DNA of 63,806 nucleotides, counting the filler. It is 8 parts of 8 records of this genome, joined end to end, with 100 filler letters (N's around TTAATTAATTAA, not from the genome) between each part and the next. Parts side by side here need not be neighbours in the genome. Positions count along the whole stretch, not along the records: positions 8,264 to 15,111 come from SRR31147125_97367; positions 15,212 to 25,030 come from SRR31147125_97407; 6 more parts are not named here. One strand, written 5' to 3'. The notes below the pieces were generated by a model. That model saw only the letters and a program-made list of their open reading frames with translations. It was not told where the DNA came from and ran no database searches. Below, piece after piece: positions 1 through 63,806 of this stretch; the stretch's first letter is position 1; each line of letters begins with the position of its first letter. A program made the translations under genes and the position numbers.

Positions 1-76
1 AACCGCTGTAGACAGCCGTGAGAATAGCGATTATTGACTTAATTTCGGCCTTCCCCAATCTGCGAAGCACCGGGAA

Positions 77-1666
77 TTACTCGGTAGGAAGAGTCCGCCG
101 GTCGAAACGGGCCACCGCCAGGGGCCGGCCGTTCCTCGAGTAGGACCACCGTGTCAGTGCCGCGCCGGATGCATCGTCCACCGGCCGCTCATCGATACCG
201 AAATGCCGCCTCTCGGTCACCCGGCCGTAGCCGTCGTGGTCCCAGGCGTAGATGGCCACACCGTCGGGATCGGCCCGCAGCTGACCGTAGAGGCCGAATT
301 GCCTCTGCTCTGTCTTCAGACCCTCGCTGTTCCATGTCCAGCGGTATTCGGCGATTCCCTGCCTGTCTTCTGTAAAGGCGTCGTCCACATCGTAGTGCCG
401 TTCCATGGTTTTCTGTCCCGAGTCATCGTAGGTCCAGCGGTAGATGGCCACGCCCACGGTGTCTTCCGTCAGTGTTTCCCAGTCGCCGTAGCTGGCGGCT
501 TCCACCATGTTCCGGCCCTCGTCATACACGTAGCGGTAGCGGGCGATGCCCCATTGGTCCTGCCTGGGTTCATCATCGGTGCCGAAGGAGACTGCCGAGA
601 CAATCAGACCCCGCTCGTCGTATTCCCATCGGTAGGACGCCATGCCCGCGTCGTCTTCGGTCAGGTTCCCGTTCTCGTCCAGGTTCAGCTGCTCCAGTTC
701 GTTGCCCTGTGGGTAGTGGATCCATTTGTAGGTGACCACGGACGCGATATCCGCTGTGAGATATCCTTCGGCGTCGTAGTGATCCTGAATGATCATATTG
801 CCGGCGACATCATACAGCCGGCGATAGACAGCCACGCCATCGCCATCAGGCGCCAGACTGCCGTTTTCATCCAGGCGGCTTTCTTCGATGGCCAGGCCCC
901 GCTCGTCCCGGAACCAGGTGATTCCCGCCGATCCGTCGGTGGCGATGATCGGGTCGCCGTACTCATCGAAGCGACGTTCGGTATCCGGATCCCCGGCGGT
1001 GTTGTAAGTCCAGTTGTAGGAATGCACACCTTCGCTCATGGCCCTGACAGGAAGGCCGTCGAGACCATAGTAGCGCAGGCCGGTCAACTGATCGTGATCG
1101 TTCCATTCGTAGCGGACTTCAGCGACGCCGCGGGAGTCGGCGATCCGGGCACCGTCGGCGTCGAAATACCGCTCAGTGGACCGCCGCCCTTTCTTGTCGG
1201 TGTCCCAGAGCCTCAGGGCCACACCGTCCCTGTCACCGACGATGTTCCCATAGCGGTCGTAGTGGAAAATGCCCACGGCACGGCCGTTTTCATCCAACTT
1301 CACCCGTTTGGACCATATGCCCCGTTCATCGGGTACCGGCCGTCCCTTCCCGTCGGTGAACGCCCGCAGGATGTAGCCTGATTCGTAGCTGATTTCCATA
1401 CGGATGACACCATAGCGGGGGTCCGCCAGAGATTTGCCCGATTTCCTGTACTCAACCTCCACAAGACGGCCGGCGGCATCATAGATAAAGCGATAGGCAT
1501 TGGTGTCGACGGATTCGGAAGGATCGACCAGATGGCGGCCCACCACCCGCTCGTAGGCATCTATGTCGATCTGCCGGTACCAGGCTTCAGCTGCATCGAG
1601 AACAAGGGCAGAGGCGAGGAATAGGATCGTCAGCCCGAAACGGGCGGCTGTCATGCGTCTCATCAC
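77..1666 (-). CDS. Secreted YD/RHS-like repeat protein (about 15 repeats of 32 aa)
   Basis: N-terminal signal peptide (MRRMTAARFGLTILFLASALVLDAAEA), then repeats such as AIYRWTYDDSGQKTMERHYDVDDAFTEDRQGI. No RHS-core PxxxxDPxG motif. Confidence 0.7.
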   Translation of the reverse strand: MMRRMTAARFGLTILFLASALVLDAAEAWYRQIDIDAYERVVGRHLVDPSESVDTNAYRFIYDAAGRLVEVEYRKSGKSLADPRYGVIRMEISYESGYILRAFTDGKGRPVPDERGIWSKRVKLDENGRAVGIFHYDRYGNIVGDRDGVALRLWDTDKKGRRSTERYFDADGARIADSRGVAEVRYEWNDHDQLTGLRYYGLDGLPVRAMSEGVHSYNWTYNTAGDPDTERRFDEYGDPIIATDGSAGITWFRDERGLAIEESRLDENGSLAPDGDGVAVYRRLYDVAGNMIIQDHYDAEGYLTADIASVVTYKWIHYPQGNELEQLNLDENGNLTEDDAGMASYRWEYDERGLIVSAVSFGTDDEPRQDQWGIARYRYVYDEGRNMVEAASYGDWETLTEDTVGVAIYRWTYDDSGQKTMERHYDVDDAFTEDRQGIAEYRWTWNSEGLKTEQRQFGLYGQLRADPDGVAIYAWDHDGYGRVTERRHFGIDERPVDDASGAALTRWSYSRNGRPLAVARFDRRTLPTE

Positions 1667-1696
1667 TTCGATGATCGGCAGAGCCGACAGGGCTGC

Positions 1697-3247
1697 TTAG
1701 ACTTGTCGGGTCTGGTCCAGGGCCTCGGCGAATCGCAGAAAATCCTCTTTCCGCTCGTTCATTCGCTGTTCCTCCTGCATCCGCAGACCTTCTTCTCTGG
1801 CTCGAAAGAGAGCCTGCTGCACCAACCAGGGCCGGGATACATTGCGGAAAACCGTGTCGGAGGCCCCGCCGGCGGTGACCAGGACAACATCGCCGTAGCG
1901 GAAAAGGACGGAGAAGGGACCTCTCTGCTCGGTCCTGATGTTCTGAACCGAGGCCAGGTCCACCTGTCTCCGGCTTTCTTTCAGCCCAAGGGGTTTTCTG
2001 TAAAGATCCACCGCGTATCCGCCGCTCACCTGGAATGAGTCGTTGCGCCAATCCTCAAAGACATACCAGGCGGAGAAGAGGGGCAGCAGTGCGGTCAGCC
2101 TGATGAGATTCGCCGGTACCGCGGCGAGGTCCGTCAGCATCACCGAGATCGCATCGGCGGCCAGGAGAGGAATCATGGTGACCAGCGCGGGCAGCACCAT
2201 TCTGGCAGCCAGAACCACGAGGCTCTTCCTGAATCGGATATCACCGGAGCCGGTGGTCCTATTGCCCGGAAGAGCTTTGGCCGGCCTGAGCAGCCTGGGG
2301 GCTCTCTCAACCAATCCAGAGTCTTCAAGGGACCGCCTGAGAGACTCCCGGCCGCGTCCATCCTGGAGACGGCTGCCCGCTGTTCTGAGTTCTCCGATCT
2401 CCTTCGCCAGCCGGCCGGGATCCGCGACGTCCCGGATAACCAGTTCGCCTTCCAGGGCCGAGGTTTTCAGGATCACGCTCCCGTAGCCGAGAATGCGACG
2501 AAGAAGGCCGTTGCGCTCCACTTCCACACCCTGAATCCGGTCCAGGGGCACGTTGCGGCTTTCCACGGCAAAACGGACCCAGTCGAAACTGCGGGACGAC
2601 ACGGAGTCGGTATCCACGATGTATTGATTGAAGAGCCGGATGAACAGGAAAACAAGAAACCATCCGAGAAACAGAGCCGGAGGAACCAGGGCGGCGAAGG
2701 GCGGCAGGGTCTCCAGTGACATGCCAGCCAGAGAGACAGCGATGCTTCCGGCCACAGCCAGGAACAGTCCGGTAAAGGCCGGCCGCAGCGACGAACGGAG
2801 GGTGTGGCCGCCGCCGGCCGCTCCGATGACAGCCGGGAGTACGGCCAGTCCGGATAGCAGATCTCCGGACTCATTCCTGAAAGGGGCAAGGCCTTCGGCC
2901 AGCTGCCGGCTGGTGGACAGAAGGGCCGCCAGGCTGCGCCTGGGCCAACGGAGCCATGTGCTGTCTTCGGCCGCCACCACCGGGCGCTCCAGAGGACGGG
3001 GATTCTCCAGCCGGTCCTCCCCCCAGAGCTCACCGGCCAGCCAGCGTTTCTCCCCGGGCATCCGGTCCGCGAATTCGATGCGGCCTGAAAGGAGAAGAAG
3101 CAGGTCTTCGCCGGAGTCGCCGGGATGGTAGAGCACGCTGCCTGCAGGAGCTTCCCAGGTTTCAGCCGCCTGGAGGAGAGTTTTCTGTTCTTCCGGTGCC
3201 AGCCGCAGAAATGCCGGATGACCGGGAAGGCGCGAGAGGTTCATCAT
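1697..3247 (-). CDS. Cyclic-nucleotide-binding domain fused to two TM-pair/bacterial PH (bPH_2-like) modules
   Basis: N-terminal CRP-like domain (VLYHPGDSGEDLLLLLSGRIE...GELWGE); two PH-like motifs (VPLDRIQGVEVERNGLLRRILGYGSVIL; VDLASVQNIRTEQRGPFSVLFRYGDVVL), each after two hydrophobic segments. Confidence 0.7.
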   Translation of the reverse strand: MMNLSRLPGHPAFLRLAPEEQKTLLQAAETWEAPAGSVLYHPGDSGEDLLLLLSGRIEFADRMPGEKRWLAGELWGEDRLENPRPLERPVVAAEDSTWLRWPRRSLAALLSTSRQLAEGLAPFRNESGDLLSGLAVLPAVIGAAGGGHTLRSSLRPAFTGLFLAVAGSIAVSLAGMSLETLPPFAALVPPALFLGWFLVFLFIRLFNQYIVDTDSVSSRSFDWVRFAVESRNVPLDRIQGVEVERNGLLRRILGYGSVILKTSALEGELVIRDVADPGRLAKEIGELRTAGSRLQDGRGRESLRRSLEDSGLVERAPRLLRPAKALPGNRTTGSGDIRFRKSLVVLAARMVLPALVTMIPLLAADAISVMLTDLAAVPANLIRLTALLPLFSAWYVFEDWRNDSFQVSGGYAVDLYRKPLGLKESRRQVDLASVQNIRTEQRGPFSVLFRYGDVVLVTAGGASDTVFRNVSRPWLVQQALFRAREEGLRMQEEQRMNERKEDFLRFAEALDQTRQV

Positions 3248-3299
3248 TACGACTATCGGCGGGAAGTCGGAGGTGGGTGAGAATCAGCGGATCCGACGA

Positions 3300-4370
3300 T
3301 CAGCCGGTTGCGGAGGTACCGTTCCTGCCGGCGTTCCGGGACCGACGCCTCGCCGCGGCGATATTCCAGAGATCCGACACGACGATGCCGCTGACGATCA
3401 GGACGGCGCCGGCGATCTCCCTGGGCGACATCCCCGCGCGGAAAACCAAGAACCCGATAATGGCAGCGAAGACCGGCTCGGTGGCGTAAATCAGCACGGC
3501 TCTGAGAGGGGTGAGCCTCCGCTGGAACCAGTTCATCAGGGCGAGGGCCAGGATGCTGCCGAAAGCCACCAGGTAAAACAGGGCACCGGCCAGGCGCCAG
3601 GTGGGTACAAGAACGAGACTTTCGACGAAAGGCGCGATCGCCAGGGCCAGGACGCCGCAGAAGAACATCTGAATCACCGTAACCGCTCCAGGATGGACCT
3701 CTCTGGTGGCCCGGTCGAGCAGCACCACGTAGAAGGCATAACCCACGGCACCGACCAGAGAGTAGATATCGCCTAGATTCAATCCGCCGGCTCCCAGGTG
3801 TTCCCCCATGCGCAGCATCCTCAAGGGACTCAGTTCCCGGAACATCAGCGGTCCGGCCGAAGGATCGGTCAGGAAGGAGAATCCCCAGAAGACCACGAAC
3901 AGACCCAACAGGTTGCCCCATCCCGGACGTTTGCGGAGGAGGAGCAGCTGCAGAAACGGTACCAGCAGGGCGAAGGAGTAGGTAATGAATCCGGAACGGG
4001 CCACCGTTGTGTACTTGAGGCCGATGGTCTGACCGGCGTAGCCCAGGAGCATTCCCAGGCCGATGACGAATCCCCAGCCCCAGGCCGCAGGTGTAAAATG
4101 CCGGAACAGACCCCGGCGGCCTTCCGCCAGGGCATTGCCTGCCCCGACAGAATCTCCGGAGGAAAGAGACCCGTCGGATCCGCTCCCGCTGCCAAGCAGA
4201 ATCGGTACCGCGAGCAGAGATGCGGTGGTGAATCGTATGCCCACCATCAGAAGCGGGGAAATATCTCCAAGGGCCGTCTTGATGACGGCGAAAGTGCCGC
4301 CCCAGACGAATGTTGTGAGAATCAGCAGACCTTCGGCCCTCAGGTCCCGTCGCCCTTCAGTAAGCATCAC
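3300..4370 (-). CDS. DMT/EamA family transporter
   Basis: About 10 TM segments; WGGTF, GLKYTTVARSGFIT and EPVFAA motifs. Confidence 0.9.
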   Translation of the reverse strand: MMLTEGRRDLRAEGLLILTTFVWGGTFAVIKTALGDISPLLMVGIRFTTASLLAVPILLGSGSGSDGSLSSGDSVGAGNALAEGRRGLFRHFTPAAWGWGFVIGLGMLLGYAGQTIGLKYTTVARSGFITYSFALLVPFLQLLLLRKRPGWGNLLGLFVVFWGFSFLTDPSAGPLMFRELSPLRMLRMGEHLGAGGLNLGDIYSLVGAVGYAFYVVLLDRATREVHPGAVTVIQMFFCGVLALAIAPFVESLVLVPTWRLAGALFYLVAFGSILALALMNWFQRRLTPLRAVLIYATEPVFAAIIGFLVFRAGMSPREIAGAVLIVSGIVVSDLWNIAAARRRSRNAGRNGTSATG

Positions 4371-4400
4371 GGTAACCCTAGCGGCCGAGGGAGTTTCTGC

Positions 4401-4973
4401 CTAGCTGTAGTCTTCCTCCGATCCTTTCAATCCGGCGGGGGTACCGAGGATTTCAGACCATATGATCCCCTGGGCGAGAGGAGAGAGTCGGGAAATCCGA
4501 TCCAGAGTCCCGGGTTCATGGGAGCTATCACCGACCGCCGGTGTCGGGTCCGACTCCTCTTCGTCCAGATCCACGAGGATGGAGTGGCTCTCACCGGAAG
4601 CGGCCTGGTGGACCGGCTTGCTGGCGGCGGTGCTGCCTGGCCAGGAATGATCAATACGGTCGTAAAGCTCGTCTTCTCCGGGGGGATGCCCCTGTTGCTG
4701 CACTCCTTCAGTGAACTCGGCCACCCGGGCCAGGACTTTTTCAAGAGCACTCTTGCGTTCGGCCTTCTGCTTTCGGGACTTTTCCCGGCGTTCATCCCTG
4801 AGTCGGTTGCTGCGGATCCCGGTGGGCCGGCCTTCTTCCTGAGATCCGGCCTGGCCTCCCTTTTCGGTCGCCGTCCGGCCGCCTCCGGCTTTCCGGCCAA
4901 GACGCCGGAGAATCCAGATGACGGCGATGGCTACCGGAAGAATACTGAATAGTGTCTCCAGTACGTCTCCCAA
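4401..4973 (-). CDS. Hypothetical single-pass membrane protein downstream of floA (YqfB-like position)
   Basis: N-terminal TM, charged linker, C-terminal [14 protein letters not shown] motif; TTG start 3 nt after the corrected floA stop. Confidence 0.6.
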
Positions 4974-4976
4974 AAC

Positions 4977-5983
4977 TTATTCTCCCTGTTCCTGACTTCC
5001 GGCCTGACCGCCGAGGCTCTTACGCATGTCGGTATCGGCCTGCAGGTTCCTGAGACGGTAGTAATCCATGATTCCGAGATTTCCTTCCCGGAAGGATTGG
5101 GCGATGGCCTGGGGAATTCGGCTTCCGCGAGCACGACTTTGGCTCGATTCTCCTGAACCTCGGCAACCATTTCCTGTTCCCGGGCACGGGCGGCGGCACG
5201 GCGCTGCTCAGCTTCGGCCTGGAAGCGGCGAAGGTCGGCTTCGGCCTGGTCGGCCTGGAGCTTGGCTCCCACGTTGGAGCCGACGTCCACGTCGGCGATA
5301 TCAATGGAGAGGATTTCGTAGGCGGTACCGGCGTCGAGGCCCTTTGCGAGTACACGTTTGGAGATGTTGTCCGGATTCTCCAGCACGTCCTTATAGGTGC
5401 CGGCGGAACCGATGGTGGTGACGATACCTTCACCGACACGGGCGATGATGGTTTCCTCCGACGCACCGCCGATGAGCTGATCGATGTTTACCCGGACGGT
5501 GACACGGGCCTTGGCCTTAAGCTGGATACCGTCCTTGGCCACGGCATCGATGGTCATCTTACCGAACTCGGGATTCGGGCAGTCAATGACTTTGGGATTG
5601 ACGCTGGTCTTCACGGCATCCAGCACGTCCCGGCCGGCCAGGTCGATGGCGGCGGCCCGCTCGAAGGGCAATTCGATCTGCGCCTTGTTGGCGGCAACCA
5701 GCGCCCGGGATACCCGGACCACATCACCACCGGTCAGATAGTGGGTTTCCAGGAGGTCGGTATGAATGGGTATTCCGCCTTTCACGAGCACGATCCGGCT
5801 GTCGACGACGATCCGGGTGTTCACCCGCCGGATCCACATGCCCACAAGACGTCCGATGCCCACATGGGCGCCGGAAACCAGGGCTCGGAGCCACAGGCCG
5901 AAGAACTTGAACAGGATGATCACGAAGACCAAGCCGACAATGCCGAGAATACCGATCAGGATGAAAGTCAATGTAGGATTCAT
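4977..5983 (-). CDS. floA: Flotillin-like protein FloA (YqfA/UPF0365); 1-nt frameshift near 5117
   Basis: [23 protein letters not shown] and [10 protein letters not shown] motifs. Adding one A at GAATT restores the canonical end [33 protein letters not shown], with TAA at 4977-4979. Confidence 0.9.
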
Positions 5984-7581
5984 TTATCCTCCTCCGCGAC
6001 GACGATCTTCACGCCGTCCAGTCTGAGCACAACGACCGTTGTGCCTTTGTCCAAATACTCACCATCGGTTTCCGCCACCAGGGTGCGGTCACCGAATCTC
6101 ACTTTGCCGACAGGACGAAGGTCCGTCAGAGCGGTTCCGGTGTCTCCAGGACCCACACCGGCTTTCTCTTCGGCGTCGGGCAGAACACCCGGGGAAAGAA
6201 CCGTCTTTGCTTGGTCGCCGGTGTTCTCCTCTCCTGATTCTTTCCGCCGCCTTTTCCCGCGTCGGACCTTCTCGCCGGCGTATCCGGGATCCCCGGGACC
6301 ATGGAGCACCAGGCGTTCGAAGATGCTCGCCCGGGGCATCAGGGACATCAGAACGGCGATGAGGCCCAGGCCGCCGACGATGCTGATGCCGACTATGGCC
6401 AGGTTCCTGCCGACGATGGTCCACTGCCACTCGAACTCGGGCCAGTAGAAGTCCTGCATACTGAACACCAGCGCGGCGAGGACCAGGATGATGCCCGAAA
6501 TACCGGCGATGCCGAAGCCCGGTATCACAAAGATCTCAAGCAGCAGCAGAGCCACCCCGATGATGAACATCAGGATTTCCGCCGGACCGAGATTGCCCAT
6601 CAGGCCGCTGGCACTGAAGACGACGGCGAAGCAGATGAGCGCGATAGTGCCGGGAATGCCGAAACCGGGGCTGGTGATTTCCAGGTAGAGGGCCACCAGG
6701 CCGATGATGAGCAGCAGGCTGGTGACGGCGCCACTGGTCAGGAAGGTGACAGCGGAGTCTGAACGGCTCTTCTCCAGAACCTTCACGTCGCCGGGATCGT
6801 AGCCCAGCGACCTCACCAGTTCGTCCCGGGAGGAAACCGTTCCCGAGGAGACGCCATAGCGTTCCATTTCCCCGGCGGTGAGGGTGAGCAGTTTGCCAGC
6901 ATCGCAGACGGTTTTGCCCACCTGCGGGTTCTGACCCGCACGCTCCATCACGTCCAGATCCTCCGCCGTCACCAGGACCGTTTCGTCACCGGTGATGACT
7001 TCCTTCAGGACAATGTCGGCATCCACCATGGCCAGGGCCACTCCGATGGGATAGCCGTTCTTCTCGGCCAAAGCGGCCATCTGTCCGCGTACGGCACTGA
7101 CCGTCTTTTCCTCGGCAGCCTGCATTCCTTCAGTGGTCTGATACACCGGGGCGGCGGCGCCCATCGATGTGCCGGGAGCCATCCACAGTTCGGATGCCGA
7201 GAAGGCCATCAGAGCACCGGCAGACCAACTGACACCCCGACCACCACTGTCGGCAGGCACATAGGCCACAGTACGGGCCCAGGTGGCCGATCCAATGCGG
7301 CTGGCGATTTCCAGAGCGGTGTCCACCCGGCCGCCGAAAGTATCGATTTCGAGGATGATGAGTTCGGCGCCGGCATCTTTGGCAGCTTCCATCGAACGTC
7401 CGAGGAAGACTCCGAGATAGCGGTCCACATCTTCCCTCAGGGGAATGACATAGACTTTGCCGGATTCACCGGATACTGCAGTAGTACTGCTGTCCTGGGC
7501 GACCAGGCCAGCGGTGAGGATAACGAAAAGAACGAAAGCAAGCGGGACTCGCGTCCCGGGGCCGGAACGATATCGTTTCAT
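5980..7581 (-). CDS. nfeD: NfeD/YqeZ membrane-bound ClpP-class serine protease
   Basis: [27 protein letters not shown] region with PGFG motifs; C-terminal OB fold (TDLRPVGKV). Overlaps the floA start. Confidence 0.9.
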
Positions 7582-7587
7582 AGCATG

Positions 7588-7616
7588 AGCATGATCCGCA
7601 TGGACCCGGGAGTCAA
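7588..7616 (-). promoter_or_regulatory. Sigma70-type promoter for nfeD, probably leaderless
   Basis: TTGACT (7611-7616), 17-nt spacer, CATGCT (7588-7593), then 6 nt to the ATG; no SD sequence. Confidence 0.5.
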
Positions 7617-7647
7617 GGAAATTGAGTGCAGGAATGGAGTTGTCGTT

Positions 7648-7677
7648 CCCGAGCGCCCCGATTCAGGGGCACCCGGG
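7648..7677 (-). terminator. GC-rich stem-loop after the Na/Pi cotransporter gene
   Basis: CCCGGGTGCCCC-TGAATC-GGGGCGCTCGGG, 12-bp stem with G-U pairs; no clear U-tail. Confidence 0.4.
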
Positions 7678-7686
7678 TTACAGGGA

Positions 7687-8163
7687 CTACGGCAGCTCGT
7701 TGATGGCCTCGGAGATATTCAGCGAACTGTCGCCGATGTGCTCCAGGTGGCGGACAACGTCCATGAAGATCAGCTCGCCCTTCACGTCCACATCATCTTC
7801 TTTCTCAATGGTTCGCCGGGAGCGTTTGCGGAGCTTGTCGCGCATCTTGTCGATACCGTCCTCCATCTTGTGGGCGAGTTCGATATCGTAGTCCTCTAGC
7901 TTGAGGTTCAGGTAATCCTGGTTGTAGCGTAGGAAGTCCAGGACCTGGGAGGTGTAGTTGGTCAACTCCTCGTCTCCTCGGTCATGGAAACTCCAGTCCT
8001 TCTTGTGAAGACGCTCTAAAAGCAGGCCGATTCCGAAGGCCGAGTCGGACACGGACTCCAGCTCATGGGCCACTCGCTGCTGGATCATCACCGTCAGGGA
8101 CTGGTCCCGTCCAAGGTTCTGCCTGGTCGCCCGGGTGAGGTAGTAGATCATCTGCTCCTGCAT
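7687..8163 (-). CDS. Na/Pi cotransporter, C-terminal PhoU-like domains (5'-truncated)
   Basis: HELESVSD and FMDVVRHLEHIGDSSLNI motifs; runs into the contig edge. Confidence 0.8.
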   Translation of the reverse strand: MQEQMIYYLTRATRQNLGRDQSLTVMIQQRVAHELESVSDSAFGIGLLLERLHKKDWSFHDRGDEELTNYTSQVLDFLRYNQDYLNLKLEDYDIELAHKMEDGIDKMRDKLRKRSRRTIEKEDDVDVKGELIFMDVVRHLEHIGDSSLNISEAINELP

Positions 8164-8263
8164 NNNNNNNNNNNNNNNNNNNNNNNNNNNNNNNNNNNNN
8201 NNNNNNNTTAATTAATTAANNNNNNNNNNNNNNNNNNNNNNNNNNNNNNNNNNNNNNNNNNNN
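8164..8263. other. Artificial contig spacer
   Basis: N-run + TTAATTAATTAA (stops in all six frames) + N-run. The same spacer is at 15112-15210, 25031-25130, 31687-31786, 37627-37726, 42801-42900 and 53976-54075. Confidence 0.99.
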
Positions 8264-8568
8264 ATGGCCTGGGCCGCCAGCATGACGGCTTTGAGGGAAG
8301 ATCCGCACACCTTGTTGACGGTGATCGCCTCGACTTCCCAAGGCAACCCCGCTTTGACAATGGCCTGTTTGGCAGGGTTCTGACCATACCCGCAGGGAAG
8401 CACCATTCCCATGATACACTCATCGATCTCCTTTGCATCGATTCCGGCTCTCTCTATGGCCTGGGTGATGGCATGGGCCCCCAGATCGGTGGCGCCGATT
8501 TTACTGAGTGATCCGCCAAAGCTTCCCAAGGGGGTTCTGACTGCACTGACAATGACTGCCTTTTTCAT
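8264..8568 (-). CDS. Acetyl-CoA acetyltransferase (thiolase), N-terminal part, truncated
   Basis: VIVSAVRTPLGSFGG, GQNPAKQA, TVNKVCGSSLKAV (catalytic Cys). Confidence 0.95.
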
Positions 8569-8768
8569 GACTCTTCCTTCCTTAATATGTGGGGTTTAAC
8601 CAACGTGATGCTGTTTATTATGTCCAAATTTGATTAAATTTATCAAAATGGGATTATTTTTCGTTGGTAACCTTATGAAATAATTTATCTTTTAAAATAG
8701 TTTCCCATCAACCGATTGCAATGGACTATACAAAAGTGTGAATGTTCTTACAAGAATTTATTTGGTCG

Positions 8769-11700
8769 TCATGTATTGGGTCTGAAATCACCCAGGATAG
8801 CATACAACGACGGCACCACCAACAGCACCAGCACAGTTGAGGCCAGAAGCCCGAACACGATGGAGGTGGCCAGCGGAATCAGAATCTGCGCCTGCATGCT
8901 CTGCTCGGCCAACAGCGGCAACAATCCCATGATGGTGGTCACGGAGGTGAGCAGCACCGCCCGGAATCGCTCCCGGCTGGCAAACGTGGCAGCGGTCACT
9001 GCATCTTCTCCTCGCTCCATGTGGATTTTGATGAAATTCACCAACAAAATGGAGTCGTTCACCACAATCCCCGCCAGAGACACAAACCCCATGATGCTGG
9101 GCATGGAGAGGGTCAACCCCATGAAGATGTGCCCCCACACCACGCCGATGAATGCAAAAGGAATGGTGATCATCACCACCATGGGTTCGATGTAGGATTT
9201 GAACTGAAAGCTCAGGATGCAGAACACGCCGAAAATACCGATCAAAAGCGCCTTTAACATCCCCCCCATGGATTCCCTGGTCTCCTTGGCTTCCCCTTCG
9301 GTAAGGACCGTCACACCTGGAAATTGTTCATGAAGTTCCGGCAGAAATCGTTGCTTCGTGTCGGTGATGATCTGGGCGGCATTGGCAAACCGGGTATCCA
9401 CATCACCGGTGACGGTGACCGTCCGCAGGGCATCGATTCGGTTGATGCCGGCATAGCCCCGGCTCTCTTCCAGGGTGGCCACGGCAGCCAGCGGTACCTT
9501 TTCCCCATTGGGCCCCAGAACACGGAAGTTTTCCAACGAAGAGACACTGTTTCGATCTGCCTTGGCAATGCGCACATTCACCTCGTAGGACTCATCTCCC
9601 ACCAGAATGTCGCTGGCGGTACTGCCGTAAAAGGCCGCTCGAAGCTGAGAGGCGATACTCCGGGCATTGAATCCTCTGGCTCTTGCCCCGGGTTTTAGTC
9701 GGACTTGAATTTCCGGTTTTCCCGGTCTCAAGTCATCTGAGAGATCCATCACCCCGTCATAGGCATAGAGCCAGTTGATCAGCCGGGTGGAGGCGAGCTT
9801 CAGATCATCGAAATTATCGCCCTGAAGCCGAATTTCAATGGGAAGCCCTCCCGGTCCGATACTCGGTTCTTTATAGGCGATGTTGATGCAGTCGGGCACA
9901 TCCCCCACCAGCTCCCGCCAGCGGGCTTTCACCTCGTCAAGCACCGTGGTGCGCTCTTCGGCGCTCAAAAGGTCCAAGGAGACCGTGGCCACATGGGGGC
10001 CGCTCTCTCCGGCATCGGCATTGGTATTGAAGATGGCGGAGATATTCTGAATGAGATCCACTCCACCGGGCTGTTTCGACGTTTCCTCCCGATTGATCTG
10101 CTGTGCCGCCTTCACGATGCGATCCACCACCTGTTCGGTGCGGGTCAGAGGCGTCCCCTGGGGAAGCAGAATCCGGGCCATGAGCACATCGCCGTCAGTG
10201 TCCGGGAATGCTTTGATCTTGAGATGGCCCCCGGCGATCATGGCGATGGAGAGGATAAAGACAAAGATGACCATCCCCGAAAAGAGATATCGCCAATTCA
10301 CCACTAGGTCCACAACACGCCCCAGCACCCGTTCCCGGATCCGGATGATCACCGTGTCCATCATCCGGCTGAAGCGCCCTTTGGAGAGGCCGCCGGTCTG
10401 GCCGCCCTGCCCTTCCCTATTTTCTTTATCCCTGTGGCTGAGGGAGTGATAAAGATGGTTGGGCAGAATGCAAAAGGCCTCCACCAGACTGACCGACAGG
10501 GTGAGGATCAGCACCACGGGAATGGCGTAAAGCACCTTACCGATGTCTCCGCTCATGGAGAGAGCCAGTGCACCGAAGATGAAAAGCGTGGTCAAATAGG
10601 ATGAAAAAATACCGGCAGCCACTTCATTGATGCCGTCCACCACGGCATCGAAGGCTTTTTTTCCTTTTTCCAGATGAGCCGCAATGTTTTCTGCAATGAC
10701 GATGGCATCATCCATCAGAAGTCCCAGACCGATGAGAAGCCCGACCATGGAGAGCATGTTGAGGGAGAAATCGATCTGTTTCATGAAAAAGAAGGTGAGA
10801 AAGAATGAGACCGGCAGCCCCATGGTGACCCAGAAAGAGAAGCGAAACGGAAAGAAACAGAGCAACGCGATAAAAACGAGAATGAGCCCTTCGATGCCGT
10901 TCATGGTGAGCATTTCCAGACGATCCCGGACCACCTTGGAGATATTTTGGGTAATGACGAATGAGACATCCGGAGGGGCCTGGAGCCGCTCTTTCTCGAG
11001 AAATTCTTTGACCGCCTCCAGGATCCGCAGGGCATCCTCAGCCTTTGTCTTGTTGATCTGGAGCATTCCGGCCCGTTTCCCATTGAAGTAGATTTTGTTC
11101 TCTTCATCGATATATTGATCGGAGATTCGGGCAATGTCTCCCAACCGGACTTCGGCGCCGTCTTTTCCCGATGCGATCACCAGCTTTTCCAGCTCCCGCA
11201 TACTGCGGCGTTCTTCGGCAAAGCGGATCAGAATGTTATTCTCCCTTGTCTCCAGACTTCCCAACGGCATGTCCAGACTTTGGGCCGTGATGATGGATTG
11301 AATGTCGGAGATGGAGAGCCCCAGGCGCATCATCTGATAGAAGGGAATTTCAATGAGAAATTCGTGATCGGAAAAGCCGAGCAGCTCTACCTGAGAGACG
11401 AGATCCAGTTGCTTCAAGCGATCTTTCAGGGATTCGCAGTAGAGTTTGAGATGAAGATCGCTCATGGGGCCGGTGACCGCCACGGAGACCACCTGATCGG
11501 TACGGTTGATGCGCTTGATGATCAGATCTTCCACCTCATCGGGAAAATCGCTGACGGCCTCCACATCGGTCTTGATGTCGTTGAAGAACTCCATCACATC
11601 TTCACCTTCCACCATCTCCACCACCACGGTGGCTTGGTTTTCCCGGGCCGTACTCTCGATGCGGTCGATATGGTTCACCTCTTCCAGGGCATCCTCGATG

Positions 11701-11909
11701 CGGCGACATACCGCCGACTCCACATCTTCAGCCGTGGCACCGGGATAAACGGCCGATATCTGTACGGCATCCACGGAGAAGTCCGGGAAGGTCTCCCGAC
11801 GGAGATCTTTTACCGTCATGATACCCAGGGCAATGAAGAGCAGCATCAAGAGATTGGATGCCGTGGGATGGCCGCAAAGATAGGCAATGCCGTTTTTGAT
11901 GCTTGTCAT
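8769..11909 (-). CDS. RND efflux permease (AcrB/AcrD/AcrF family)
   Basis: 1046 aa; GLLMDDAIVIAENI, GIVVNDSIL and RFRAVLLTSVTT motifs. Confidence 0.95.
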   Translation of the reverse strand: MTSIKNGIAYLCGHPTASNLLMLLFIALGIMTVKDLRRETFPDFSVDAVQISAVYPGATAEDVESAVCRRIEDALEEVNHIDRIESTARENQATVVVEMVEGEDVMEFFNDIKTDVEAVSDFPDEVEDLIIKRINRTDQVVSVAVTGPMSDLHLKLYCESLKDRLKQLDLVSQVELLGFSDHEFLIEIPFYQMMRLGLSISDIQSIITAQSLDMPLGSLETRENNILIRFAEERRSMRELEKLVIASGKDGAEVRLGDIARISDQYIDEENKIYFNGKRAGMLQINKTKAEDALRILEAVKEFLEKERLQAPPDVSFVITQNISKVVRDRLEMLTMNGIEGLILVFIALLCFFPFRFSFWVTMGLPVSFFLTFFFMKQIDFSLNMLSMVGLLIGLGLLMDDAIVIAENIAAHLEKGKKAFDAVVDGINEVAAGIFSSYLTTLFIFGALALSMSGDIGKVLYAIPVVLILTLSVSLVEAFCILPNHLYHSLSHRDKENREGQGGQTGGLSKGRFSRMMDTVIIRIRERVLGRVVDLVVNWRYLFSGMVIFVFILSIAMIAGGHLKIKAFPDTDGDVLMARILLPQGTPLTRTEQVVDRIVKAAQQINREETSKQPGGVDLIQNISAIFNTNADAGESGPHVATVSLDLLSAEERTTVLDEVKARWRELVGDVPDCINIAYKEPSIGPGGLPIEIRLQGDNFDDLKLASTRLINWLYAYDGVMDLSDDLRPGKPEIQVRLKPGARARGFNARSIASQLRAAFYGSTASDILVGDESYEVNVRIAKADRNSVSSLENFRVLGPNGEKVPLAAVATLEESRGYAGINRIDALRTVTVTGDVDTRFANAAQIITDTKQRFLPELHEQFPGVTVLTEGEAKETRESMGGMLKALLIGIFGVFCILSFQFKSYIEPMVVMITIPFAFIGVVWGHIFMGLTLSMPSIMGFVSLAGIVVNDSILLVNFIKIHMERGEDAVTAATFASRERFRAVLLTSVTTIMGLLPLLAEQSMQAQILIPLATSIVFGLLASTVLVLLVVPSLYAILGDFRPNT

Positions 11910-11911
11910 CT

Positions 11912-13390
11912 TCAGCTCTCCTCCATTTCCGTACGATGGGTGGCCGCATCTTGGAGACGCTTGGCCGTTTCATCATCCTGCACCGGTTTTAGAAGCATTC
12001 CTTCAATGGCCGGCACAAGATCGGTCAGTATCAGCCTCTCACCGGGCTCGACAATCGTTCCGGTAGCTCCGGTACCGTCATTGCGACCGATTGCGTCGGT
12101 TTCTCCGTCAAAGGATTTAGAACCGTTGCGTTGCCCCGCCCCTGAATCGGAATTCGATCCCGGATCCAGGATCGCCAGATCTTCCATGATCCAGGCGATC
12201 CTCACCGGCTTGATCTTCAAGCGATTGTCCTTTCCGGCAATATAGATGCGCCCCTCATGAACGGCGGTGGCCGGTACGACAATCTGATCCGACAGCATGC
12301 GTCCCCTCAGCTCCACCTCCACGTACATATTGGTAAGAAGGGGCGGGCGTTTTCCGGGGATGACATTGCCGTAGGGCTCGTCCACTGTCACGTAAATGGT
12401 GACGGCCCCGGTGGTCATGTCCATGGATTCGCTGGTGCGGGAGAAACGCCCTTCCCACGTGACCACATTGTAGTTGATGGGAAGCCGAAGCAGGGCCGTG
12501 ATGCCGATGGCTTTTCTCAGGGTCTCCATGTTCATCTCTCCAATCAAGACGGCGCGGGACATCCTGGGGAGCAGGGTCATGAAGGTGCTGGGGGGAAGTT
12601 GCACCGGAACTTCGGCACTGTGGATACTCTCGGCTTTGAGAAGCAAGCTGCCCACAGCCGCGTATTGATTGAGCTCGACATTGACTTCGGAGAGGCGGCA
12701 GTCAAAAGGGGCGATGATTTCGGTCTTTGCCACATCCAGCTGACGCTCCGTCACGGTGAGTTCGCCGGAGTCCTTCTGTGCCAGAAGGGCGCGTCGCTGG
12801 GCCGGGATGAGGTTCAGGGTGTTTTGCAGATTGTTGACCGTGGTTTGTTGTGAGAGAAACTGCTTTTCTTCGCTCTCCACTTCCGATTCCGAGAGATATC
12901 CCTTGTGGAAAAGTCCCCGTTTTCGTTTCAGTTCCTGAGCGGAAATATCCAGGGATTTCTTTTCGATCTCAAGTAGGCGTCGGGTGTTGGCCCTGGATTG
13001 CTCCAGCTCCTTGAGCTGGGCATCGATACTCATCACATCGGCCCGTCCTTTTGACTCGGCAAGGCCGTAGGTCGCCGTGTCGATGCGAAGCAGACGCGCC
13101 CCTTTTTTGAAGAAGTGGCCTCTTTTGAGGCTGTTGTGAACCTCCACCACTTTACCGCTCACCTCGGAGATGGCCTCCCAGGTTTGTGACGGCTCCACAT
13201 AGCCATAAGTGATGACTCGGGGGATCAGGTCGATTTTCTCAAGGGGGATGACCCGAACGGTATGCATTCGCTCTTTGGCTTCTAAACGAACCGGGGCCTG
13301 CTTATTCTTTTTCATCTGGGCAAAGAGCATCACCCCGCATATAATCGGGACAATGATCAGCAGTTTTTTCAAAATCCCTGCACGTTTCAT
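11912..13390 (-). CDS. RND periplasmic adaptor (membrane fusion protein)
   Basis: N-terminal TM, lipoyl halves (SEVSGKV; IIAPFDC), long coiled coil; lies between tolC and the RND gene. Confidence 0.9.
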   Translation of the reverse strand: MKRAGILKKLLIIVPIICGVMLFAQMKKNKQAPVRLEAKERMHTVRVIPLEKIDLIPRVITYGYVEPSQTWEAISEVSGKVVEVHNSLKRGHFFKKGARLLRIDTATYGLAESKGRADVMSIDAQLKELEQSRANTRRLLEIEKKSLDISAQELKRKRGLFHKGYLSESEVESEEKQFLSQQTTVNNLQNTLNLIPAQRRALLAQKDSGELTVTERQLDVAKTEIIAPFDCRLSEVNVELNQYAAVGSLLLKAESIHSAEVPVQLPPSTFMTLLPRMSRAVLIGEMNMETLRKAIGITALLRLPINYNVVTWEGRFSRTSESMDMTTGAVTIYVTVDEPYGNVIPGKRPPLLTNMYVEVELRGRMLSDQIVVPATAVHEGRIYIAGKDNRLKIKPVRIAWIMEDLAILDPGSNSDSGAGQRNGSKSFDGETDAIGRNDGTGATGTIVEPGERLILTDLVPAIEGMLLKPVQDDETAKRLQDAATHRTEMEES

Positions 13391-13418
13391 TTGACCACCT
13401 TCGATTTCAATCTGTTTT

Positions 13419-14945
13419 TTATTTATCGACCATTGATGTCGACGTCAATTCAATGTCGTTGACTTCCAAGGTATTTCCCACGGCCTGATGGAGCGAGATC
13501 AAAGCGGTCTGGCAGGCAATGAGGGCATCCACCTCCCGCACTCTGGCATCGGTGAGATCCCGCTGATAGAGCAGCACGTTGTAGCTGGTGGACAGTCCGT
13601 TTCTGAACTTCACCTGCTCGGCATCCAAGGACTCTTCGGCATAGGTGCTGGCGGTCTGTGCCGTCTCATAGCTCTTGACCGCCGCCTTTAAATCCCGAAG
13701 GGCCGTTCTCACATCGAGGACGATTTGTGAACGGACAGCATCCCGGCTGATCTCTCGTTGTCGTTTGGAGAGCCTTGCCGCGGCAAGGTTTGCCTTCTCT
13801 CCCCTAAATCCCCATGGAAATTTCAAGGTGAGGCCCACAGAGCCGTAATAGTAGTTTTCCAAATCTCCGGCATAGGTCTCGTCGTTATCGGGGTGGCCGT
13901 CGTTAATGCCCACCGCCGCCTCCACCGTCAGATCCGGTTTTGTCTGATTCTCGTAATAAACCACATCCACGTCAGCCGATTCAATATCAATACCGGCAGT
14001 CTGATGATCGGTGCGAAGGGTCAATGCCTGATCGATCAATTGCGCCTCATCAAACATCTCTTTGCCCATGGAGGGAACGGCAGGCAGCGTCTCACAGGAA
14101 ACCGTCGTCCCCGGCTTTGCCTCTCCGTAAATGTAGTTGAGCAGGGTATCTGCGGTGTTGTGTACGTCATTTTGCGCCGTGATGATTTCCGCCTCCCGAG
14201 ACGCCACCTCCGATCGCGCCTGAAGGATGTCCAGACGGGCGGCACTGCCCATTCTCACCTTCTCTTCCACCTCTTTGATGAAACGCCGGGCAAGGGCCAA
14301 CGATTTTTCATATACGGTCAGGGATTCCAGAGCGCTGTAGTAACTCCAGTAGAGGGTCTGGGCCTGGGCAATGGTATCCATTACCGACTGGGTCAGCTCG
14401 ATTTCCGATTTTTGGAATTGATGCGCCGCCAGGGTTACATTCCGAAGATTCACCTCCCGACCTTTGTTTTTCATCAACGGATGGCTGACGGAAGCCGTGG
14501 TCTGCACATAGCTGCCGCCGACATCACCGCTTGAGTCGGTTTCGGAATCGCTTTCTGCTGCCGTAAGGCTGACGGAAAAGGATGTGCCGGTTTCCATCTT
14601 CTTGGTGACGGATGCTTCGGTAGCCAATTGCAGGGTGCTGCTGTCATCGGGTTCATCCCAACTTTCCTGATCTTTGGTGGTTCCCGACACGGAGATTTGA
14701 GGATCGAACGCTGAAGCGGCTGTGTGGATGCTCTCCTTTGCCGTCAACGGTGTCAGGCGGGAGACCTTCAGCGCATGATTGTTCGCCAGGGCCGCACGCA
14801 TCACCGTCTGAAGATCCAACTTCAGTGCGTCTTGGGCTTGGGATTCCGATGCAGTGGAGGGAATGGGGGATAAAGTGATTAAGAAGAGTGATGCTCCAAT
14901 GAGCGCTGGTGTGATAAAATTGAGTTTGAACTGCCTTTTCTTCAT
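13419..14945 (-). CDS. TolC-family outer membrane efflux protein
   Basis: Signal peptide, ALANNHAL, KFRNGLSTSYNVL, helical repeats; heads the RND operon. Confidence 0.9.
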   Translation of the reverse strand: MKKRQFKLNFITPALIGASLFLITLSPIPSTASESQAQDALKLDLQTVMRAALANNHALKVSRLTPLTAKESIHTAASAFDPQISVSGTTKDQESWDEPDDSSTLQLATEASVTKKMETGTSFSVSLTAAESDSETDSSGDVGGSYVQTTASVSHPLMKNKGREVNLRNVTLAAHQFQKSEIELTQSVMDTIAQAQTLYWSYYSALESLTVYEKSLALARRFIKEVEEKVRMGSAARLDILQARSEVASREAEIITAQNDVHNTADTLLNYIYGEAKPGTTVSCETLPAVPSMGKEMFDEAQLIDQALTLRTDHQTAGIDIESADVDVVYYENQTKPDLTVEAAVGINDGHPDNDETYAGDLENYYYGSVGLTLKFPWGFRGEKANLAAARLSKRQREISRDAVRSQIVLDVRTALRDLKAAVKSYETAQTASTYAEESLDAEQVKFRNGLSTSYNVLLYQRDLTDARVREVDALIACQTALISLHQAVGNTLEVNDIELTSTSMVDK

Positions 14946-15259
14946 CGTATGCCATCCATTTTATTGATTTTTTAAAAATGTTTAAACACCGAAAAAATGC
15001 CATTGATCTGCCCCCTTCACATATCCTCAAACCGATTTTTCTGCAATGGCTTTATGGGAGATAACCAATTTTTACTTTGACCAAGTCGTATGCCCTTCTC
15101 TTCTCATTTTTNNNNNNNNNNNNNNNNNNNNNNNNNNNNNNNNNNNNNNNNNNNNTTAATTAATTAANNNNNNNNNNNNNNNNNNNNNNNNNNNNNNNNN
15201 NNNNNNNNNNNAAAAAAAAGGCGTCACACACCACCATCAAGAAACATGGCAAGGCCACA

Positions 15260-18200
15260 CACCACAAATGAAGCAGCGGTTGGCAATATCGTCTTCAATG
15301 CTTTGCTTCTTCTCTCGCAGTTCTTTGGAACCGACTCTGTGTCAAGATACTTCCCATCCATGCGGCAAGAGACGTACCGGCAAAACTGTCAATAATGATT
15401 CCAAAGATGATCTAAGGCAATGGAATCGATGACTCTTCTTCATATGCACACACACACACACGTACATTCAACAGGATCACGATCACAATGACGAAGAACG
15501 AAAGATCAAACAGGACCCGAACGAAAAAATCGGAATCAGCCCAAGACGCCGGCTGCACAACATCGCCCAAACCACCCCCACTTCGCAGACTGAGAGGCAT
15601 ATGGGATAAGTGATAGAATTCGTGAGCAGGTCCACATCACGCACCCATAGTTCAGTGTATGAACCAAACACATGGGCATGCTTGCACACAGGGGTTCATC
15701 TTCACGCACAAACTTATCTCGAAAGAAAAGAAACGTGGCAATCGAATACAGGTAGATGATAATCACCCCCAGAATTCCCTGTGCCGCGTTTTACATCTTT
15801 CAAACAAGCTGGGAACGAGGCGACGTACCGTGAGAAGGATTGAACGAATGTTACGTGTTACGGATTGAATGACATAGGACAGAATGGGAAAACTGAAAGG
15901 ACGTGGGCCAGGACACTAAACACCCCCTCACACACCGGAACACAACATCCAAGAGAAGAAATGCGAACAGAAAAGGACCACGAGGCCACAGAGTAATCCC
16001 CAGGAAAGCCAGAAGTAGATACAACGTATTGAAAAGGATAACGCGTTTGCGAATCAGGAAGACAAAGGACCACAGGAAAAAGGATAAGTTGTGCGGGATG
16101 TCTTGAAAGGGCCGCTGACAGTTCCCTCGCCCTCATCAGAATCCATGAATGGACTCTTTCACGCGTACATTGACATGCTTGCGCCACTCTCGTCGCAAGA
16201 GTAAAGGACCAAAGGTTACAAGATACAGGAGAAGGCTGATGCATGTTGTAAGGGCTTGGACACTTCCCAACAGGATGATAGCAATGCGTGTTCCCACAGG
16301 TACATCGGGCATCTCCATGGCGTGTGTGTCACTGGGCACACAACCATCAAAACGAGCGCATGGGAAGGAGATAACGCACGGATTCGTCACAAAGGAACAC
16401 AAAAGGAGGACGTTAATGGATACGACAAGAAGAAGGGAGGCATTCTTGATAATTGTCTCATTTTCGGTCAGGGAACGAAGCCACTGGGCAGACCTCAGTC
16501 AAGCAGGAGGCGGACAACCACGTAAGACAGCAGCGTACTTTGTGCTTGTGGACGCGTTTTTGATGAAGCATTTCGTTCATCAACTGTTCATTGCGACTGA
16601 AGAAATCCTCTATCTTTGCTTGTTGGCTCTCACGATTCACATCCCACAACAATGATTTCTTTGATTCCTCTGTGAGAAATTGACAGAGGGATGGAATCTG
16701 AAAGTACATCTACAGACAGCGTAACGTGACGTGCAATTGTCCTTGCGTACAACGTACTCGTTCCAATCGTTCACTGCGAACAATCTCGACGCGTCCCACA
16801 TCTCTTGCAAATGCTTCATACAAGGATGAACTCTCCAGAACACCCCGAAGCTGGAGAGGAAGGTGAAAAGAGGATGAATGCAGTAGGATCTCCTCACCTT
16901 GCCCTCAACGTCATAGTCAGAAAGAATGCGGATAAGAAAGAAATGAAGAAACCCAAGTTCCATGGCCGCTTCGCCTTCCTCCAAAAGACTATCAGTGGCT
17001 ACTATGTCGGACAGAGTATGATCCACAATCTCCGTCTTCCCACACATCAGCGACGGCATCAACAAGAAACACACCGGACAACCAACCAAGTTCTTGAAAT
17101 CAAGAGTAGCCACCATCCTTTTCGCAATGTTCGGGTCTGTTGCACCTTCGAGTAGGCTCAAGAGTGTCTTCAGGGCGCTCGACTGGGGCCATATGAGTCA
17201 CTTCCTTACGAAAAGCGAATACCCATCCATGCACCTTCAGACACCGCACGCTATCGGGATTACACTCCGAGAACGAAGTTTGGAGGAGAGAATTGGCACA
17301 TTCACACAATTTCGTCCGCGAGAGAGCCCACTGCATGCATGGTGCACGGTCACGTTCAATCCAGATGAACAGATCACTCTGGGGACAGCACCTGGTTTCC
17401 AACACAAGGACCTGTGTGGAAGAATGCATCATTAGGCAAACTGTGCGACCCAAGCCCAAACGGGTCCCACCTTGACAGTATTCCGTCAGTGTTTCAAAAA
17501 GTTGGATGGCCGTTTCAATGTTATCATCATCAATGTAACGCTCCACGGCTTCCAAATACAGTGTGGTTTTCGTGACAATGTCAAAGCACTTGAGCTGATT
17601 GGTCTGTGCGCGCAAGTAATCCTGAAGAGAGAGGGAAGGGCTGAGAGGTTGAACGAGCGGGAGAGCGAGACACACCTGCCATTGCAAATTGTGCCCCTCA
17701 CATAAAAGTTGAAGGAAGCGAAGAAGATTTTTGATACAACCCAATGCGTGAAGATCACTCATATCATCTTCATGTAGAGCAGCATCTCTGTGACGACAAG
17801 AATTGGTCATCTTAATCACACAGAACCCAGAACCCAGAACCCACGCACAAATGAAGATTGCCTGAGGACTGAAGACGTCGTGCCTTCTCCTGTCGTCGTT
17901 GGAGCAATTGCTTTCGCCCTTGAACCTCAGGGATCGAACGACGAAGGCGGTTGTTTACCTCTTCAAATAACTTCGCGTCTCGTGAGGATTGACACTTTTG
18001 GAGCATCGTACGCTGAGTATCGTGGTGAGGTACATGGTGCGCACACATACTGGTGGCGCACCTGAACTTGCGTGTTCCCGCCCCGTAGCATCTTAATACC
18101 CAGTTTAAGACCACTCGAAACCAGTGGATCTTTCCCAGAGCTGATAAGATGAACAACCTTTATGCCCGTGTGAGCAACAGGATCAAGAGAGATCTGAGAC

Positions 18201-21200
18201 ACGTACAAGTAGTGTCACGCCACTCTCGTCAAGTTGATTCTGCATGGCACACATATCTTTCTTGGGGGTGAGAGGAATAGCCCTCTCGAATATCCCAGCT
18301 ACATGAGTCATCAGTTCAATGTCCGATGTAACAGGGTTCCCTGCACTCCGTGTCAAGAGGAACCCGTCATACAGAAACATACATCAGGAGTTTCACAAGG
18401 GCACTCGTCTGCGGGTTGACTAATGTGCCGATCAGGGCTGTTTCCTCCTCGGGAAGCAAGATGCCCTTGGACCTGGTGGTCGCAATGTCAATGCCACATC
18501 AAACCAAGCCAGCAACGAGCAGCAACGTACACGCGCTTGGCGAAGAACTGTAATCGTCGCATTACCATTTGCCCCAAGGAGGACACAGTTGTGGCGGCAC
18601 GCATCCGCCATCGCATCCGCGGGTGTTGGAGATCCATAGATTCACATTTCTTCAAGATTTCTGCAGACTACACAGAAGCCATCACGAACACTTCCAAACT
18701 CATCAAAACAAACCTTGGACTTGAGTGTGATCCCTTGAATGTGCCGTCGATGCATAGTTTGAATACATCGACCCACTGCAGCCTCTTCTTCAAACGTCAA
18801 ATCGCGGTGTTCAAAGAGGTGCAGTAGACTGTCAAATAGTGCATTGGCAATATCAAGCTGATCCCTGGGCCGTGGAGTCACCATTTCCAGCGATACCACA
18901 ACCACATGCAAACACGCACGAGGTGGTGCGCTCAGGAATGTAGTGACTCTTGAAGAAATGCTCAAAGAAGGGAAGAGACGAACCAAACACAAGGCTCCAC
19001 GTATCCACTACCCCGGATGAGTCCCTGGGAGGAGAGTTGGGCTCAACAATACAGTACAATGTAATACAAACGCCTGCCGTTGCCGAATCGAAGTCCCTGA
19101 TGCGAGTTGAACATCCTTTGTCAACGCAGCAAGGCAGTCCCTTGTGGGGATCGGTTGAGATCATCATGACCGTAAGGCCCTTATAACGTACCACACGTTT
19201 CGATCAATCTCAACGTTCTTGATTTTGCGCTCGGTCTTGAGGTAGGCCTGTCGTCAATGGACTCAGAGGTGGCCTGAAACGGTCCCGAGGCGCGTACCTC
19301 ATGCAAGAAACGTACATATGGAGCCTTGACCAGCGGAATGACGTCGGGGTGGCAGATTGTGCATCGAACGTCGCTGAGGGAGAGCATGGCCTGACACTTG
19401 ATTTCTGCTTCATAGTTTTCACCCCAGCAGCATCGTGCCATTAGATCAATAAGGGTGACATGATAGTTGAGAAGGCCTTCGGGGTTCTTGAGGTGTTCTT
19501 CCTCCTTCATGAGCTCCAGCCTGGTGTTACCCTTACCCTAAGGAGCGCCGCACCACACACCCCACACCCACACACCCCACGCACATACCGTTTTCGAAAG
19601 CCATCCCGATCGTTGAACAGAAGCATGATGCTGTGCTGACGATCTCGCATCATCTTGATGACAATGGATTGATTTCGTCGCAATGGTCGTCCCTCAACGA
19701 ACACCACAGCCTAGAACGAGTGAATCCCAAGAGGCAGAAGGAGGTGACGTGACGAGGCACACCTCCAAAAACCCCAAGAAGCGAGGAAACTGTCCCTTTT
19801 CCACAATGAGATTGACAAAGTGATGAATGTTGTATTCAGTGATCTGGATGGAATTCCTGTGTCGGACGGACTGAAGGGATTGATCAGGAGGAAGGGCCGC
19901 ACCTGGGAACAAAGCTCGAAATTGTCACGAATACATGCAGTAATAGTCTTCGCGGCTTGCAGATTCAACCCTGTCTGATTGATAAAGGACTCCAAATGGG
20001 AAAACATCACAACCTGGTTCTCAGAATTTCCCTCGCAGAACTATGACAATGAATCCATTCCTACTCGCCATCAAACCGAATACATACCCGTTTCAAAAAG
20101 CGTGGGCTTGTGCTAACACTTCAACAAGGGGGCCTTCTCGTGGAACTTCTCCACGGCGCATGAGCAGGCGCAGTCCTCCCATCACAACGCCATGTGCTCC
20201 TAAATTCCTCATGATTCGCTGGTTCTCATTCGAGGGCGTCTTGCCACGGGCATCTAGGAAGAAAGAGAATTCACTCACAGGCGCAGAGGGGTATGCTCAC
20301 GTCACAAACCCTCACAGCACAGATTCTTCAGTTCTATTAGGACACGCCTGGCTTCCTTCAGCTCCTCCTCATTCATAGATACGTGAAAGAGAGTGTGCAG
20401 GCGACGGATGTGGCCAATAACCGTCTCATAGACAGAGACTGCACCAGGCGTCGCGAGAATTTGCACCCTCTTAATCGCTTCGATTAGTTCTCTCCGTTGA
20501 CTGATGGATGTACGCCGTTACGCAACGCGTTCTGTAATGGCGAGGGGCTCACCTGTAATACCGGACGAGAACTCGGAACGCCCTGATCGCAAGAGATGAG
20601 CTTGAGATATCTACAAGGCTTAGAAAGATGGTTTGAAAGTCCCACGAGCTGAAATCAAGCTCGTCCTTGCACAGAACATCGCCGTAGGAATTCGGGGTCA
20701 CTCTATCCAAGTCGATATAGGCGCGGTCGACTCCCTGCTCCTAATGCATACACGGGTGGGTCCTCCTCCTCATTCACACGCACACACGGTTCAGGGGCGT
20801 ACCACAATTCCAAGTTCTCGCTTGAAACGCAACAGAGTTCGAAATAGTCTCGCCTCGAGTTGATGATTAAACAACAGGTGCAAGATCTGACAGATCTCCT
20901 CCTTGCACTCCTTAAGGGCTGCTGGTCAGGGTATCTACTTTTTTTTTCAAACAACACGTTACCATTTCCACAAGCGTCTGGGGACTGGGTTCTCCGCTTC
21001 TGGTTCGCTCACTCAGCCCATCTTGATAGAAAAAAATGTTAGCTTTGTTTGGCAAGCTGGCATCGTTCGCACATAGGCTATTCTGTCGACGAGCGCCGAT
21101 ATGGCCCATCAAGGGTATCAGAAGCTCTTGGAGTTCTTGCACGCCATGAAAGATCCCAAAGGTGATCATTTCACGACAAAGATTCAGAATCCCAAGGGTA

Positions 21201-24200
21201 AATGCCTTCTGCTGTGGGCTTGGCGCGTGATTACCGGAAAGTACACGAAGTTCCTTGACCAAGAACTCCTGAATGAACCACGTGAGCCGTGGTATCAGGA
21301 ACAAGGGCCACGTATACCTTGAGAGGTTCATAGTCATGAGTTGAGTATTCATTCTTGTCTTCCTCAAATGAAACAGAGGCCCCAAGATCCTCCCATAGCT
21401 GAAACAAAGTGGGCAATGGGCACACACACACACACACACACCCGTGTGTATTGCACTGTTGTAGGTGTGCCCGCGTCGATGTACATGTGTCGCATGGCCC
21501 TGCAGTATGCCGCACGAATAGAAGGTGGAAGGGTATGATCAACAATGCAGCAAAGAAGATGTTCATATGTGAAGGTTGGGGAGAGAATCTCAAGACAAAC
21601 GCGATTGCGACCCTTCCACCACAAGGATTGAGGTGAAGGCAGGAGGGGGAGACAGGGACGTACCACACAAAGAGAGGCAACGAGGTCCACTGACCGCTCC
21701 CAGAACTTCTGAAGTTCGAGAGGAACAGTCTTGAAGAACGCAGACAGATGAACCCACTTCCCCGCGTCCACTTTCTTAATTTCTACGTGGTTATCCACAA
21801 ACTGAATCGATCGATGAAATAAGCAACCCTCCTTCCCCATCAGAATACACACGCACACGAGATTGAAGCATCAATTCCGGGTGATCCACAAATAACTGCC
21901 TACAGACAAACTACACACAGCACTGAGTCCGAGCAGCCGTATCTCCTTCTCCCCTTCGACAGACCTCTTGATTACCTGGGATGCCTACTGAATCGAATTT
22001 CACAATTGCTGAGAGGAGATTGAGATAGCTACGTGTGTGTTCTGTCTGTCAACACCCTCATCAAAGAACCAAACTCGGTGCGCACCGCGCCATCATGCCT
22101 CGTCGACGCAACAAATCGATGAAGAAATAGATATGTTCGTGGGTAATCGTGTCCAATATCATATGATTATCGCGGAATACCTCCAAGAGAGTGTCCACAA
22201 TTGACAAATTGTATCCCAACTACAGGAAACACCCGTCACGGCACACAAAGCATCACACACCCACATACCTGGCCTTGCATGAAATGCAAGTACTTGGAGA
22301 GTCGGGTGGCATTCTTCCGGTTCTTGCGAACCATTGCGCGAAGAAGTCGATATACCAGTTTCAGAAGATTGTGGACCAGTTCGCCTTTGGGTGTTCGCAA
22401 ACTGGTGATGTCCCATCCCCCACGCTCAAAGGGGTTGCGAAGGATGGCAATCAGAACTTCTACAACCTGGACAGAGCGCACGAGTCGGCCTCCAAACTAA
22501 GCTTACGAAATCCGGGAACGTACTCCTTGCTCCCTCAAAACGTTCTGACGTTTCTTAAGGGGAAGCCCTTCCCGTTTGAAAGGGTCGTGTTCTGTATCCA
22601 CGGAGCAGAACAGGACAAGATCCCCCAGAACGGATGTCACCCTCTTGACATCGAGAAACGGGACAACATCAGGATGGATCATCTGTAAAGGAACTATAAG
22701 CATGCACACCCTCCACACCTACAAGGCGTACCTTCTCAGCAAAAGGACGCAGAATAGACATAACCCCTGCAATGTAAAGCAGATCCTCCACCTCTGAGCG
22801 ATCGACTTGTGTTACTCCAAAGACGTCTGCATCGTGAGGCACAGAAATACACGACAACTCCATGTAACAACCAATCAGATAACCACGTGCCGCATGGAGT
22901 CCTACCATACCTGTTGAAATTTGACACGCCGTGTCATTGTGCTTCCCAATACCGGTAGATTCTCTCCTTCCGTCTCGTTTGCGTGGAGCCAGAATCCAGA
23001 CACGTTATGTTGAAGACGCACAAAGGACTCACTGGGAACATTTGGCTGGTGGAGGAAAGCGTGCGTTACAACATCAAAAAAAAAGGTCAATGGATTGCTC
23101 GCATTGCACACCGAGTCCACGGGCCCAATCGGATGAACTGAGAAGAGTGTTTCCTTGAATCGAAAGTCTGGGGTTGTCCCCACGGGCATTACCTTGGTTC
23201 CCATCTCCAAATCGTCTGCCAGGACACAACATCATACCCAGGAAAAAGCTTGCTTGCCTACCTTGAACATCGGAGGGATCCACAGTCAAGTAGCGATTTG
23301 TAGCGAGATTTCGAAGGCGATACAAGTGAGTCCACGACGCCAAACCTCCTCGTTCCACGGGATCGAGTTCCACTAACCACAACGTAGCAGAGGAAGGTTG
23401 TACGGTTCTCGCTCGTGAAGAAGCCGCAAGCCGCAAGCACACGGATGCTCCTACTCCTATCAATGCATAGACACATCGATCACATCCACGCACCTCCTTC
23501 ATTGCTGCCTTGTTCAGTTTCTCCGCTGTTGCAAATGCTCTCATAGGTGAGATAACCTTCTGCTTCTTTGTGAAAGAGTCTCACCACATCGCCACTCTGT
23601 ATTGCGCCGCAGGTTACGAGAGAATCGATCCCGTTCCATCCCCTCCCCTGCAGACCTTCAGAAAGGCTTCTTCCTCGCATGTGTACGGAGCAAATGGTGT
23701 AATACGCCAACTGGCTTGGGTAGCCGATCCATTGACCTCTCGTCGTCCGTCGTGGAAGGCAGTGCATGACAAGTGCAAGTACATGTTTGTAAACTTCTTA
23801 CTCATTAAGAAGACCTGATGGGGAGTGGTCGGTCACACGGGACAACACGAAACGGAATCCAACAAACAGCACACCTCATCCCCCTTTTGGATCTTGTCTC
23901 CTTCCTGACGCATCTTGTAGCGTGGGATGACAACAAAGGCGGATCCCTCCGTGCCATCGGGTTCCAAAGTTACGCGCAAGCAATCTCGTTCCAATGCCGC
24001 CGTGTCCTTTAATGTGATTGTTAAGAACTTGTTGCTTTTTTCATGAAGTAACTGGAGTCCACAAGGGATGAGACACCAGAGCCATTACACTCCCACCCAC
24101 GAGGACGTACCTGGATCGTTTGACCGAATGTTACCTCCTTTCCTGCAACACGAAGAAATTCAGCCTGATTCATCTCACGTTCTTGGACATCGTCGGCCTG

Positions 24201-24783
24201 GATACCGTCATTTCATTAAGAGAAAGGAACAGGCCTGCCCAACGCCACACACGTGAAGGTCTTCCATGGAATCTTCCTCGCCCTGATCCGATTGGAGAGC
24301 ACCGATTCGAGTTTGGTGCATGGTTTTCTCCAGTGCTTCCTTGTAGGCGATCTGGGCGTCATAGCTGTATTGGGGCGTCACACGAAAGACACAATCTACA
24401 CGAAAGACTCAGTTTGGCTGGGCAACACCCAACAACGCCCAACAACGCACCAGAGAAGCAGGGAGGTTGATTTGCATCGACAAGACGAGGAACAACACAT
24501 CGGGTATCCGCGAAGCTGTGTAAAAGTGACTCCCAATAGGGTGGTTGTCATCCATCCACACCCACCCTTCCGAGGTGACATATCCAGCTCCTTCGTCGGT
24601 GAACAGAGACACCTTGTCTCCGTACTCAAGGTACAGAACCTGCGTTGTTGCACTCAGACGTTCCAGGAACACAATGACCTCACCTCAGCGATGGGATTTG
24701 TGGGTTCTGCCGTCCACGATTGTGTACCTCTCATCCGCATCTTCACCCCTGCTAGCACGGTGTACCATGCTGCCGAGGACATT
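15260..24783 (-). CDS. ITPR: Eukaryotic inositol 1,4,5-trisphosphate receptor-type Ca2+ release channel; multi-exon, 3' end truncated
   Basis: Spliced exons give IP3R motifs in the expected order: YLEYGDKVSLF...DTRCVV...DCVFRVTPQYSY; GDVVRLFHKE; LWLVE...LYRLRNLATNRYL (MIR); KRQNVLREQG; EIKCQAMLSL; RFLQLLCEGHN; TLTEYCQG; LRSGGGLGD; FDLSFFVIVIVILLNIIFGIIIDSFAELREKK...RCFIC. GT-AG introns checked by hand. The start ATG at 24783 is tentative. Confidence 0.95.
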
Positions 24784-24800
24784 GTGTAGGGCATATGATG

Positions 24801-24890
24801 GGTCTTGATTGAGTTTGATTGAGTTTGATTGAGTTTGATTGTACTTGATTGGGTTTGATTGCACTTGATTGCACTTGATTGTACTTGATT
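24801..24890. repeat. 10-bp minisatellite, 9 units, consensus GNNYTTGATT
   Basis: GGTCTTGATT, GAGTTTGATT x3, GTACTTGATT, GGGTTTGATT, GCACTTGATT x2, GTACTTGATT. Confidence 0.95.
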
Positions 24891-25130
24891 CAAAGTGGCG
24901 CGAACCATACATACCATTCCCATTCCCCCTTCAACAGAAATGGAGGGCGACCTCATCGTGCCAGAGGGATGTGTGAACAAAGGACAACAAGGAAAGAGGG
25001 CACGGGTAGAGGCTGGGCCACCCACTACATNNNNNNNNNNNNNNNNNNNNNNNNNNNNNNNNNNNNNNNNNNNNTTAATTAATTAANNNNNNNNNNNNNN
25101 NNNNNNNNNNNNNNNNNNNNNNNNNNNNNN

Positions 25131-25983
25131 GAAGTCTCAGGATGCCGACAGCCTGACCGGCGGTCTGACCCGAGTAACAGTGTACAACAACCTGCTTATC
25201 CATGGGGATTACAGACTCAAACTGTTCCTGCATTCCTTTAGCCCAGGGGATAAGAGCAGCACCTTCAATATGTCCTGCATCATAAGCATCCTGCTGTCTG
25301 ATGGAGAGGACAAATATATCTTCTTCGGCATCCAGAGCTTCCTTGACCTTGCTCGCGGGCCAGATGTTGCTTCCCTTTTCAGGGATGGCGTTGAAGTAGG
25401 CTTCGACGGCGGCCTTGATGGCGGGGTCATATTTAACACCGGAAGCATCGGGGGCCATGGTTACGGCAGTTTCTTCGTAGGCTTCGTAGCCTTCAACCTT
25501 GGAAACACCCAGTTTGTACCCGTACCGGATGGAGCTGGCTTCAATACCGGCAACATTAAGAAGTGCAACCGTCTGACCGGCGGTCTGACCGGAGTAGCAG
25601 GTTACGTATACGGGAACATCATCGGGAAGCCAGTTAAGGGCGTCGGCGACTTCTGGACCCCAGTAGGCGTTTACGGAGCCTTTAATGTGTCCGGCGGCGT
25701 AGTCTTCAGCTTTTCTGATGTCGAGGATGAACATATCCTCACCGGCATCCATCTTGGCAAAAACGTCTTCGGGTTTGATGATCCTGTTTCCGGGAAAATC
25801 GGCGAAGTAGGCCAGGGCGGCTTCTTCAACGGGATCGACGGTTACTGCAGGTGCAGCCTCTTCGGCCTTTTCGGCGGGAGCGGCGGCTGCAGGAGCCGCT
25901 TCTTCCTTTGAACATCCGGTGAGCATAAGCCCGGGGATGAGGAAGAGAACAAGCAAAATCGAAATAACACTGAGTTTTCTCAT
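25131..25983 (-). CDS. Multi-rhodanese-domain lipoprotein (3'-truncated)
   Basis: Lipobox LMLTGC, Ala-rich tether, two rhodanese domains each with a CYSGQTA active-site loop. Confidence 0.85.
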
Positions 25984-26019
25984 CTATAATCTCCTTTTAT
26001 AGTGTGGATAAAAAAAATC

Positions 26020-26070
26020 TGACGAAAGACAGACTCACGTAATGATTACAAGATAACTTATCTTTCGTCA
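26020..26070 (-). promoter_or_regulatory. Intergenic inverted repeat with internal palindrome; terminator/attenuator or operator
   Basis: TGACGAAAGA...TCTTTCGTCA perfect 10-bp IR followed by a T-run on the minus strand; AAGATAA-C-TTATCTT palindrome at 26050-26064. Confidence 0.5.
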
Positions 26071-26083
26071 ATCATTTAATTAA

Positions 26084-27007
26084 TTAAGATGCGTCTTCCA
26101 CCTGGATCTGAATCTGACCGGGCACTTCCGGTTTATAGACAGGCAGTGAGGAATCGGCACTCCATTCAAGCCAGGCACCGTCATAGATCTTCAGATTACG
26201 GTATCCGGCATTGTAGAGGGCGGTATAGGTCTGGGCGGCTCGGATGGAGCTTTTACAGAACATGATAACCGTGTCCTCGGGCATGATATCGTTCTCTTTG
26301 TAGAGAATACGGATATGCTGAACAGGTTTGTACGTGCCATCGAGAAAATTATTTTCCAGGTATTCAATATGAATTGCCCCGGGGATGGTTCCCGCGTTGT
26401 ACTCCTCATCGCTACGGACATCAATAATAACCAGGTCATCGGACGGATTGTTAATCCAGTTGAGGATCTCGTTTTTGCCCGTAATCAGCTCAGGGTTCGA
26501 AGGCTGGGGGACGTAGGAGGCTTTGGAAGCACTCATGCTCCCGGTTGTGATTTCAGAACCGAGCTCTTTTAAGGCGGAAAGACCGCCTGAGACAACTTTG
26601 ATTTCACCCGTGTGACCGTAGATCATCAAGGTCCACGCCAATCTTCCTGAATCCATATTGTTGTTGTCATCGTAGATGATCAGATTGGAATCGGCTGTGA
26701 TCCCGGCGTTTCCGGCTGCTTCGGCGACAACTTCGCCGGGAGCCAGAGAGTTGGCCACTGGAACCTTTACGGTAATATGGGCCCTTTGTATGTTGACCGC
26801 TCCGGCAAGGTGCTCTTTCTCGTAGGAGGTGGTTTTCTGGGCGTCCAGAATAACCCAACTGCCTTCTCCGGCGAGTTTAAGAGCTTCTTTGGCCGAGACG
26901 ATAAGGGTATCGGAATCGGCGTACTTACCGTTGCCGCAGCCCGGCAGTACCAGGACAGCGGCAATCACTAAAACAGTCAACCAGATAGAAGCTGTTTTCA
27001 TTTTCAT
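26084..27007 (-). CDS. Tandem-domain sulfurtransferase (TST/SseA-like) lipoprotein
   Basis: Lipobox LVLPGC; GTIPGA; active loop CKSSIRA; rhodanese C-terminal signature YDGAWLEW. Confidence 0.9.
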   Translation of the reverse strand: MKMKTASIWLTVLVIAAVLVLPGCGNGKYADSDTLIVSAKEALKLAGEGSWVILDAQKTTSYEKEHLAGAVNIQRAHITVKVPVANSLAPGEVVAEAAGNAGITADSNLIIYDDNNNMDSGRLAWTLMIYGHTGEIKVVSGGLSALKELGSEITTGSMSASKASYVPQPSNPELITGKNEILNWINNPSDDLVIIDVRSDEEYNAGTIPGAIHIEYLENNFLDGTYKPVQHIRILYKENDIMPEDTVIMFCKSSIRAAQTYTALYNAGYRNLKIYDGAWLEWSADSSLPVYKPEVPGQIQIQVEDAS

Positions 27008-27024
27008 TAAAAGCTTACCTCAAA

Positions 27025-28272
27025 TTAATGTTCACAGCTGCAGTCTTCGATGCCGAGGGCTTCGCAGACTTTCTTGCAGGTGAAACTGTCTTCAAAGGTT
27101 TTAACAATCTCTCCGTCTTTGATGACGGCGAGGGTGGGTACACGGTGGATGTGCATCCTGTTAGAAATACCTTTCGATTTGTATACATCGACTCTTGTCA
27201 CCTGGAACTTTCCAGCGGCCTGTCTCTCGATCTCGTCGATATCACAGAGGTGCTCACGACAGGCTTCTTCAGAAGCATCGTAAACGAATACCACACCGTC
27301 TTTGCCCAGGATCTGGTTATTATAAACCTCGATTTCGGCAATGTATCTTTCAGCGGCAACACCGGCAACGGCGCCGTCACCGACAGCAGTAGCAACCTGT
27401 CGAAGGATTTTAGCTGTCACGTCACCAGCTGCGTATACACCTTCAACATTTGTTTCCATGTTTACATTGACGGGAATATATCCTTTGGGGCCAACGATAA
27501 CATGATCTTCGAAGATTTCGGTGTTCGGGATATAACCGATGAACTCAAAACATGTGGGGGTTACGACGGGAATTTCTTCCTTGGTATTCACATTTTCAAG
27601 AACAACCCTTTCCAGGTGATCTGTTCCTTCGAACCGTCTGACCATAGAGTTCCAGATGAATTCCATCTTGGGGTTAGAGAGGGCTTCCGCTTTGGCGATT
27701 TCGTTGCAATCCATTTTTCCCTCATCGTGGATGACGGAAACGTAAACCTTATTAGCGAACTTGGTCAGGAACATTCCTTCTTCAATCGCAGCATCACCCG
27801 AACCGATGATAAGAACATCCTTGCCGCTGTTTGCTGCGGCGTCACAGGTGGCGCAGAAGGAGATACCTTTATCAAAAAGGAATCCTTCCTCGTTTTCCGC
27901 ACCCGTTGTCCTGGGGCGTCCGCCGGAAGCGATGATGACCGCTTTGGCTTTGTAAATATTCCGGAAGGTTTCCACAATTTTTGTGTCTCCGGTGAAATCG
28001 ACGGTTTTCACATCGGTTCCCTTGAACTTGACACCAAACTTCTTGGCCTGAGCCTGGAACAGGTTCATCAGGTCAAGACCGCTGGTTCCTTCGGGAAAAC
28101 CGGGAAAGTTTTCGATCTCATTGGTATAGGTGGCAAGACCTCCTACCAATGCTTTTTCTATCAGCAAGGTATTAAGTCTTGCTCGTCCGCAGTAAATTCC
28201 GGCGGTGAGACCTGCAACCCCTCCACCGATGATCACTACATCATATTCTTCAATCTTCTTTTCTCTAGCCAT
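27025..28272 (-). CDS. trxB: Thioredoxin reductase-like flavoprotein with C-terminal thioredoxin-like domain
   Basis: GGGVAG FAD motif, CATC, GSGDAA, GVYAAGD. Likely start is MAREKK at 28272; about 100-aa extension ending CSCEH. Confidence 0.85.
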   Translation of the reverse strand: MAREKKIEEYDVVIIGGGVAGLTAGIYCGRARLNTLLIEKALVGGLATYTNEIENFPGFPEGTSGLDLMNLFQAQAKKFGVKFKGTDVKTVDFTGDTKIVETFRNIYKAKAVIIASGGRPRTTGAENEEGFLFDKGISFCATCDAAANSGKDVLIIGSGDAAIEEGMFLTKFANKVYVSVIHDEGKMDCNEIAKAEALSNPKMEFIWNSMVRRFEGTDHLERVVLENVNTKEEIPVVTPTCFEFIGYIPNTEIFEDHVIVGPKGYIPVNVNMETNVEGVYAAGDVTAKILRQVATAVGDGAVAGVAAERYIAEIEVYNNQILGKDGVVFVYDASEEACREHLCDIDEIERQAAGKFQVTRVDVYKSKGISNRMHIHRVPTLAVIKDGEIVKTFEDSFTCKKVCEALGIEDCSCEH

Positions 28273-28288
28273 TATCTTTCCTTCGTTC

Positions 28289-28822
28289 CTACATGAAGAA
28301 TTTAACCAGGAGTTTGCTTCCCACGTAGGCGCCAAGAAAGAGGAAGACCGCATAGACCCAGCCCGAAACGGACAGAGAAGCGATTCCACTGAAAAGAGCG
28401 CCGATGTTACAGCCGAATCCGATTCTGGCGCCGTAACCCATGAGTAATCCGCCAAGAACGGCGGCAACAATCTGTTTTCCTGATTTGATCTTCTTAATCT
28501 TGAACTGAGATGCCATCAGTGTGGCAAAGAGAGCTCCCAAAATCAGCCCTACATTCCTCATGGTGCCCGGGTGGCGGAGGAATCCGGCATCAAGGGTAGC
28601 CTGAGCTCCGGGAGAGGAGAAGTAGTACCATTTGTCTACGCTTCCACCCACGAGCTCGTAAAGCCAGGCTCCCCAGTTCGCCAGTACTCCGGATACACCC
28701 CAGGGGCTGCCGGTGGAGGCAAGGGTAAATATCTGAAAAATGGAAAGGAGAACCGCACCTGTAACATAGGGCCAGGCGTCCTTAAACCATTTCAGATAAA
28801 ATTTGTTTTTTTTCAGCTCCAT
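28289..28822 (-). CDS. YeeE/YedE sulfur-compound transporter, C-terminal half
   Basis: PWGVS and GGLLMGYGARIGFGCNIG motifs. Confidence 0.9.
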   Translation of the reverse strand: MELKKNKFYLKWFKDAWPYVTGAVLLSIFQIFTLASTGSPWGVSGVLANWGAWLYELVGGSVDKWYYFSSPGAQATLDAGFLRHPGTMRNVGLILGALFATLMASQFKIKKIKSGKQIVAAVLGGLLMGYGARIGFGCNIGALFSGIASLSVSGWVYAVFLFLGAYVGSKLLVKFFM

Positions 28823-28833
28823 GATTGTTTCCG

Positions 28834-29061
28834 TTATTTAACCTTTTCGACGATAACTTCCCATTCGCCGTCATCAACTTCTTCCAGCTCTACATTGTGA
28901 CCTTCTTTCCGGGCCCACTCAGGAACATTTTTCATCGCGCAGCTATGGTCAATCTGAATAATAAGAATGTCACCAATTGCGAGTTCTTTCAGTTTTTCTT
29001 CCGCCTTAACCAGGGGGATAGGACAAGCTTCTCCTAAGCAATCAAGTTCAAATTCTGCCAT
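28834..29061 (-). CDS. TusA/YeeD-family sulfur carrier
   Basis: 75 aa, LDCLGEACPIP (CPxP motif). Confidence 0.95.
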   Translation of the reverse strand: MAEFELDCLGEACPIPLVKAEEKLKELAIGDILIIQIDHSCAMKNVPEWARKEGHNVELEEVDDGEWEVIVEKVK

Positions 29062-29096
29062 TGTATTATCTCCTTAAAAATTAGTTTAGTACAGGA

Positions 29097-29801
29097 TTAA
29101 GCGTCTTCGCTTTTCCTGTTTTCCCACTTATCCGCCGCAATAAAAAGGCAGGCAATGATAAGCAGCTGTACAACAATCGCGCCGCCCCATCCCAATACAT
29201 CGGGCATGAATACGGCTTTACCATTTGAAATAACATTAAGTTTCCACCATCCGAAATCGTGTGCACCCCAAAGGGATCCGATTACGAAGAAGAGGAGTGA
29301 GAGAATCTGCATGATAAATCCCTCTCCAACTCTCATCAGTGTACCGGAAGCACATCCGCCGGCGATAACCATACCAATACCGAAAATAAAAGATCCGATA
29401 ATGGTTGCAAAGCTTACGGGTACCACGTATGACTGACCCGGAATTGGAAGTCCCTTGATATGCGCTCCGTACTTGATTGCCCAGAAACCCAAAGAAGTTA
29501 TCGCAAAGGCAATGAGGACGGCACGCGTTACTGTAGTACTGCCGGTCAGTGAAGGATCACGCATACTGGCGGTGAAACAAAACCGGGATCTCTGCAGGAT
29601 AAATCCGAAGACTATTCCTGTAAACCAGAACAGCCCGAGTTTCTGATCCACGACGCCGAGCACCACGCCGAGAATGATGAGAACTACCCCGAGGGCTATA
29701 CCCACAGGTGTTAAATTCTTTTTCTTTTTTCTCTTTCGGGTACTGCGCGACGAACGCTGGATACCTCCAGAACCGGTAGCCGGTGTTGGAGCATCACTCA
29801 T
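29097..29801 (-). CDS. YeeE/YedE sulfur-compound transporter, N-terminal half
   Basis: LQRSRFCF and FGIGMVIAGGCASGTL motifs. Confidence 0.9.
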   Translation of the reverse strand: MSDAPTPATGSGGIQRSSRSTRKRKKKKNLTPVGIALGVVLIILGVVLGVVDQKLGLFWFTGIVFGFILQRSRFCFTASMRDPSLTGSTTVTRAVLIAFAITSLGFWAIKYGAHIKGLPIPGQSYVVPVSFATIIGSFIFGIGMVIAGGCASGTLMRVGEGFIMQILSLLFFVIGSLWGAHDFGWWKLNVISNGKAVFMPDVLGWGGAIVVQLLIIACLFIAADKWENRKSEDA

Positions 29802-30056
29802 ATTTAACTACCCCCTTATAGTTATGATTTTCAATTGGAATTATAAACGCGGTAATTATAAAAATCAACACATATCGATATAGCTTTATTGAAAAAGATC
29901 AATATTCGGGATAATGAATAATGAATAAAGTCAATATATTTGTGAACATATTCTTACTGAAAAGGTAGGGATTGGCGAGGGGCTGTAAATTTTCTCAACA
30001 GTTGATAAACTTAAAAAAGTTTACCAAGACTGCTGTTTCTGTAATAATAAAAGGTA

Positions 30057-31668
30057 ATGATGATTAATAAAGGAAATGAAACAATAAAGCTTGAAATTAT
30101 TTTATATGTCCTGGTTTGGGCACTCGTGAACCTTCTATTCCTGGAGCAGTTTCCCTTTTTTCATTCTGATGAGATTTGGCTGGCCGGTTTGACCCGGGAA
30201 ATTCTGTCAGCCGGAAGTATGATGGTAACCGAATCATTTTTCGATCTTCTACCTCGAACGGTCCATGGCCTTCGGATTCTATACCATGGCTTCAATGGCA
30301 TATTTCTGAAAATCACGGGCTTTACTCCCCTCGGTATCCGAACGCTTTCCCTTTTTTCCGGTGCTCTTGTGCTTCTCCTTTTTTTCCGGTACCTGCGTCT
30401 TGCGGGATTTTCATTCCGACGGGCTGCTTTCGGGATGCTCCTTCTTTCCCTTGATATACAGTTTATCTATGCCTCCCATTTCGGCAGACAGGAGATGGTC
30501 CTCCTTGTCTTTGTCCTGTCGGCTTTGAATTGTCTGGCCGGGGGAAGAATATTGACCGCCGGTCTTCTCACCGGGCTGGCGGCAGGGATTCATCCCAACG
30601 CGTTTATCACGGCCTGGCCTGTTTCACTCATCCTCCTCGCGGGGATCCTGCAAAAGGAGAGCCGGGTCCGGGGTGGGTTTACGTTTCTTATCTCCGCCGG
30701 AGGAGCCGCCGGATTTTTTGCAGCCCTGAGTCTTTTCATGAATCCTGATGTCTGGGCTGAGTACAGGGCCTTCGGAGCCTCGGTAGGGGTCCGATCCGGA
30801 TTTGCCGCCCGGTTTTCCGATTTTCTCCCATTTTTTAAAAAGCTGTTTTTTCAGATAAGCGGTACCTACTACACTCCGGACATCAGGCCGCAGTTGATCC
30901 TGTTTCCTGTCTTCTCCGGGACAGCGTTTCTGCTTCTTCTCTGGTGGGGACGGAGGTTATCGGAACCGGTTCAAAAGACAATGAGGTCCGGCTTTTTGGG
31001 GATGATCGGTATCGCCGCAGGAATCCTGATCGTCGGGAAGTACAGTCAACCGTCTGTTCTTTTTTTCTTTCCGTTTTTCTACCTGCTTCTTGTCTCTTTT
31101 ATTGCTTTGGCGGTAGAAGGGATCGTGTCTCTTGCTGAAGACCGGAAATGGACAAGATGGGGCCGGCCGGCGGCCATGATCGCTGGGGCGGTGATTGTTC
31201 TTCTTTTCTTTTTTTTCAGTGGAACTCAGATTGTGAAGGAAACCCGCAGAGAAGGGGCCGAATTTTAAATACAACAGGGCGACCGCGGAGCTCGTGCCTC
31301 CCGGGAGCAGGGTGCTGGCCAATATCAACGCCGGAATTGGTCTGAAAGATTCCCGGTATTACGACTGGCGGAATCTGGCCTTCCTGAACGGGGAAGCCGT
31401 GGCCGACTATATCGTCTCCCGGGGAATTGACTACATTCTCTTTCCCGAAGAGCTGGAATACATTTATAACTCACGGCCGGTGTGGAATATCATGTATGGA
31501 AACCTTTACCCCTGGTATGAACCTCTTAAGGTGTTTCTGAAAGAGTCCTGTGAACCGGTCGGGAGTTTCAGCAGCCCGGGATACGGGATACGGATTACTT
31601 CTCTGAGATATTCAAAGGAGTGGGATGTGACGGTCTACAGGATCCTTTCGCCTTCCATAAGCGAGTAA
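30057..31668 (+). CDS. GT-C (ArnT/PMT-like) membrane glycosyltransferase; frameshift near 31265
   Basis: HSDE loop motif, many TM segments, ASHFGRQE, GIHPNA. Removing one T in TTTTAAAT joins it to ORF 31294-31668. Confidence 0.7.
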
Positions 31669-31786
31669 AGCCGGGCCTTGTACGCTNNNNNNNNNNNNNN
31701 NNNNNNNNNNNNNNNNNNNNNNNNNNNNNNTTAATTAATTAANNNNNNNNNNNNNNNNNNNNNNNNNNNNNNNNNNNNNNNNNNNN

Positions 31787-32132
31787 CTCCATGAAGATCC
31801 ATGAAAATCCCCTGGCTCCGATAATCTTGCTGGATCCCGACAATCTGTGGGAGTATGCCCGAAAGCAGACCATCGAAGTGGCCCGCAGAAGCTACGGTCC
31901 GAGCTTTATCCCTCAGCTGCTGAAACCCTGCCCCAGTGCGTGTGCGGCAGTGAATGAACTGAGCGACTTTTTATCCCATCCTTTGGATTGGTATAAAAAG
32001 AACGAGATTCCCGATGAAATCGTGGCCGTCACCCAAGTCAAATCCAAGCGAATTCGTATGGAAACCTTTGGACAAAAGCATGTCGAACTGTTCGACACTC
32101 CCAATCTTCGTCTCATTGCAGGGGAGCAATAA
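31787..32132 (+). CDS. C-terminal fragment of an unknown protein (possibly LOG-family-like)
   Basis: Open from the contig edge; PIILL...W motif only. Confidence 0.35.
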
Positions 32133-32150
32133 CGAAAAGGAGCGACTCCG

Positions 32151-34246
32151 ATGATGACCCCCTATACCGTACCGGAAGGACTCTCTGAGAGCGGCTGTCA
32201 AGAAAAGAAACAAACGTCTCGGATTGAGAAAAAAGATCAATTTGTCGATCTGCTGGACTTGATCGGGATTGAACGTCTTCAGAAGATGCAACAGTGTTTT
32301 TACGATGTCACCGGCTTTACAAACGGGTGCCTGGATGTGGAAGGCAATCTTCTGTCTAGTGCGGGAATGCCAGAGACGGTCTGTATGGAGATGATTCGGA
32401 AGAGTTCCGTCGGTTTGGAGCGGTGCAGGAAATTGGTGAAGGAGTGTCTCGATCGGTCGAACCTGAAAGAGTCAACTGTTGTCAACTGTCATGCCGGTAT
32501 GTTGGATGGCAGGATTCCAATAAAAGTTGACGGCAAGATTTTGGGAGTTTTGGTCATCGGACAACTGTTCGAAGTCCCGCCTGAAAAAGAACAAACGCTG
32601 GCCTACGGCAAAGAGATGGGCTTGGACCCCGAAGCGTATTGGCAAGGGATTCAAAAGGTGAAAATCGTTCCCCGTAAAAAGGTGGAAACCGCAGCCATGT
32701 TGCTGGAGTTCATGGGGGCCGAGATTGCTGAGATGGCTTCTGCCAACCTGAGACTCAGGCAGGAAATTTTTGCCCGGGAAAAAGCCGAAGCCGAGCTGAA
32801 GCGCCTTAATAAAGCGTTGATGGAGATGAATTGTGCGCTTGAGCAGGAACGAAATATATTTATCGCCGGAAATGTGGTGATCTTCAAGCGGCGGAATGAA
32901 TCGGGATGGCCGGTGGAGTATGTCTCTCCTAATGTAACTCAGGTATTGGGGTATGAGGAAAATGAATTTTTGTCCGGTAGCGTTTTATATGCCGATCTCA
33001 TCTTGCCTCAGCATTTGGATAGTGTGGCGGAAGAGGTGCACTTTCATACGGAGAAAGGGAGCTCTCATTTTTCCCATGACCCATACTGTATTATCGGAAA
33101 AGAGGGAAACCATATATGGCTGGATGATTTCACCACCATTATTCGAAACGATCAAGGGGCAGTGACCCATTATCAGGGATATGTAGTCAATATTTCAAAA
33201 CGAATGGCAGCAGAAAAAGAGGCGCGAAGTCATCTGCAGTTCACCAAAACCCTGCTAGAAACCATTCCATCGCCTGTTTTTTATAAGGATCGGGCCGGGC
33301 GCTACATCGGCTGTAACAAAGCATTTGAAGACTTTACAAGGAAAAAACGTAGTGAGATGATTGGGCGTACTGTTTGTGAAATGGCTGCCGACAATATTGC
33401 CTTTCAGTATGAAATGAAAAATTTAGAACTATTTGAGGGATCCGTTCATCAAATATATGAGTGGAAAGTTCCAAATGTCGAAGGGGATCTGAAAACCGTT
33501 ATTCTCAACAAAGCCACATTTTATGATGAAGAGGGAAATATCGGCGGATTGATCGGTATCATTACTGATATTTCAGAGCAAGCGCAAAGGGAAAAGGCAC
33601 TGAGAGAGAGTGAAGAGCGGTTTCGACTTCTTTTCGAGCAGGCCAGAGATGCCATATTTTTGACAACTATGGAGGGCTGCTTTGTCATGGTGAACCAACA
33701 GGCTTGCAACAATTTGGGGTACAGCCGAGATGAGTTACTGGGGATGGCGACTCACGAGGTTGAAATTGGACGTCCGGAGGAGACATTACGATCTCTCTAT
33801 ATGGAAATCCGGCAAGGCAGAACACAAAGAGAGTGGGGCGTTCACCGGCGAAAGGACGGAACAACCTATCCGGTGGAAGTTACGCTGTGCAGTTATACCC
33901 AGCAAGATCAACGCTTTTTTTGGCTGTTGCCAGGGATATGAGTGAACAAAAGCGAGCTGAAGAAGAGCGAGAGGCTCTAATCGAAGAGTTGCAAACTGCA
34001 CTTTCTGAAATAAAACAACTGTCCGGGCTTCTTCCCATCTGTTCGTCATGTAAAAAAATACGGGATGACAAAGGATACTGGAATCTATTGGAAGCATACA
34101 TTCAAGATCGGGCGGACGTGCGATTCAGCCATGGGATTTGTCCCTCATGTATTAAAGCAATGTATGGGGATGAAGAGTGGTTTGATGCAAATGACTATAT
34201 CGATCATCCGGGCGTTTTGTCCGATGAGGATGAAAATGATGAATAA
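32151..34246 (+). CDS. PocR ligand-binding + three PAS domains + C-terminal CxxC/HxxCxxC domain; frameshift at T-run 33915-33921
   Basis: PocR motifs (C...RC...CHAG...PI...GQ); PAS repeats; ends LLPICSSCKKIRDDKGYW...FSHGICPSC after adding one T. Confidence 0.8.
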
Positions 34247-34346
34247 CGGCCATACACCCCTCCATGATTGCTGACGTATCACAACTGAGTATGAAATCTC
34301 TTATATGTCAGTGTGTTACGGAATTTTTTCAATAAAAGTCAATTGA

Positions 34347-37300
34347 ATGAAGGATCAACAAGAAATGAAGCAGAGTGAAACCGTCCATCTCATTGCTTGT
34401 GGGGTGCTGGCACGGGACATGAAACAGCTGGCCAAAGGGTTGGGTGTCGACCTTAAAATGAACTTTTTGCCCGGCGGTTTGCACAACCGTCCGGATGAAC
34501 TGAGGGCCAGACTCCAGCATGCCGTGGAAGCGGCTGCAAAAGACGAAAGCTGTCAACGCATTGTGGTGGGATACGGAATTTGCGGCCGGGGGGCTGTGGG
34601 GGTCAAGGCGCCCCATGTACCGCTTGTCTTTCCAAGAGTTCATGATTGTATCGCACTCTTCATGGGAAGCGATAGGGTTTACAAGCAGGAATTCGATCGC
34701 TATCCCGGCACGTTTTATCTCTCCGCCGGTTGGTACAGTGAGAAGGACAGACCCCGGAAAGAGGATAAAGATCGGAAAATCTGGGTCGGCTCCCAGTCCT
34801 TAGGATGCCGGGAGTTGAAGGAAAAATATGGGGAAGAGGGTGGAAATCAGATCATCGATTTTTTCAGCTCCTGGCACCATCATTATCAGCGGGCCGCCTA
34901 TATCGACACCGGCGTGGAAAAAGAGAGCAATCGGAAATACGAAACCCAGGCCAAAGCCATGGCGGATGAACATAACTGGAAATACGAGCGGATCGATGGA
35001 AGTCCGGCCCTGATGCGAGCGCTTCTGACCCGGACGGAATCCAGTGACGACATTCTGGTGGTACCGCCGGGACACTGCACCATCTACTCTCCCTTTAAAG
35101 GGGGACTCGATTCCGCTCCCCATATCGATAGCGGAATACCGGAGGGTTCCGGCACCCGTCATCTCATGTTCGACGAGGAAGAGGATACCGGCCTCTCCAT
35201 TCGATATGGTCTCGGTATCGATGCCGGAGGCACCTATACCGATGCGGTGGTGTACGATTTCGATACCAAAAAAATTCTTACCAAAAACAAGGCCCTTACC
35301 ACCAAATGGGATTTTTCCATCGGTATCGACAATGCCCTTGCAGGCCTTGACCAATCTTTGTTGACGGATTTGGAGCTGGTATCGGTCTCCACCACGCTTG
35401 CCACCAACGCCATTGTGGAGGGGGAGGGGCAAAAAACCGCTCTCATTCTCATGAACAGCAAGGGGATGGTCTCCGACAAACTCATTGCCCATACGCCCAA
35501 AACCAATATCAAAGGATATATCAACATCAGCGGTCAGGAAATCGAGCCGGTGGATGAAGATGAAGTGAGACGGGTGGTGCGTCGGATGAGTGAAAAAGAC
35601 GACGTCACCGCCTTTGCCGTTTCCGGGTTTGCCGGGAGTATCAATCCTGCCCATGAATTGCTGGTCAAGCGAATTATCGAAGAAGAGACCGGCATGGTGG
35701 CCTGCTGCGGCCATGAGCTCTCCGATCTTCTCAATTTTATGGTACGCGCCCAGACCGCCGTTCTCAATGCCCGGATCATCCCGCGGATGATCAAGTTCTT
35801 CCGGGAGATGGGACAGATTTTGGAGAAGCGTCACATTGATGCGCCGGTGATGGTGGTCAAGGGGGACGGCACCCTCATGTCCGACCTCATGGCCCGGGAA
35901 CGTCCGGTGGAGACCAGCCTCTCCGGACCGGCCGCCAGTGTGGCAGGGGCCAAGTTGCTCACGGGCCTTAAGGATGCCATGGTGGTGGATGTGGGCGGCA
36001 CCACCACCGATACCGCTGACATCTGCGATGATCTGGTGGAGGTGTGTGAAAGCGGCGCCCATGTCGGTGGCTTTGTCACCCACGTAAAAGCCTTGGACAT
36101 GCGCACGTCCGGCCTTGGTGGAGACAGCCTGATTCGATGGAACAAAGGGGAATTTACCATCGGTCCGAGACGGGTCGGTCCCTTGGTGTGGGCGGAACAT
36201 GTCTCCACGACATCTGCCTTGCCATTGGCATCAACTTCGACCCAGGAGGCGTCAGCATCAGTTTCATCTACAACGTCCAATTCCACTTTTGCCCCTAAAG
36301 CAAACCTCAACGGCAGCAACGGGGTTGACCATGCTCTTCTATACATGGAGCAGCGGCCGCTACTCCACTTGGATCAGGTACTGTTCGTAGCCATGGCAGG
36401 GGACTTCCCGTTTAAAGCGACCGATCAGGAAAAACGGATCTATGAACTCTTGAGAGAGCGTCCCCATGCACCGGAGGAGCTTGCCGCCCGACTCAATGTG
36501 CTCTCCACCCTGTTTCTGCCCATGTCACGTATGGAAGAGAGCGGGCTGGTACAGCGGTGCGGACTCACGCCTACGGATCTGCTCCATGTTCGGGGGGATT
36601 TTGCCAAATGGGATGCCGAACCTGCCCGGCGAATGCTGGCAATGCTCTCCGTCTTTACCAAAAAAAGCGTCTCCCGACTGATTGATGAGCTGCTTGGAAA
36701 GATCCATCGTCAGTTGGCCCTGGAGCTTTTGAAAAAGCAGCTCTTCAAGGATTTCTCGGAAGATGAGATGACGGAATCTCCCGTGGCTCAGCAGCTGATC
36801 GAAAACATTCTGGATCCGGAAACGTTTGATAATGGAAAGTCAAAGAGCCAAAAGGGTCAGGCAAGAAATGGTAAACGCCCACCGCGCAGATATCGTCTTA
36901 AAGCGGAATTTGCCCATCCGGTTATCGGTATCGGTGCGCCGGTGGACTATTTTCTACCCCAGGCAGGAAAGCTGTTGAACGCCGAAGTGGTGATTCCCCA
37001 GGATGCGGATGTGGCCAATGCCGTGGGGGCCGTTACCAGTCATATTGTGGTGAAGCAAAAAGCGGTGATTCGTCCCAACAGCGTTGGAAGTTTTGTTGTG
37101 GAGGGCGTGGTGGGAAATCCGAGTTTCAAAGATATCATTGCTGCGGAAGCGTGGACCATCGCACACCTCAAGAAGAGCGTTCGAGAACGGGCTGTTAAAT
37201 CGGGAACCAGTCGTAAGACGGTGGCGATGGCCATTGACGATCGGGTGGTGGATACCGGAAACGGTCTTTCCCTGTTCCTGGATCGAACCATCAAAGCGAC

Positions 37301-37385
37301 TTTGGTCGGCAGTCCCGATCTGGTTCTGGAAAGTGCCTCAGCATCCGCGTCCAATGCCTTGAATGAGGCGGATGTCCAAGTTTAG
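34347..37385 (+). CDS. DUF1638 domain fused to hydantoinase A/oxoprolinase (ASKHA) domain
   Basis: LIACGVL, GLHNRP, GYGICG, HDCIALFMGS (DUF1638); GIDAGGTYTD, STTLATNA, SGPAAS, DVGGTTTD, GLGGDS (hydantoinase A). Confidence 0.85.
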   Translation: MKDQQEMKQSETVHLIACGVLARDMKQLAKGLGVDLKMNFLPGGLHNRPDELRARLQHAVEAAAKDESCQRIVVGYGICGRGAVGVKAPHVPLVFPRVHDCIALFMGSDRVYKQEFDRYPGTFYLSAGWYSEKDRPRKEDKDRKIWVGSQSLGCRELKEKYGEEGGNQIIDFFSSWHHHYQRAAYIDTGVEKESNRKYETQAKAMADEHNWKYERIDGSPALMRALLTRTESSDDILVVPPGHCTIYSPFKGGLDSAPHIDSGIPEGSGTRHLMFDEEEDTGLSIRYGLGIDAGGTYTDAVVYDFDTKKILTKNKALTTKWDFSIGIDNALAGLDQSLLTDLELVSVSTTLATNAIVEGEGQKTALILMNSKGMVSDKLIAHTPKTNIKGYINISGQEIEPVDEDEVRRVVRRMSEKDDVTAFAVSGFAGSINPAHELLVKRIIEEETGMVACCGHELSDLLNFMVRAQTAVLNARIIPRMIKFFREMGQILEKRHIDAPVMVVKGDGTLMSDLMARERPVETSLSGPAASVAGAKLLTGLKDAMVVDVGGTTTDTADICDDLVEVCESGAHVGGFVTHVKALDMRTSGLGGDSLIRWNKGEFTIGPRRVGPLVWAEHVSTTSALPLASTSTQEASASVSSTTSNSTFAPKANLNGSNGVDHALLYMEQRPLLHLDQVLFVAMAGDFPFKATDQEKRIYELLRERPHAPEELAARLNVLSTLFLPMSRMEESGLVQRCGLTPTDLLHVRGDFAKWDAEPARRMLAMLSVFTKKSVSRLIDELLGKIHRQLALELLKKQLFKDFSEDEMTESPVAQQLIENILDPETFDNGKSKSQKGQARNGKRPPRRYRLKAEFAHPVIGIGAPVDYFLPQAGKLLNAEVVIPQDADVANAVGAVTSHIVVKQKAVIRPNSVGSFVVEGVVGNPSFKDIIAAEAWTIAHLKKSVRERAVKSGTSRKTVAMAIDDRVVDTGNGLSLFLDRTIKATLVGSPDLVLESASASASNALNEADVQV

Positions 37386-37430
37386 ATGAATTGGCGCTGT
37401 TTTTCTCCATCGCCATTGATTATTGATGTC

Positions 37431-37459
37431 GGGGCAAGCCTTTCGGGTTGCCCCTTTTT
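37431..37459 (+). terminator. Rho-independent terminator
   Basis: GGGGCAAGCC-TTTC-GGGTTGCCCC followed by TTTTT, 45 nt after the stop. Confidence 0.8.
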
Positions 37460-37726
37460 AGTTGTCATACCGCCCCATGATTGATTGAATTTTTTGTGAT
37501 TTTTTATTTGATTAAATTTTTGATTTAATTTATAGTGCAAAAAATGATGCAAAACAAAGCATAAGTACATGAGCAAATTAAGTTCGATGGGTTTCTTTAA
37601 GAATTCTATCGAATTAATTATGGTTGNNNNNNNNNNNNNNNNNNNNNNNNNNNNNNNNNNNNNNNNNNNNTTAATTAATTAANNNNNNNNNNNNNNNNNN
37701 NNNNNNNNNNNNNNNNNNNNNNNNNN

Positions 37727-37937
37727 CCATCCCATGGGCCCCCTGGCCCTGGCCGACCTGATCGGTCTGGACACCTGCCTGGCGATTCTCGAGACGCTGC
37801 ACAGCGGCCTGGGCGACCCGAAGTACCGCCCCTGCCCGCTGTTACGACAATATGTCGAGTCCGGCCTTCTCGGAAGAAAAACCGGGAAAGGGTTCTACAC
37901 TTATAATGAGCAGTTGAAGGAGAATAGTCGTGCTTGA
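37727..37937 (+). CDS. hbd: 3-hydroxybutyryl-CoA dehydrogenase, C-terminal end (5'-truncated)
   Basis: [18 protein letters not shown]...YRPCPLL...GRKTGKGFY. Confidence 0.9.
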
Positions 37938-38724
37938 GATTAAGGATGCAGTTGCGGTAATCACCGGGGGAAGCGGCGGAATCGGCAAAGCCATGGCACA
38001 GATGTGGCTGCGGGCCGGAGGAAAGGTTGTCATTGCGGACATCTTTGAAGACCCTCTGGACAAGGTGAAATCCGAGCTGCTGGAGATCAGCGAGCATGTC
38101 GATATCGCGGTCTGCGATGTAACAAAGGAGAAGGACAACACCGAACTTGCCGAATTTGCAATAGAGCGCTTTGGCGCAATCAACCTGGTTGCCCCATTTG
38201 CCGGGATTACGGCCGACGGACTGATGATCAACCTCGATCGTGAGACCGGCAAGGTAAGCCGGAAGATGTCCCTGGAGGATTTCCAGAAGGTCATCGACAT
38301 CAACCTGACCGGGGTCTTTCTGACCGTGCGCGAGTGCGTAGAGCAGATGGTTAATCACGACTGCCGCGGGCTCGTCTGCCTCGTCTCGTCAACCGGTTCA
38401 CTGGGAACGGCGGGACAGCTGAACTACTCGTCATCAAAAGCCGCCATGTCCGTATTTCCCAAGGTGCTCACGGCGGAGTTTTTCCGCCGGAAGATTGCCG
38501 ATCGGATCCGCTGCATGGCAATCGCCCCGGGATACGTCGCGACACCGATGGTTAAAAATATGGACGAAAGAGTCATCGCCAAGATCGTAGAACAGGTCCC
38601 GGTAGGTAGACTCGTGGAACCGGAAGAAGTCGTATCGATGGTCACGGAACTGTATCGCAACGAGGCAATGGCCGGGGAAACCGTGTTTATTCACGGCGGA
38701 CTGAGGCTCGGATCGAAAGGGTGA
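37930..38724 (+). CDS. Short-chain dehydrogenase/reductase (FabG-like)
   Basis: [17 protein letters not shown] catalytic motif. Confidence 0.9.
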
Positions 38725-38745
38725 TACAACAATAAGCTCAGGGCT

Positions 38746-39663
38746 TCAGGGTACCTGCGCCCCCGTAGTCGCAACATAGACCGCATAGAGCGATTTTGTA
38801 GCGGTAATGAACAGGCGGTTGCGTCGCGGACCTCCAAATGTCAGGTTGGATACCATCTGGGGGATCTTGATCTTGCCGAGCGCCTGACCGTCGCGGTCGA
38901 AGCAGAGCACCCCGTCCTGACAACTCGTCCAGACATTGCCGTGGATGTCGACACGAAACCCATCCGGGACTCCCGGCGCCACCTCACAGAACACCCGCGA
39001 ATTGGACAACGTATTCGTTGCGGAAACATCCAGAGCGCGAATGTGATGCGGGCCGTCCGGGTCGTGGGTGAGGCCGCTGTCGGCAACATAGAGAATCCCC
39101 TCATCCTCTGAGAAGGCGAGGCCGTTCGGCTTGACGAAGTCATCGGCGACGATCTCGAGCGATCCCGATTCGGGATCAAGGCGGAACACGTTGCAGCCGT
39201 CCTGCTCCATATCCGACTTAAAGCCCTCGTAGTCGGACATGATTCCGTAGTTGGGGTCGGTAAACCAGACGGTGCCGTCCGACTTCACAACGACATCGTT
39301 TGGTGAGTTGAGCTTTCTGCCCTGGTAGCGATCAGCCAGGATCGTTATCGACCCGTCTGCCTCGGTCCGGTTGACGCACCGCCCCCCGTGCACACAGCTG
39401 ACCAGCCTGCCCTGCCGGTCCCTGGTGTTACCGTTGGTAAAATTGGTCTCCGTCCTGTAAACCGAGACGCCATGCCCTTCTATCCAGCGCAGCAGCCTGC
39501 GGTTTGGGATATCGCTCCAGACCAGCACGGAATGATCGTTGAACCAGACCGGCCCTTCCGCCCACCGGCATTCGTCAAACAACTCCTCAACCTCGGCAAT
39601 GGGAACGGTCAAATCATAGAACCGATTGTCATAATATTCGTATGAATCTCCAACGAGTGCCAT
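38746..39663 (-). CDS. SMP-30/gluconolactonase family lactonase
   Basis: WAEGPVW, NSPND, PNGLAFS, PDGFRVD. Confidence 0.92.
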   Translation of the reverse strand: MALVGDSYEYYDNRFYDLTVPIAEVEELFDECRWAEGPVWFNDHSVLVWSDIPNRRLLRWIEGHGVSVYRTETNFTNGNTRDRQGRLVSCVHGGRCVNRTEADGSITILADRYQGRKLNSPNDVVVKSDGTVWFTDPNYGIMSDYEGFKSDMEQDGCNVFRLDPESGSLEIVADDFVKPNGLAFSEDEGILYVADSGLTHDPDGPHHIRALDVSATNTLSNSRVFCEVAPGVPDGFRVDIHGNVWTSCQDGVLCFDRDGQALGKIKIPQMVSNLTFGGPRRNRLFITATKSLYAVYVATTGAQVP

Positions 39664-39672
39664 GACATGCTC

Positions 39673-40631
39673 CTAGTGTTGAGGTTTTTGCCGCCTGCGG
39701 TGGTGATGACGGCAATGATGATCAGGCCGGTCAGAATCAGGCGCAGCCCCGCCGTAACCCCGAGGGTGTTGAGCATCGTAACGAGGAGAAACAGGAACAG
39801 CGCCGCCCCCCAGATGCCAGGCACGTTGGAATCGCCACCGGCAATTGACGTGCCGCCAATCACGACAACCGCGATCGAGGCCAGGAGGTACTCTTCACCC
39901 ATATTCAGGGATGCGCCGCCGGAAAATCCCGCCAGCAGGAAACCGCAGGTGCTGGCCAGCAGCGCGCTGATCACGTAGGTCGCGAATCGGATCCGCTCGA
40001 CCCGTATACCGGCCAGCCATGCCGCCCGCATGTTCTGGCCAATCGCGAGGATCGACCTGCCGTACAGGGTCCGGTGCAGGATGATTGAAAACACAAATGC
40101 CATCACAACGACAAACATCGCAAGCACCGGAACGCCGAAGAGTTGCATCGTCGTAAACTCGGCAAGCAGCGGCGGCGGCTTGATTTTCAGCCCCCTGCCG
40201 TAGGCTATCGCGGTGGACAGGATAAGAAAACTCGACGATAACGTGGCGATAATGGGCGGAATGCGCAGGAGTCGGATCAGTGAATAATTGAACGTTCCGA
40301 CCGCCAGGCCGCAGCAGACAACGACAAGCGCCCCAACCAGCAGCATCTCGTTTGAGCCGTCCATGATCTTCATCGTGACCGCACCGGCCAGCGCGATATT
40401 GGCCGGAATCGACAGGTCGATGTTTCCGGGCCCGGTGGTGATGACAAGCATCTGGCCGATGCCGACGATGACGGTGAACGTCGCGAACGACAGGGCCGCT
40501 GTCACGATATCCCCGGCCCCCTGCCCCTTCGTGAACGATACGGTAACAAGCCACACGATGAGCGTACCGAGATACGCCCAGATCCAGGGCTTTTTCAGTA
40601 CATGTGAAAGTACCTGTGAGGACGCGTTCAT
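39673..40631 (-). CDS. Sugar ABC transporter permease (RbsC-like)
   Basis: GNIDLS, IPPIIATL, SIAVVVIGGTSIAGG. One more A in the run at 39685-39689 gives TAG at 39673, just before the lactonase RBS; as sequenced it reads to 39609. Confidence 0.88.
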
Positions 40632-40633
40632 GG

Positions 40634-41569
40634 TCAGGCCTCTTTTCTGTTGATCAACGCGCGCAGTGCCAGAACGACGATGAGAATACCACCCTGCGCC
40701 CCGATCTGCCAGTCCGGCGAAATCTTCATAAAAATCAGGAACGACCCGGTCAGGGTCAGGGTCAGCGCACCCAGCACGGCACCGATCGCAGACACACGCC
40801 CGCCGACGAACTCACCGCCGCCAAGGATGACCCCGGCGATGGAGTAGAGCGTGTAGCGATCAGCGATATGCGCGTCTGCCGCAGACGTCAGGCCGATCAG
40901 CGACAGCCCGGACAAGACGCCGAAAAATCCGGCCGTTCCGAACATCATCATCTTCGATTTCAACAGCGACCAACCGGCCCGCTCGACCGCTCTGGGATTG
41001 CCGCCGGTGCCCCTCAGCACCGCCCCGTAGCTGCTGTGCATCAGGCCCTGGTGCACGATCAGTGCGATGGCCGTGGCCAGGATGATCGGCAGCGGTATAT
41101 ACGGGAACGAAAACCCCATGAACGCCTTGACCCAGACGGGGGCCTTGCCGCCGGGGGTCGGCAGGATGATGACCGCGATGCCGAGCCAGACGAAGGACAT
41201 TCCCAGCGTTACTACGATCGACGGCAGGTTACGCCAGTAAATCAGAGCTCCCAGCCCGGCATAGGCGGCGATACAGCCGGCGAGCGCCAGCACGCCCAGG
41301 ATCGGACTGGTCGCGAGCAGCGTTGCACCGATACAGGCTGTCAGCCCGACAAACGGCCCGATCGACAAGTCGAGGTCGTTGACCATGATGATATGCATCT
41401 GGGCAATAGTGGCGAGCGCGATCGGGACTGCATACTGCAGCATCAGGTTGAGCCCGAAATAACTCATCGTGCGCGGCTGCAGATAGAAAATCGCAGCAAG
41501 CAGTACCAGAAACGAGGCTGCCGGCAGTGCGCTGCGTAAAAACTTCGGTGAGCTCAGATACCCCCACAT
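40634..41569 (-). CDS. Sugar ABC transporter permease
   Basis: DLDLSIG, LPSIVVTL, SIAGVILGG. Confidence 0.9.
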   Translation of the reverse strand: MWGYLSSPKFLRSALPAASFLVLLAAIFYLQPRTMSYFGLNLMLQYAVPIALATIAQMHIIMVNDLDLSIGPFVGLTACIGATLLATSPILGVLALAGCIAAYAGLGALIYWRNLPSIVVTLGMSFVWLGIAVIILPTPGGKAPVWVKAFMGFSFPYIPLPIILATAIALIVHQGLMHSSYGAVLRGTGGNPRAVERAGWSLLKSKMMMFGTAGFFGVLSGLSLIGLTSAADAHIADRYTLYSIAGVILGGGEFVGGRVSAIGAVLGALTLTLTGSFLIFMKISPDWQIGAQGGILIVVLALRALINRKEA

Positions 41570-41571
41570 GG

Positions 41572-42800
41572 CTACACTCCCTGCTCGAACGATGCCTGCA
41601 GGACCAGTTCCTCGGTCAATTCAGCACTGGGAATTTCGGCAACGATTTGTCCACTTCTGAAAATGTAGACATAATCGCAGTTGTGCAGTTCTTCGATCTC
41701 GGTAGTGTACCAGATAAATGTCCGGCCGTTGTCCGATTCATTGCGTATCAGGTCGTACACTTCATATTTCGTGCCGATATCGACGCCCCGCATCGGATCG
41801 TCCATCAGCACGATCTCGGCATCGGAGCCGAGGGCCCGGGCGAAAAGCGCTTTCTGCTGATTCCCGCCGGACAGCGACAGAATGTTGTTGTCCATATCCG
41901 GGGTCTTTATCTTGATCCTGTTTTTCCACAATTCGGCCATCTCCCGTTCGCGATCCGGATCGATCATGAACGTCCGTATCATGTTCTTGAACGATCGGAT
42001 ACAGACATTGCTGCCGATGGACCAGAGGTGGAAAATACCGTCCGTCTGCCGGTCTCCGGCCACAAGTGCCACGGGACCCCGCACCTCGGTATGTTCCGTG
42101 CGCGAACCCTTCATGGCCGCGTCGTAGATCTGGAGCAGCATGTCCGCCTGCCCGCTGCCCGCGAGTCCGGCGAGGCCGACGATCTCCCCTTTGTGGGCGA
42201 GCAGTTCAACACCGTCCGCCTGCTCCCTACCCTTCGCCCTGACCATCAGCGCGGCCGGGTCCCGGGTCTTTGCGTCCTGTCCGGAAGACAACGAGTTTCC
42301 GGTTTCAATGGTACTCCCCATGTCGGCGACGAGATCGTCACGGGTGAAATCGGCCGCAGGCCTCGCCGCGACCACCTCGCCATCCTTCATGACCAGGATG
42401 CGATCGGAATAGCTCAGAATTTCACCAAGCAGGTGGGAGATCAGAATGCAGCTCATGCGCTCACCAACCGCCGTACGTACATAATCCAGCAGCTGCCGGG
42501 CAGTAATGGAGTCGAGGGACGAGGTCGGCTCGTCGAGGATTACGAGGTGAAGCGGGTCTTCGGTGACGGTGAAGGCCCGGGCAATTTCAACCATCTGGCG
42601 TTTTCCGATGGAGAGATCACTCACGTCATCGTCCGTGGAGATCCCATGACCGGGGAAGATCTCGTCAAGCTTTTCCCCGATGAGCGCACGGGATCGTTTC
42701 TTCCAGCCGAATCCTTTCAGGGATTTGTGCACAACCCGAACATTCTCGGCAACGGTGAGGTTGGGACACAGAGACAACTCCTGAAATACACAGCGAATCC
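41572..42800 (-). CDS. Sugar ABC transporter ATP-binding protein (RbsA-like, 5'-truncated)
   Basis: [38 protein letters not shown]. Confidence 0.92.
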
Positions 42801-43106
42801 NNNNNNNNNNNNNNNNNNNNNNNNNNNNNNNNNNNNNNNNNNNNTTAATTAATTAANNNNNNNNNNNNNNNNNNNNNNNNNNNNNNNNNNNNNNNNNNNN
42901 GTCAGCATGTTACGGAGACTTTCTAATAAACTTGATCTGATTTACTATTTTTAATTTCCAATGAAAAATGGTAAATCAATCCAAATTTTCACTATTCAAC
43001 GGCGCTTTGCAAGCCTTGTGATCAATTCCCAAACAGGGGGGCTCCCATGGTATCCGCAGATTGCCTCCATGAACTGATTTAACATACTGATGGAAGATGC
43101 ATCCAC

Positions 43107-46100
43107 ATGAATTCAAGGATTTTCGATACACTTGCCCAAATTGTAAAAAATGCCTCAGGCCTTGACATGAACCGGATTGATATCGAAACGGACTATATCA
43201 ACCTGGGATTTGACTCTCTTGTGGTTGTTCGGATCGACCAAGGGCTCCAAAAGGAGTTCGGCATCGAGATCGAAATGGGGCTCTATTACGATGGGCTCGA
43301 CTCGTTGGCAAAACTTCTGGCCTATTTAACGGAAATCCTTCCGACGGATTGGAGTGAAGTCGTAAATCAAGACGTGATAGAAAATCCTTTGAGTGAAACC
43401 ATACCGACGATGTCTAAAATGATTGATACGAATGAAACCATCGGTGACAATAAAAACTCAAATGACGAATCATTCACTTTTAAAGAAAAGAGTTTGTCAC
43501 AGGCAATGATGGAAAAAACGTCAGTTACGACAACAGGCACAGCACCGACACTTTCCGGTCTGAATGCCGTCCTGAGCTCACAGATGCAGGCCATGGCCGA
43601 TCTGATGCATCGCCAACTGGATGTACTCCAAAGTTATGGATACAATGCAGCTCCGGATTTTCAGCACATCCCGGCTTTTGAGACCTCTATCTCATCAAAG
43701 CCGGATGTCACAGTAACCGCTCATTCCATGGAAAAGAAAATCCAAGGACAACCTCCCACCCGGCAACAGGATATGGCACCGGCCGGATCTGACTTGGAAG
43801 CTTCGAAAGCAACGCCCCCAAACCCGTCTGACGCGACGTCTGCAGACAACGCCGATTTCGATAAACCGAAAATCGCGGAAATTCGTGCCATGAAGTTTGA
43901 TCCGGATCATTTGAACGACGATCAACTGGCCTTTTTAGATAAATTCATTCCCCCATATATCGAGCGGACCCAAAAATCCAAAGCCTATGCCCAAACCCAT
44001 CGCCCTGCCCTTTGTGACTGGATCAACACCCTTGGATTTCGTCGCAGCATTAAAGAAATGGTCTACCCCATTGTTTCAGAACGTTCTTCCGGCTCAAGAT
44101 TTTGGGACATCGACGGTAATGTGTATCTCGATCTTGCCATGGGTTACGGGGTCAATCTATTAGGCCACTCCCCTGATTTTGTCACAAAAGCGCTGCAGAA
44201 ACAGATCGAGATCGGCATCGATCTCGGCCCCCAGAATAAAACGGTGGGGGAAGTGGCACGGATGATCTCCCGACTGACCGGCATGGAGCGGGTGGCCTTT
44301 TGCAACACCGGCAGCGAGGCGGTCATGATGGCTCTTCGGGCGGCCCAGACGCTTACCGGTAAGGATCGCATCGCGCTTTTTACGGGCTCTTATCACGGCA
44401 ACGCCGACTTGGTAATCAAAGATACCCAACTTCTGCGTTACGGCGATGATTCGGCTTTTGACATCATCCGGGATAATGCCCATGAACTGGCTGCCGTGCT
44501 GGTGGAACCGGTACAAAGCCGTAATCCATCCCTTCAACCCAAGGAATTTCTTCATCGCCTCCGCGCCCTCACCAAGGAACTGGGCATCATTTTGATTTTC
44601 GACGAGATGATCAACGGATTTCGATGCCACCCAGGCGGTGCCCAGGCGGTTTTCGGCGTCCGGGCAGACATGGCCACCTACGGAAAAGCACCGGCAGGCG
44701 GAATGCCCATCGGCATCGTTGCCGGATCCGGTGAATGCATGCGGGTCATCGACGGCGGTCTTTGGGATTATAGCGACGACTCGACACCAGGGGATGAGGT
44801 GATCTTTTTCGGCGGCACTTTTTGCAAACACCCATTGGCCATGGCTGCGACACATGCCTCTTTGACGCATATGATCGAGCGAGGTGAAGCGCTTCAATTT
44901 GAGATCAACGAACGCACCACCCGATTTGCCAATGCAGTGAACGACTTTTTTGAAAAAGAAAAAATCGGGATTCGCGTCTCATGGTTCGCGTCCCAGTTCA
45001 TTTTCGAGCCCACCCTCCCTCTTTTCAAACGCCCCGTACCGCCGCCGGATTTGACGGTCTGGTTCCATGTGATGCTCTTCAACGGCGTCTACACCTGGGA
45101 GCGACGTATCTGCTTTTTCTCAGAAGCCCACACCGATGCCGATGTGGATCTGGCCATTGCGGTGGTCAAGAAGAGTTCTCTGGCGCTGAAGGCTGCAGGA
45201 TTCCCGCTTTTTAACCTCGCAAAGATTTCAGCTGGTGATTGCAGCAGTCCATCAAAAACAGAAATGCCCACAAAAGCAGTGGGAAAGGCGCAATCAAGGA
45301 CTGAAGCCTCTCATGCTCTTATCAAAGCCCAAGTCAATGTAGAGACCAATGATGCCAAGGGTGAAAATGCACCAGTCACCATTCCGCTGACACAAGCGCA
45401 ACAGCAGCTTTGGTTTCTCTCTCAACTGAACGAAAACGCAGTGCCGGCCTACATCGAAACCATTGCCGTCCGTCTCAACGGTGCGTTGGATAGAGATCAT
45501 CTCTCCATGGCTGTCAAAGATCTGGTCACACGCCATCCGGCTCTTAGAACAGTCATTGATGAAGAAGGCCGGCATCAGCACATCATGCCGGTCATGGAGA
45601 GTACCGTTAAATTCACGGATGCGTCAGATGCAAAAGCAGTTGCCGGGAACCGGGAAAAGTCCGAGAATTCGAATCAAGATACCATGGCTGAAAGGGTGAA
45701 TAGGGGCAAAATCGTGCCGCTGTCGGACATCGGCAAAACCGACTTCTTATCAAAAACCATGGAAGAAGAATGGCTTCTGGAAAACAGCCGTTCCACCTTA
45801 GATCTGGTCAATGGGCCGCTTTTTTCTTTCAAACTACTTCGTATCGAGGCCGAAACCCATCTTCTTGCCATGAATTTTCATCACATCGTTATGGATGGAC
45901 GCTCTGTAAACGTCCTGTTAAGAGATCTTCTGAACTTCTACGCGGCCAGGGTAAAAGGAAATCCCATTGATGTCGAAGGGATGACCGCGCCTCCGGATCT
46001 CAGAAATTACCAAACATGGCTGGAGGAGTACCTTTGTTCCGATACGGCCGATGGTGACAGATCATATTGGGAACGCCTGTTCCCCAACGCCATTCCCATG

Positions 46101-49100
46101 ATGGATTTCCCAACGGATCATGCCCGCTCTTCCCTCTTTTCATTCAAAGGAGCGCGCCACCATCTTAAGGCCGACCCCGAGCTTCTGAAATCTTGCATCG
46201 AGATCGGGAAAAAGAGAAAATTGACCCCTTTCATGACCCTCATCTCCCTCTACACGCTCTGGCTCCACAAATTGACCGGCAAGGATGAGATCGTCATCGG
46301 ATTTCCTGTTGCCGGAAGATTCTTTCCGGGCAGTCATGACCTTGTGGGCTATTGCACCCATCTTGTCCCCTTTTTGAGTCGATATGATGCCGATGCCCCG
46401 TTCGAAAGCTACCTTGACAGCGCTCGTCAAACCCTCACCCGGGCCTATGGTCACCAGCAGTATCCCTTTAGTGAGCTGATCGGAAATCTCGATATGGAGC
46501 AGGATCTGAGCCGGGGATCGGTGATCGCCTCGGAGTTCAACCTGGATCAGATGCAAAACCCCGCAACGCTTGAAGGACTTTCCCTCTCTTTGGTGGATAT
46601 TCCATTGAGTTATGCCAAATACGATCTCTGCCTGGAGATCATGGAGGTGGCGGGCCGGTATCAGTTCAAATTCGAATATGCCACCGATCTGTTCGACCAT
46701 GAAACCATCGTCCGAATGGCCGACCATTTTGCCACTCTGATGGCTGCTGTGGCAGAGCACCCCGATGCCCCCGTAGCGGAGCTCTCTCTACTCACACCCG
46801 CTGAAAAAGAGACGTTATTGCTCGATTGGAACCGAACTGAACGTCCATTCCCGCTGGATCGGCCTTTCCATCGCATCTTTGAGGATCAAGTTCGAGAAAC
46901 ACCTGACAAAATCGCCGTCACCATGACGGAACCGGACGCCCCCCACAAATCCTTCACCTATGCGGAACTCAACGGCCATGCAAATGGTCTTGCCGGGGAA
47001 ATCATGGCAAGATTGGGGAAACCGGCCATCACCCCCTTTACCGGTTTCACCCTGCAATCCAAATCTCCGCTGATCCCCATTCTGGCTGATCGAAGTCCGG
47101 AATTTGTTATGGCCATGATCGGTATTTTCAAGGCTGGCAGAGCCTATCTTCCCCTGGATCCGGACCATCCGGCGGATCGAATCCATGCCATTCTCTCCCA
47201 GACCAACTCCCCCATGATCATGGTGCAGAAAAAATATCAAGCGCTACTTGATGAGGCGCTTGGATTGCTCTCTGAAAATGAGCGTCCTCCGATCCTCTGG
47301 TTCGAGGATGCCGTCTGTGTCCGCTCCCTCACTAAGGCGGATTTTGAAAACCTCGGGGATATTCCCGGCATTGACCCGACAGAATCGTTAGCTTACGTCA
47401 TCTTCACCTCCGGATCCACGGGCGCACCTAAAGGCGCCATGGTACAACAAAAGGGCATGGTGAATCACATCTACGCCAAAATCGAGGATCTGGGCATTGC
47501 CGGAGATGACGTGGTGGCCCAGAATGCATCTCAATGTTTTGATATCTCCGTATGGCAGTTTCTGGCGGCCCTTCTGACCGGCGGCCGGATACAAATCATG
47601 GGCAATGAAACAGCCCATGACCCGGACAGGCTCATTTCCATTTCATCGGAACAAGGTGTTACCATCCTTGAAGTGGTCCCCTCGCTTCTTCGGGTGCTTC
47701 TGGAGCAGATGGATGCCAATGTAAAATTTGATCCCGTAGTCGACACTGTCGCTAAAAAAACATCCGAAGTCGAAAACGACAGCCATCAGTTGAATCGCAC
47801 GATTTTAAACAAACTACGATGGCTGGTACCCACAGGCGAAGCGTTGCCTCCAAGTCTTTGTACCCAGTGGTTTACCTATTTTCCAAACACACCGATCCTT
47901 AACGCCTACGGCCCAACTGAATGCTCCGACGATGTGGCCCATTATGCCCTTTATGAACCACCGGGACCAAATGTGTCTAACATCCCGATCGGGATGCCTG
48001 TTGCCAACATGCAGCTTTACATTCTCGACGCCCATATGAAACCGGTTCCCATTGGAGTGGCCGGAGAGCTGTGGGTGGGCGGCGTTGGTGTAGGGCTTGG
48101 ATATCTTGGCCGAAAAGATCTCACGGACAAGGCGTTTGTTCCCAATATCTTCTCTGACGACCCCACTGCCAAACTCTACAAGACCGGCGACCTGGCCCAG
48201 TACCTGCCTGACGGTAACATCCTCTTTCTGGGTCGGCAGGACCATCAGGTGAAAATTCGGGGATTTCGTATTGAACTGGAGGAAATTGAAGCTGTCCTGG
48301 CCCGACATCCCATGGTGCGAGAACAGGTAGTCACCGCAGTTGACGTTGGATCTGAATCTGAAAATTTCGGGGCTTCGGATCAAGTCGCTCTAGCTGCTTA
48401 CGTCGTGTTCTTTGAAGATTCTCCGGAGAACACGGAGATAACCGAGATAGTTGATCCTTTCCCCGAATCCGAGGCGGAACGGATCGAAATCTTGCGTGAG
48501 CATATCTCCGATAGTTTACCCGGTTACATGGTGCCCTCATATTTTGTGGCCTTACCCAGCCTACCGTTGACATCAAACGGCAAGATCGATCGCAAGGTAC
48601 TGCCCAAACCGACATCCGTTGCAGTGGAATCCGCAACGCCATTCGCCCCGCCTAAAAACGAGACGGAAACGGCGCTTTGCCAAGTGTTGACGGACGTTCT
48701 CAACCGTCCCCAAATCGGAATCCACGACAACTACTTCAGCCTGGGTGGGGACTCCATAAAGGCGATCCAGGTGGTTGCCCGGATTCAATCCCATGGCTTT
48801 ACCATGAAGCTTCGAGACATCTTTCAGTATCCCACCGTGGCGGAACTGGCCCTCCGACTGACCCGGCGTACCCGTATGATCGACCAGGGTCCGGTCACCG
48901 GAACGGTCCTGCCCACGCCGTTGCAAAAATGGTTGCTCCATCAGGACAACGCAGTGATTCACCACTACAATCAGGGCATCACCCTCACCTTTGATGAAAC
49001 AGTGAACGTGACTGCAGTGGAGAGAGCCATCGATGCGTTGATGATTCACCACGATGCATTGCGTATCACCGTGAAAGAAGATCTTCTGAATATCGAAGGC

Positions 49101-52035
49101 ACGGACTTGAAGCCGGAGCTCACGGTAATCCCATTTGATCCGGACCTCGACATCGAGACAGAGATGTCCTATGCCAATAAAAAACTGAATGGCTCGATAA
49201 ATCTGTCAAACGGCCCCTTGTTCAGATGTGCCCTCATTCGGGGTAACGCGTCGGATCAATTGATAATGGTGGCGCATCATCTGGCAGTGGATGCGATATC
49301 CTGGCCCATCCTAGTTGCCGATTTCATGACCGCCTATGGTGCCGTAAACAGGGGGGAAACGATCCGGCTTCCCGAAAAAACCGACGCATTCAAATTTTGG
49401 TCTGATGCGTTGTGGCATCTTGCTTCCCCAAAGAACTCCCCACACACGCAAAAAAACTCCCCCACACTCCCCCCATTGATCAAAGAGACCATTGAGAACC
49501 CGCTTGAGCAAGGGGCATCGTCCTTTCTCACACTTGAGAATGAAGAAACCCGATGGACAGATACGCTGGCATCAGACAGAGAATATTGGGAATCTCTGGC
49601 ATCAACCGTGGATCCCCATCAACGCTTCTCCAAAGACGTCATTTCCAGCGACGCCCTCCAGGAAGATACCGACCTCTTCGAAGTGATTTTACCGGTACCG
49701 GACACGACCATGCTTGTCGGAAAAGCCCATCAAGCCTACCATACCGACATGAACGATCTTCTACTGACGGCACTGGGCATGGGACTTCGACATTGGACCG
49801 GTCTCAACGGAATACCGGTGGATATGGAAGGTCATGGAAGGGATGCACTGGATGGACTTTTTGATGAAAATGTAGACATCTCAAGAACCGTCGGGTGGTT
49901 TACAGCTTCTTATCCAATTATTCTGAAACTGCCGGAAACAACCAATGACATGGACTTAGGCACCCCGATCAAATGGGTAAAGGAGTCCCTGCGTCAAGTA
50001 CCAAACAGCGGCATCACATACGGGCTGGTGCACTCCGATTTATCTAATGAGGCGAAAGAAAATTTGAGATCACAAGTGAGCTTCAACTATCTGGGGGCTG
50101 TGGATGATGCCTCGGGATCAGACCTTTCACCCCTGCCCCCTGACGTCATGACAATACGCAGCATTGATGGGGGGGCGACGCCAAAGATCAATACCCCTCC
50201 GCCCGGATTCAAAGTTGAGGCTGCATCCCACATGGATTTAATCCATCCCAAAATGAAACGCCCCTATCTTTTGGAGGTGGAGGCAGAGATTCGAAAAGAA
50301 AAACTCCATGTTCAACTCTACTACAGTAAAACCCAATACGACGAAGATAGTATCCGTCAGTTGGGCGGTGCTTTTAAAGATGCCCTGATCCGCATTACAG
50401 ACCACTGCATGGGACACAAAACGCCTGAGATGACCCCGTCGGATCTGACCTGGCCCCATCTGACGCTCTCTGAATTTGAGACACTGCTGGATGATCTCCA
50501 TCTGGATGCCACCCAGGTTCAGGATCTCTATCCTTTAACCCCCATGCAGGAAAATATGCTTTTTCACAGGCTTTCGGACAGTCACTCAACCGCCTACTTT
50601 GAGCAGTTCAGTTTTCTTTTAACCGGCAGTGTCGATCTGGCCCTTTTGCAAAGGTCGTGGCACATGGTTTGTGAACGTCATGACATTCTTCGGACCAATT
50701 TTATCTATAAAAGCGTGCCAACCCCTCTACAGTTGGTTCATAGAACCGGTCGGATGGAGTGGCATTATCAGGATCTGACGGCAAACCGAAATGAAAACAG
50801 CAATGCTCAAGAGCAGGGGCAAGATCATAAAGCGCAAAGTCAAAAAGTCGCCCAAGCAAGTGTAACTCCATCGACTCCCATGGCGCGTTTCCATCAATTG
50901 AAGCTGGAGACCCGAAACAGAGGATTCGACCTTACCCATGATACCCCCATGCGGATGCACATCTATAAGCTGGAGAGCGGGGATGTCGACACATATGGCG
51001 CGGTCTGGAGTTATCACCATATTCTCATGGATGGCTGGTGTTTGGGCCTTTTAATCCAAGATGTGCAGTCTGTTTATCTTGCTTTGAAAGAGGGGAAAAC
51101 ACCAAAGCTCTCACCAGCCCCTCAATACAGAGAATATATCCAATGGCTGGAAAAAGCGAATCACGATGATTCAATGAATTACTGGAACGACTATCTTGAC
51201 GGCTTTTCCTCCGTCACCTCACTACCGAGGGATGTGGTCAATGACCTCCCGTTTGATCTCCGGGCTTCGACGAATGAAATGGAGGATCCCCCCTCCCCCA
51301 GATCTGCAGCATATCCATCGTTTTGAACTCGATGACACGCTCTCGGATCATTTAAAGCGTCTTGCAGAGGAACACCGCATCACATTCAACACGCTGATTC
51401 AATGTATCTGGGGAGTTCTATTGGCAGAGAGAAACGGTGTCTCTGATGTGGCATTCGGTGCGGCAGTGTCCGGACGCCCGGCCGAGATGCACAATGTAGA
51501 ACGTATTGTGGGGCTTTTTCTCAACACGGTTCCGGTTCGAATGCAACTCTCCGATGCCGACTCTTTTATAGATCTCATTGAAACGGTTCAGACGAACAAT
51601 CTATCAGGCGAGCCCCACCATTACATCTCCCTTGCCGCCATGCAGACCGCATGCGGTACGGAAGGTGCGTTGGTGGATCATGTACTGATTTTCCAGAATT
51701 ATCCGTTAAGTGATGAACTTGAAACTTTACAAAAACAGTATCCCACGGGATATTCCTTCCATGATCTTGACGCTGTCGAGCAGACCAGTTTTGATCTTTC
51801 GGTTGAAATTTACCCCAATCCCGTGCTTCACTTCGATCTTCGGTATAATCCGGGAGCTTATTCATTGAATGCGATGGAACGCCTTCAAAAGGATTTGACC
51901 ACTCTGCTTGCCAACGTGTCTGACACAAATGAGATCACTATCGGTGATCTGAGACGTCTTCTGAGATCCGAAGAAGAACTTGATGCTGAAGCAGACTTTT
52001 TGGCATCGGCCATGAGCATTGACGATGATTTTTGA
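43107..52035 (+). CDS. NRPS with domains ACP-aminotransferase(class III)-C-A-PCP-E-C; frameshift at C-run 51288-51293
   Basis: LGFDSL (ACP); FDEMING, TYGK (AMT); HHIVMDG (C); FTSGSTGAPKG, YKTGDL, NGKIDR (A); LGGDSI (PCP); HHLAVD, EGHGR, RTVGWFT, FNYLG (E); LTPMQE, HHILMDG (C). Removing one C joins ORF 51196-52035. Confidence 0.93.
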
Positions 52036-52095
52036 TGATATTTATTTGATTGACCCTGGCAGCACTCTTTCAAAGGCAAAGGTTTACATTTAATA

Positions 52096-53952
52096 ATGTG
52101 CGGTATCAACGGTATTTACCATTTTGAGCAGGACCGACCGGTAGATCCGGAACAAATCAAGGCCATGTGCAACGTTTTGATTCACCGGGGGCCGGACGAT
52201 GAGGGCACCTACATCAATAATGAGGTGGGATTAGGTTTTCGGCGTCTCTCCATCATCGATCTTGAAACGGGCCGACAGCCCCTTTTCAATGAAGATCACA
52301 CCATCGCCTGTGTCTGTAACGGAGAGATATTCAACTACAAAGCCTTGAGGGCGGAACTTGAAGCAAAAGGCCATCGATTTCAAACGGATACCGATGTGGA
52401 AGTGATCCCCCATTTATATGAAGAGGTGGGGCCGGAGCTGGTGCATCAGCTGGTGGGGCAGTTTGCCATTGCCATTTTCGATCACAACAAAAAACGCCTT
52501 TTCCTGGCCAGGGATCAGGTGGGCATCGCACCGCTTTTTTACACAATCATCGATAAATCCATCATCTTTGCTTCGGAGATAAAAGCGATTCTCACCTATC
52601 CGGGGATCCCTCGTGCTGTCGACATGACCACCCTGGATCAGATCTTCACATTTCCCGGACCTGTCAGCCCGCGCACCATGTTCCAGGGCATTCGCTCACT
52701 TCCACCGGGGCATTTGGCCATTGTGGAGACCGGTCAGGTCTCGGTAAAGGAATATTGGGATCTTACATATCCCATGGAGGGTGACATCGATTCCGGCAAA
52801 ACAGAGTCGGAGTGCATGACGCTCATCGAAGCGCATCTACAAACGGCAGTGGAGCGTCGGCTTCAGGCCGACGTGCCCGTTGGATTTTATCTCAGCGGCG
52901 GACTTGACTCTTCGCTGATTGCCGCATTCATCTCTCGCATTAAGAATGAACAGCGCCACTCATTCTCCATCGGATTTACCGACGAGGGCATTGACGAGCG
53001 TCGCTATCAACAGATCATGGCAAAGCAGGTGGCATCCCTCCATCACGAAACGCTTTTTGATTGGCCGAATATTGCAGAGGGGTTAAAACAGGCAGTCTAT
53101 CATGCGGAAACCCCACTCAAGGAGTCCTACAATACCTGCTCCATCGCCCTCTCAAAACTGGTACGGCAACATCAGATCAAGGTGATACTCACCGGGGAAG
53201 GTGCGGATGAACTGTTTGCCGGATATGTGGGATATCGTTTCGATATGGAACGCCGAAACGAAGAGATGGGATTTTTTGACGCCGAAGAGATGCTCGAGCG
53301 GGAGATCAAAGAGCGGGTGTGGGGCGATCCCAACTTTTTATACGAACGAGATTTTTACCAGTTCAACGAGATCAAACAGGCCATCTACTCGGACAGCACC
53401 AACGACGTCTTCCATGAATTCGACTGCACCCGCCATCCGGTTGTCGATATCTCAAAAATTGATGGAAGACATCCCGTCCACAAACGATCCTACATCGACT
53501 TTAAACTTCGCATTGCCGATCATCTTCTGGCGGATCACGGTGATCGATGTGTGTTTGCCAATTCGGTTGAGGGACGCTATCCGTTTTTGGATACCGATCT
53601 CATCGATGCGGTAAAGACGATTCCTCCGGCGCTTCTGGTGCATCAGGGGATGGAAAAACATATTCTGAAACAGATGGGCACACGACATCTGCCGGAAGCC
53701 GTCACCAACCGCACCAAATTTGCTTTTGTGGCACCGGGAAGCCCCTATTTGCTCAGAAGTGACGTTGAGTGGATCGAAGATACCCTCTCCCATGAGACGA
53801 TTCAACGTCAGGGATATTTCAACCCGGATACCATTGAAAAATTAAAACGAATGTATCGGGCCGATGACTTTACCTTGAGCCAGACATTTGAGAACGATCT
53901 TTTGATGATCGTTTTGACGTTCGGGATTTTTCTGGAGCAATTCGATATATAA
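52096..53952 (+). CDS. asnB: Asparagine synthase (glutamine-hydrolysing)-like amidotransferase
   Basis: MCGI N-terminal nucleophile, HRGPD, CNGEIFN, LSGGLDSS, GEGADELFAGY. Confidence 0.93.
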   Translation: MCGINGIYHFEQDRPVDPEQIKAMCNVLIHRGPDDEGTYINNEVGLGFRRLSIIDLETGRQPLFNEDHTIACVCNGEIFNYKALRAELEAKGHRFQTDTDVEVIPHLYEEVGPELVHQLVGQFAIAIFDHNKKRLFLARDQVGIAPLFYTIIDKSIIFASEIKAILTYPGIPRAVDMTTLDQIFTFPGPVSPRTMFQGIRSLPPGHLAIVETGQVSVKEYWDLTYPMEGDIDSGKTESECMTLIEAHLQTAVERRLQADVPVGFYLSGGLDSSLIAAFISRIKNEQRHSFSIGFTDEGIDERRYQQIMAKQVASLHHETLFDWPNIAEGLKQAVYHAETPLKESYNTCSIALSKLVRQHQIKVILTGEGADELFAGYVGYRFDMERRNEEMGFFDAEEMLEREIKERVWGDPNFLYERDFYQFNEIKQAIYSDSTNDVFHEFDCTRHPVVDISKIDGRHPVHKRSYIDFKLRIADHLLADHGDRCVFANSVEGRYPFLDTDLIDAVKTIPPALLVHQGMEKHILKQMGTRHLPEAVTNRTKFAFVAPGSPYLLRSDVEWIEDTLSHETIQRQGYFNPDTIEKLKRMYRADDFTLSQTFENDLLMIVLTFGIFLEQFDI

Positions 53953-54075
53953 AACGGCCATGTCAGGCCACCTGANNNNNNNNNNNNNNNNNNNNNNNNN
54001 NNNNNNNNNNNNNNNNNNNTTAATTAATTAANNNNNNNNNNNNNNNNNNNNNNNNNNNNNNNNNNNNNNNNNNNN

Positions 54076-54831
54076 GGCCAGCATGCCGGCTGTAATATCG
54101 CCGCCGACGTAGGAATAGACGCAAGGGGCATAGTAAATGATGGCGTCGTCAGCCACGTCGAAATCCGGCCCGGCCGGATGCTCGTCGCCAAACAGGGTTT
54201 CCGGCTCGAAGGGCGCTGAGCCCATCGGCACCGGCGACAGATTATCGGCCAGATGCTGCATAATGGTGTTGCCGGCAATGGAGATATAATGAACGTCTTT
54301 AGGGTTCGCGCCGGACAGCTGACATGTTTTGAGAATCAGCTCGTTAAGCTGCTCGCGGATGAGGCGGCTGAGCGTCTCGTGGCCGTGCTCGGCGCAAAAC
54401 TGGATACGGCTGATGACGTCCGCGCCATACGGGCGCTGGGCGTTGACGCCGCTGGCTGTAGCCAGACGCGTGCAGGTCGGCAAATCGGTCAGATGCGCCA
54501 CGACCGTCGTCGTGCCGATATCGATAGCGACGCCGAGCGGACCCGTATAAGCGGACGCGTGTGCCTTCACATCGCCGCCGGCGATCCTTAAATCAAAGGC
54601 TTCCGGCAGATAAACCGCCATATTGCCGGTAACCGGCGTCTGACAGGCGCGGACCTTTTCACCGTCCGGCGAAAGCTGGACGAGGCACTTGCCGCAGCGG
54701 CCGCGGCCGCCGCAGGGCGCTTCAATAAAGATGTCCTCAGCCTTGATACGTTCGTATATGGTTTCGCCTAAAACGGCCTCCGCCGTGCTGATGAGTTCTC
54801 CGCTGCGGTAGAATTTAATGATCGGGGGCAT
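54076..54831 (-). CDS. RACo/ASKHA corrinoid-activation-type protein with N-terminal 2Fe-2S domain (3'-truncated)
   Basis: CGGRGRCGKC...RACQ; AIDIGTTT; YGADVISRI; GNTIMQHL; YVGGDI. Confidence 0.85.
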
Positions 54832-54889
54832 TGCCACAACTCCTTTGACTGTCATTTCTATTCAAATCTATTCTATGTTTAAATTGGTC

Positions 54890-56296
54890 TTATACTAATG
54901 TGCCAAAAAGCGCCCAGGTGCTGCTGTTGGTAATCTCGGCGTTTTCAAACGACCCGATTTTTTCCGGGCTGCCTGTAAGGTGCACGAGCCGGCCTCCGTT
55001 TGTGCGCCCTGTCAGCGGATGCCGTTCGTCGCCGGATTCACCGTCGACGAGGACGGGCAGCGTTCGGCCGATATAGCACGCGTGCTTTTCCTCGGAAATC
55101 GTATTTTGGAGCGCCAGTAGCTTATCGAATCGGCGCTGCTTTACCTCCCGCGTTGCCGTGTCCGGCATCATCGCGGCGGGCGTGCCTTTCCGGATGGAAT
55201 AAATGAAGGTGAACAGAGCGTCAAACCGCGCTGCTTCCAGCACGCGCAGCGTCTCGTTAAAATCGTCTTCCGTCTCACCGGGAAAGCCCACGATCACATC
55301 GCTCGTTAAAACAATGTCGGGCATCCAGCGGCGCGCCATCTCAACCAGCTCCAGATACTGCGCCTGGGTATAGCCGCGGTTCATTGCGGCTAATATCCGG
55401 TCACTCCCGGCTTGGAACGGCAGATGGATGTGACGGGCAACCTTATCGCATTCGGCCATCGTCCTGAATAGACGCTCGCCGGCGTCCTTGGGGTGGCTTG
55501 TCATAAAGCGGATTAAAAACTCGCCGTCCAGCTCGTTGAGCTTATAGAGTATATCGGAAAAATCCGTTTGAATATCAAGGTCTTTTCCGTAAGAATTGAC
55601 GTTTTGACCCAGAAGCGTTATATCCTTAAAGCCGTCCGCAATAAGCCCTTTGGCCTCGGACAGTATATTTTCGGGCTGGCGGCTGCGTTCGCGCCCGCGG
55701 ACGTACGGCACGATACAGTAGGAGCAAAAATTATTGCACCCGTACATGATCGACAGCCAGGCCTTAACCGTGCCGTCCCGCACAACCGGCAAGCCCTCGC
55801 TGATGGCGCCGGGCTCGTCTTCTATGGAAAAAACGCGGCCGCGCTCTGTCATAACACGCTCAAGCAGCTCGGGAAAGCGCCAGAGCGCCTGCGGGCCGAA
55901 AACGAGATCGACATGACGATAGGAGCGTTTTATTTTTTCAGCCGCCTGCTTTTGCTGCATCATGCAGCCGCATACGGCGATAATCTGTTCCGGCTTTTGG
56001 CGCTTTGTATGCACCAGCGCGCCGACATTGCCGTAAACGCGCATTTCAGCGTGCTCACGGACGGCGCAGGTATTAAGGACGATAACGTCGGCGTTTGCTT
56101 CGTCTTTCGTCAGGGTATAGCCCATCGACGTGAGCATTCCGCGCAGCTTTTCGCTGTCGGATTCGTTTTGCTGGCAGCCGAACGTATCAATATAGGCAAG
56201 CGGTACATAGCCGGCGTTTGCAAACTGCGCGCGGACTCGGTCCATGATCAGCTTTTGATTTTCAATATCCTCGCGTGGGATCTCCGGATTAGACAA
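54890..56296 (-). CDS. miaB: tRNA methylthiotransferase MiaB
   Basis: TFGCQQN, NTCAVRE, GCNNFCSYC radical-SAM motif, TRAM domain; TTG start at 56296 after GGAGG. Confidence 0.95.
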   Translation of the reverse strand: MSNPEIPREDIENQKLIMDRVRAQFANAGYVPLAYIDTFGCQQNESDSEKLRGMLTSMGYTLTKDEANADVIVLNTCAVREHAEMRVYGNVGALVHTKRQKPEQIIAVCGCMMQQKQAAEKIKRSYRHVDLVFGPQALWRFPELLERVMTERGRVFSIEDEPGAISEGLPVVRDGTVKAWLSIMYGCNNFCSYCIVPYVRGRERSRQPENILSEAKGLIADGFKDITLLGQNVNSYGKDLDIQTDFSDILYKLNELDGEFLIRFMTSHPKDAGERLFRTMAECDKVARHIHLPFQAGSDRILAAMNRGYTQAQYLELVEMARRWMPDIVLTSDVIVGFPGETEDDFNETLRVLEAARFDALFTFIYSIRKGTPAAMMPDTATREVKQRRFDKLLALQNTISEEKHACYIGRTLPVLVDGESGDERHPLTGRTNGGRLVHLTGSPEKIGSFENAEITNSSTWALFGTLV

Positions 56297-56451
56297 AATT
56301 TGATAGCCTCCAGAAAAAAGGTGCGGCAACCCTCGAAAAGCGGCGGTTGCTTCATAGTATTTTAACATTTTGATGTAGAATTTACAATGAAAATAATGTA
56401 TAATCAACCCAATACGAAAGGCCTGGTGTAAATGGCTGAAGGAGGTCGTAC

Positions 56452-57516
56452 ATGAAATATCTGGTTATCGACAGACGCGTTGTCCGCAATAATCTCAAAG
56501 CGATCAAGGAACGGGCCGACGGCGCTGCGATTTATGTGGACCTCAGCGCCAACGCCAGCGGCATGGGCCTTCTGGAAATCGCCAAGCTTTTACGGGACGA
56601 CGGAATACACAATTATGTTATATCCGACCCGAAGGACGCGGCGTATCTCAGAAATAACGGCTTTACAGAAGAAAAGCTGATGATGCTGCGCAGCACGGCC
56701 GACCAGGAAGAGCTGGCCGAGCTCATTGACCTCAAGGTAATCTGCACCGTTGGGTCCTATGACGCCGCCGTGGCCGCCAATGGAACGGCGGAGGCGAAGA
56801 AAACGATTGCGGAAATCCAGGTTGTCATCGATACCGGCTTTGGCCGCTACGGCTTCCAGCCGGCGGAAACGGACAAGATCGCGGCTATTTATAAATACAT
56901 GTCAAACCTTGTCGTCGTCGGGACGTTTACAACGTATGCGGCTTCGTGGCGCAACAAAAAGCTGACGGAGCAGCAGTTTAATACGTTTAATGAGGTCCTT
57001 GACAAGATTACGGAAATGGGCTTTGAGCCGGGCGTGGCGCATGCGTGCGATTCGGCGGCCTTGTTTAAATATGATTTCGGGCGGATGGACGCCGTGCGGG
57101 TCGATTCGGCTCTGACAGGCCGGATTCCGGGAAAAAATGTCGGCGGCCTTGGCAAGGTCGGCTATATAGAGGCGGGCATTGAGGAGCTTAACTGGTTTCA
57201 AAAAGGCCATCGGGTTGGCGCCGAGCGCGGGGTCACTATGAAAAAGCCGACGAAGATCGCTGTTTTATCGGTTGGCTATTACCACGGGTTCAGCGTGGAC
57301 CGTCCAAACGGCGAACGCGGCCTGCTTGACTATATCCGGCGCTGCCGCAGCAAGCGTTTTGTCCGGATTAACGGGCAAAAGGCCCGCGTTATAGGAGACG
57401 TGGGGATGCTGCACACGATGGTGGATGTTACGAATATAGAATGCGCCGTTGGGGAGTCTGCCATACTGGATGTCGATCCTGTTAACGTCAAGGGCCTGCA
57501 GGTCCTGTATATCTGA
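56452..57516 (+). CDS. Alanine racemase-fold protein lacking the catalytic Lys and Tyr
   Basis: IDTGFGRYG, DAVRV, VGYYHG, IGDVGML fit the Alr fold; the VKANAYGHG motif reads LSANASGMG. Confidence 0.8.
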   Translation: MKYLVIDRRVVRNNLKAIKERADGAAIYVDLSANASGMGLLEIAKLLRDDGIHNYVISDPKDAAYLRNNGFTEEKLMMLRSTADQEELAELIDLKVICTVGSYDAAVAANGTAEAKKTIAEIQVVIDTGFGRYGFQPAETDKIAAIYKYMSNLVVVGTFTTYAASWRNKKLTEQQFNTFNEVLDKITEMGFEPGVAHACDSAALFKYDFGRMDAVRVDSALTGRIPGKNVGGLGKVGYIEAGIEELNWFQKGHRVGAERGVTMKKPTKIAVLSVGYYHGFSVDRPNGERGLLDYIRRCRSKRFVRINGQKARVIGDVGMLHTMVDVTNIECAVGESAILDVDPVNVKGLQVLYI

Positions 57517-57589
57517 GGGTTCTTTATCTCAGTGACTTTTGAAATTAACATGAGTTTTACCGCTTCACACGCAAAAAGGATGATGATTA

Positions 57590-59482
57590 TTGGCAAAAAT
57601 ACGCCAGCTTGAACCGCATGTTGCCGACCTGATCGCAGCGGGGGAAGTTGTTGAGCGTCCCGCGTCCGTCATCAAGGAACTGATGGAAAACGCAATTGAC
57701 GCCGGGGCGACCACCTTGACTGTGGAAATCAAAAACGGCGGCATGACGTACATGCGCGTAACGGACAACGGCTGCGGCATGGCGTCCGACGATGCCGGGA
57801 CGGCATTTTTAAGGCACGCGACGAGTAAGCTTCGCGACGAGCGGGGGCTGGAGTCCATCGCCACGCTGGGCTTTCGCGGCGAGGCGCTGGCCGCAATCGC
57901 GGCTGTATCAAAAATTGAGCTTTTAACCCGGGAAACCTATGAGGACGAAGGGACCAGCCTGACGGTCCACGGCGGTGTAATCCTTGATAAAACGGCCGCC
58001 GGCTGCCCGGCCGGTACGACGATGATCGTTCGCGACCTTTTTTATAATACGCCCGCCCGCCTTAAGTTTATGAAAACGGACAAGGCCGAAAGCGCCGCCG
58101 TCACCTCGCAGGTGTTTTCCTGCGCGCTGTCGCATCCGGAGGTTTCGGTCCGATACTTAAAGGACGGGAAGGAAGAGTGCCATACGCCCGGCGACGGTCG
58201 TATGGATTCGTGCATTTACAGCCTGTTCGGGCGCGATTATGCCAAAGGGCTTCAGCAGGCCGCCTCCAGTGACGACGCTGTGTCCGTCAAGGGCTTTATA
58301 TCCGCGCCCATCAATGCCCGGGGGAACAGGAGCCACCAGTTTTTCTTTGTCAACGGGCGCTATGTTAAATCCAAAACGCTGCAGGCCGCGCTGGAGCAGG
58401 CCTACCGGAACACGCTTTTTACCGGCCGGTTTCCGACGTGCGTTTTATATGTTGAACTGAGCCCGTCGGACGTTGACGTCAACGTTCACCCCACGAAGAC
58501 CGAGGTCAAATTTGTCCGAGACCGCGAGGTATACAGCGCCGTGTATTACGCGGCGCTCTCCGCGCTGGAGAGTGACGCGCCGACGCCGGAAATTATGCTG
58601 ACGGGCGCCACGAGAAAAGCGCTTTCTGAGGAGCGCCCGCCACAGCGGGAAGAGCCCGCCGAGCCGGTTAAGCCGGAACCCAGACAGACCGTAAATGACA
58701 GCGCCGGCCTGTCGGGTGTAAAAGCGCCGGCGATAAAACCGTCGGGCTTTTCAAGCGGTTTTATCAGCCGCGTTGCGGCAATGCCGGAAACGATTGATTA
58801 TGCGCCGATTCGCAGCCATCCGAGCCTGCCGTATGAAACCCGACCGCTCAACCCGGAGCCGGTTGACGACGAAGCTGATACAGAGCCCCCCGCGGAAATT
58901 GTCGGCATGCCGGCAAAGGCGGCATATTCGCTCATCGGCGAGGCGCTCGGCACCTATATACTCGTCGAGCAGGGCGACAGCCTGTGGCTCATCGACAAGC
59001 ATGCCGCACATGAACGGATTCATTTTGACAGGCTGAAGGCCGAAAAACAAGTGATCATGTCACAGACGCTTTTGGAGCCGGTTGTCTGCGATCTGGGCCG
59101 TGAGGACACGGCGCTTTTGCTGGAAAACGCAGCGATCTTTGAGCGCCTGGGCTTTCTGATTGAGCCGTTTGGCGAAACGGCGTTTGCCGTCCGGCAGGCC
59201 CCGGCGGACATGGAGCCGTTTGATATCGACGCGGCGCTGGCGGATTTGCTGTCGGTTCTGCGCCAGGGCGGCAGCCCCGACAACGGGCTGCTCTTTGACG
59301 AGCTTTTACATACGGTTGCCTGTAAGGCAGCCGTTAAAGCCGGCCGCCGCTCCGAGGCGCAGGAGCTCGACGCGCTCGTTGCCCGCGTGCTCTCCGGTGA
59401 GGTCCGTTACTGCCCGCACGGACGCCCAGTTGCCATGGAGCTGACAAAAACAGCGCTGGATAAGAATTTTAAGCGGACATAA
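57590..59482 (+). CDS. mutL: DNA mismatch repair endonuclease MutL
   Basis: IAAGEVVERP, GFRGEAL, DVNVHPTK, DKHAAHER, ACK, CPHGRP. Confidence 0.97.
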   Translation: MAKIRQLEPHVADLIAAGEVVERPASVIKELMENAIDAGATTLTVEIKNGGMTYMRVTDNGCGMASDDAGTAFLRHATSKLRDERGLESIATLGFRGEALAAIAAVSKIELLTRETYEDEGTSLTVHGGVILDKTAAGCPAGTTMIVRDLFYNTPARLKFMKTDKAESAAVTSQVFSCALSHPEVSVRYLKDGKEECHTPGDGRMDSCIYSLFGRDYAKGLQQAASSDDAVSVKGFISAPINARGNRSHQFFFVNGRYVKSKTLQAALEQAYRNTLFTGRFPTCVLYVELSPSDVDVNVHPTKTEVKFVRDREVYSAVYYAALSALESDAPTPEIMLTGATRKALSEERPPQREEPAEPVKPEPRQTVNDSAGLSGVKAPAIKPSGFSSGFISRVAAMPETIDYAPIRSHPSLPYETRPLNPEPVDDEADTEPPAEIVGMPAKAAYSLIGEALGTYILVEQGDSLWLIDKHAAHERIHFDRLKAEKQVIMSQTLLEPVVCDLGREDTALLLENAAIFERLGFLIEPFGETAFAVRQAPADMEPFDIDAALADLLSVLRQGGSPDNGLLFDELLHTVACKAAVKAGRRSEAQELDALVARVLSGEVRYCPHGRPVAMELTKTALDKNFKRT

Positions 59483-59507
59483 ATATGTATATCCTCCGGG
59501 GGTGACT

Positions 59508-60434
59508 ATGATTCCAGACATCGCCGTTATTACCGGACCGACCGCCACAGGGAAAACAGCCTTGGGCGTCGCGCTGGCTAAAAAGCTCAAGGGCGAGATT
59601 GTCTCCGCCGATTCGATGCAGATTTATCAGCATATGGACATTGGAACGGCCAAGCCGACGCCGGCGGAGATGGACGGTGTTGCGCACCACATGATCGGCG
59701 TCGTCTCGCCGTTTGACAAATATTCCGTAGCTCGGTATGTCGAAGACGCCGCACGCTGTGTGGACGATATTCTGTCAAGAGGAAAACGCCCCATTGTTGT
59801 GGGCGGGACAGGCCTTTATATCGATTCTTTGATTCGAGGCCGCTTCTTTGCCAATGAGGGTGACGAGACCTTACGACGCGAGCTGAATGACCGATATGAC
59901 CGGGTCGGCGGCGAAGCGCTTTTACAGGAGCTGGCGAAGGCCGACCCGATTAGCGCCGATAAGCTGCATCCGAACGATAAGAAACGCATCGTGCGCGCGC
60001 TGGAAATTGTGGCCCAAACGGGGATGACGATCTCAGCGCATGATGAGCTGACAAAAAAAGCGCCGCCGCGCTATAATGCGCGCATTCTCGCGCTGACATA
60101 TTCCGACAGAATTGAGCTATACAGACATATAGACCGCCGGGTTGACGTTATGATGGAAAAGGGACTGGTCCAAGAGGTCCAGGGTCTTCTGGATATGGGG
60201 CTTGGAGGGGAGCACACGGCGATGCAGGCCATCGGTTACAAGGAAATTGCCCGGGCGCTTCTGTCGGGCGGGGATTTGAGCCAGGCTGCCGAGACGGTTA
60301 AAATGGAATCGAGGCGGTACGCCAAAAGACAGCTGTCCTGGTTTCGCCGCGATAATAATTTACGTTGGCTGGAATGGAAAAATGAGCCGGATTTTGCCGC
60401 TGGCCTACGTTTTTCGACAGAGTATTTGGGATAA
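59508..60434 (+). CDS. miaA: tRNA dimethylallyltransferase MiaA
   Basis: GPTATGKT, SADSMQIY, DIGTAKP, QAIGYKE, YAKRQ. Confidence 0.97.
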   Translation: MIPDIAVITGPTATGKTALGVALAKKLKGEIVSADSMQIYQHMDIGTAKPTPAEMDGVAHHMIGVVSPFDKYSVARYVEDAARCVDDILSRGKRPIVVGGTGLYIDSLIRGRFFANEGDETLRRELNDRYDRVGGEALLQELAKADPISADKLHPNDKKRIVRALEIVAQTGMTISAHDELTKKAPPRYNARILALTYSDRIELYRHIDRRVDVMMEKGLVQEVQGLLDMGLGGEHTAMQAIGYKEIARALLSGGDLSQAAETVKMESRRYAKRQLSWFRRDNNLRWLEWKNEPDFAAGLRFSTEYLG

Positions 60435-60466
60435 ATTGGATACAATGATGCCGTCTAACAACAAAA

Positions 60467-60495
60467 TTGAAAGAGGCGGCGAAATATGGTACCAT
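60467..60495 (+). promoter_or_regulatory. SigA-type promoter upstream of hfq
   Basis: TTGAAA, 17-nt spacer, TACCAT with an extended TG. Confidence 0.65.
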
Positions 60496-60530
60496 ATAGT
60501 AGCCGTCACAGAAAGAAAGGACGGCTATCC

Positions 60531-60767
60531 ATGGCAAAGATACAGAATTTACAGGATATTTTTCTCAATCAGGCGAGGACGAACAAACAACAGGTGACGA
60601 TTTTTCTCGTAAACGGCTTTCAGCTTAGAGGTATCGTTACAGGATTTGACAGCTTCACGGTTGTGCTGGATTCCGAAGGGAAGCAGCAGATGATTTATAA
60701 GCATGCGATTTCGACAATCATACCGTCGCGGAATATCAATCTGATGACGGGAGGCGAAAGCGACTAG
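60531..60767 (+). CDS. hfq: RNA chaperone Hfq
   Basis: [32 protein letters not shown] at 60531 after AAAGGA. Confidence 0.97.
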
Positions 60768-60828
60768 CCGCTCTATGCGCGCGCTTCTGCCTTAAAATAA
60801 CCGGCGCTTTGAAGGGATGTAAAAGCAG

Positions 60829-62013
60829 ATGCTGCGCAGCGATTTTATCATGAAGCTAATGTCGGTCGTGCTGTTTGTAGCGGTGGCGGCTTACATAGGG
60901 CTGTATTTATATCATACGGCTAAAAATCCATTGAAAACGGAGCCTGCCGCCCGTTATGCCGTTGAGGAAAGCGGAAAAATGGAAGGCTGTATTATACGAA
61001 ACGAAACGGTTTTAAGCGGGGAGGACGGCGTTGTCACGCTGATGGCCGGCGAGGGGGAAAAGCTCGGAGCCGGACAAGCCGTCGCTGTTTACTATGAGGG
61101 TGAAACGGCGCTCGAGCGGGCCAGCGAAATCCGTTCGCTGCAGATCCAGATTAAAGACGCCGAGGCTGCGACAGCTGCCTCGGCGGCGCTGACGGCGAGC
61201 GATACGGAAAACTGCATTCTGGCCCTGTCCGACGCTGTTGAGCATCAGCAGTATGACCAGCTGCAGGACTTAAGCTATAGTGTCCGTCAGTATGTTTTTA
61301 CGGACAGTGCCGGCAAGCTCTCAGAAGCTGACCGTGCCGCGCTGGAGCTCCGGCTGAATAATCTGCTCAGCGAAAGCACGAATACCCGGACGGTTTACGC
61401 GCCGGTCAGCGGTGTGTTTTCCTCCGCAGTTGACGGATTTGAGAATTTGACGCCCGATAACCTCGGTGAGCTTACGCCGTCTGCACTGCGAGAAATAGCG
61501 GCGGCTGCGCCGGCAGAAAGCGGCTCGCTTGGAAAGCTGATCACGGGCATTACCTGGTATTATGCCGCTGTGCTGGACAGTGAGGAAGCCGCGAAGCTCG
61601 AAGGCAAAACGTCGGCGACGCTTCGGTTTACGAAGACGTATTTCAGCGAGCTTAACATGAAAATCGAAAGCATCGGCGAGGAAACAGACGGCCAGTGCGT
61701 TGTGGTTTTTTCCGCCCGGCGCGGGCTGTCGGAGACGGCGGCGCTGCGCGAGTTGACAGCCGAGGTCGAGTTTTCGTCTTATTCGGGGCTGTTCGTTCCC
61801 GAAGAGGCCATTCACAGGGGCCGACATGACCGTCCGTATATTTATCTGCTCACCGGACAGCAGGCTGAGCTTGTGTACGTTCAGATTTTATGTCCGGTAT
61901 CGGGCGGATATATTGTCCGGGACGGGGGCGAAAACGACACGGTTTTACGCGAGGGCTCGGATATTATCGTCGCGTCCGGTGTGATTTATGACGGCAAGGT
62001 GGTAACAAAATGA
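60829..62013 (+). CDS. HlyD-like membrane-anchored adaptor protein typical upstream of clostridial yggS
   Basis: N-terminal TM, IIRNETV, EGEK, APVSGVFS, coiled coil. Confidence 0.7.
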   Translation: MLRSDFIMKLMSVVLFVAVAAYIGLYLYHTAKNPLKTEPAARYAVEESGKMEGCIIRNETVLSGEDGVVTLMAGEGEKLGAGQAVAVYYEGETALERASEIRSLQIQIKDAEAATAASAALTASDTENCILALSDAVEHQQYDQLQDLSYSVRQYVFTDSAGKLSEADRAALELRLNNLLSESTNTRTVYAPVSGVFSSAVDGFENLTPDNLGELTPSALREIAAAAPAESGSLGKLITGITWYYAAVLDSEEAAKLEGKTSATLRFTKTYFSELNMKIESIGEETDGQCVVVFSARRGLSETAALRELTAEVEFSSYSGLFVPEEAIHRGRHDRPYIYLLTGQQAELVYVQILCPVSGGYIVRDGGENDTVLREGSDIIVASGVIYDGKVVTK

Positions 62014-62704
62014 CGATTGCTGACAACGTAAAAATGATCCGGGACCAGATCGCCGGAGCGGCCGAGCGGTCCGGACGCAGTCCGTCGGAGATTACTCTTG
62101 TCGCCGCGTCGAAAATGAACCCGGCCGAGCGCGTTCGCGAGGCGATTGAAGCCGGCGTCGATGCCGTCGGTGAAAACAAGGTCCAGGAGATGCTGGAGAA
62201 AAACGAAAAGAACGCTTATACAGGTGCGCCGCTTCATTTTATCGGGCATCTGCAATCCAACAAGGTCCGGCAGATCGTCGGCCTGTGCGATTTTATCGAA
62301 TCGGTGGATTCCGTAAAACTGATCGACGAGATTGATAAGCGGGCACAATTATCGGCTATCCGGCAGGATATACTAATTGAAGTGAATATTGGCAGAGAAG
62401 CCAATAAATCGGGCGTATTACCGGAGAATTTGGAATCGATTTTGGAAAAGGCTGCCACGAGTGAGAGCGTTCGCGTCAAAGGACTTATGGCTATCCCCCT
62501 GTTGGGGCTCATTTGAGCCAAAAGCGTAATTATTTCGATGAAATGTTCAAGCTTTTTGTTGACATAAGAGCAAAAAAATACGATAATATCTCTATGTATT
62601 TTTTATCAATGGGCATGAGCGACAGTTTCACACAGGCTATTGAGGCCGGAGCGAATATGATACGAGTCGGGACCGCCATATTCGGCAGCCGGCATTATGG
62701 ATAA
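62010..62704 (+). CDS. yggS: YggS/PLPBP PLP homeostasis protein; frameshift at C-run 62495-62499
   Basis: LVAASK, GENKVQE, HFIGHLQSNK. One added C gives GLMAIPP...LSMGMSD...IRVGTAIFG. Confidence 0.93.
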
Positions 62705-62742
62705 AACCGATACCGTCTGTTAATTGACAGGAGGAACTTTAT

Positions 62743-63210
62743 ATGGGATTTTTAAGCGAGCTGAAAAAGCTGACGCGGCCCTATGATGATGATGACGAGG
62801 AATTCGACGATTTCAAGCCGAAGGCCGTCGATGAGATACCGGTAGCACCCCGCACGCCCGCCCAGGCCAGAAGCTCTTACGGCGGCTTTGAGGAGCGGCG
62901 CGACAGCAATAAGGTTGTAAACATCCACGCCACGGCACAGCTCCAGGTTGTGCTGGTCAAGCCGGAGCGGTTTGAAAATGCAGCCGAGGTGGCCGATCAC
63001 CTCCGTGAGAAGCGTACCGTCGTATTGAATCTCGAGCAAACAAATAAAGATATTGCGCGGCGGCTTATTGATTTTCTCAGCGGCGTGGCATACGCGCAGG
63101 AGGGCAAAATCAAGAAGGTCGCGGTGAGTACATATATCATTACCCCGTATAATGTTGATTTATTGGGGGACCTCATTGACGAGCTTGAAAACAACGGACT
63201 GTACTTCTAA
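62743..63210 (+). CDS. sepF: Cell division protein SepF
   Basis: VVLNLE...ARRLIDFLSGVAY...ITPYNV. Confidence 0.95.
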   Translation: MGFLSELKKLTRPYDDDDEEFDDFKPKAVDEIPVAPRTPAQARSSYGGFEERRDSNKVVNIHATAQLQVVLVKPERFENAAEVADHLREKRTVVLNLEQTNKDIARRLIDFLSGVAYAQEGKIKKVAVSTYIITPYNVDLLGDLIDELENNGLYF

Positions 63211-63332
63211 GCGGGTTCAAATACGAATTTTGGTTTCAGGCTTGGCATCCGATAAAAACATAAAACGGTTTTGCTTCCCGCCGGGACTATACATATAGAA
63301 AAGGATCGTTAAAGGGAAAGGATTGAAGGATA

Positions 63333-63806
63333 ATGCTTACACCTCAGGAAATCTCCGGAAAAGAGTTTGTCAAGGCTGTCTTTGGCGGATATGACATGTC
63401 GGCCGTGGATGATTTTCTTGAAACGCTGACAACGGATTACGCCGCGCTTTATAAAGAAAACGCCATTTTGAAAAGTAAGATCAAGGTGCTCGTAGAAAAG
63501 GTCGAGGAATACCGCTCGACGGATGATGCGATGCGCATGGCGCTTTTGACAGCGCAGCGGATGGGCGAGGAAATCACAGCCGAGGCTAAAAAGAAAAGCG
63601 AAGAGATGCTTCAGAAAGCCGACGCAGACGCCAGAGACCGGCAGAACGAAATGAAAAACAAATACACGCAGGAGCAGGCGCGCCTGGAATCGATCAAAAC
63701 CGAGACGGTCAAGTATATCAAAGCCTCTCAGGAGATTCTCCGTCAGCATTCTCAGTTCCTGACGAAGCTGGAGGATGTCAGCAACGAAATCGTTGTGCCG
63801 CAGGCC
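63333..63806 (+). CDS. divIVA: DivIVA domain protein (3'-truncated; absent from the ORF track)
   Basis: MLTPQEISGKEFVKAVFGGYDMSAVDDFLE followed by coiled coil; open to the window end. Confidence 0.92.
   Translation, partial: MLTPQEISGKEFVKAVFGGYDMSAVDDFLETLTTDYAALYKENAILKSKIKVLVEKVEEYRSTDDAMRMALLTAQRMGEEITAEAKKKSEEMLQKADADARDRQNEMKNKYTQEQARLESIKTETVKYIKASQEILRQHSQFLTKLEDVSNEIVVPQA

Follow-up and report, generated by a model that had tools for sequence, protein, structure and literature searches.

The window, by which we mean the whole stretch of DNA analysed (63,806 nucleotides, filler included), joins eight contigs, one of which fills positions 15212-25030 completely (9819 bp, GC 0.496, free of N). 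It is flanked on both sides by N44/TTAATTAATTAA/N44 spacers, which set its limits, and these coordinates are exact. The longest ORF on this contig spans 284 aa as opposed to 448-2747 aa on the seven others, making it the only one of the eight without a long ORF, and no Rfam family was matched when the entire window was scanned. An adjacent contig encodes an RND permease/pump that is 79-85% identical to proteins from Desulfamplus, Desulfobacterium and Desulfocicer. The contig has been binned with those of sulfate-reducing bacteria; on its minus strand lies one gene, which belongs to the inositol 1,4,5-trisphosphate receptor (IP3R)/ryanodine receptor (RyR) superfamily, and the observation of this gene is confirmed.

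The initial annotation had read the many short ORFs on the contig as exon fragments of one minus-strand IP3R gene lying in order, and this agrees with both the Pfam order and the colinear chains. Matches to IP3R/RyR Pfam families are found in five of 24 minus-strand stop-to-stop ORFs and follow each other from N- to C-terminus in the canonical order Ins145_P3_rec (E = 6.8e-20), MIR (8.2e-6), RIH (1.8e-9 and 0.0024) and RIH_assoc (6.3e-19). When exact exon translations from the spliced model described below are used, nine of 46 match these families, and the profile positions run on from one match to the next. All 21 reference IP3R-family proteins could be chained colinearly to the contig by tblastn, with Balamuthia scoring best (896). 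Among the 46 exon translations, one further exon gave a match to Peptidase_M56 at chance level.

The suppressor-type domain Ins145_P3_rec (PF08709; 71.6 bits versus a cut-off of 23) is distributed over exons 2-7 (24639-23656), with exon 6 alone reaching 64.1 bits (1.4e-17, profile positions 106-165). It is followed by a MIR domain in exons 8-10 (23596-22911; PF02815, 26.3 and 28.1 bits versus a cut-off of 25.6, profile positions 5-25, 42-85 and 134-157), in which 23442-23407 corresponds to the first half of the IP3 pocket, and by a first RIH domain in exons 12-14 (22682-22086; PF01365, 2.5e-8 and 0.0027, profile positions 52-113 and 122-158, 37.9 bits versus a cut-off of 22.3), which includes the second half (22556-22527 and 22331-22311). 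Part of a second RIH domain is assigned to exon 25 (20040-19903), where a match in this one exon (0.0035, 17.3 bits) lies below the curated cut-off of 22.3 and the region is colinear with the family references in tblastn. RIH_assoc (PF08454) resides in exons 37-38 (17787-17471), its profile positions 5-26 and 27-76 being split across one intron, and contains the residues of the Ca2+ activation site. The transmembrane channel region follows in exons 45-50 (16483-15378), as judged from the tblastn chains and the alignment of exon 49 with IP3R1, and the last exon on the contig (15334-15258), placed by the spliced model and a motif search, ends with CFICG, which supplies the zinc finger's first pair of Cys residues. 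Searched one by one, the 24 ORFs and 46 exons gave no match to Ion_trans, nor any to SPRY or RyR-repeat families.

The spliced model covers 24740-15258 on the minus strand, is open at its 3' end and consists of 51 exons separated by 50 GT-AG introns of 37-95 nt (median 52.5), so that the coding sequence is interrupted by a 52-nt intron about every 135 nt. It encodes 2256 aa with no stop as assembled, or 2267 aa when a short T-run discussed below is read as X, and matches positions 29-2228 of the 2455 positions of a family profile with 1975.4 bits (1992.3 bits with X at the T-run). For that part of the profile, the model lies within the approximate range of 2200-3800 aa used for the family. The data thus support the conclusion that the contig carries most, about 90%, of one IP3R-type calcium release channel gene; the initial annotation had termed it near-complete, which fits the profile coverage and an alignment with the Balamuthia protein over 2479 columns, with the last ~230 positions missing. 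In-frame stops remaining after splicing, which that annotation had named as a reason to abandon its reading, do not occur in the 2256-aa model.

The introns have a donor that is mostly GTRYGY and an acceptor that is mostly YAG, and GTRYGY is found at 78 sites of the gene strand versus 16 of the opposite strand. Retention of any of 47 of the 50 introns results in a frameshift or a stop; the intron at 17074-17030 is a tentative one, as its retention scores 3.0 bits higher against the family profile. A 20-nt micro-exon (17411-17392) encodes PCVGNQ, a motif that all references share as far as their aligned segments extend there, and its omission, with both flanking introns read through, costs 41.3 bits. 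Other ways of modelling the gene were rejected: a gene finder guided solely by codon usage extended exons across introns and picked wrong frames, a low penalty on introns fragmented the exons excessively, and a homology bonus from gapped tblastn matches favoured read-through of introns.

Both ends of the gene deserve comment. The first conserved motif (24639-24601) lies in a frame with a stop at 24687-24685 and no ATG, such that an upstream exon is required. A putative first coding exon extends from ATG 24740 to 24684, with further in-frame ATGs at 24782 and 24794; as the contig offers no in-frame stop upstream, ATG 24740 is no more than a candidate start, and intron 1 (24683-24640) has low splice scores (0.6 and 2.0). 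Upstream of the ATG, a tandem repeat of a 10-mer in about 8.6 copies (24804-24890, Tandem Repeats Finder) presumably belongs to a promoter or 5'UTR. At the other end, the contig terminates 46 bases past CFICG within a further, truncated intron (15257-15212; donor GTGTGT at 15262, donor score 9.6), and the family profile runs about 227-230 positions further.

The sequence was found in only two sequencing runs of a single study, neither of which is on record as RNA. Contigs of the first run (X1) retain the introns, whereas in contigs of the second run (X2), from the same sample, eight introns are skipped exactly at GT..AG. All seven X2 contigs compared fit the spliced form, and six of them carry the eight joints. 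Seven of the joints coincide with introns of the minus strand that had been predicted beforehand: 24252-24198 (55 nt; joint 24196>24252, cut +1, plus-strand ends CT..AC), 24110-24052 (59 nt; joint 24051>24111), 22523-22467 (57 nt; joint 22464>22522, cut +2), 20309-20254 (56 nt; joint 20253>20310), 18061-18013 (49 nt; joint 18012>18062), 16757-16710 (48 nt; joint 16709>16758) and 16168-16115 (54 nt; joint 16114>16169). The eighth, at 18206-18158 (49 nt, donor GTACGT; joint 18155>18205, cut +2), had not been predicted, and its addition to the model raised the family-profile score from 1940.8 to 1975.4 bits. The remaining 42 of the 50 introns are known by prediction. As the X2 contigs lack eight introns precisely at their GT..AG borders, the gene is subject to splicing and most probably to transcription; the records give no library type for X2, and we infer an RNA origin of its contigs from their greater depth in a 40-fold smaller run together with the exact excision. 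A model that needs 50 short GT-AG introns, eight of them excised exactly in contigs of a second run, supports a eukaryotic origin of the contig.

The motifs LCEGHN, LTEYCQG and SLLEG, quoted in the initial annotation as signs of an intact Ca2+ site, are indeed present (LLCEGHN at 17708-17688, TEYCQG at 17486-17410 across an intron, SLLEG within 17158-17135). The E and H of LLCEGHN and the E and Q of TEYCQG align with E1882, H1884, E1946 and Q1949 of human IP3R3 (6dqj_A, 1870-1969), so that the glutamates are intact, and these residues are conserved in all aligned references. According to the accessible part of PMC8930994, E1882 and E1946 with the nearby H1884 and Q1949 make up the Ca2+ activation site of IP3R3, and E1946Q is stated to abolish release in the accessible part of bioRxiv 10.1101/2022.03.07.482538. 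The equivalent of the third Ca2+ ligand, the main chain of T2581, falls beyond the contig end. In the pore, all 41 residues of exon 49 align with IP3R1 2538-2578 (E = 5.5e-6; RyRs, 1.3e-3) and the selectivity filter GGGLGD is intact (15579-15562). The pore and the CFIC zinc finger claimed initially are recovered in part: the pore exon aligns and CFICG (15275-15261) is present, while Ion_trans went undetected and the zinc finger is represented on the contig by its first two Cys residues only. Judged from its homologues, the protein would assemble into a tetramer that serves as a channel of an internal membrane; here, the N-terminal beta-trefoil/MIR part would represent the ligand-binding region and the armadillo-like RIH domains the regulatory part. 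The conserved cytosolic site would then mediate activation by Ca2+, and the six-helix pore with its GGGLGD filter would conduct Ca2+.

Gating by IP3 is the property for which the greatest reserve is called for. The pocket was evaluated at R265, T266, T267, G268, R269, R504, K508, R511, Y567, R568 and K569 (IP3R1 numbering), among which we take T266/T267, G268 and R269 to be IP3-coordinating. The other seven residues are named as such in the accessible part of PMC13319452, where K508Q is also reported to abolish IP3 binding. In a MAFFT alignment with 15 references, which is uncertain here as it concerns a loop region at ~30% identity, four of the eleven residues are kept (R265, R511, R568, K569), R504 is conservatively replaced by K, and six are changed (T266, T267, G268, R269, K508N, Y567N). 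PDB searches with single IP3-pocket exons returned no matches in two cases and two chance-level matches in the third. These changes had not been mentioned in the initial annotation. With four of eleven pocket residues kept, gating by IP3 is not assured; the loss weakens this particular claim and leaves homology to the family unaffected.

It is conceivable, though we consider it the less probable case, that the protein is an IP3R-family channel with a diverged pocket whose stimulus is Ca2+ alone or some other ligand and which acts in Ca2+-induced Ca2+ release. The six changed residues including K508N, the replacement of R504 by K, the reported effect of K508Q (PMC13319452, accessible part) and the fully kept Ca2+ activation site all point in this direction, as does the occurrence of N at the K508 position in all eight non-animal relatives aligned there except Platysulcus; the amoebozoan relatives likewise fall short in IP3-coordinating residues. 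Against it stand the four basic residues left in the pocket, with more retained at 567-569 than in Balamuthia or the metagenomic protein P0172, as well as the uncertain loop alignment and the lack of a usable match in the single-exon PDB searches. Furthermore, responses to IP3 have been reported for divergent IP3Rs of protists whose pockets are likewise partial.

Which organism may have contributed the gene? Among the proteins retrieved, the best full-length identity is 35.2% over 2395 columns (P0172, BLASTP), followed by 33% for Physarum (P0173) and 32.2% for Balamuthia (P0058) in a single BLASTP alignment of 2479 columns, while animal IP3Rs reach 26-29%. Near-identity to an annotated gene, which would have spoken against the initial reading, was thus not encountered among the retrieved proteins. 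Among the 1.84 billion cluster representatives searched, no protein exceeded 58% identity (stretch of about 90 aa), the genome contigs searched contained no relative of exon 45, and exon 28 recovered only three weak stretches of metagenome contigs (45-55% identity over 20-29 residues). In a tree of 25 rows (LG+G4 quick search, few protist lineages, no RyR outgroup), which carries warnings for long branches and odd composition that include the query, our sequence falls outside a ten-row animal clade (support 100) and is sister to a twelve-row clade with Balamuthia and Physarum (support 98/100) on a branch of 1.06. Its LCEGHN signature is of the non-animal type, and the insertion specific to animals is absent. 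Within the reach of the tools used, these results and the restriction to two runs of one study support the proposed protist without a near match.

One may go further and suppose that the contig affords a first look into the genome of a eukaryote that has never been cultured, branches deeply, either as sister of the sampled Amoebozoa-type lineages or outside them, and inhabits a sulfate-reducing environment. Its genome would be extremely rich in introns, and its channel would have lost K508 and most other IP3 contacts and be gated by Ca2+ or otherwise; as a package this is speculative and rather improbable. The suggestion that the eukaryote lives with anaerobic bacteria holds as far as co-occurrence with the Desulfobacteraceae-like RND pump is concerned, which does not address the physiology of the eukaryote itself. 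Very improbable, too, is a small animal as the source, i.e. meiofauna such as a nematode or rotifer instead of a protist. Some small animals have very short introns and meiofauna is present in sediment samples, but the query lies outside the tight clade (support 100, end branches 0.04-0.37) in which nine named animal IP3Rs and one metaclust row are united, its identity to animal proteins (26-29%) stays below the 32-35% shared with amoebozoan-type proteins, LCEGHN replaces LCENHN and the animal insertion after this motif is missing.

Hardly more credible is the view that we are dealing with a pseudogene in decay, or with a chimeric assembly of low quality, and not with a working gene. It could draw on the low coverage in the source run (word depth 0-3.6) and on a T5 run at 20099-20095 (A5 on the plus strand) that is one base short and, as assembled, interrupts the best homology-supported reading, leaving as the open alternative a 79-nt intron with the poor donor GTGTTA. 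However, the extra base is present in another assembly of the same sample, where an X1 contig has an additional A behind 20094. With T6 at this site the exon is open to a consensus donor at 20087, and the reading with X at the T-run gains 17 bits against the family profile. Moreover, there is no stop elsewhere across 2256 codons, spliced contigs exist for eight junctions, 25 X1 and seven X2 contigs are all at least 99% alike without other letter differences, and the functional motifs are conserved. Chance ORFs of a bacterial contig are ruled out by the match scores, and a giant-virus or other intron-less source by the introns.

We therefore favour, with a probability of about 0.88, the reading that the contig is nuclear DNA of a non-animal microbial eukaryote, co-assembled and mis-binned with contigs of a Desulfobacteraceae-like bacterium, and that it carries ~90% of an IP3R-family gene with some 50 short spliceosomal introns that is spliced in the sample. 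The gene as such is of a common type, only its location is surprising, and with it a known family gains a member. Homologues of IP3R have already been recorded in many protist lineages according to the accessible part of PMC11085791, and current understanding is not overturned. The contig provides a clear case of eukaryotic DNA concealed in a bacterial bin, where prokaryotic gene callers would produce dozens of meaningless ORFs; contigs of this kind inflate counts of novel proteins and distort genome-quality statistics. The non-animal IP3R branch, for which sampling is poor, also gains a divergent member of almost full length; this branch informs on the origin of IP3 gating, here with Ca2+ site and pore kept and the pocket kept in part. 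The dense introns of about 50 nt and their GTRYGY donor offer a handle for retrieving the remaining genome of the organism from the sample.

Comparison with established members of the superfamily places the gene as follows. RyRs have RIH, RIH_assoc and MIR domains, the type of filter and the Ca2+-site residues in common with it (accessible part of PMC8930994). In contrast to RyRs, our protein is without SPRY or RyR-repeat matches and half their size, its pore exon is closer to IP3R than to RyR by the E-values given above, and the RIH_assoc ORF matched IP3Rs exclusively (13 of 13 distinct sequences, no RyR). With animal ITPR1-3 (6dqj, 7lhe, 3jav) it shares the architecture, Ca2+-site residues, filter/S6 and CFICG, but differs from them by its low identity, the separate clade, six changed pocket residues of eleven plus a conservative one, and an expected length of ~2450-2500 aa as compared to about 2700 aa. 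The greatest resemblance is to the amoebozoan-type proteins, i.e. Balamuthia mandrillaris 'Inositol 1,4,5-trisphosphate receptor type 1, variant 2' (P0058), Physarum polycephalum EukProt P000121 (P0173) and P0172, which exhibit the same domain order and align over 2028-2479 columns, singly for P0172 and P0058 and in three pieces for Physarum. LCEGHN, N at K508, GPC.xNQ, LLSLLEG and the absence of the animal insertion past the first Ca2+-site motif are common to all of them and our protein. Identity to this group nevertheless amounts to merely 32-35%, and our sequence branches outside their clade and retains R568/K569, which the Balamuthia/Physarum/P0172 group does not. Finally, P0172 and several relatives are encoded by one uninterrupted ORF on contigs that barely exceed the gene, whereas the gene described here is divided by about 50 introns.

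The segment in which the initial annotation had proposed a hidden protist IP3 receptor (IP3R) gene, positions 15211-25030, corresponds to one entire contig (15212-25030, 9819 bases, zero N), the eight contigs of the 63,806-base window being separated by spacers of the structure N44-TTAATTAATTAA-N44. Its longest stop-to-stop ORF spans 284 aa versus 448-2747 aa in the other seven contigs, where ORFs of 100 aa or more account for 91-100% of the length. The 2747-aa ORF, the longest of the window, resides on contig 42901-53975. When 24 minus-strand ORFs of contig 15212-25030 were scanned against Pfam, five matched families of the IP3R/ryanodine receptor (RyR) set, and along the minus strand these appear in sequence from N- to C-terminal: Ins145_P3_rec (23833-24084, E 6.8e-20), MIR (23074-23580, E 8.2e-6), RIH (22236-22496, E 1.8e-9, and 22061-22219, E 0.0024) and RIH_assoc (17100-17954, E 6.3e-19). 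In tblastn, long IP3R-family proteins aligned colinearly over the entire contig for nine of nine references and then for 21 of 21 in a larger set, with chain scores of 237-896. The five ordered Pfam matches and the 21 colinear chains establish the proposed resemblance as real and far beyond chance.

On the minus strand, short GT...AG interruptions separate the coding pieces. Three tools served to build a spliced model stepwise: a dynamic-programming parser, weight matrices for splice sites trained on this very gene, and a family profile derived from 21 retrieved IP3R-family proteins. The final model comprises 51 exons of 20-315 nt, with a median of 134, and 50 introns of 37-95 nt, with a median of 52.5. 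Of these introns, 34 carry a GTRYGY donor hexamer, a motif counted 78 times on the gene strand versus 16 times on the opposite strand; acceptors are CAG (32), TAG (12), GAG (4) and AAG (2). Retention would lead to a frameshift or stop for 47 of the 50 introns. The remaining three are in-frame and stop-free, and retaining 21663-21613 or 17675-17622 changes the family-profile score by -22.9 and -19.3 bits, respectively, while retaining 17074-17030, which is a candidate intron only, changes it by +3.0 bits. A 20-nt micro-exon encoding PCVGNQ (17411-17392, minus strand) is needed because leaving it out costs 41.3 bits. Read from the unaltered letters of the window, the model encodes 2256 aa, and no in-frame stop remains after splicing. 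Nine of 46 exact exon translations match Pfam families of the IP3R/RyR set and one more gives a chance-level match to an unrelated family. Profile positions continue from exon to exon, with RIH_assoc positions 5-26 and 27-76 consecutive across an intron, MIR positions 5-25, 42-85 and 134-157, and RIH positions 52-113 and 122-158 on successive exons. Microsatellites of the (CA)n/(TG)n and related types lie inside introns (15447-15461, 21421-21441 and 19551-19589), and Logan contigs break at two of these three.

The DNA of the contig was found in two public sequencing runs, both from one sample and one study. Run X1 (915 M letters) contains intron-retaining pieces that are 99% alike or more and cover 24 of 30 bins. 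The smaller run X2 (22 M letters) yielded seven matching pieces, six of which carry eight joints in all that skip 48-59 bases with ends CT..AC on the plus strand, i.e. GT..AG on the gene strand, and so give direct evidence of splicing. Seven joints agree to the base with previously predicted introns (16168-16115, 16757-16710, 18061-18013, 20309-20254, 22523-22467, 24110-24052 and 24252-24198, minus strand). The eighth, 18206-18158, was absent from the prediction, which was wrong in this stretch; with it included, the profile score is 1975.4 bits instead of 1940.8. As the spliced form has the greater depth in a run 40 times smaller and the introns are cut out exactly, we infer that X2 is RNA-derived; its library type is not on record and is listed as 'DNA?'. 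The deepest of all pieces (26.7) is a 762-base X2 contig whose overlap is confined to 24929-25030, the outermost 102 bases on the upstream side of the gene, and which extends 660 bases past the contig's 5' side. It may stem from an adjacent gene of this eukaryote with a higher expression level.

One position in the assembly interrupts the reading that homology supports best. Near 20100, this reading runs from the exon beginning at 20253 through to a consensus donor GTATGT at 20087, and in this frame the assembled T5 run (20095-20099) leads to a stop. An open alternative is a 79-nt intron (20119-20041) with the poor donor GTGTTA. With X at the break, the family-profile score rises by 17 bits, and one X1 contig has exactly one extra A behind 20094 on the plus strand, giving T6 on the gene strand. 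Because of this extra base, the T5 deficit most likely arose during assembly of the window's sequence, through a homopolymer slip at a place of low depth (2.3).

Towards the 5' end, the first conserved motif (24639-24601) lies in a frame that meets a stop at 24685-24687 and offers no ATG, so that the coding sequence must begin in a small exon further upstream. The start was placed at ATG 24740; two other ATGs, at 24782 and 24794, share its frame. This start is plausible and unproven, since the splice scores of intron 1 (24683-24640, minus strand) are weak and the contig holds no in-frame stop upstream of the proposed start. A 10-mer tandem repeat (24804-24890) lies upstream of this ATG. The final exon on the contig closes with CFICG (15275-15261, minus strand); a strong donor (score 9.6) comes next at 15262, and then 46 intron bases up to the contig end. 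Matching the profile as a single domain (1975.4 bits, positions 29-2228 of 2455), the gene deserves the description near-complete up to this point; about 227 profile positions, comprising the remaining zinc finger and the C-terminal domain, fall beyond the contig.

In an alignment to human IP3R3 (6dqj_A, 1870-1969), E and H of LLCEGHN correspond to E1882 and H1884, and E and Q of TEYCQG to E1946 and Q1949. Ca2+-site positions are conserved in local alignments with every reference whose segment covers them, and so is the glutamate of LLSLLEG, which we take to be a Ca2+ sensor position; all three glutamates initially regarded as intact are thus upheld. According to PMC8930994, E1882, H1884, E1946, Q1949 and the T2581 main chain lie in or beside the Ca2+ activation site, and in bioRxiv 10.1101/2022.03.07.482538 E1946Q is reported to abolish agonist-evoked release. 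The T2581 equivalent lies beyond the contig end. The pore contains the selectivity filter GGGLGD (15579-15562, minus strand). The IP3 pocket is less well kept than the Ca2+ site and the pore. In a local alignment with 15 references, numbered by residue pattern in platypus ITPR1 and using a residue list partly taken from PMC13319452, four pocket residues agree (R265, R511, R568 and K569), R504 has become K, and the other six differ, namely T266, T267, G268 and R269 together with K508 and Y567, both of which are N in this protein. PMC13319452 reports a loss of IP3 binding for K508Q; N at this position is common to nearly all aligned non-animal relatives. Predicted activation by cytosolic Ca2+ has better support than IP3 binding, which is not assured because most pocket residues are changed and K508 is N.

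The neighbouring contig 8264-15111 carries a bacterial RND efflux operon encoding a permease (8769-11909), an adaptor (11912-13390) and a TolC-like protein (13419-14945). As the permease shares 79-85% identity with its counterparts in Desulfamplus, Desulfobacterium and Desulfocicer genomes, the bin is that of a Desulfobacteraceae-like sulfate reducer. Two tandem-rhodanese lipoprotein-like ORFs (25075-25983, a listed span that crosses a spacer, and 26084-27007) adjoin an N-terminally extended thioredoxin-reductase-like ORF (27025-28470) and may form a sulfur-handling cluster. GC content is 0.496 for contig 15212-25030 and 0.486-0.610 for its neighbours; as this spread over the eight contigs is wide for a single genome, the bin may be mixed even apart from the eukaryotic contig. 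An Rfam scan of the whole window revealed no rRNA and no other family. Of the suggested life alongside anaerobic bacteria, co-occurrence of eukaryote and sulfate reducer in one sample stands, and this does not extend to anaerobiosis of the eukaryote or to an association.

No near-identical protein was found among 1.84 billion cluster representatives, against which the 284-aa RIH_assoc ORF gave 50 matches at E<=0.001, the best with 58% identity over about 90 aa, and zero at E<=1e-30; a word-indexed search of longer proteins returned one match (33%). A tree (25 rows, 2327 columns, LG+G4, quick search) combined the query with 24 of 305 retrieved proteins, namely 14 long non-animal proteins, nine named animal IP3Rs and one metaclust row. 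In this tree, which lacks a RyR outgroup and most protist lineages and drew long-branch and unusual-composition warnings that include the query, the query (branch length 1.06) is sister to a 12-row clade of Balamuthia, Physarum and ten metagenomic proteins with support values of 98 and 100. Rigifila falls outside this grouping, and a 10-row animal clade and Platysulcus lie on the other side. The signature LCEGHN, versus LCENHN, and the absence of the animal insertion after this motif agree with a non-animal origin. The proposed protist source is thus borne out as far as a non-animal eukaryote, perhaps related to Amoebozoa. IP3R homologues are present in many protist lineages and absent from land plants, as stated in PMC11085791. 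The gene adds a new, divergent sequence to a known family and is a contamination in a bacterial bin; the finding will not surprise a specialist and can serve curation as well as the sampling of non-animal IP3Rs.

BLASTP aligned the product with Balamuthia mandrillaris 'Inositol 1,4,5-trisphosphate receptor type 1, variant 2' in one alignment of 2479 columns (32.2% identity, 1194 bits) and with the metagenomic protein P0172 over 2395 columns (35.2%, 1272 bits); identity is 32.6% to a Physarum polycephalum (EukProt) protein and 26-29% to animal IP3Rs. A PDB search with the RIH_assoc ORF retrieved IP3R chains only (13 of 13 distinct sequences). Ryanodine receptors differ in that their matches to the pore exon are weaker (E 1.3e-3) than that of human IP3R1, where all 41 residues align with 2538-2578 (E 5.5e-6), and Pfam scans of 24 ORFs and 46 exons detected no SPRY or RyR-repeat domain. 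Because of the long IP3R alignments, this lack of SPRY and RyR-repeat matches and the preference of pore exon and RIH_assoc for IP3Rs, the product belongs to the IP3R branch of the superfamily. Intron-less IP3R genes are common in metagenomes, since a number of the nearest relatives each consist of one uninterrupted ORF; the metagenomic contigs concerned barely exceed the gene (e.g. 3808 aa on 11.5 kb). In contrast to P0172 and the further retrieved proteins P0054, P0057 and P0010, each encoded by one such ORF of 2500-3800 aa, the gene described here is divided by 50 introns.
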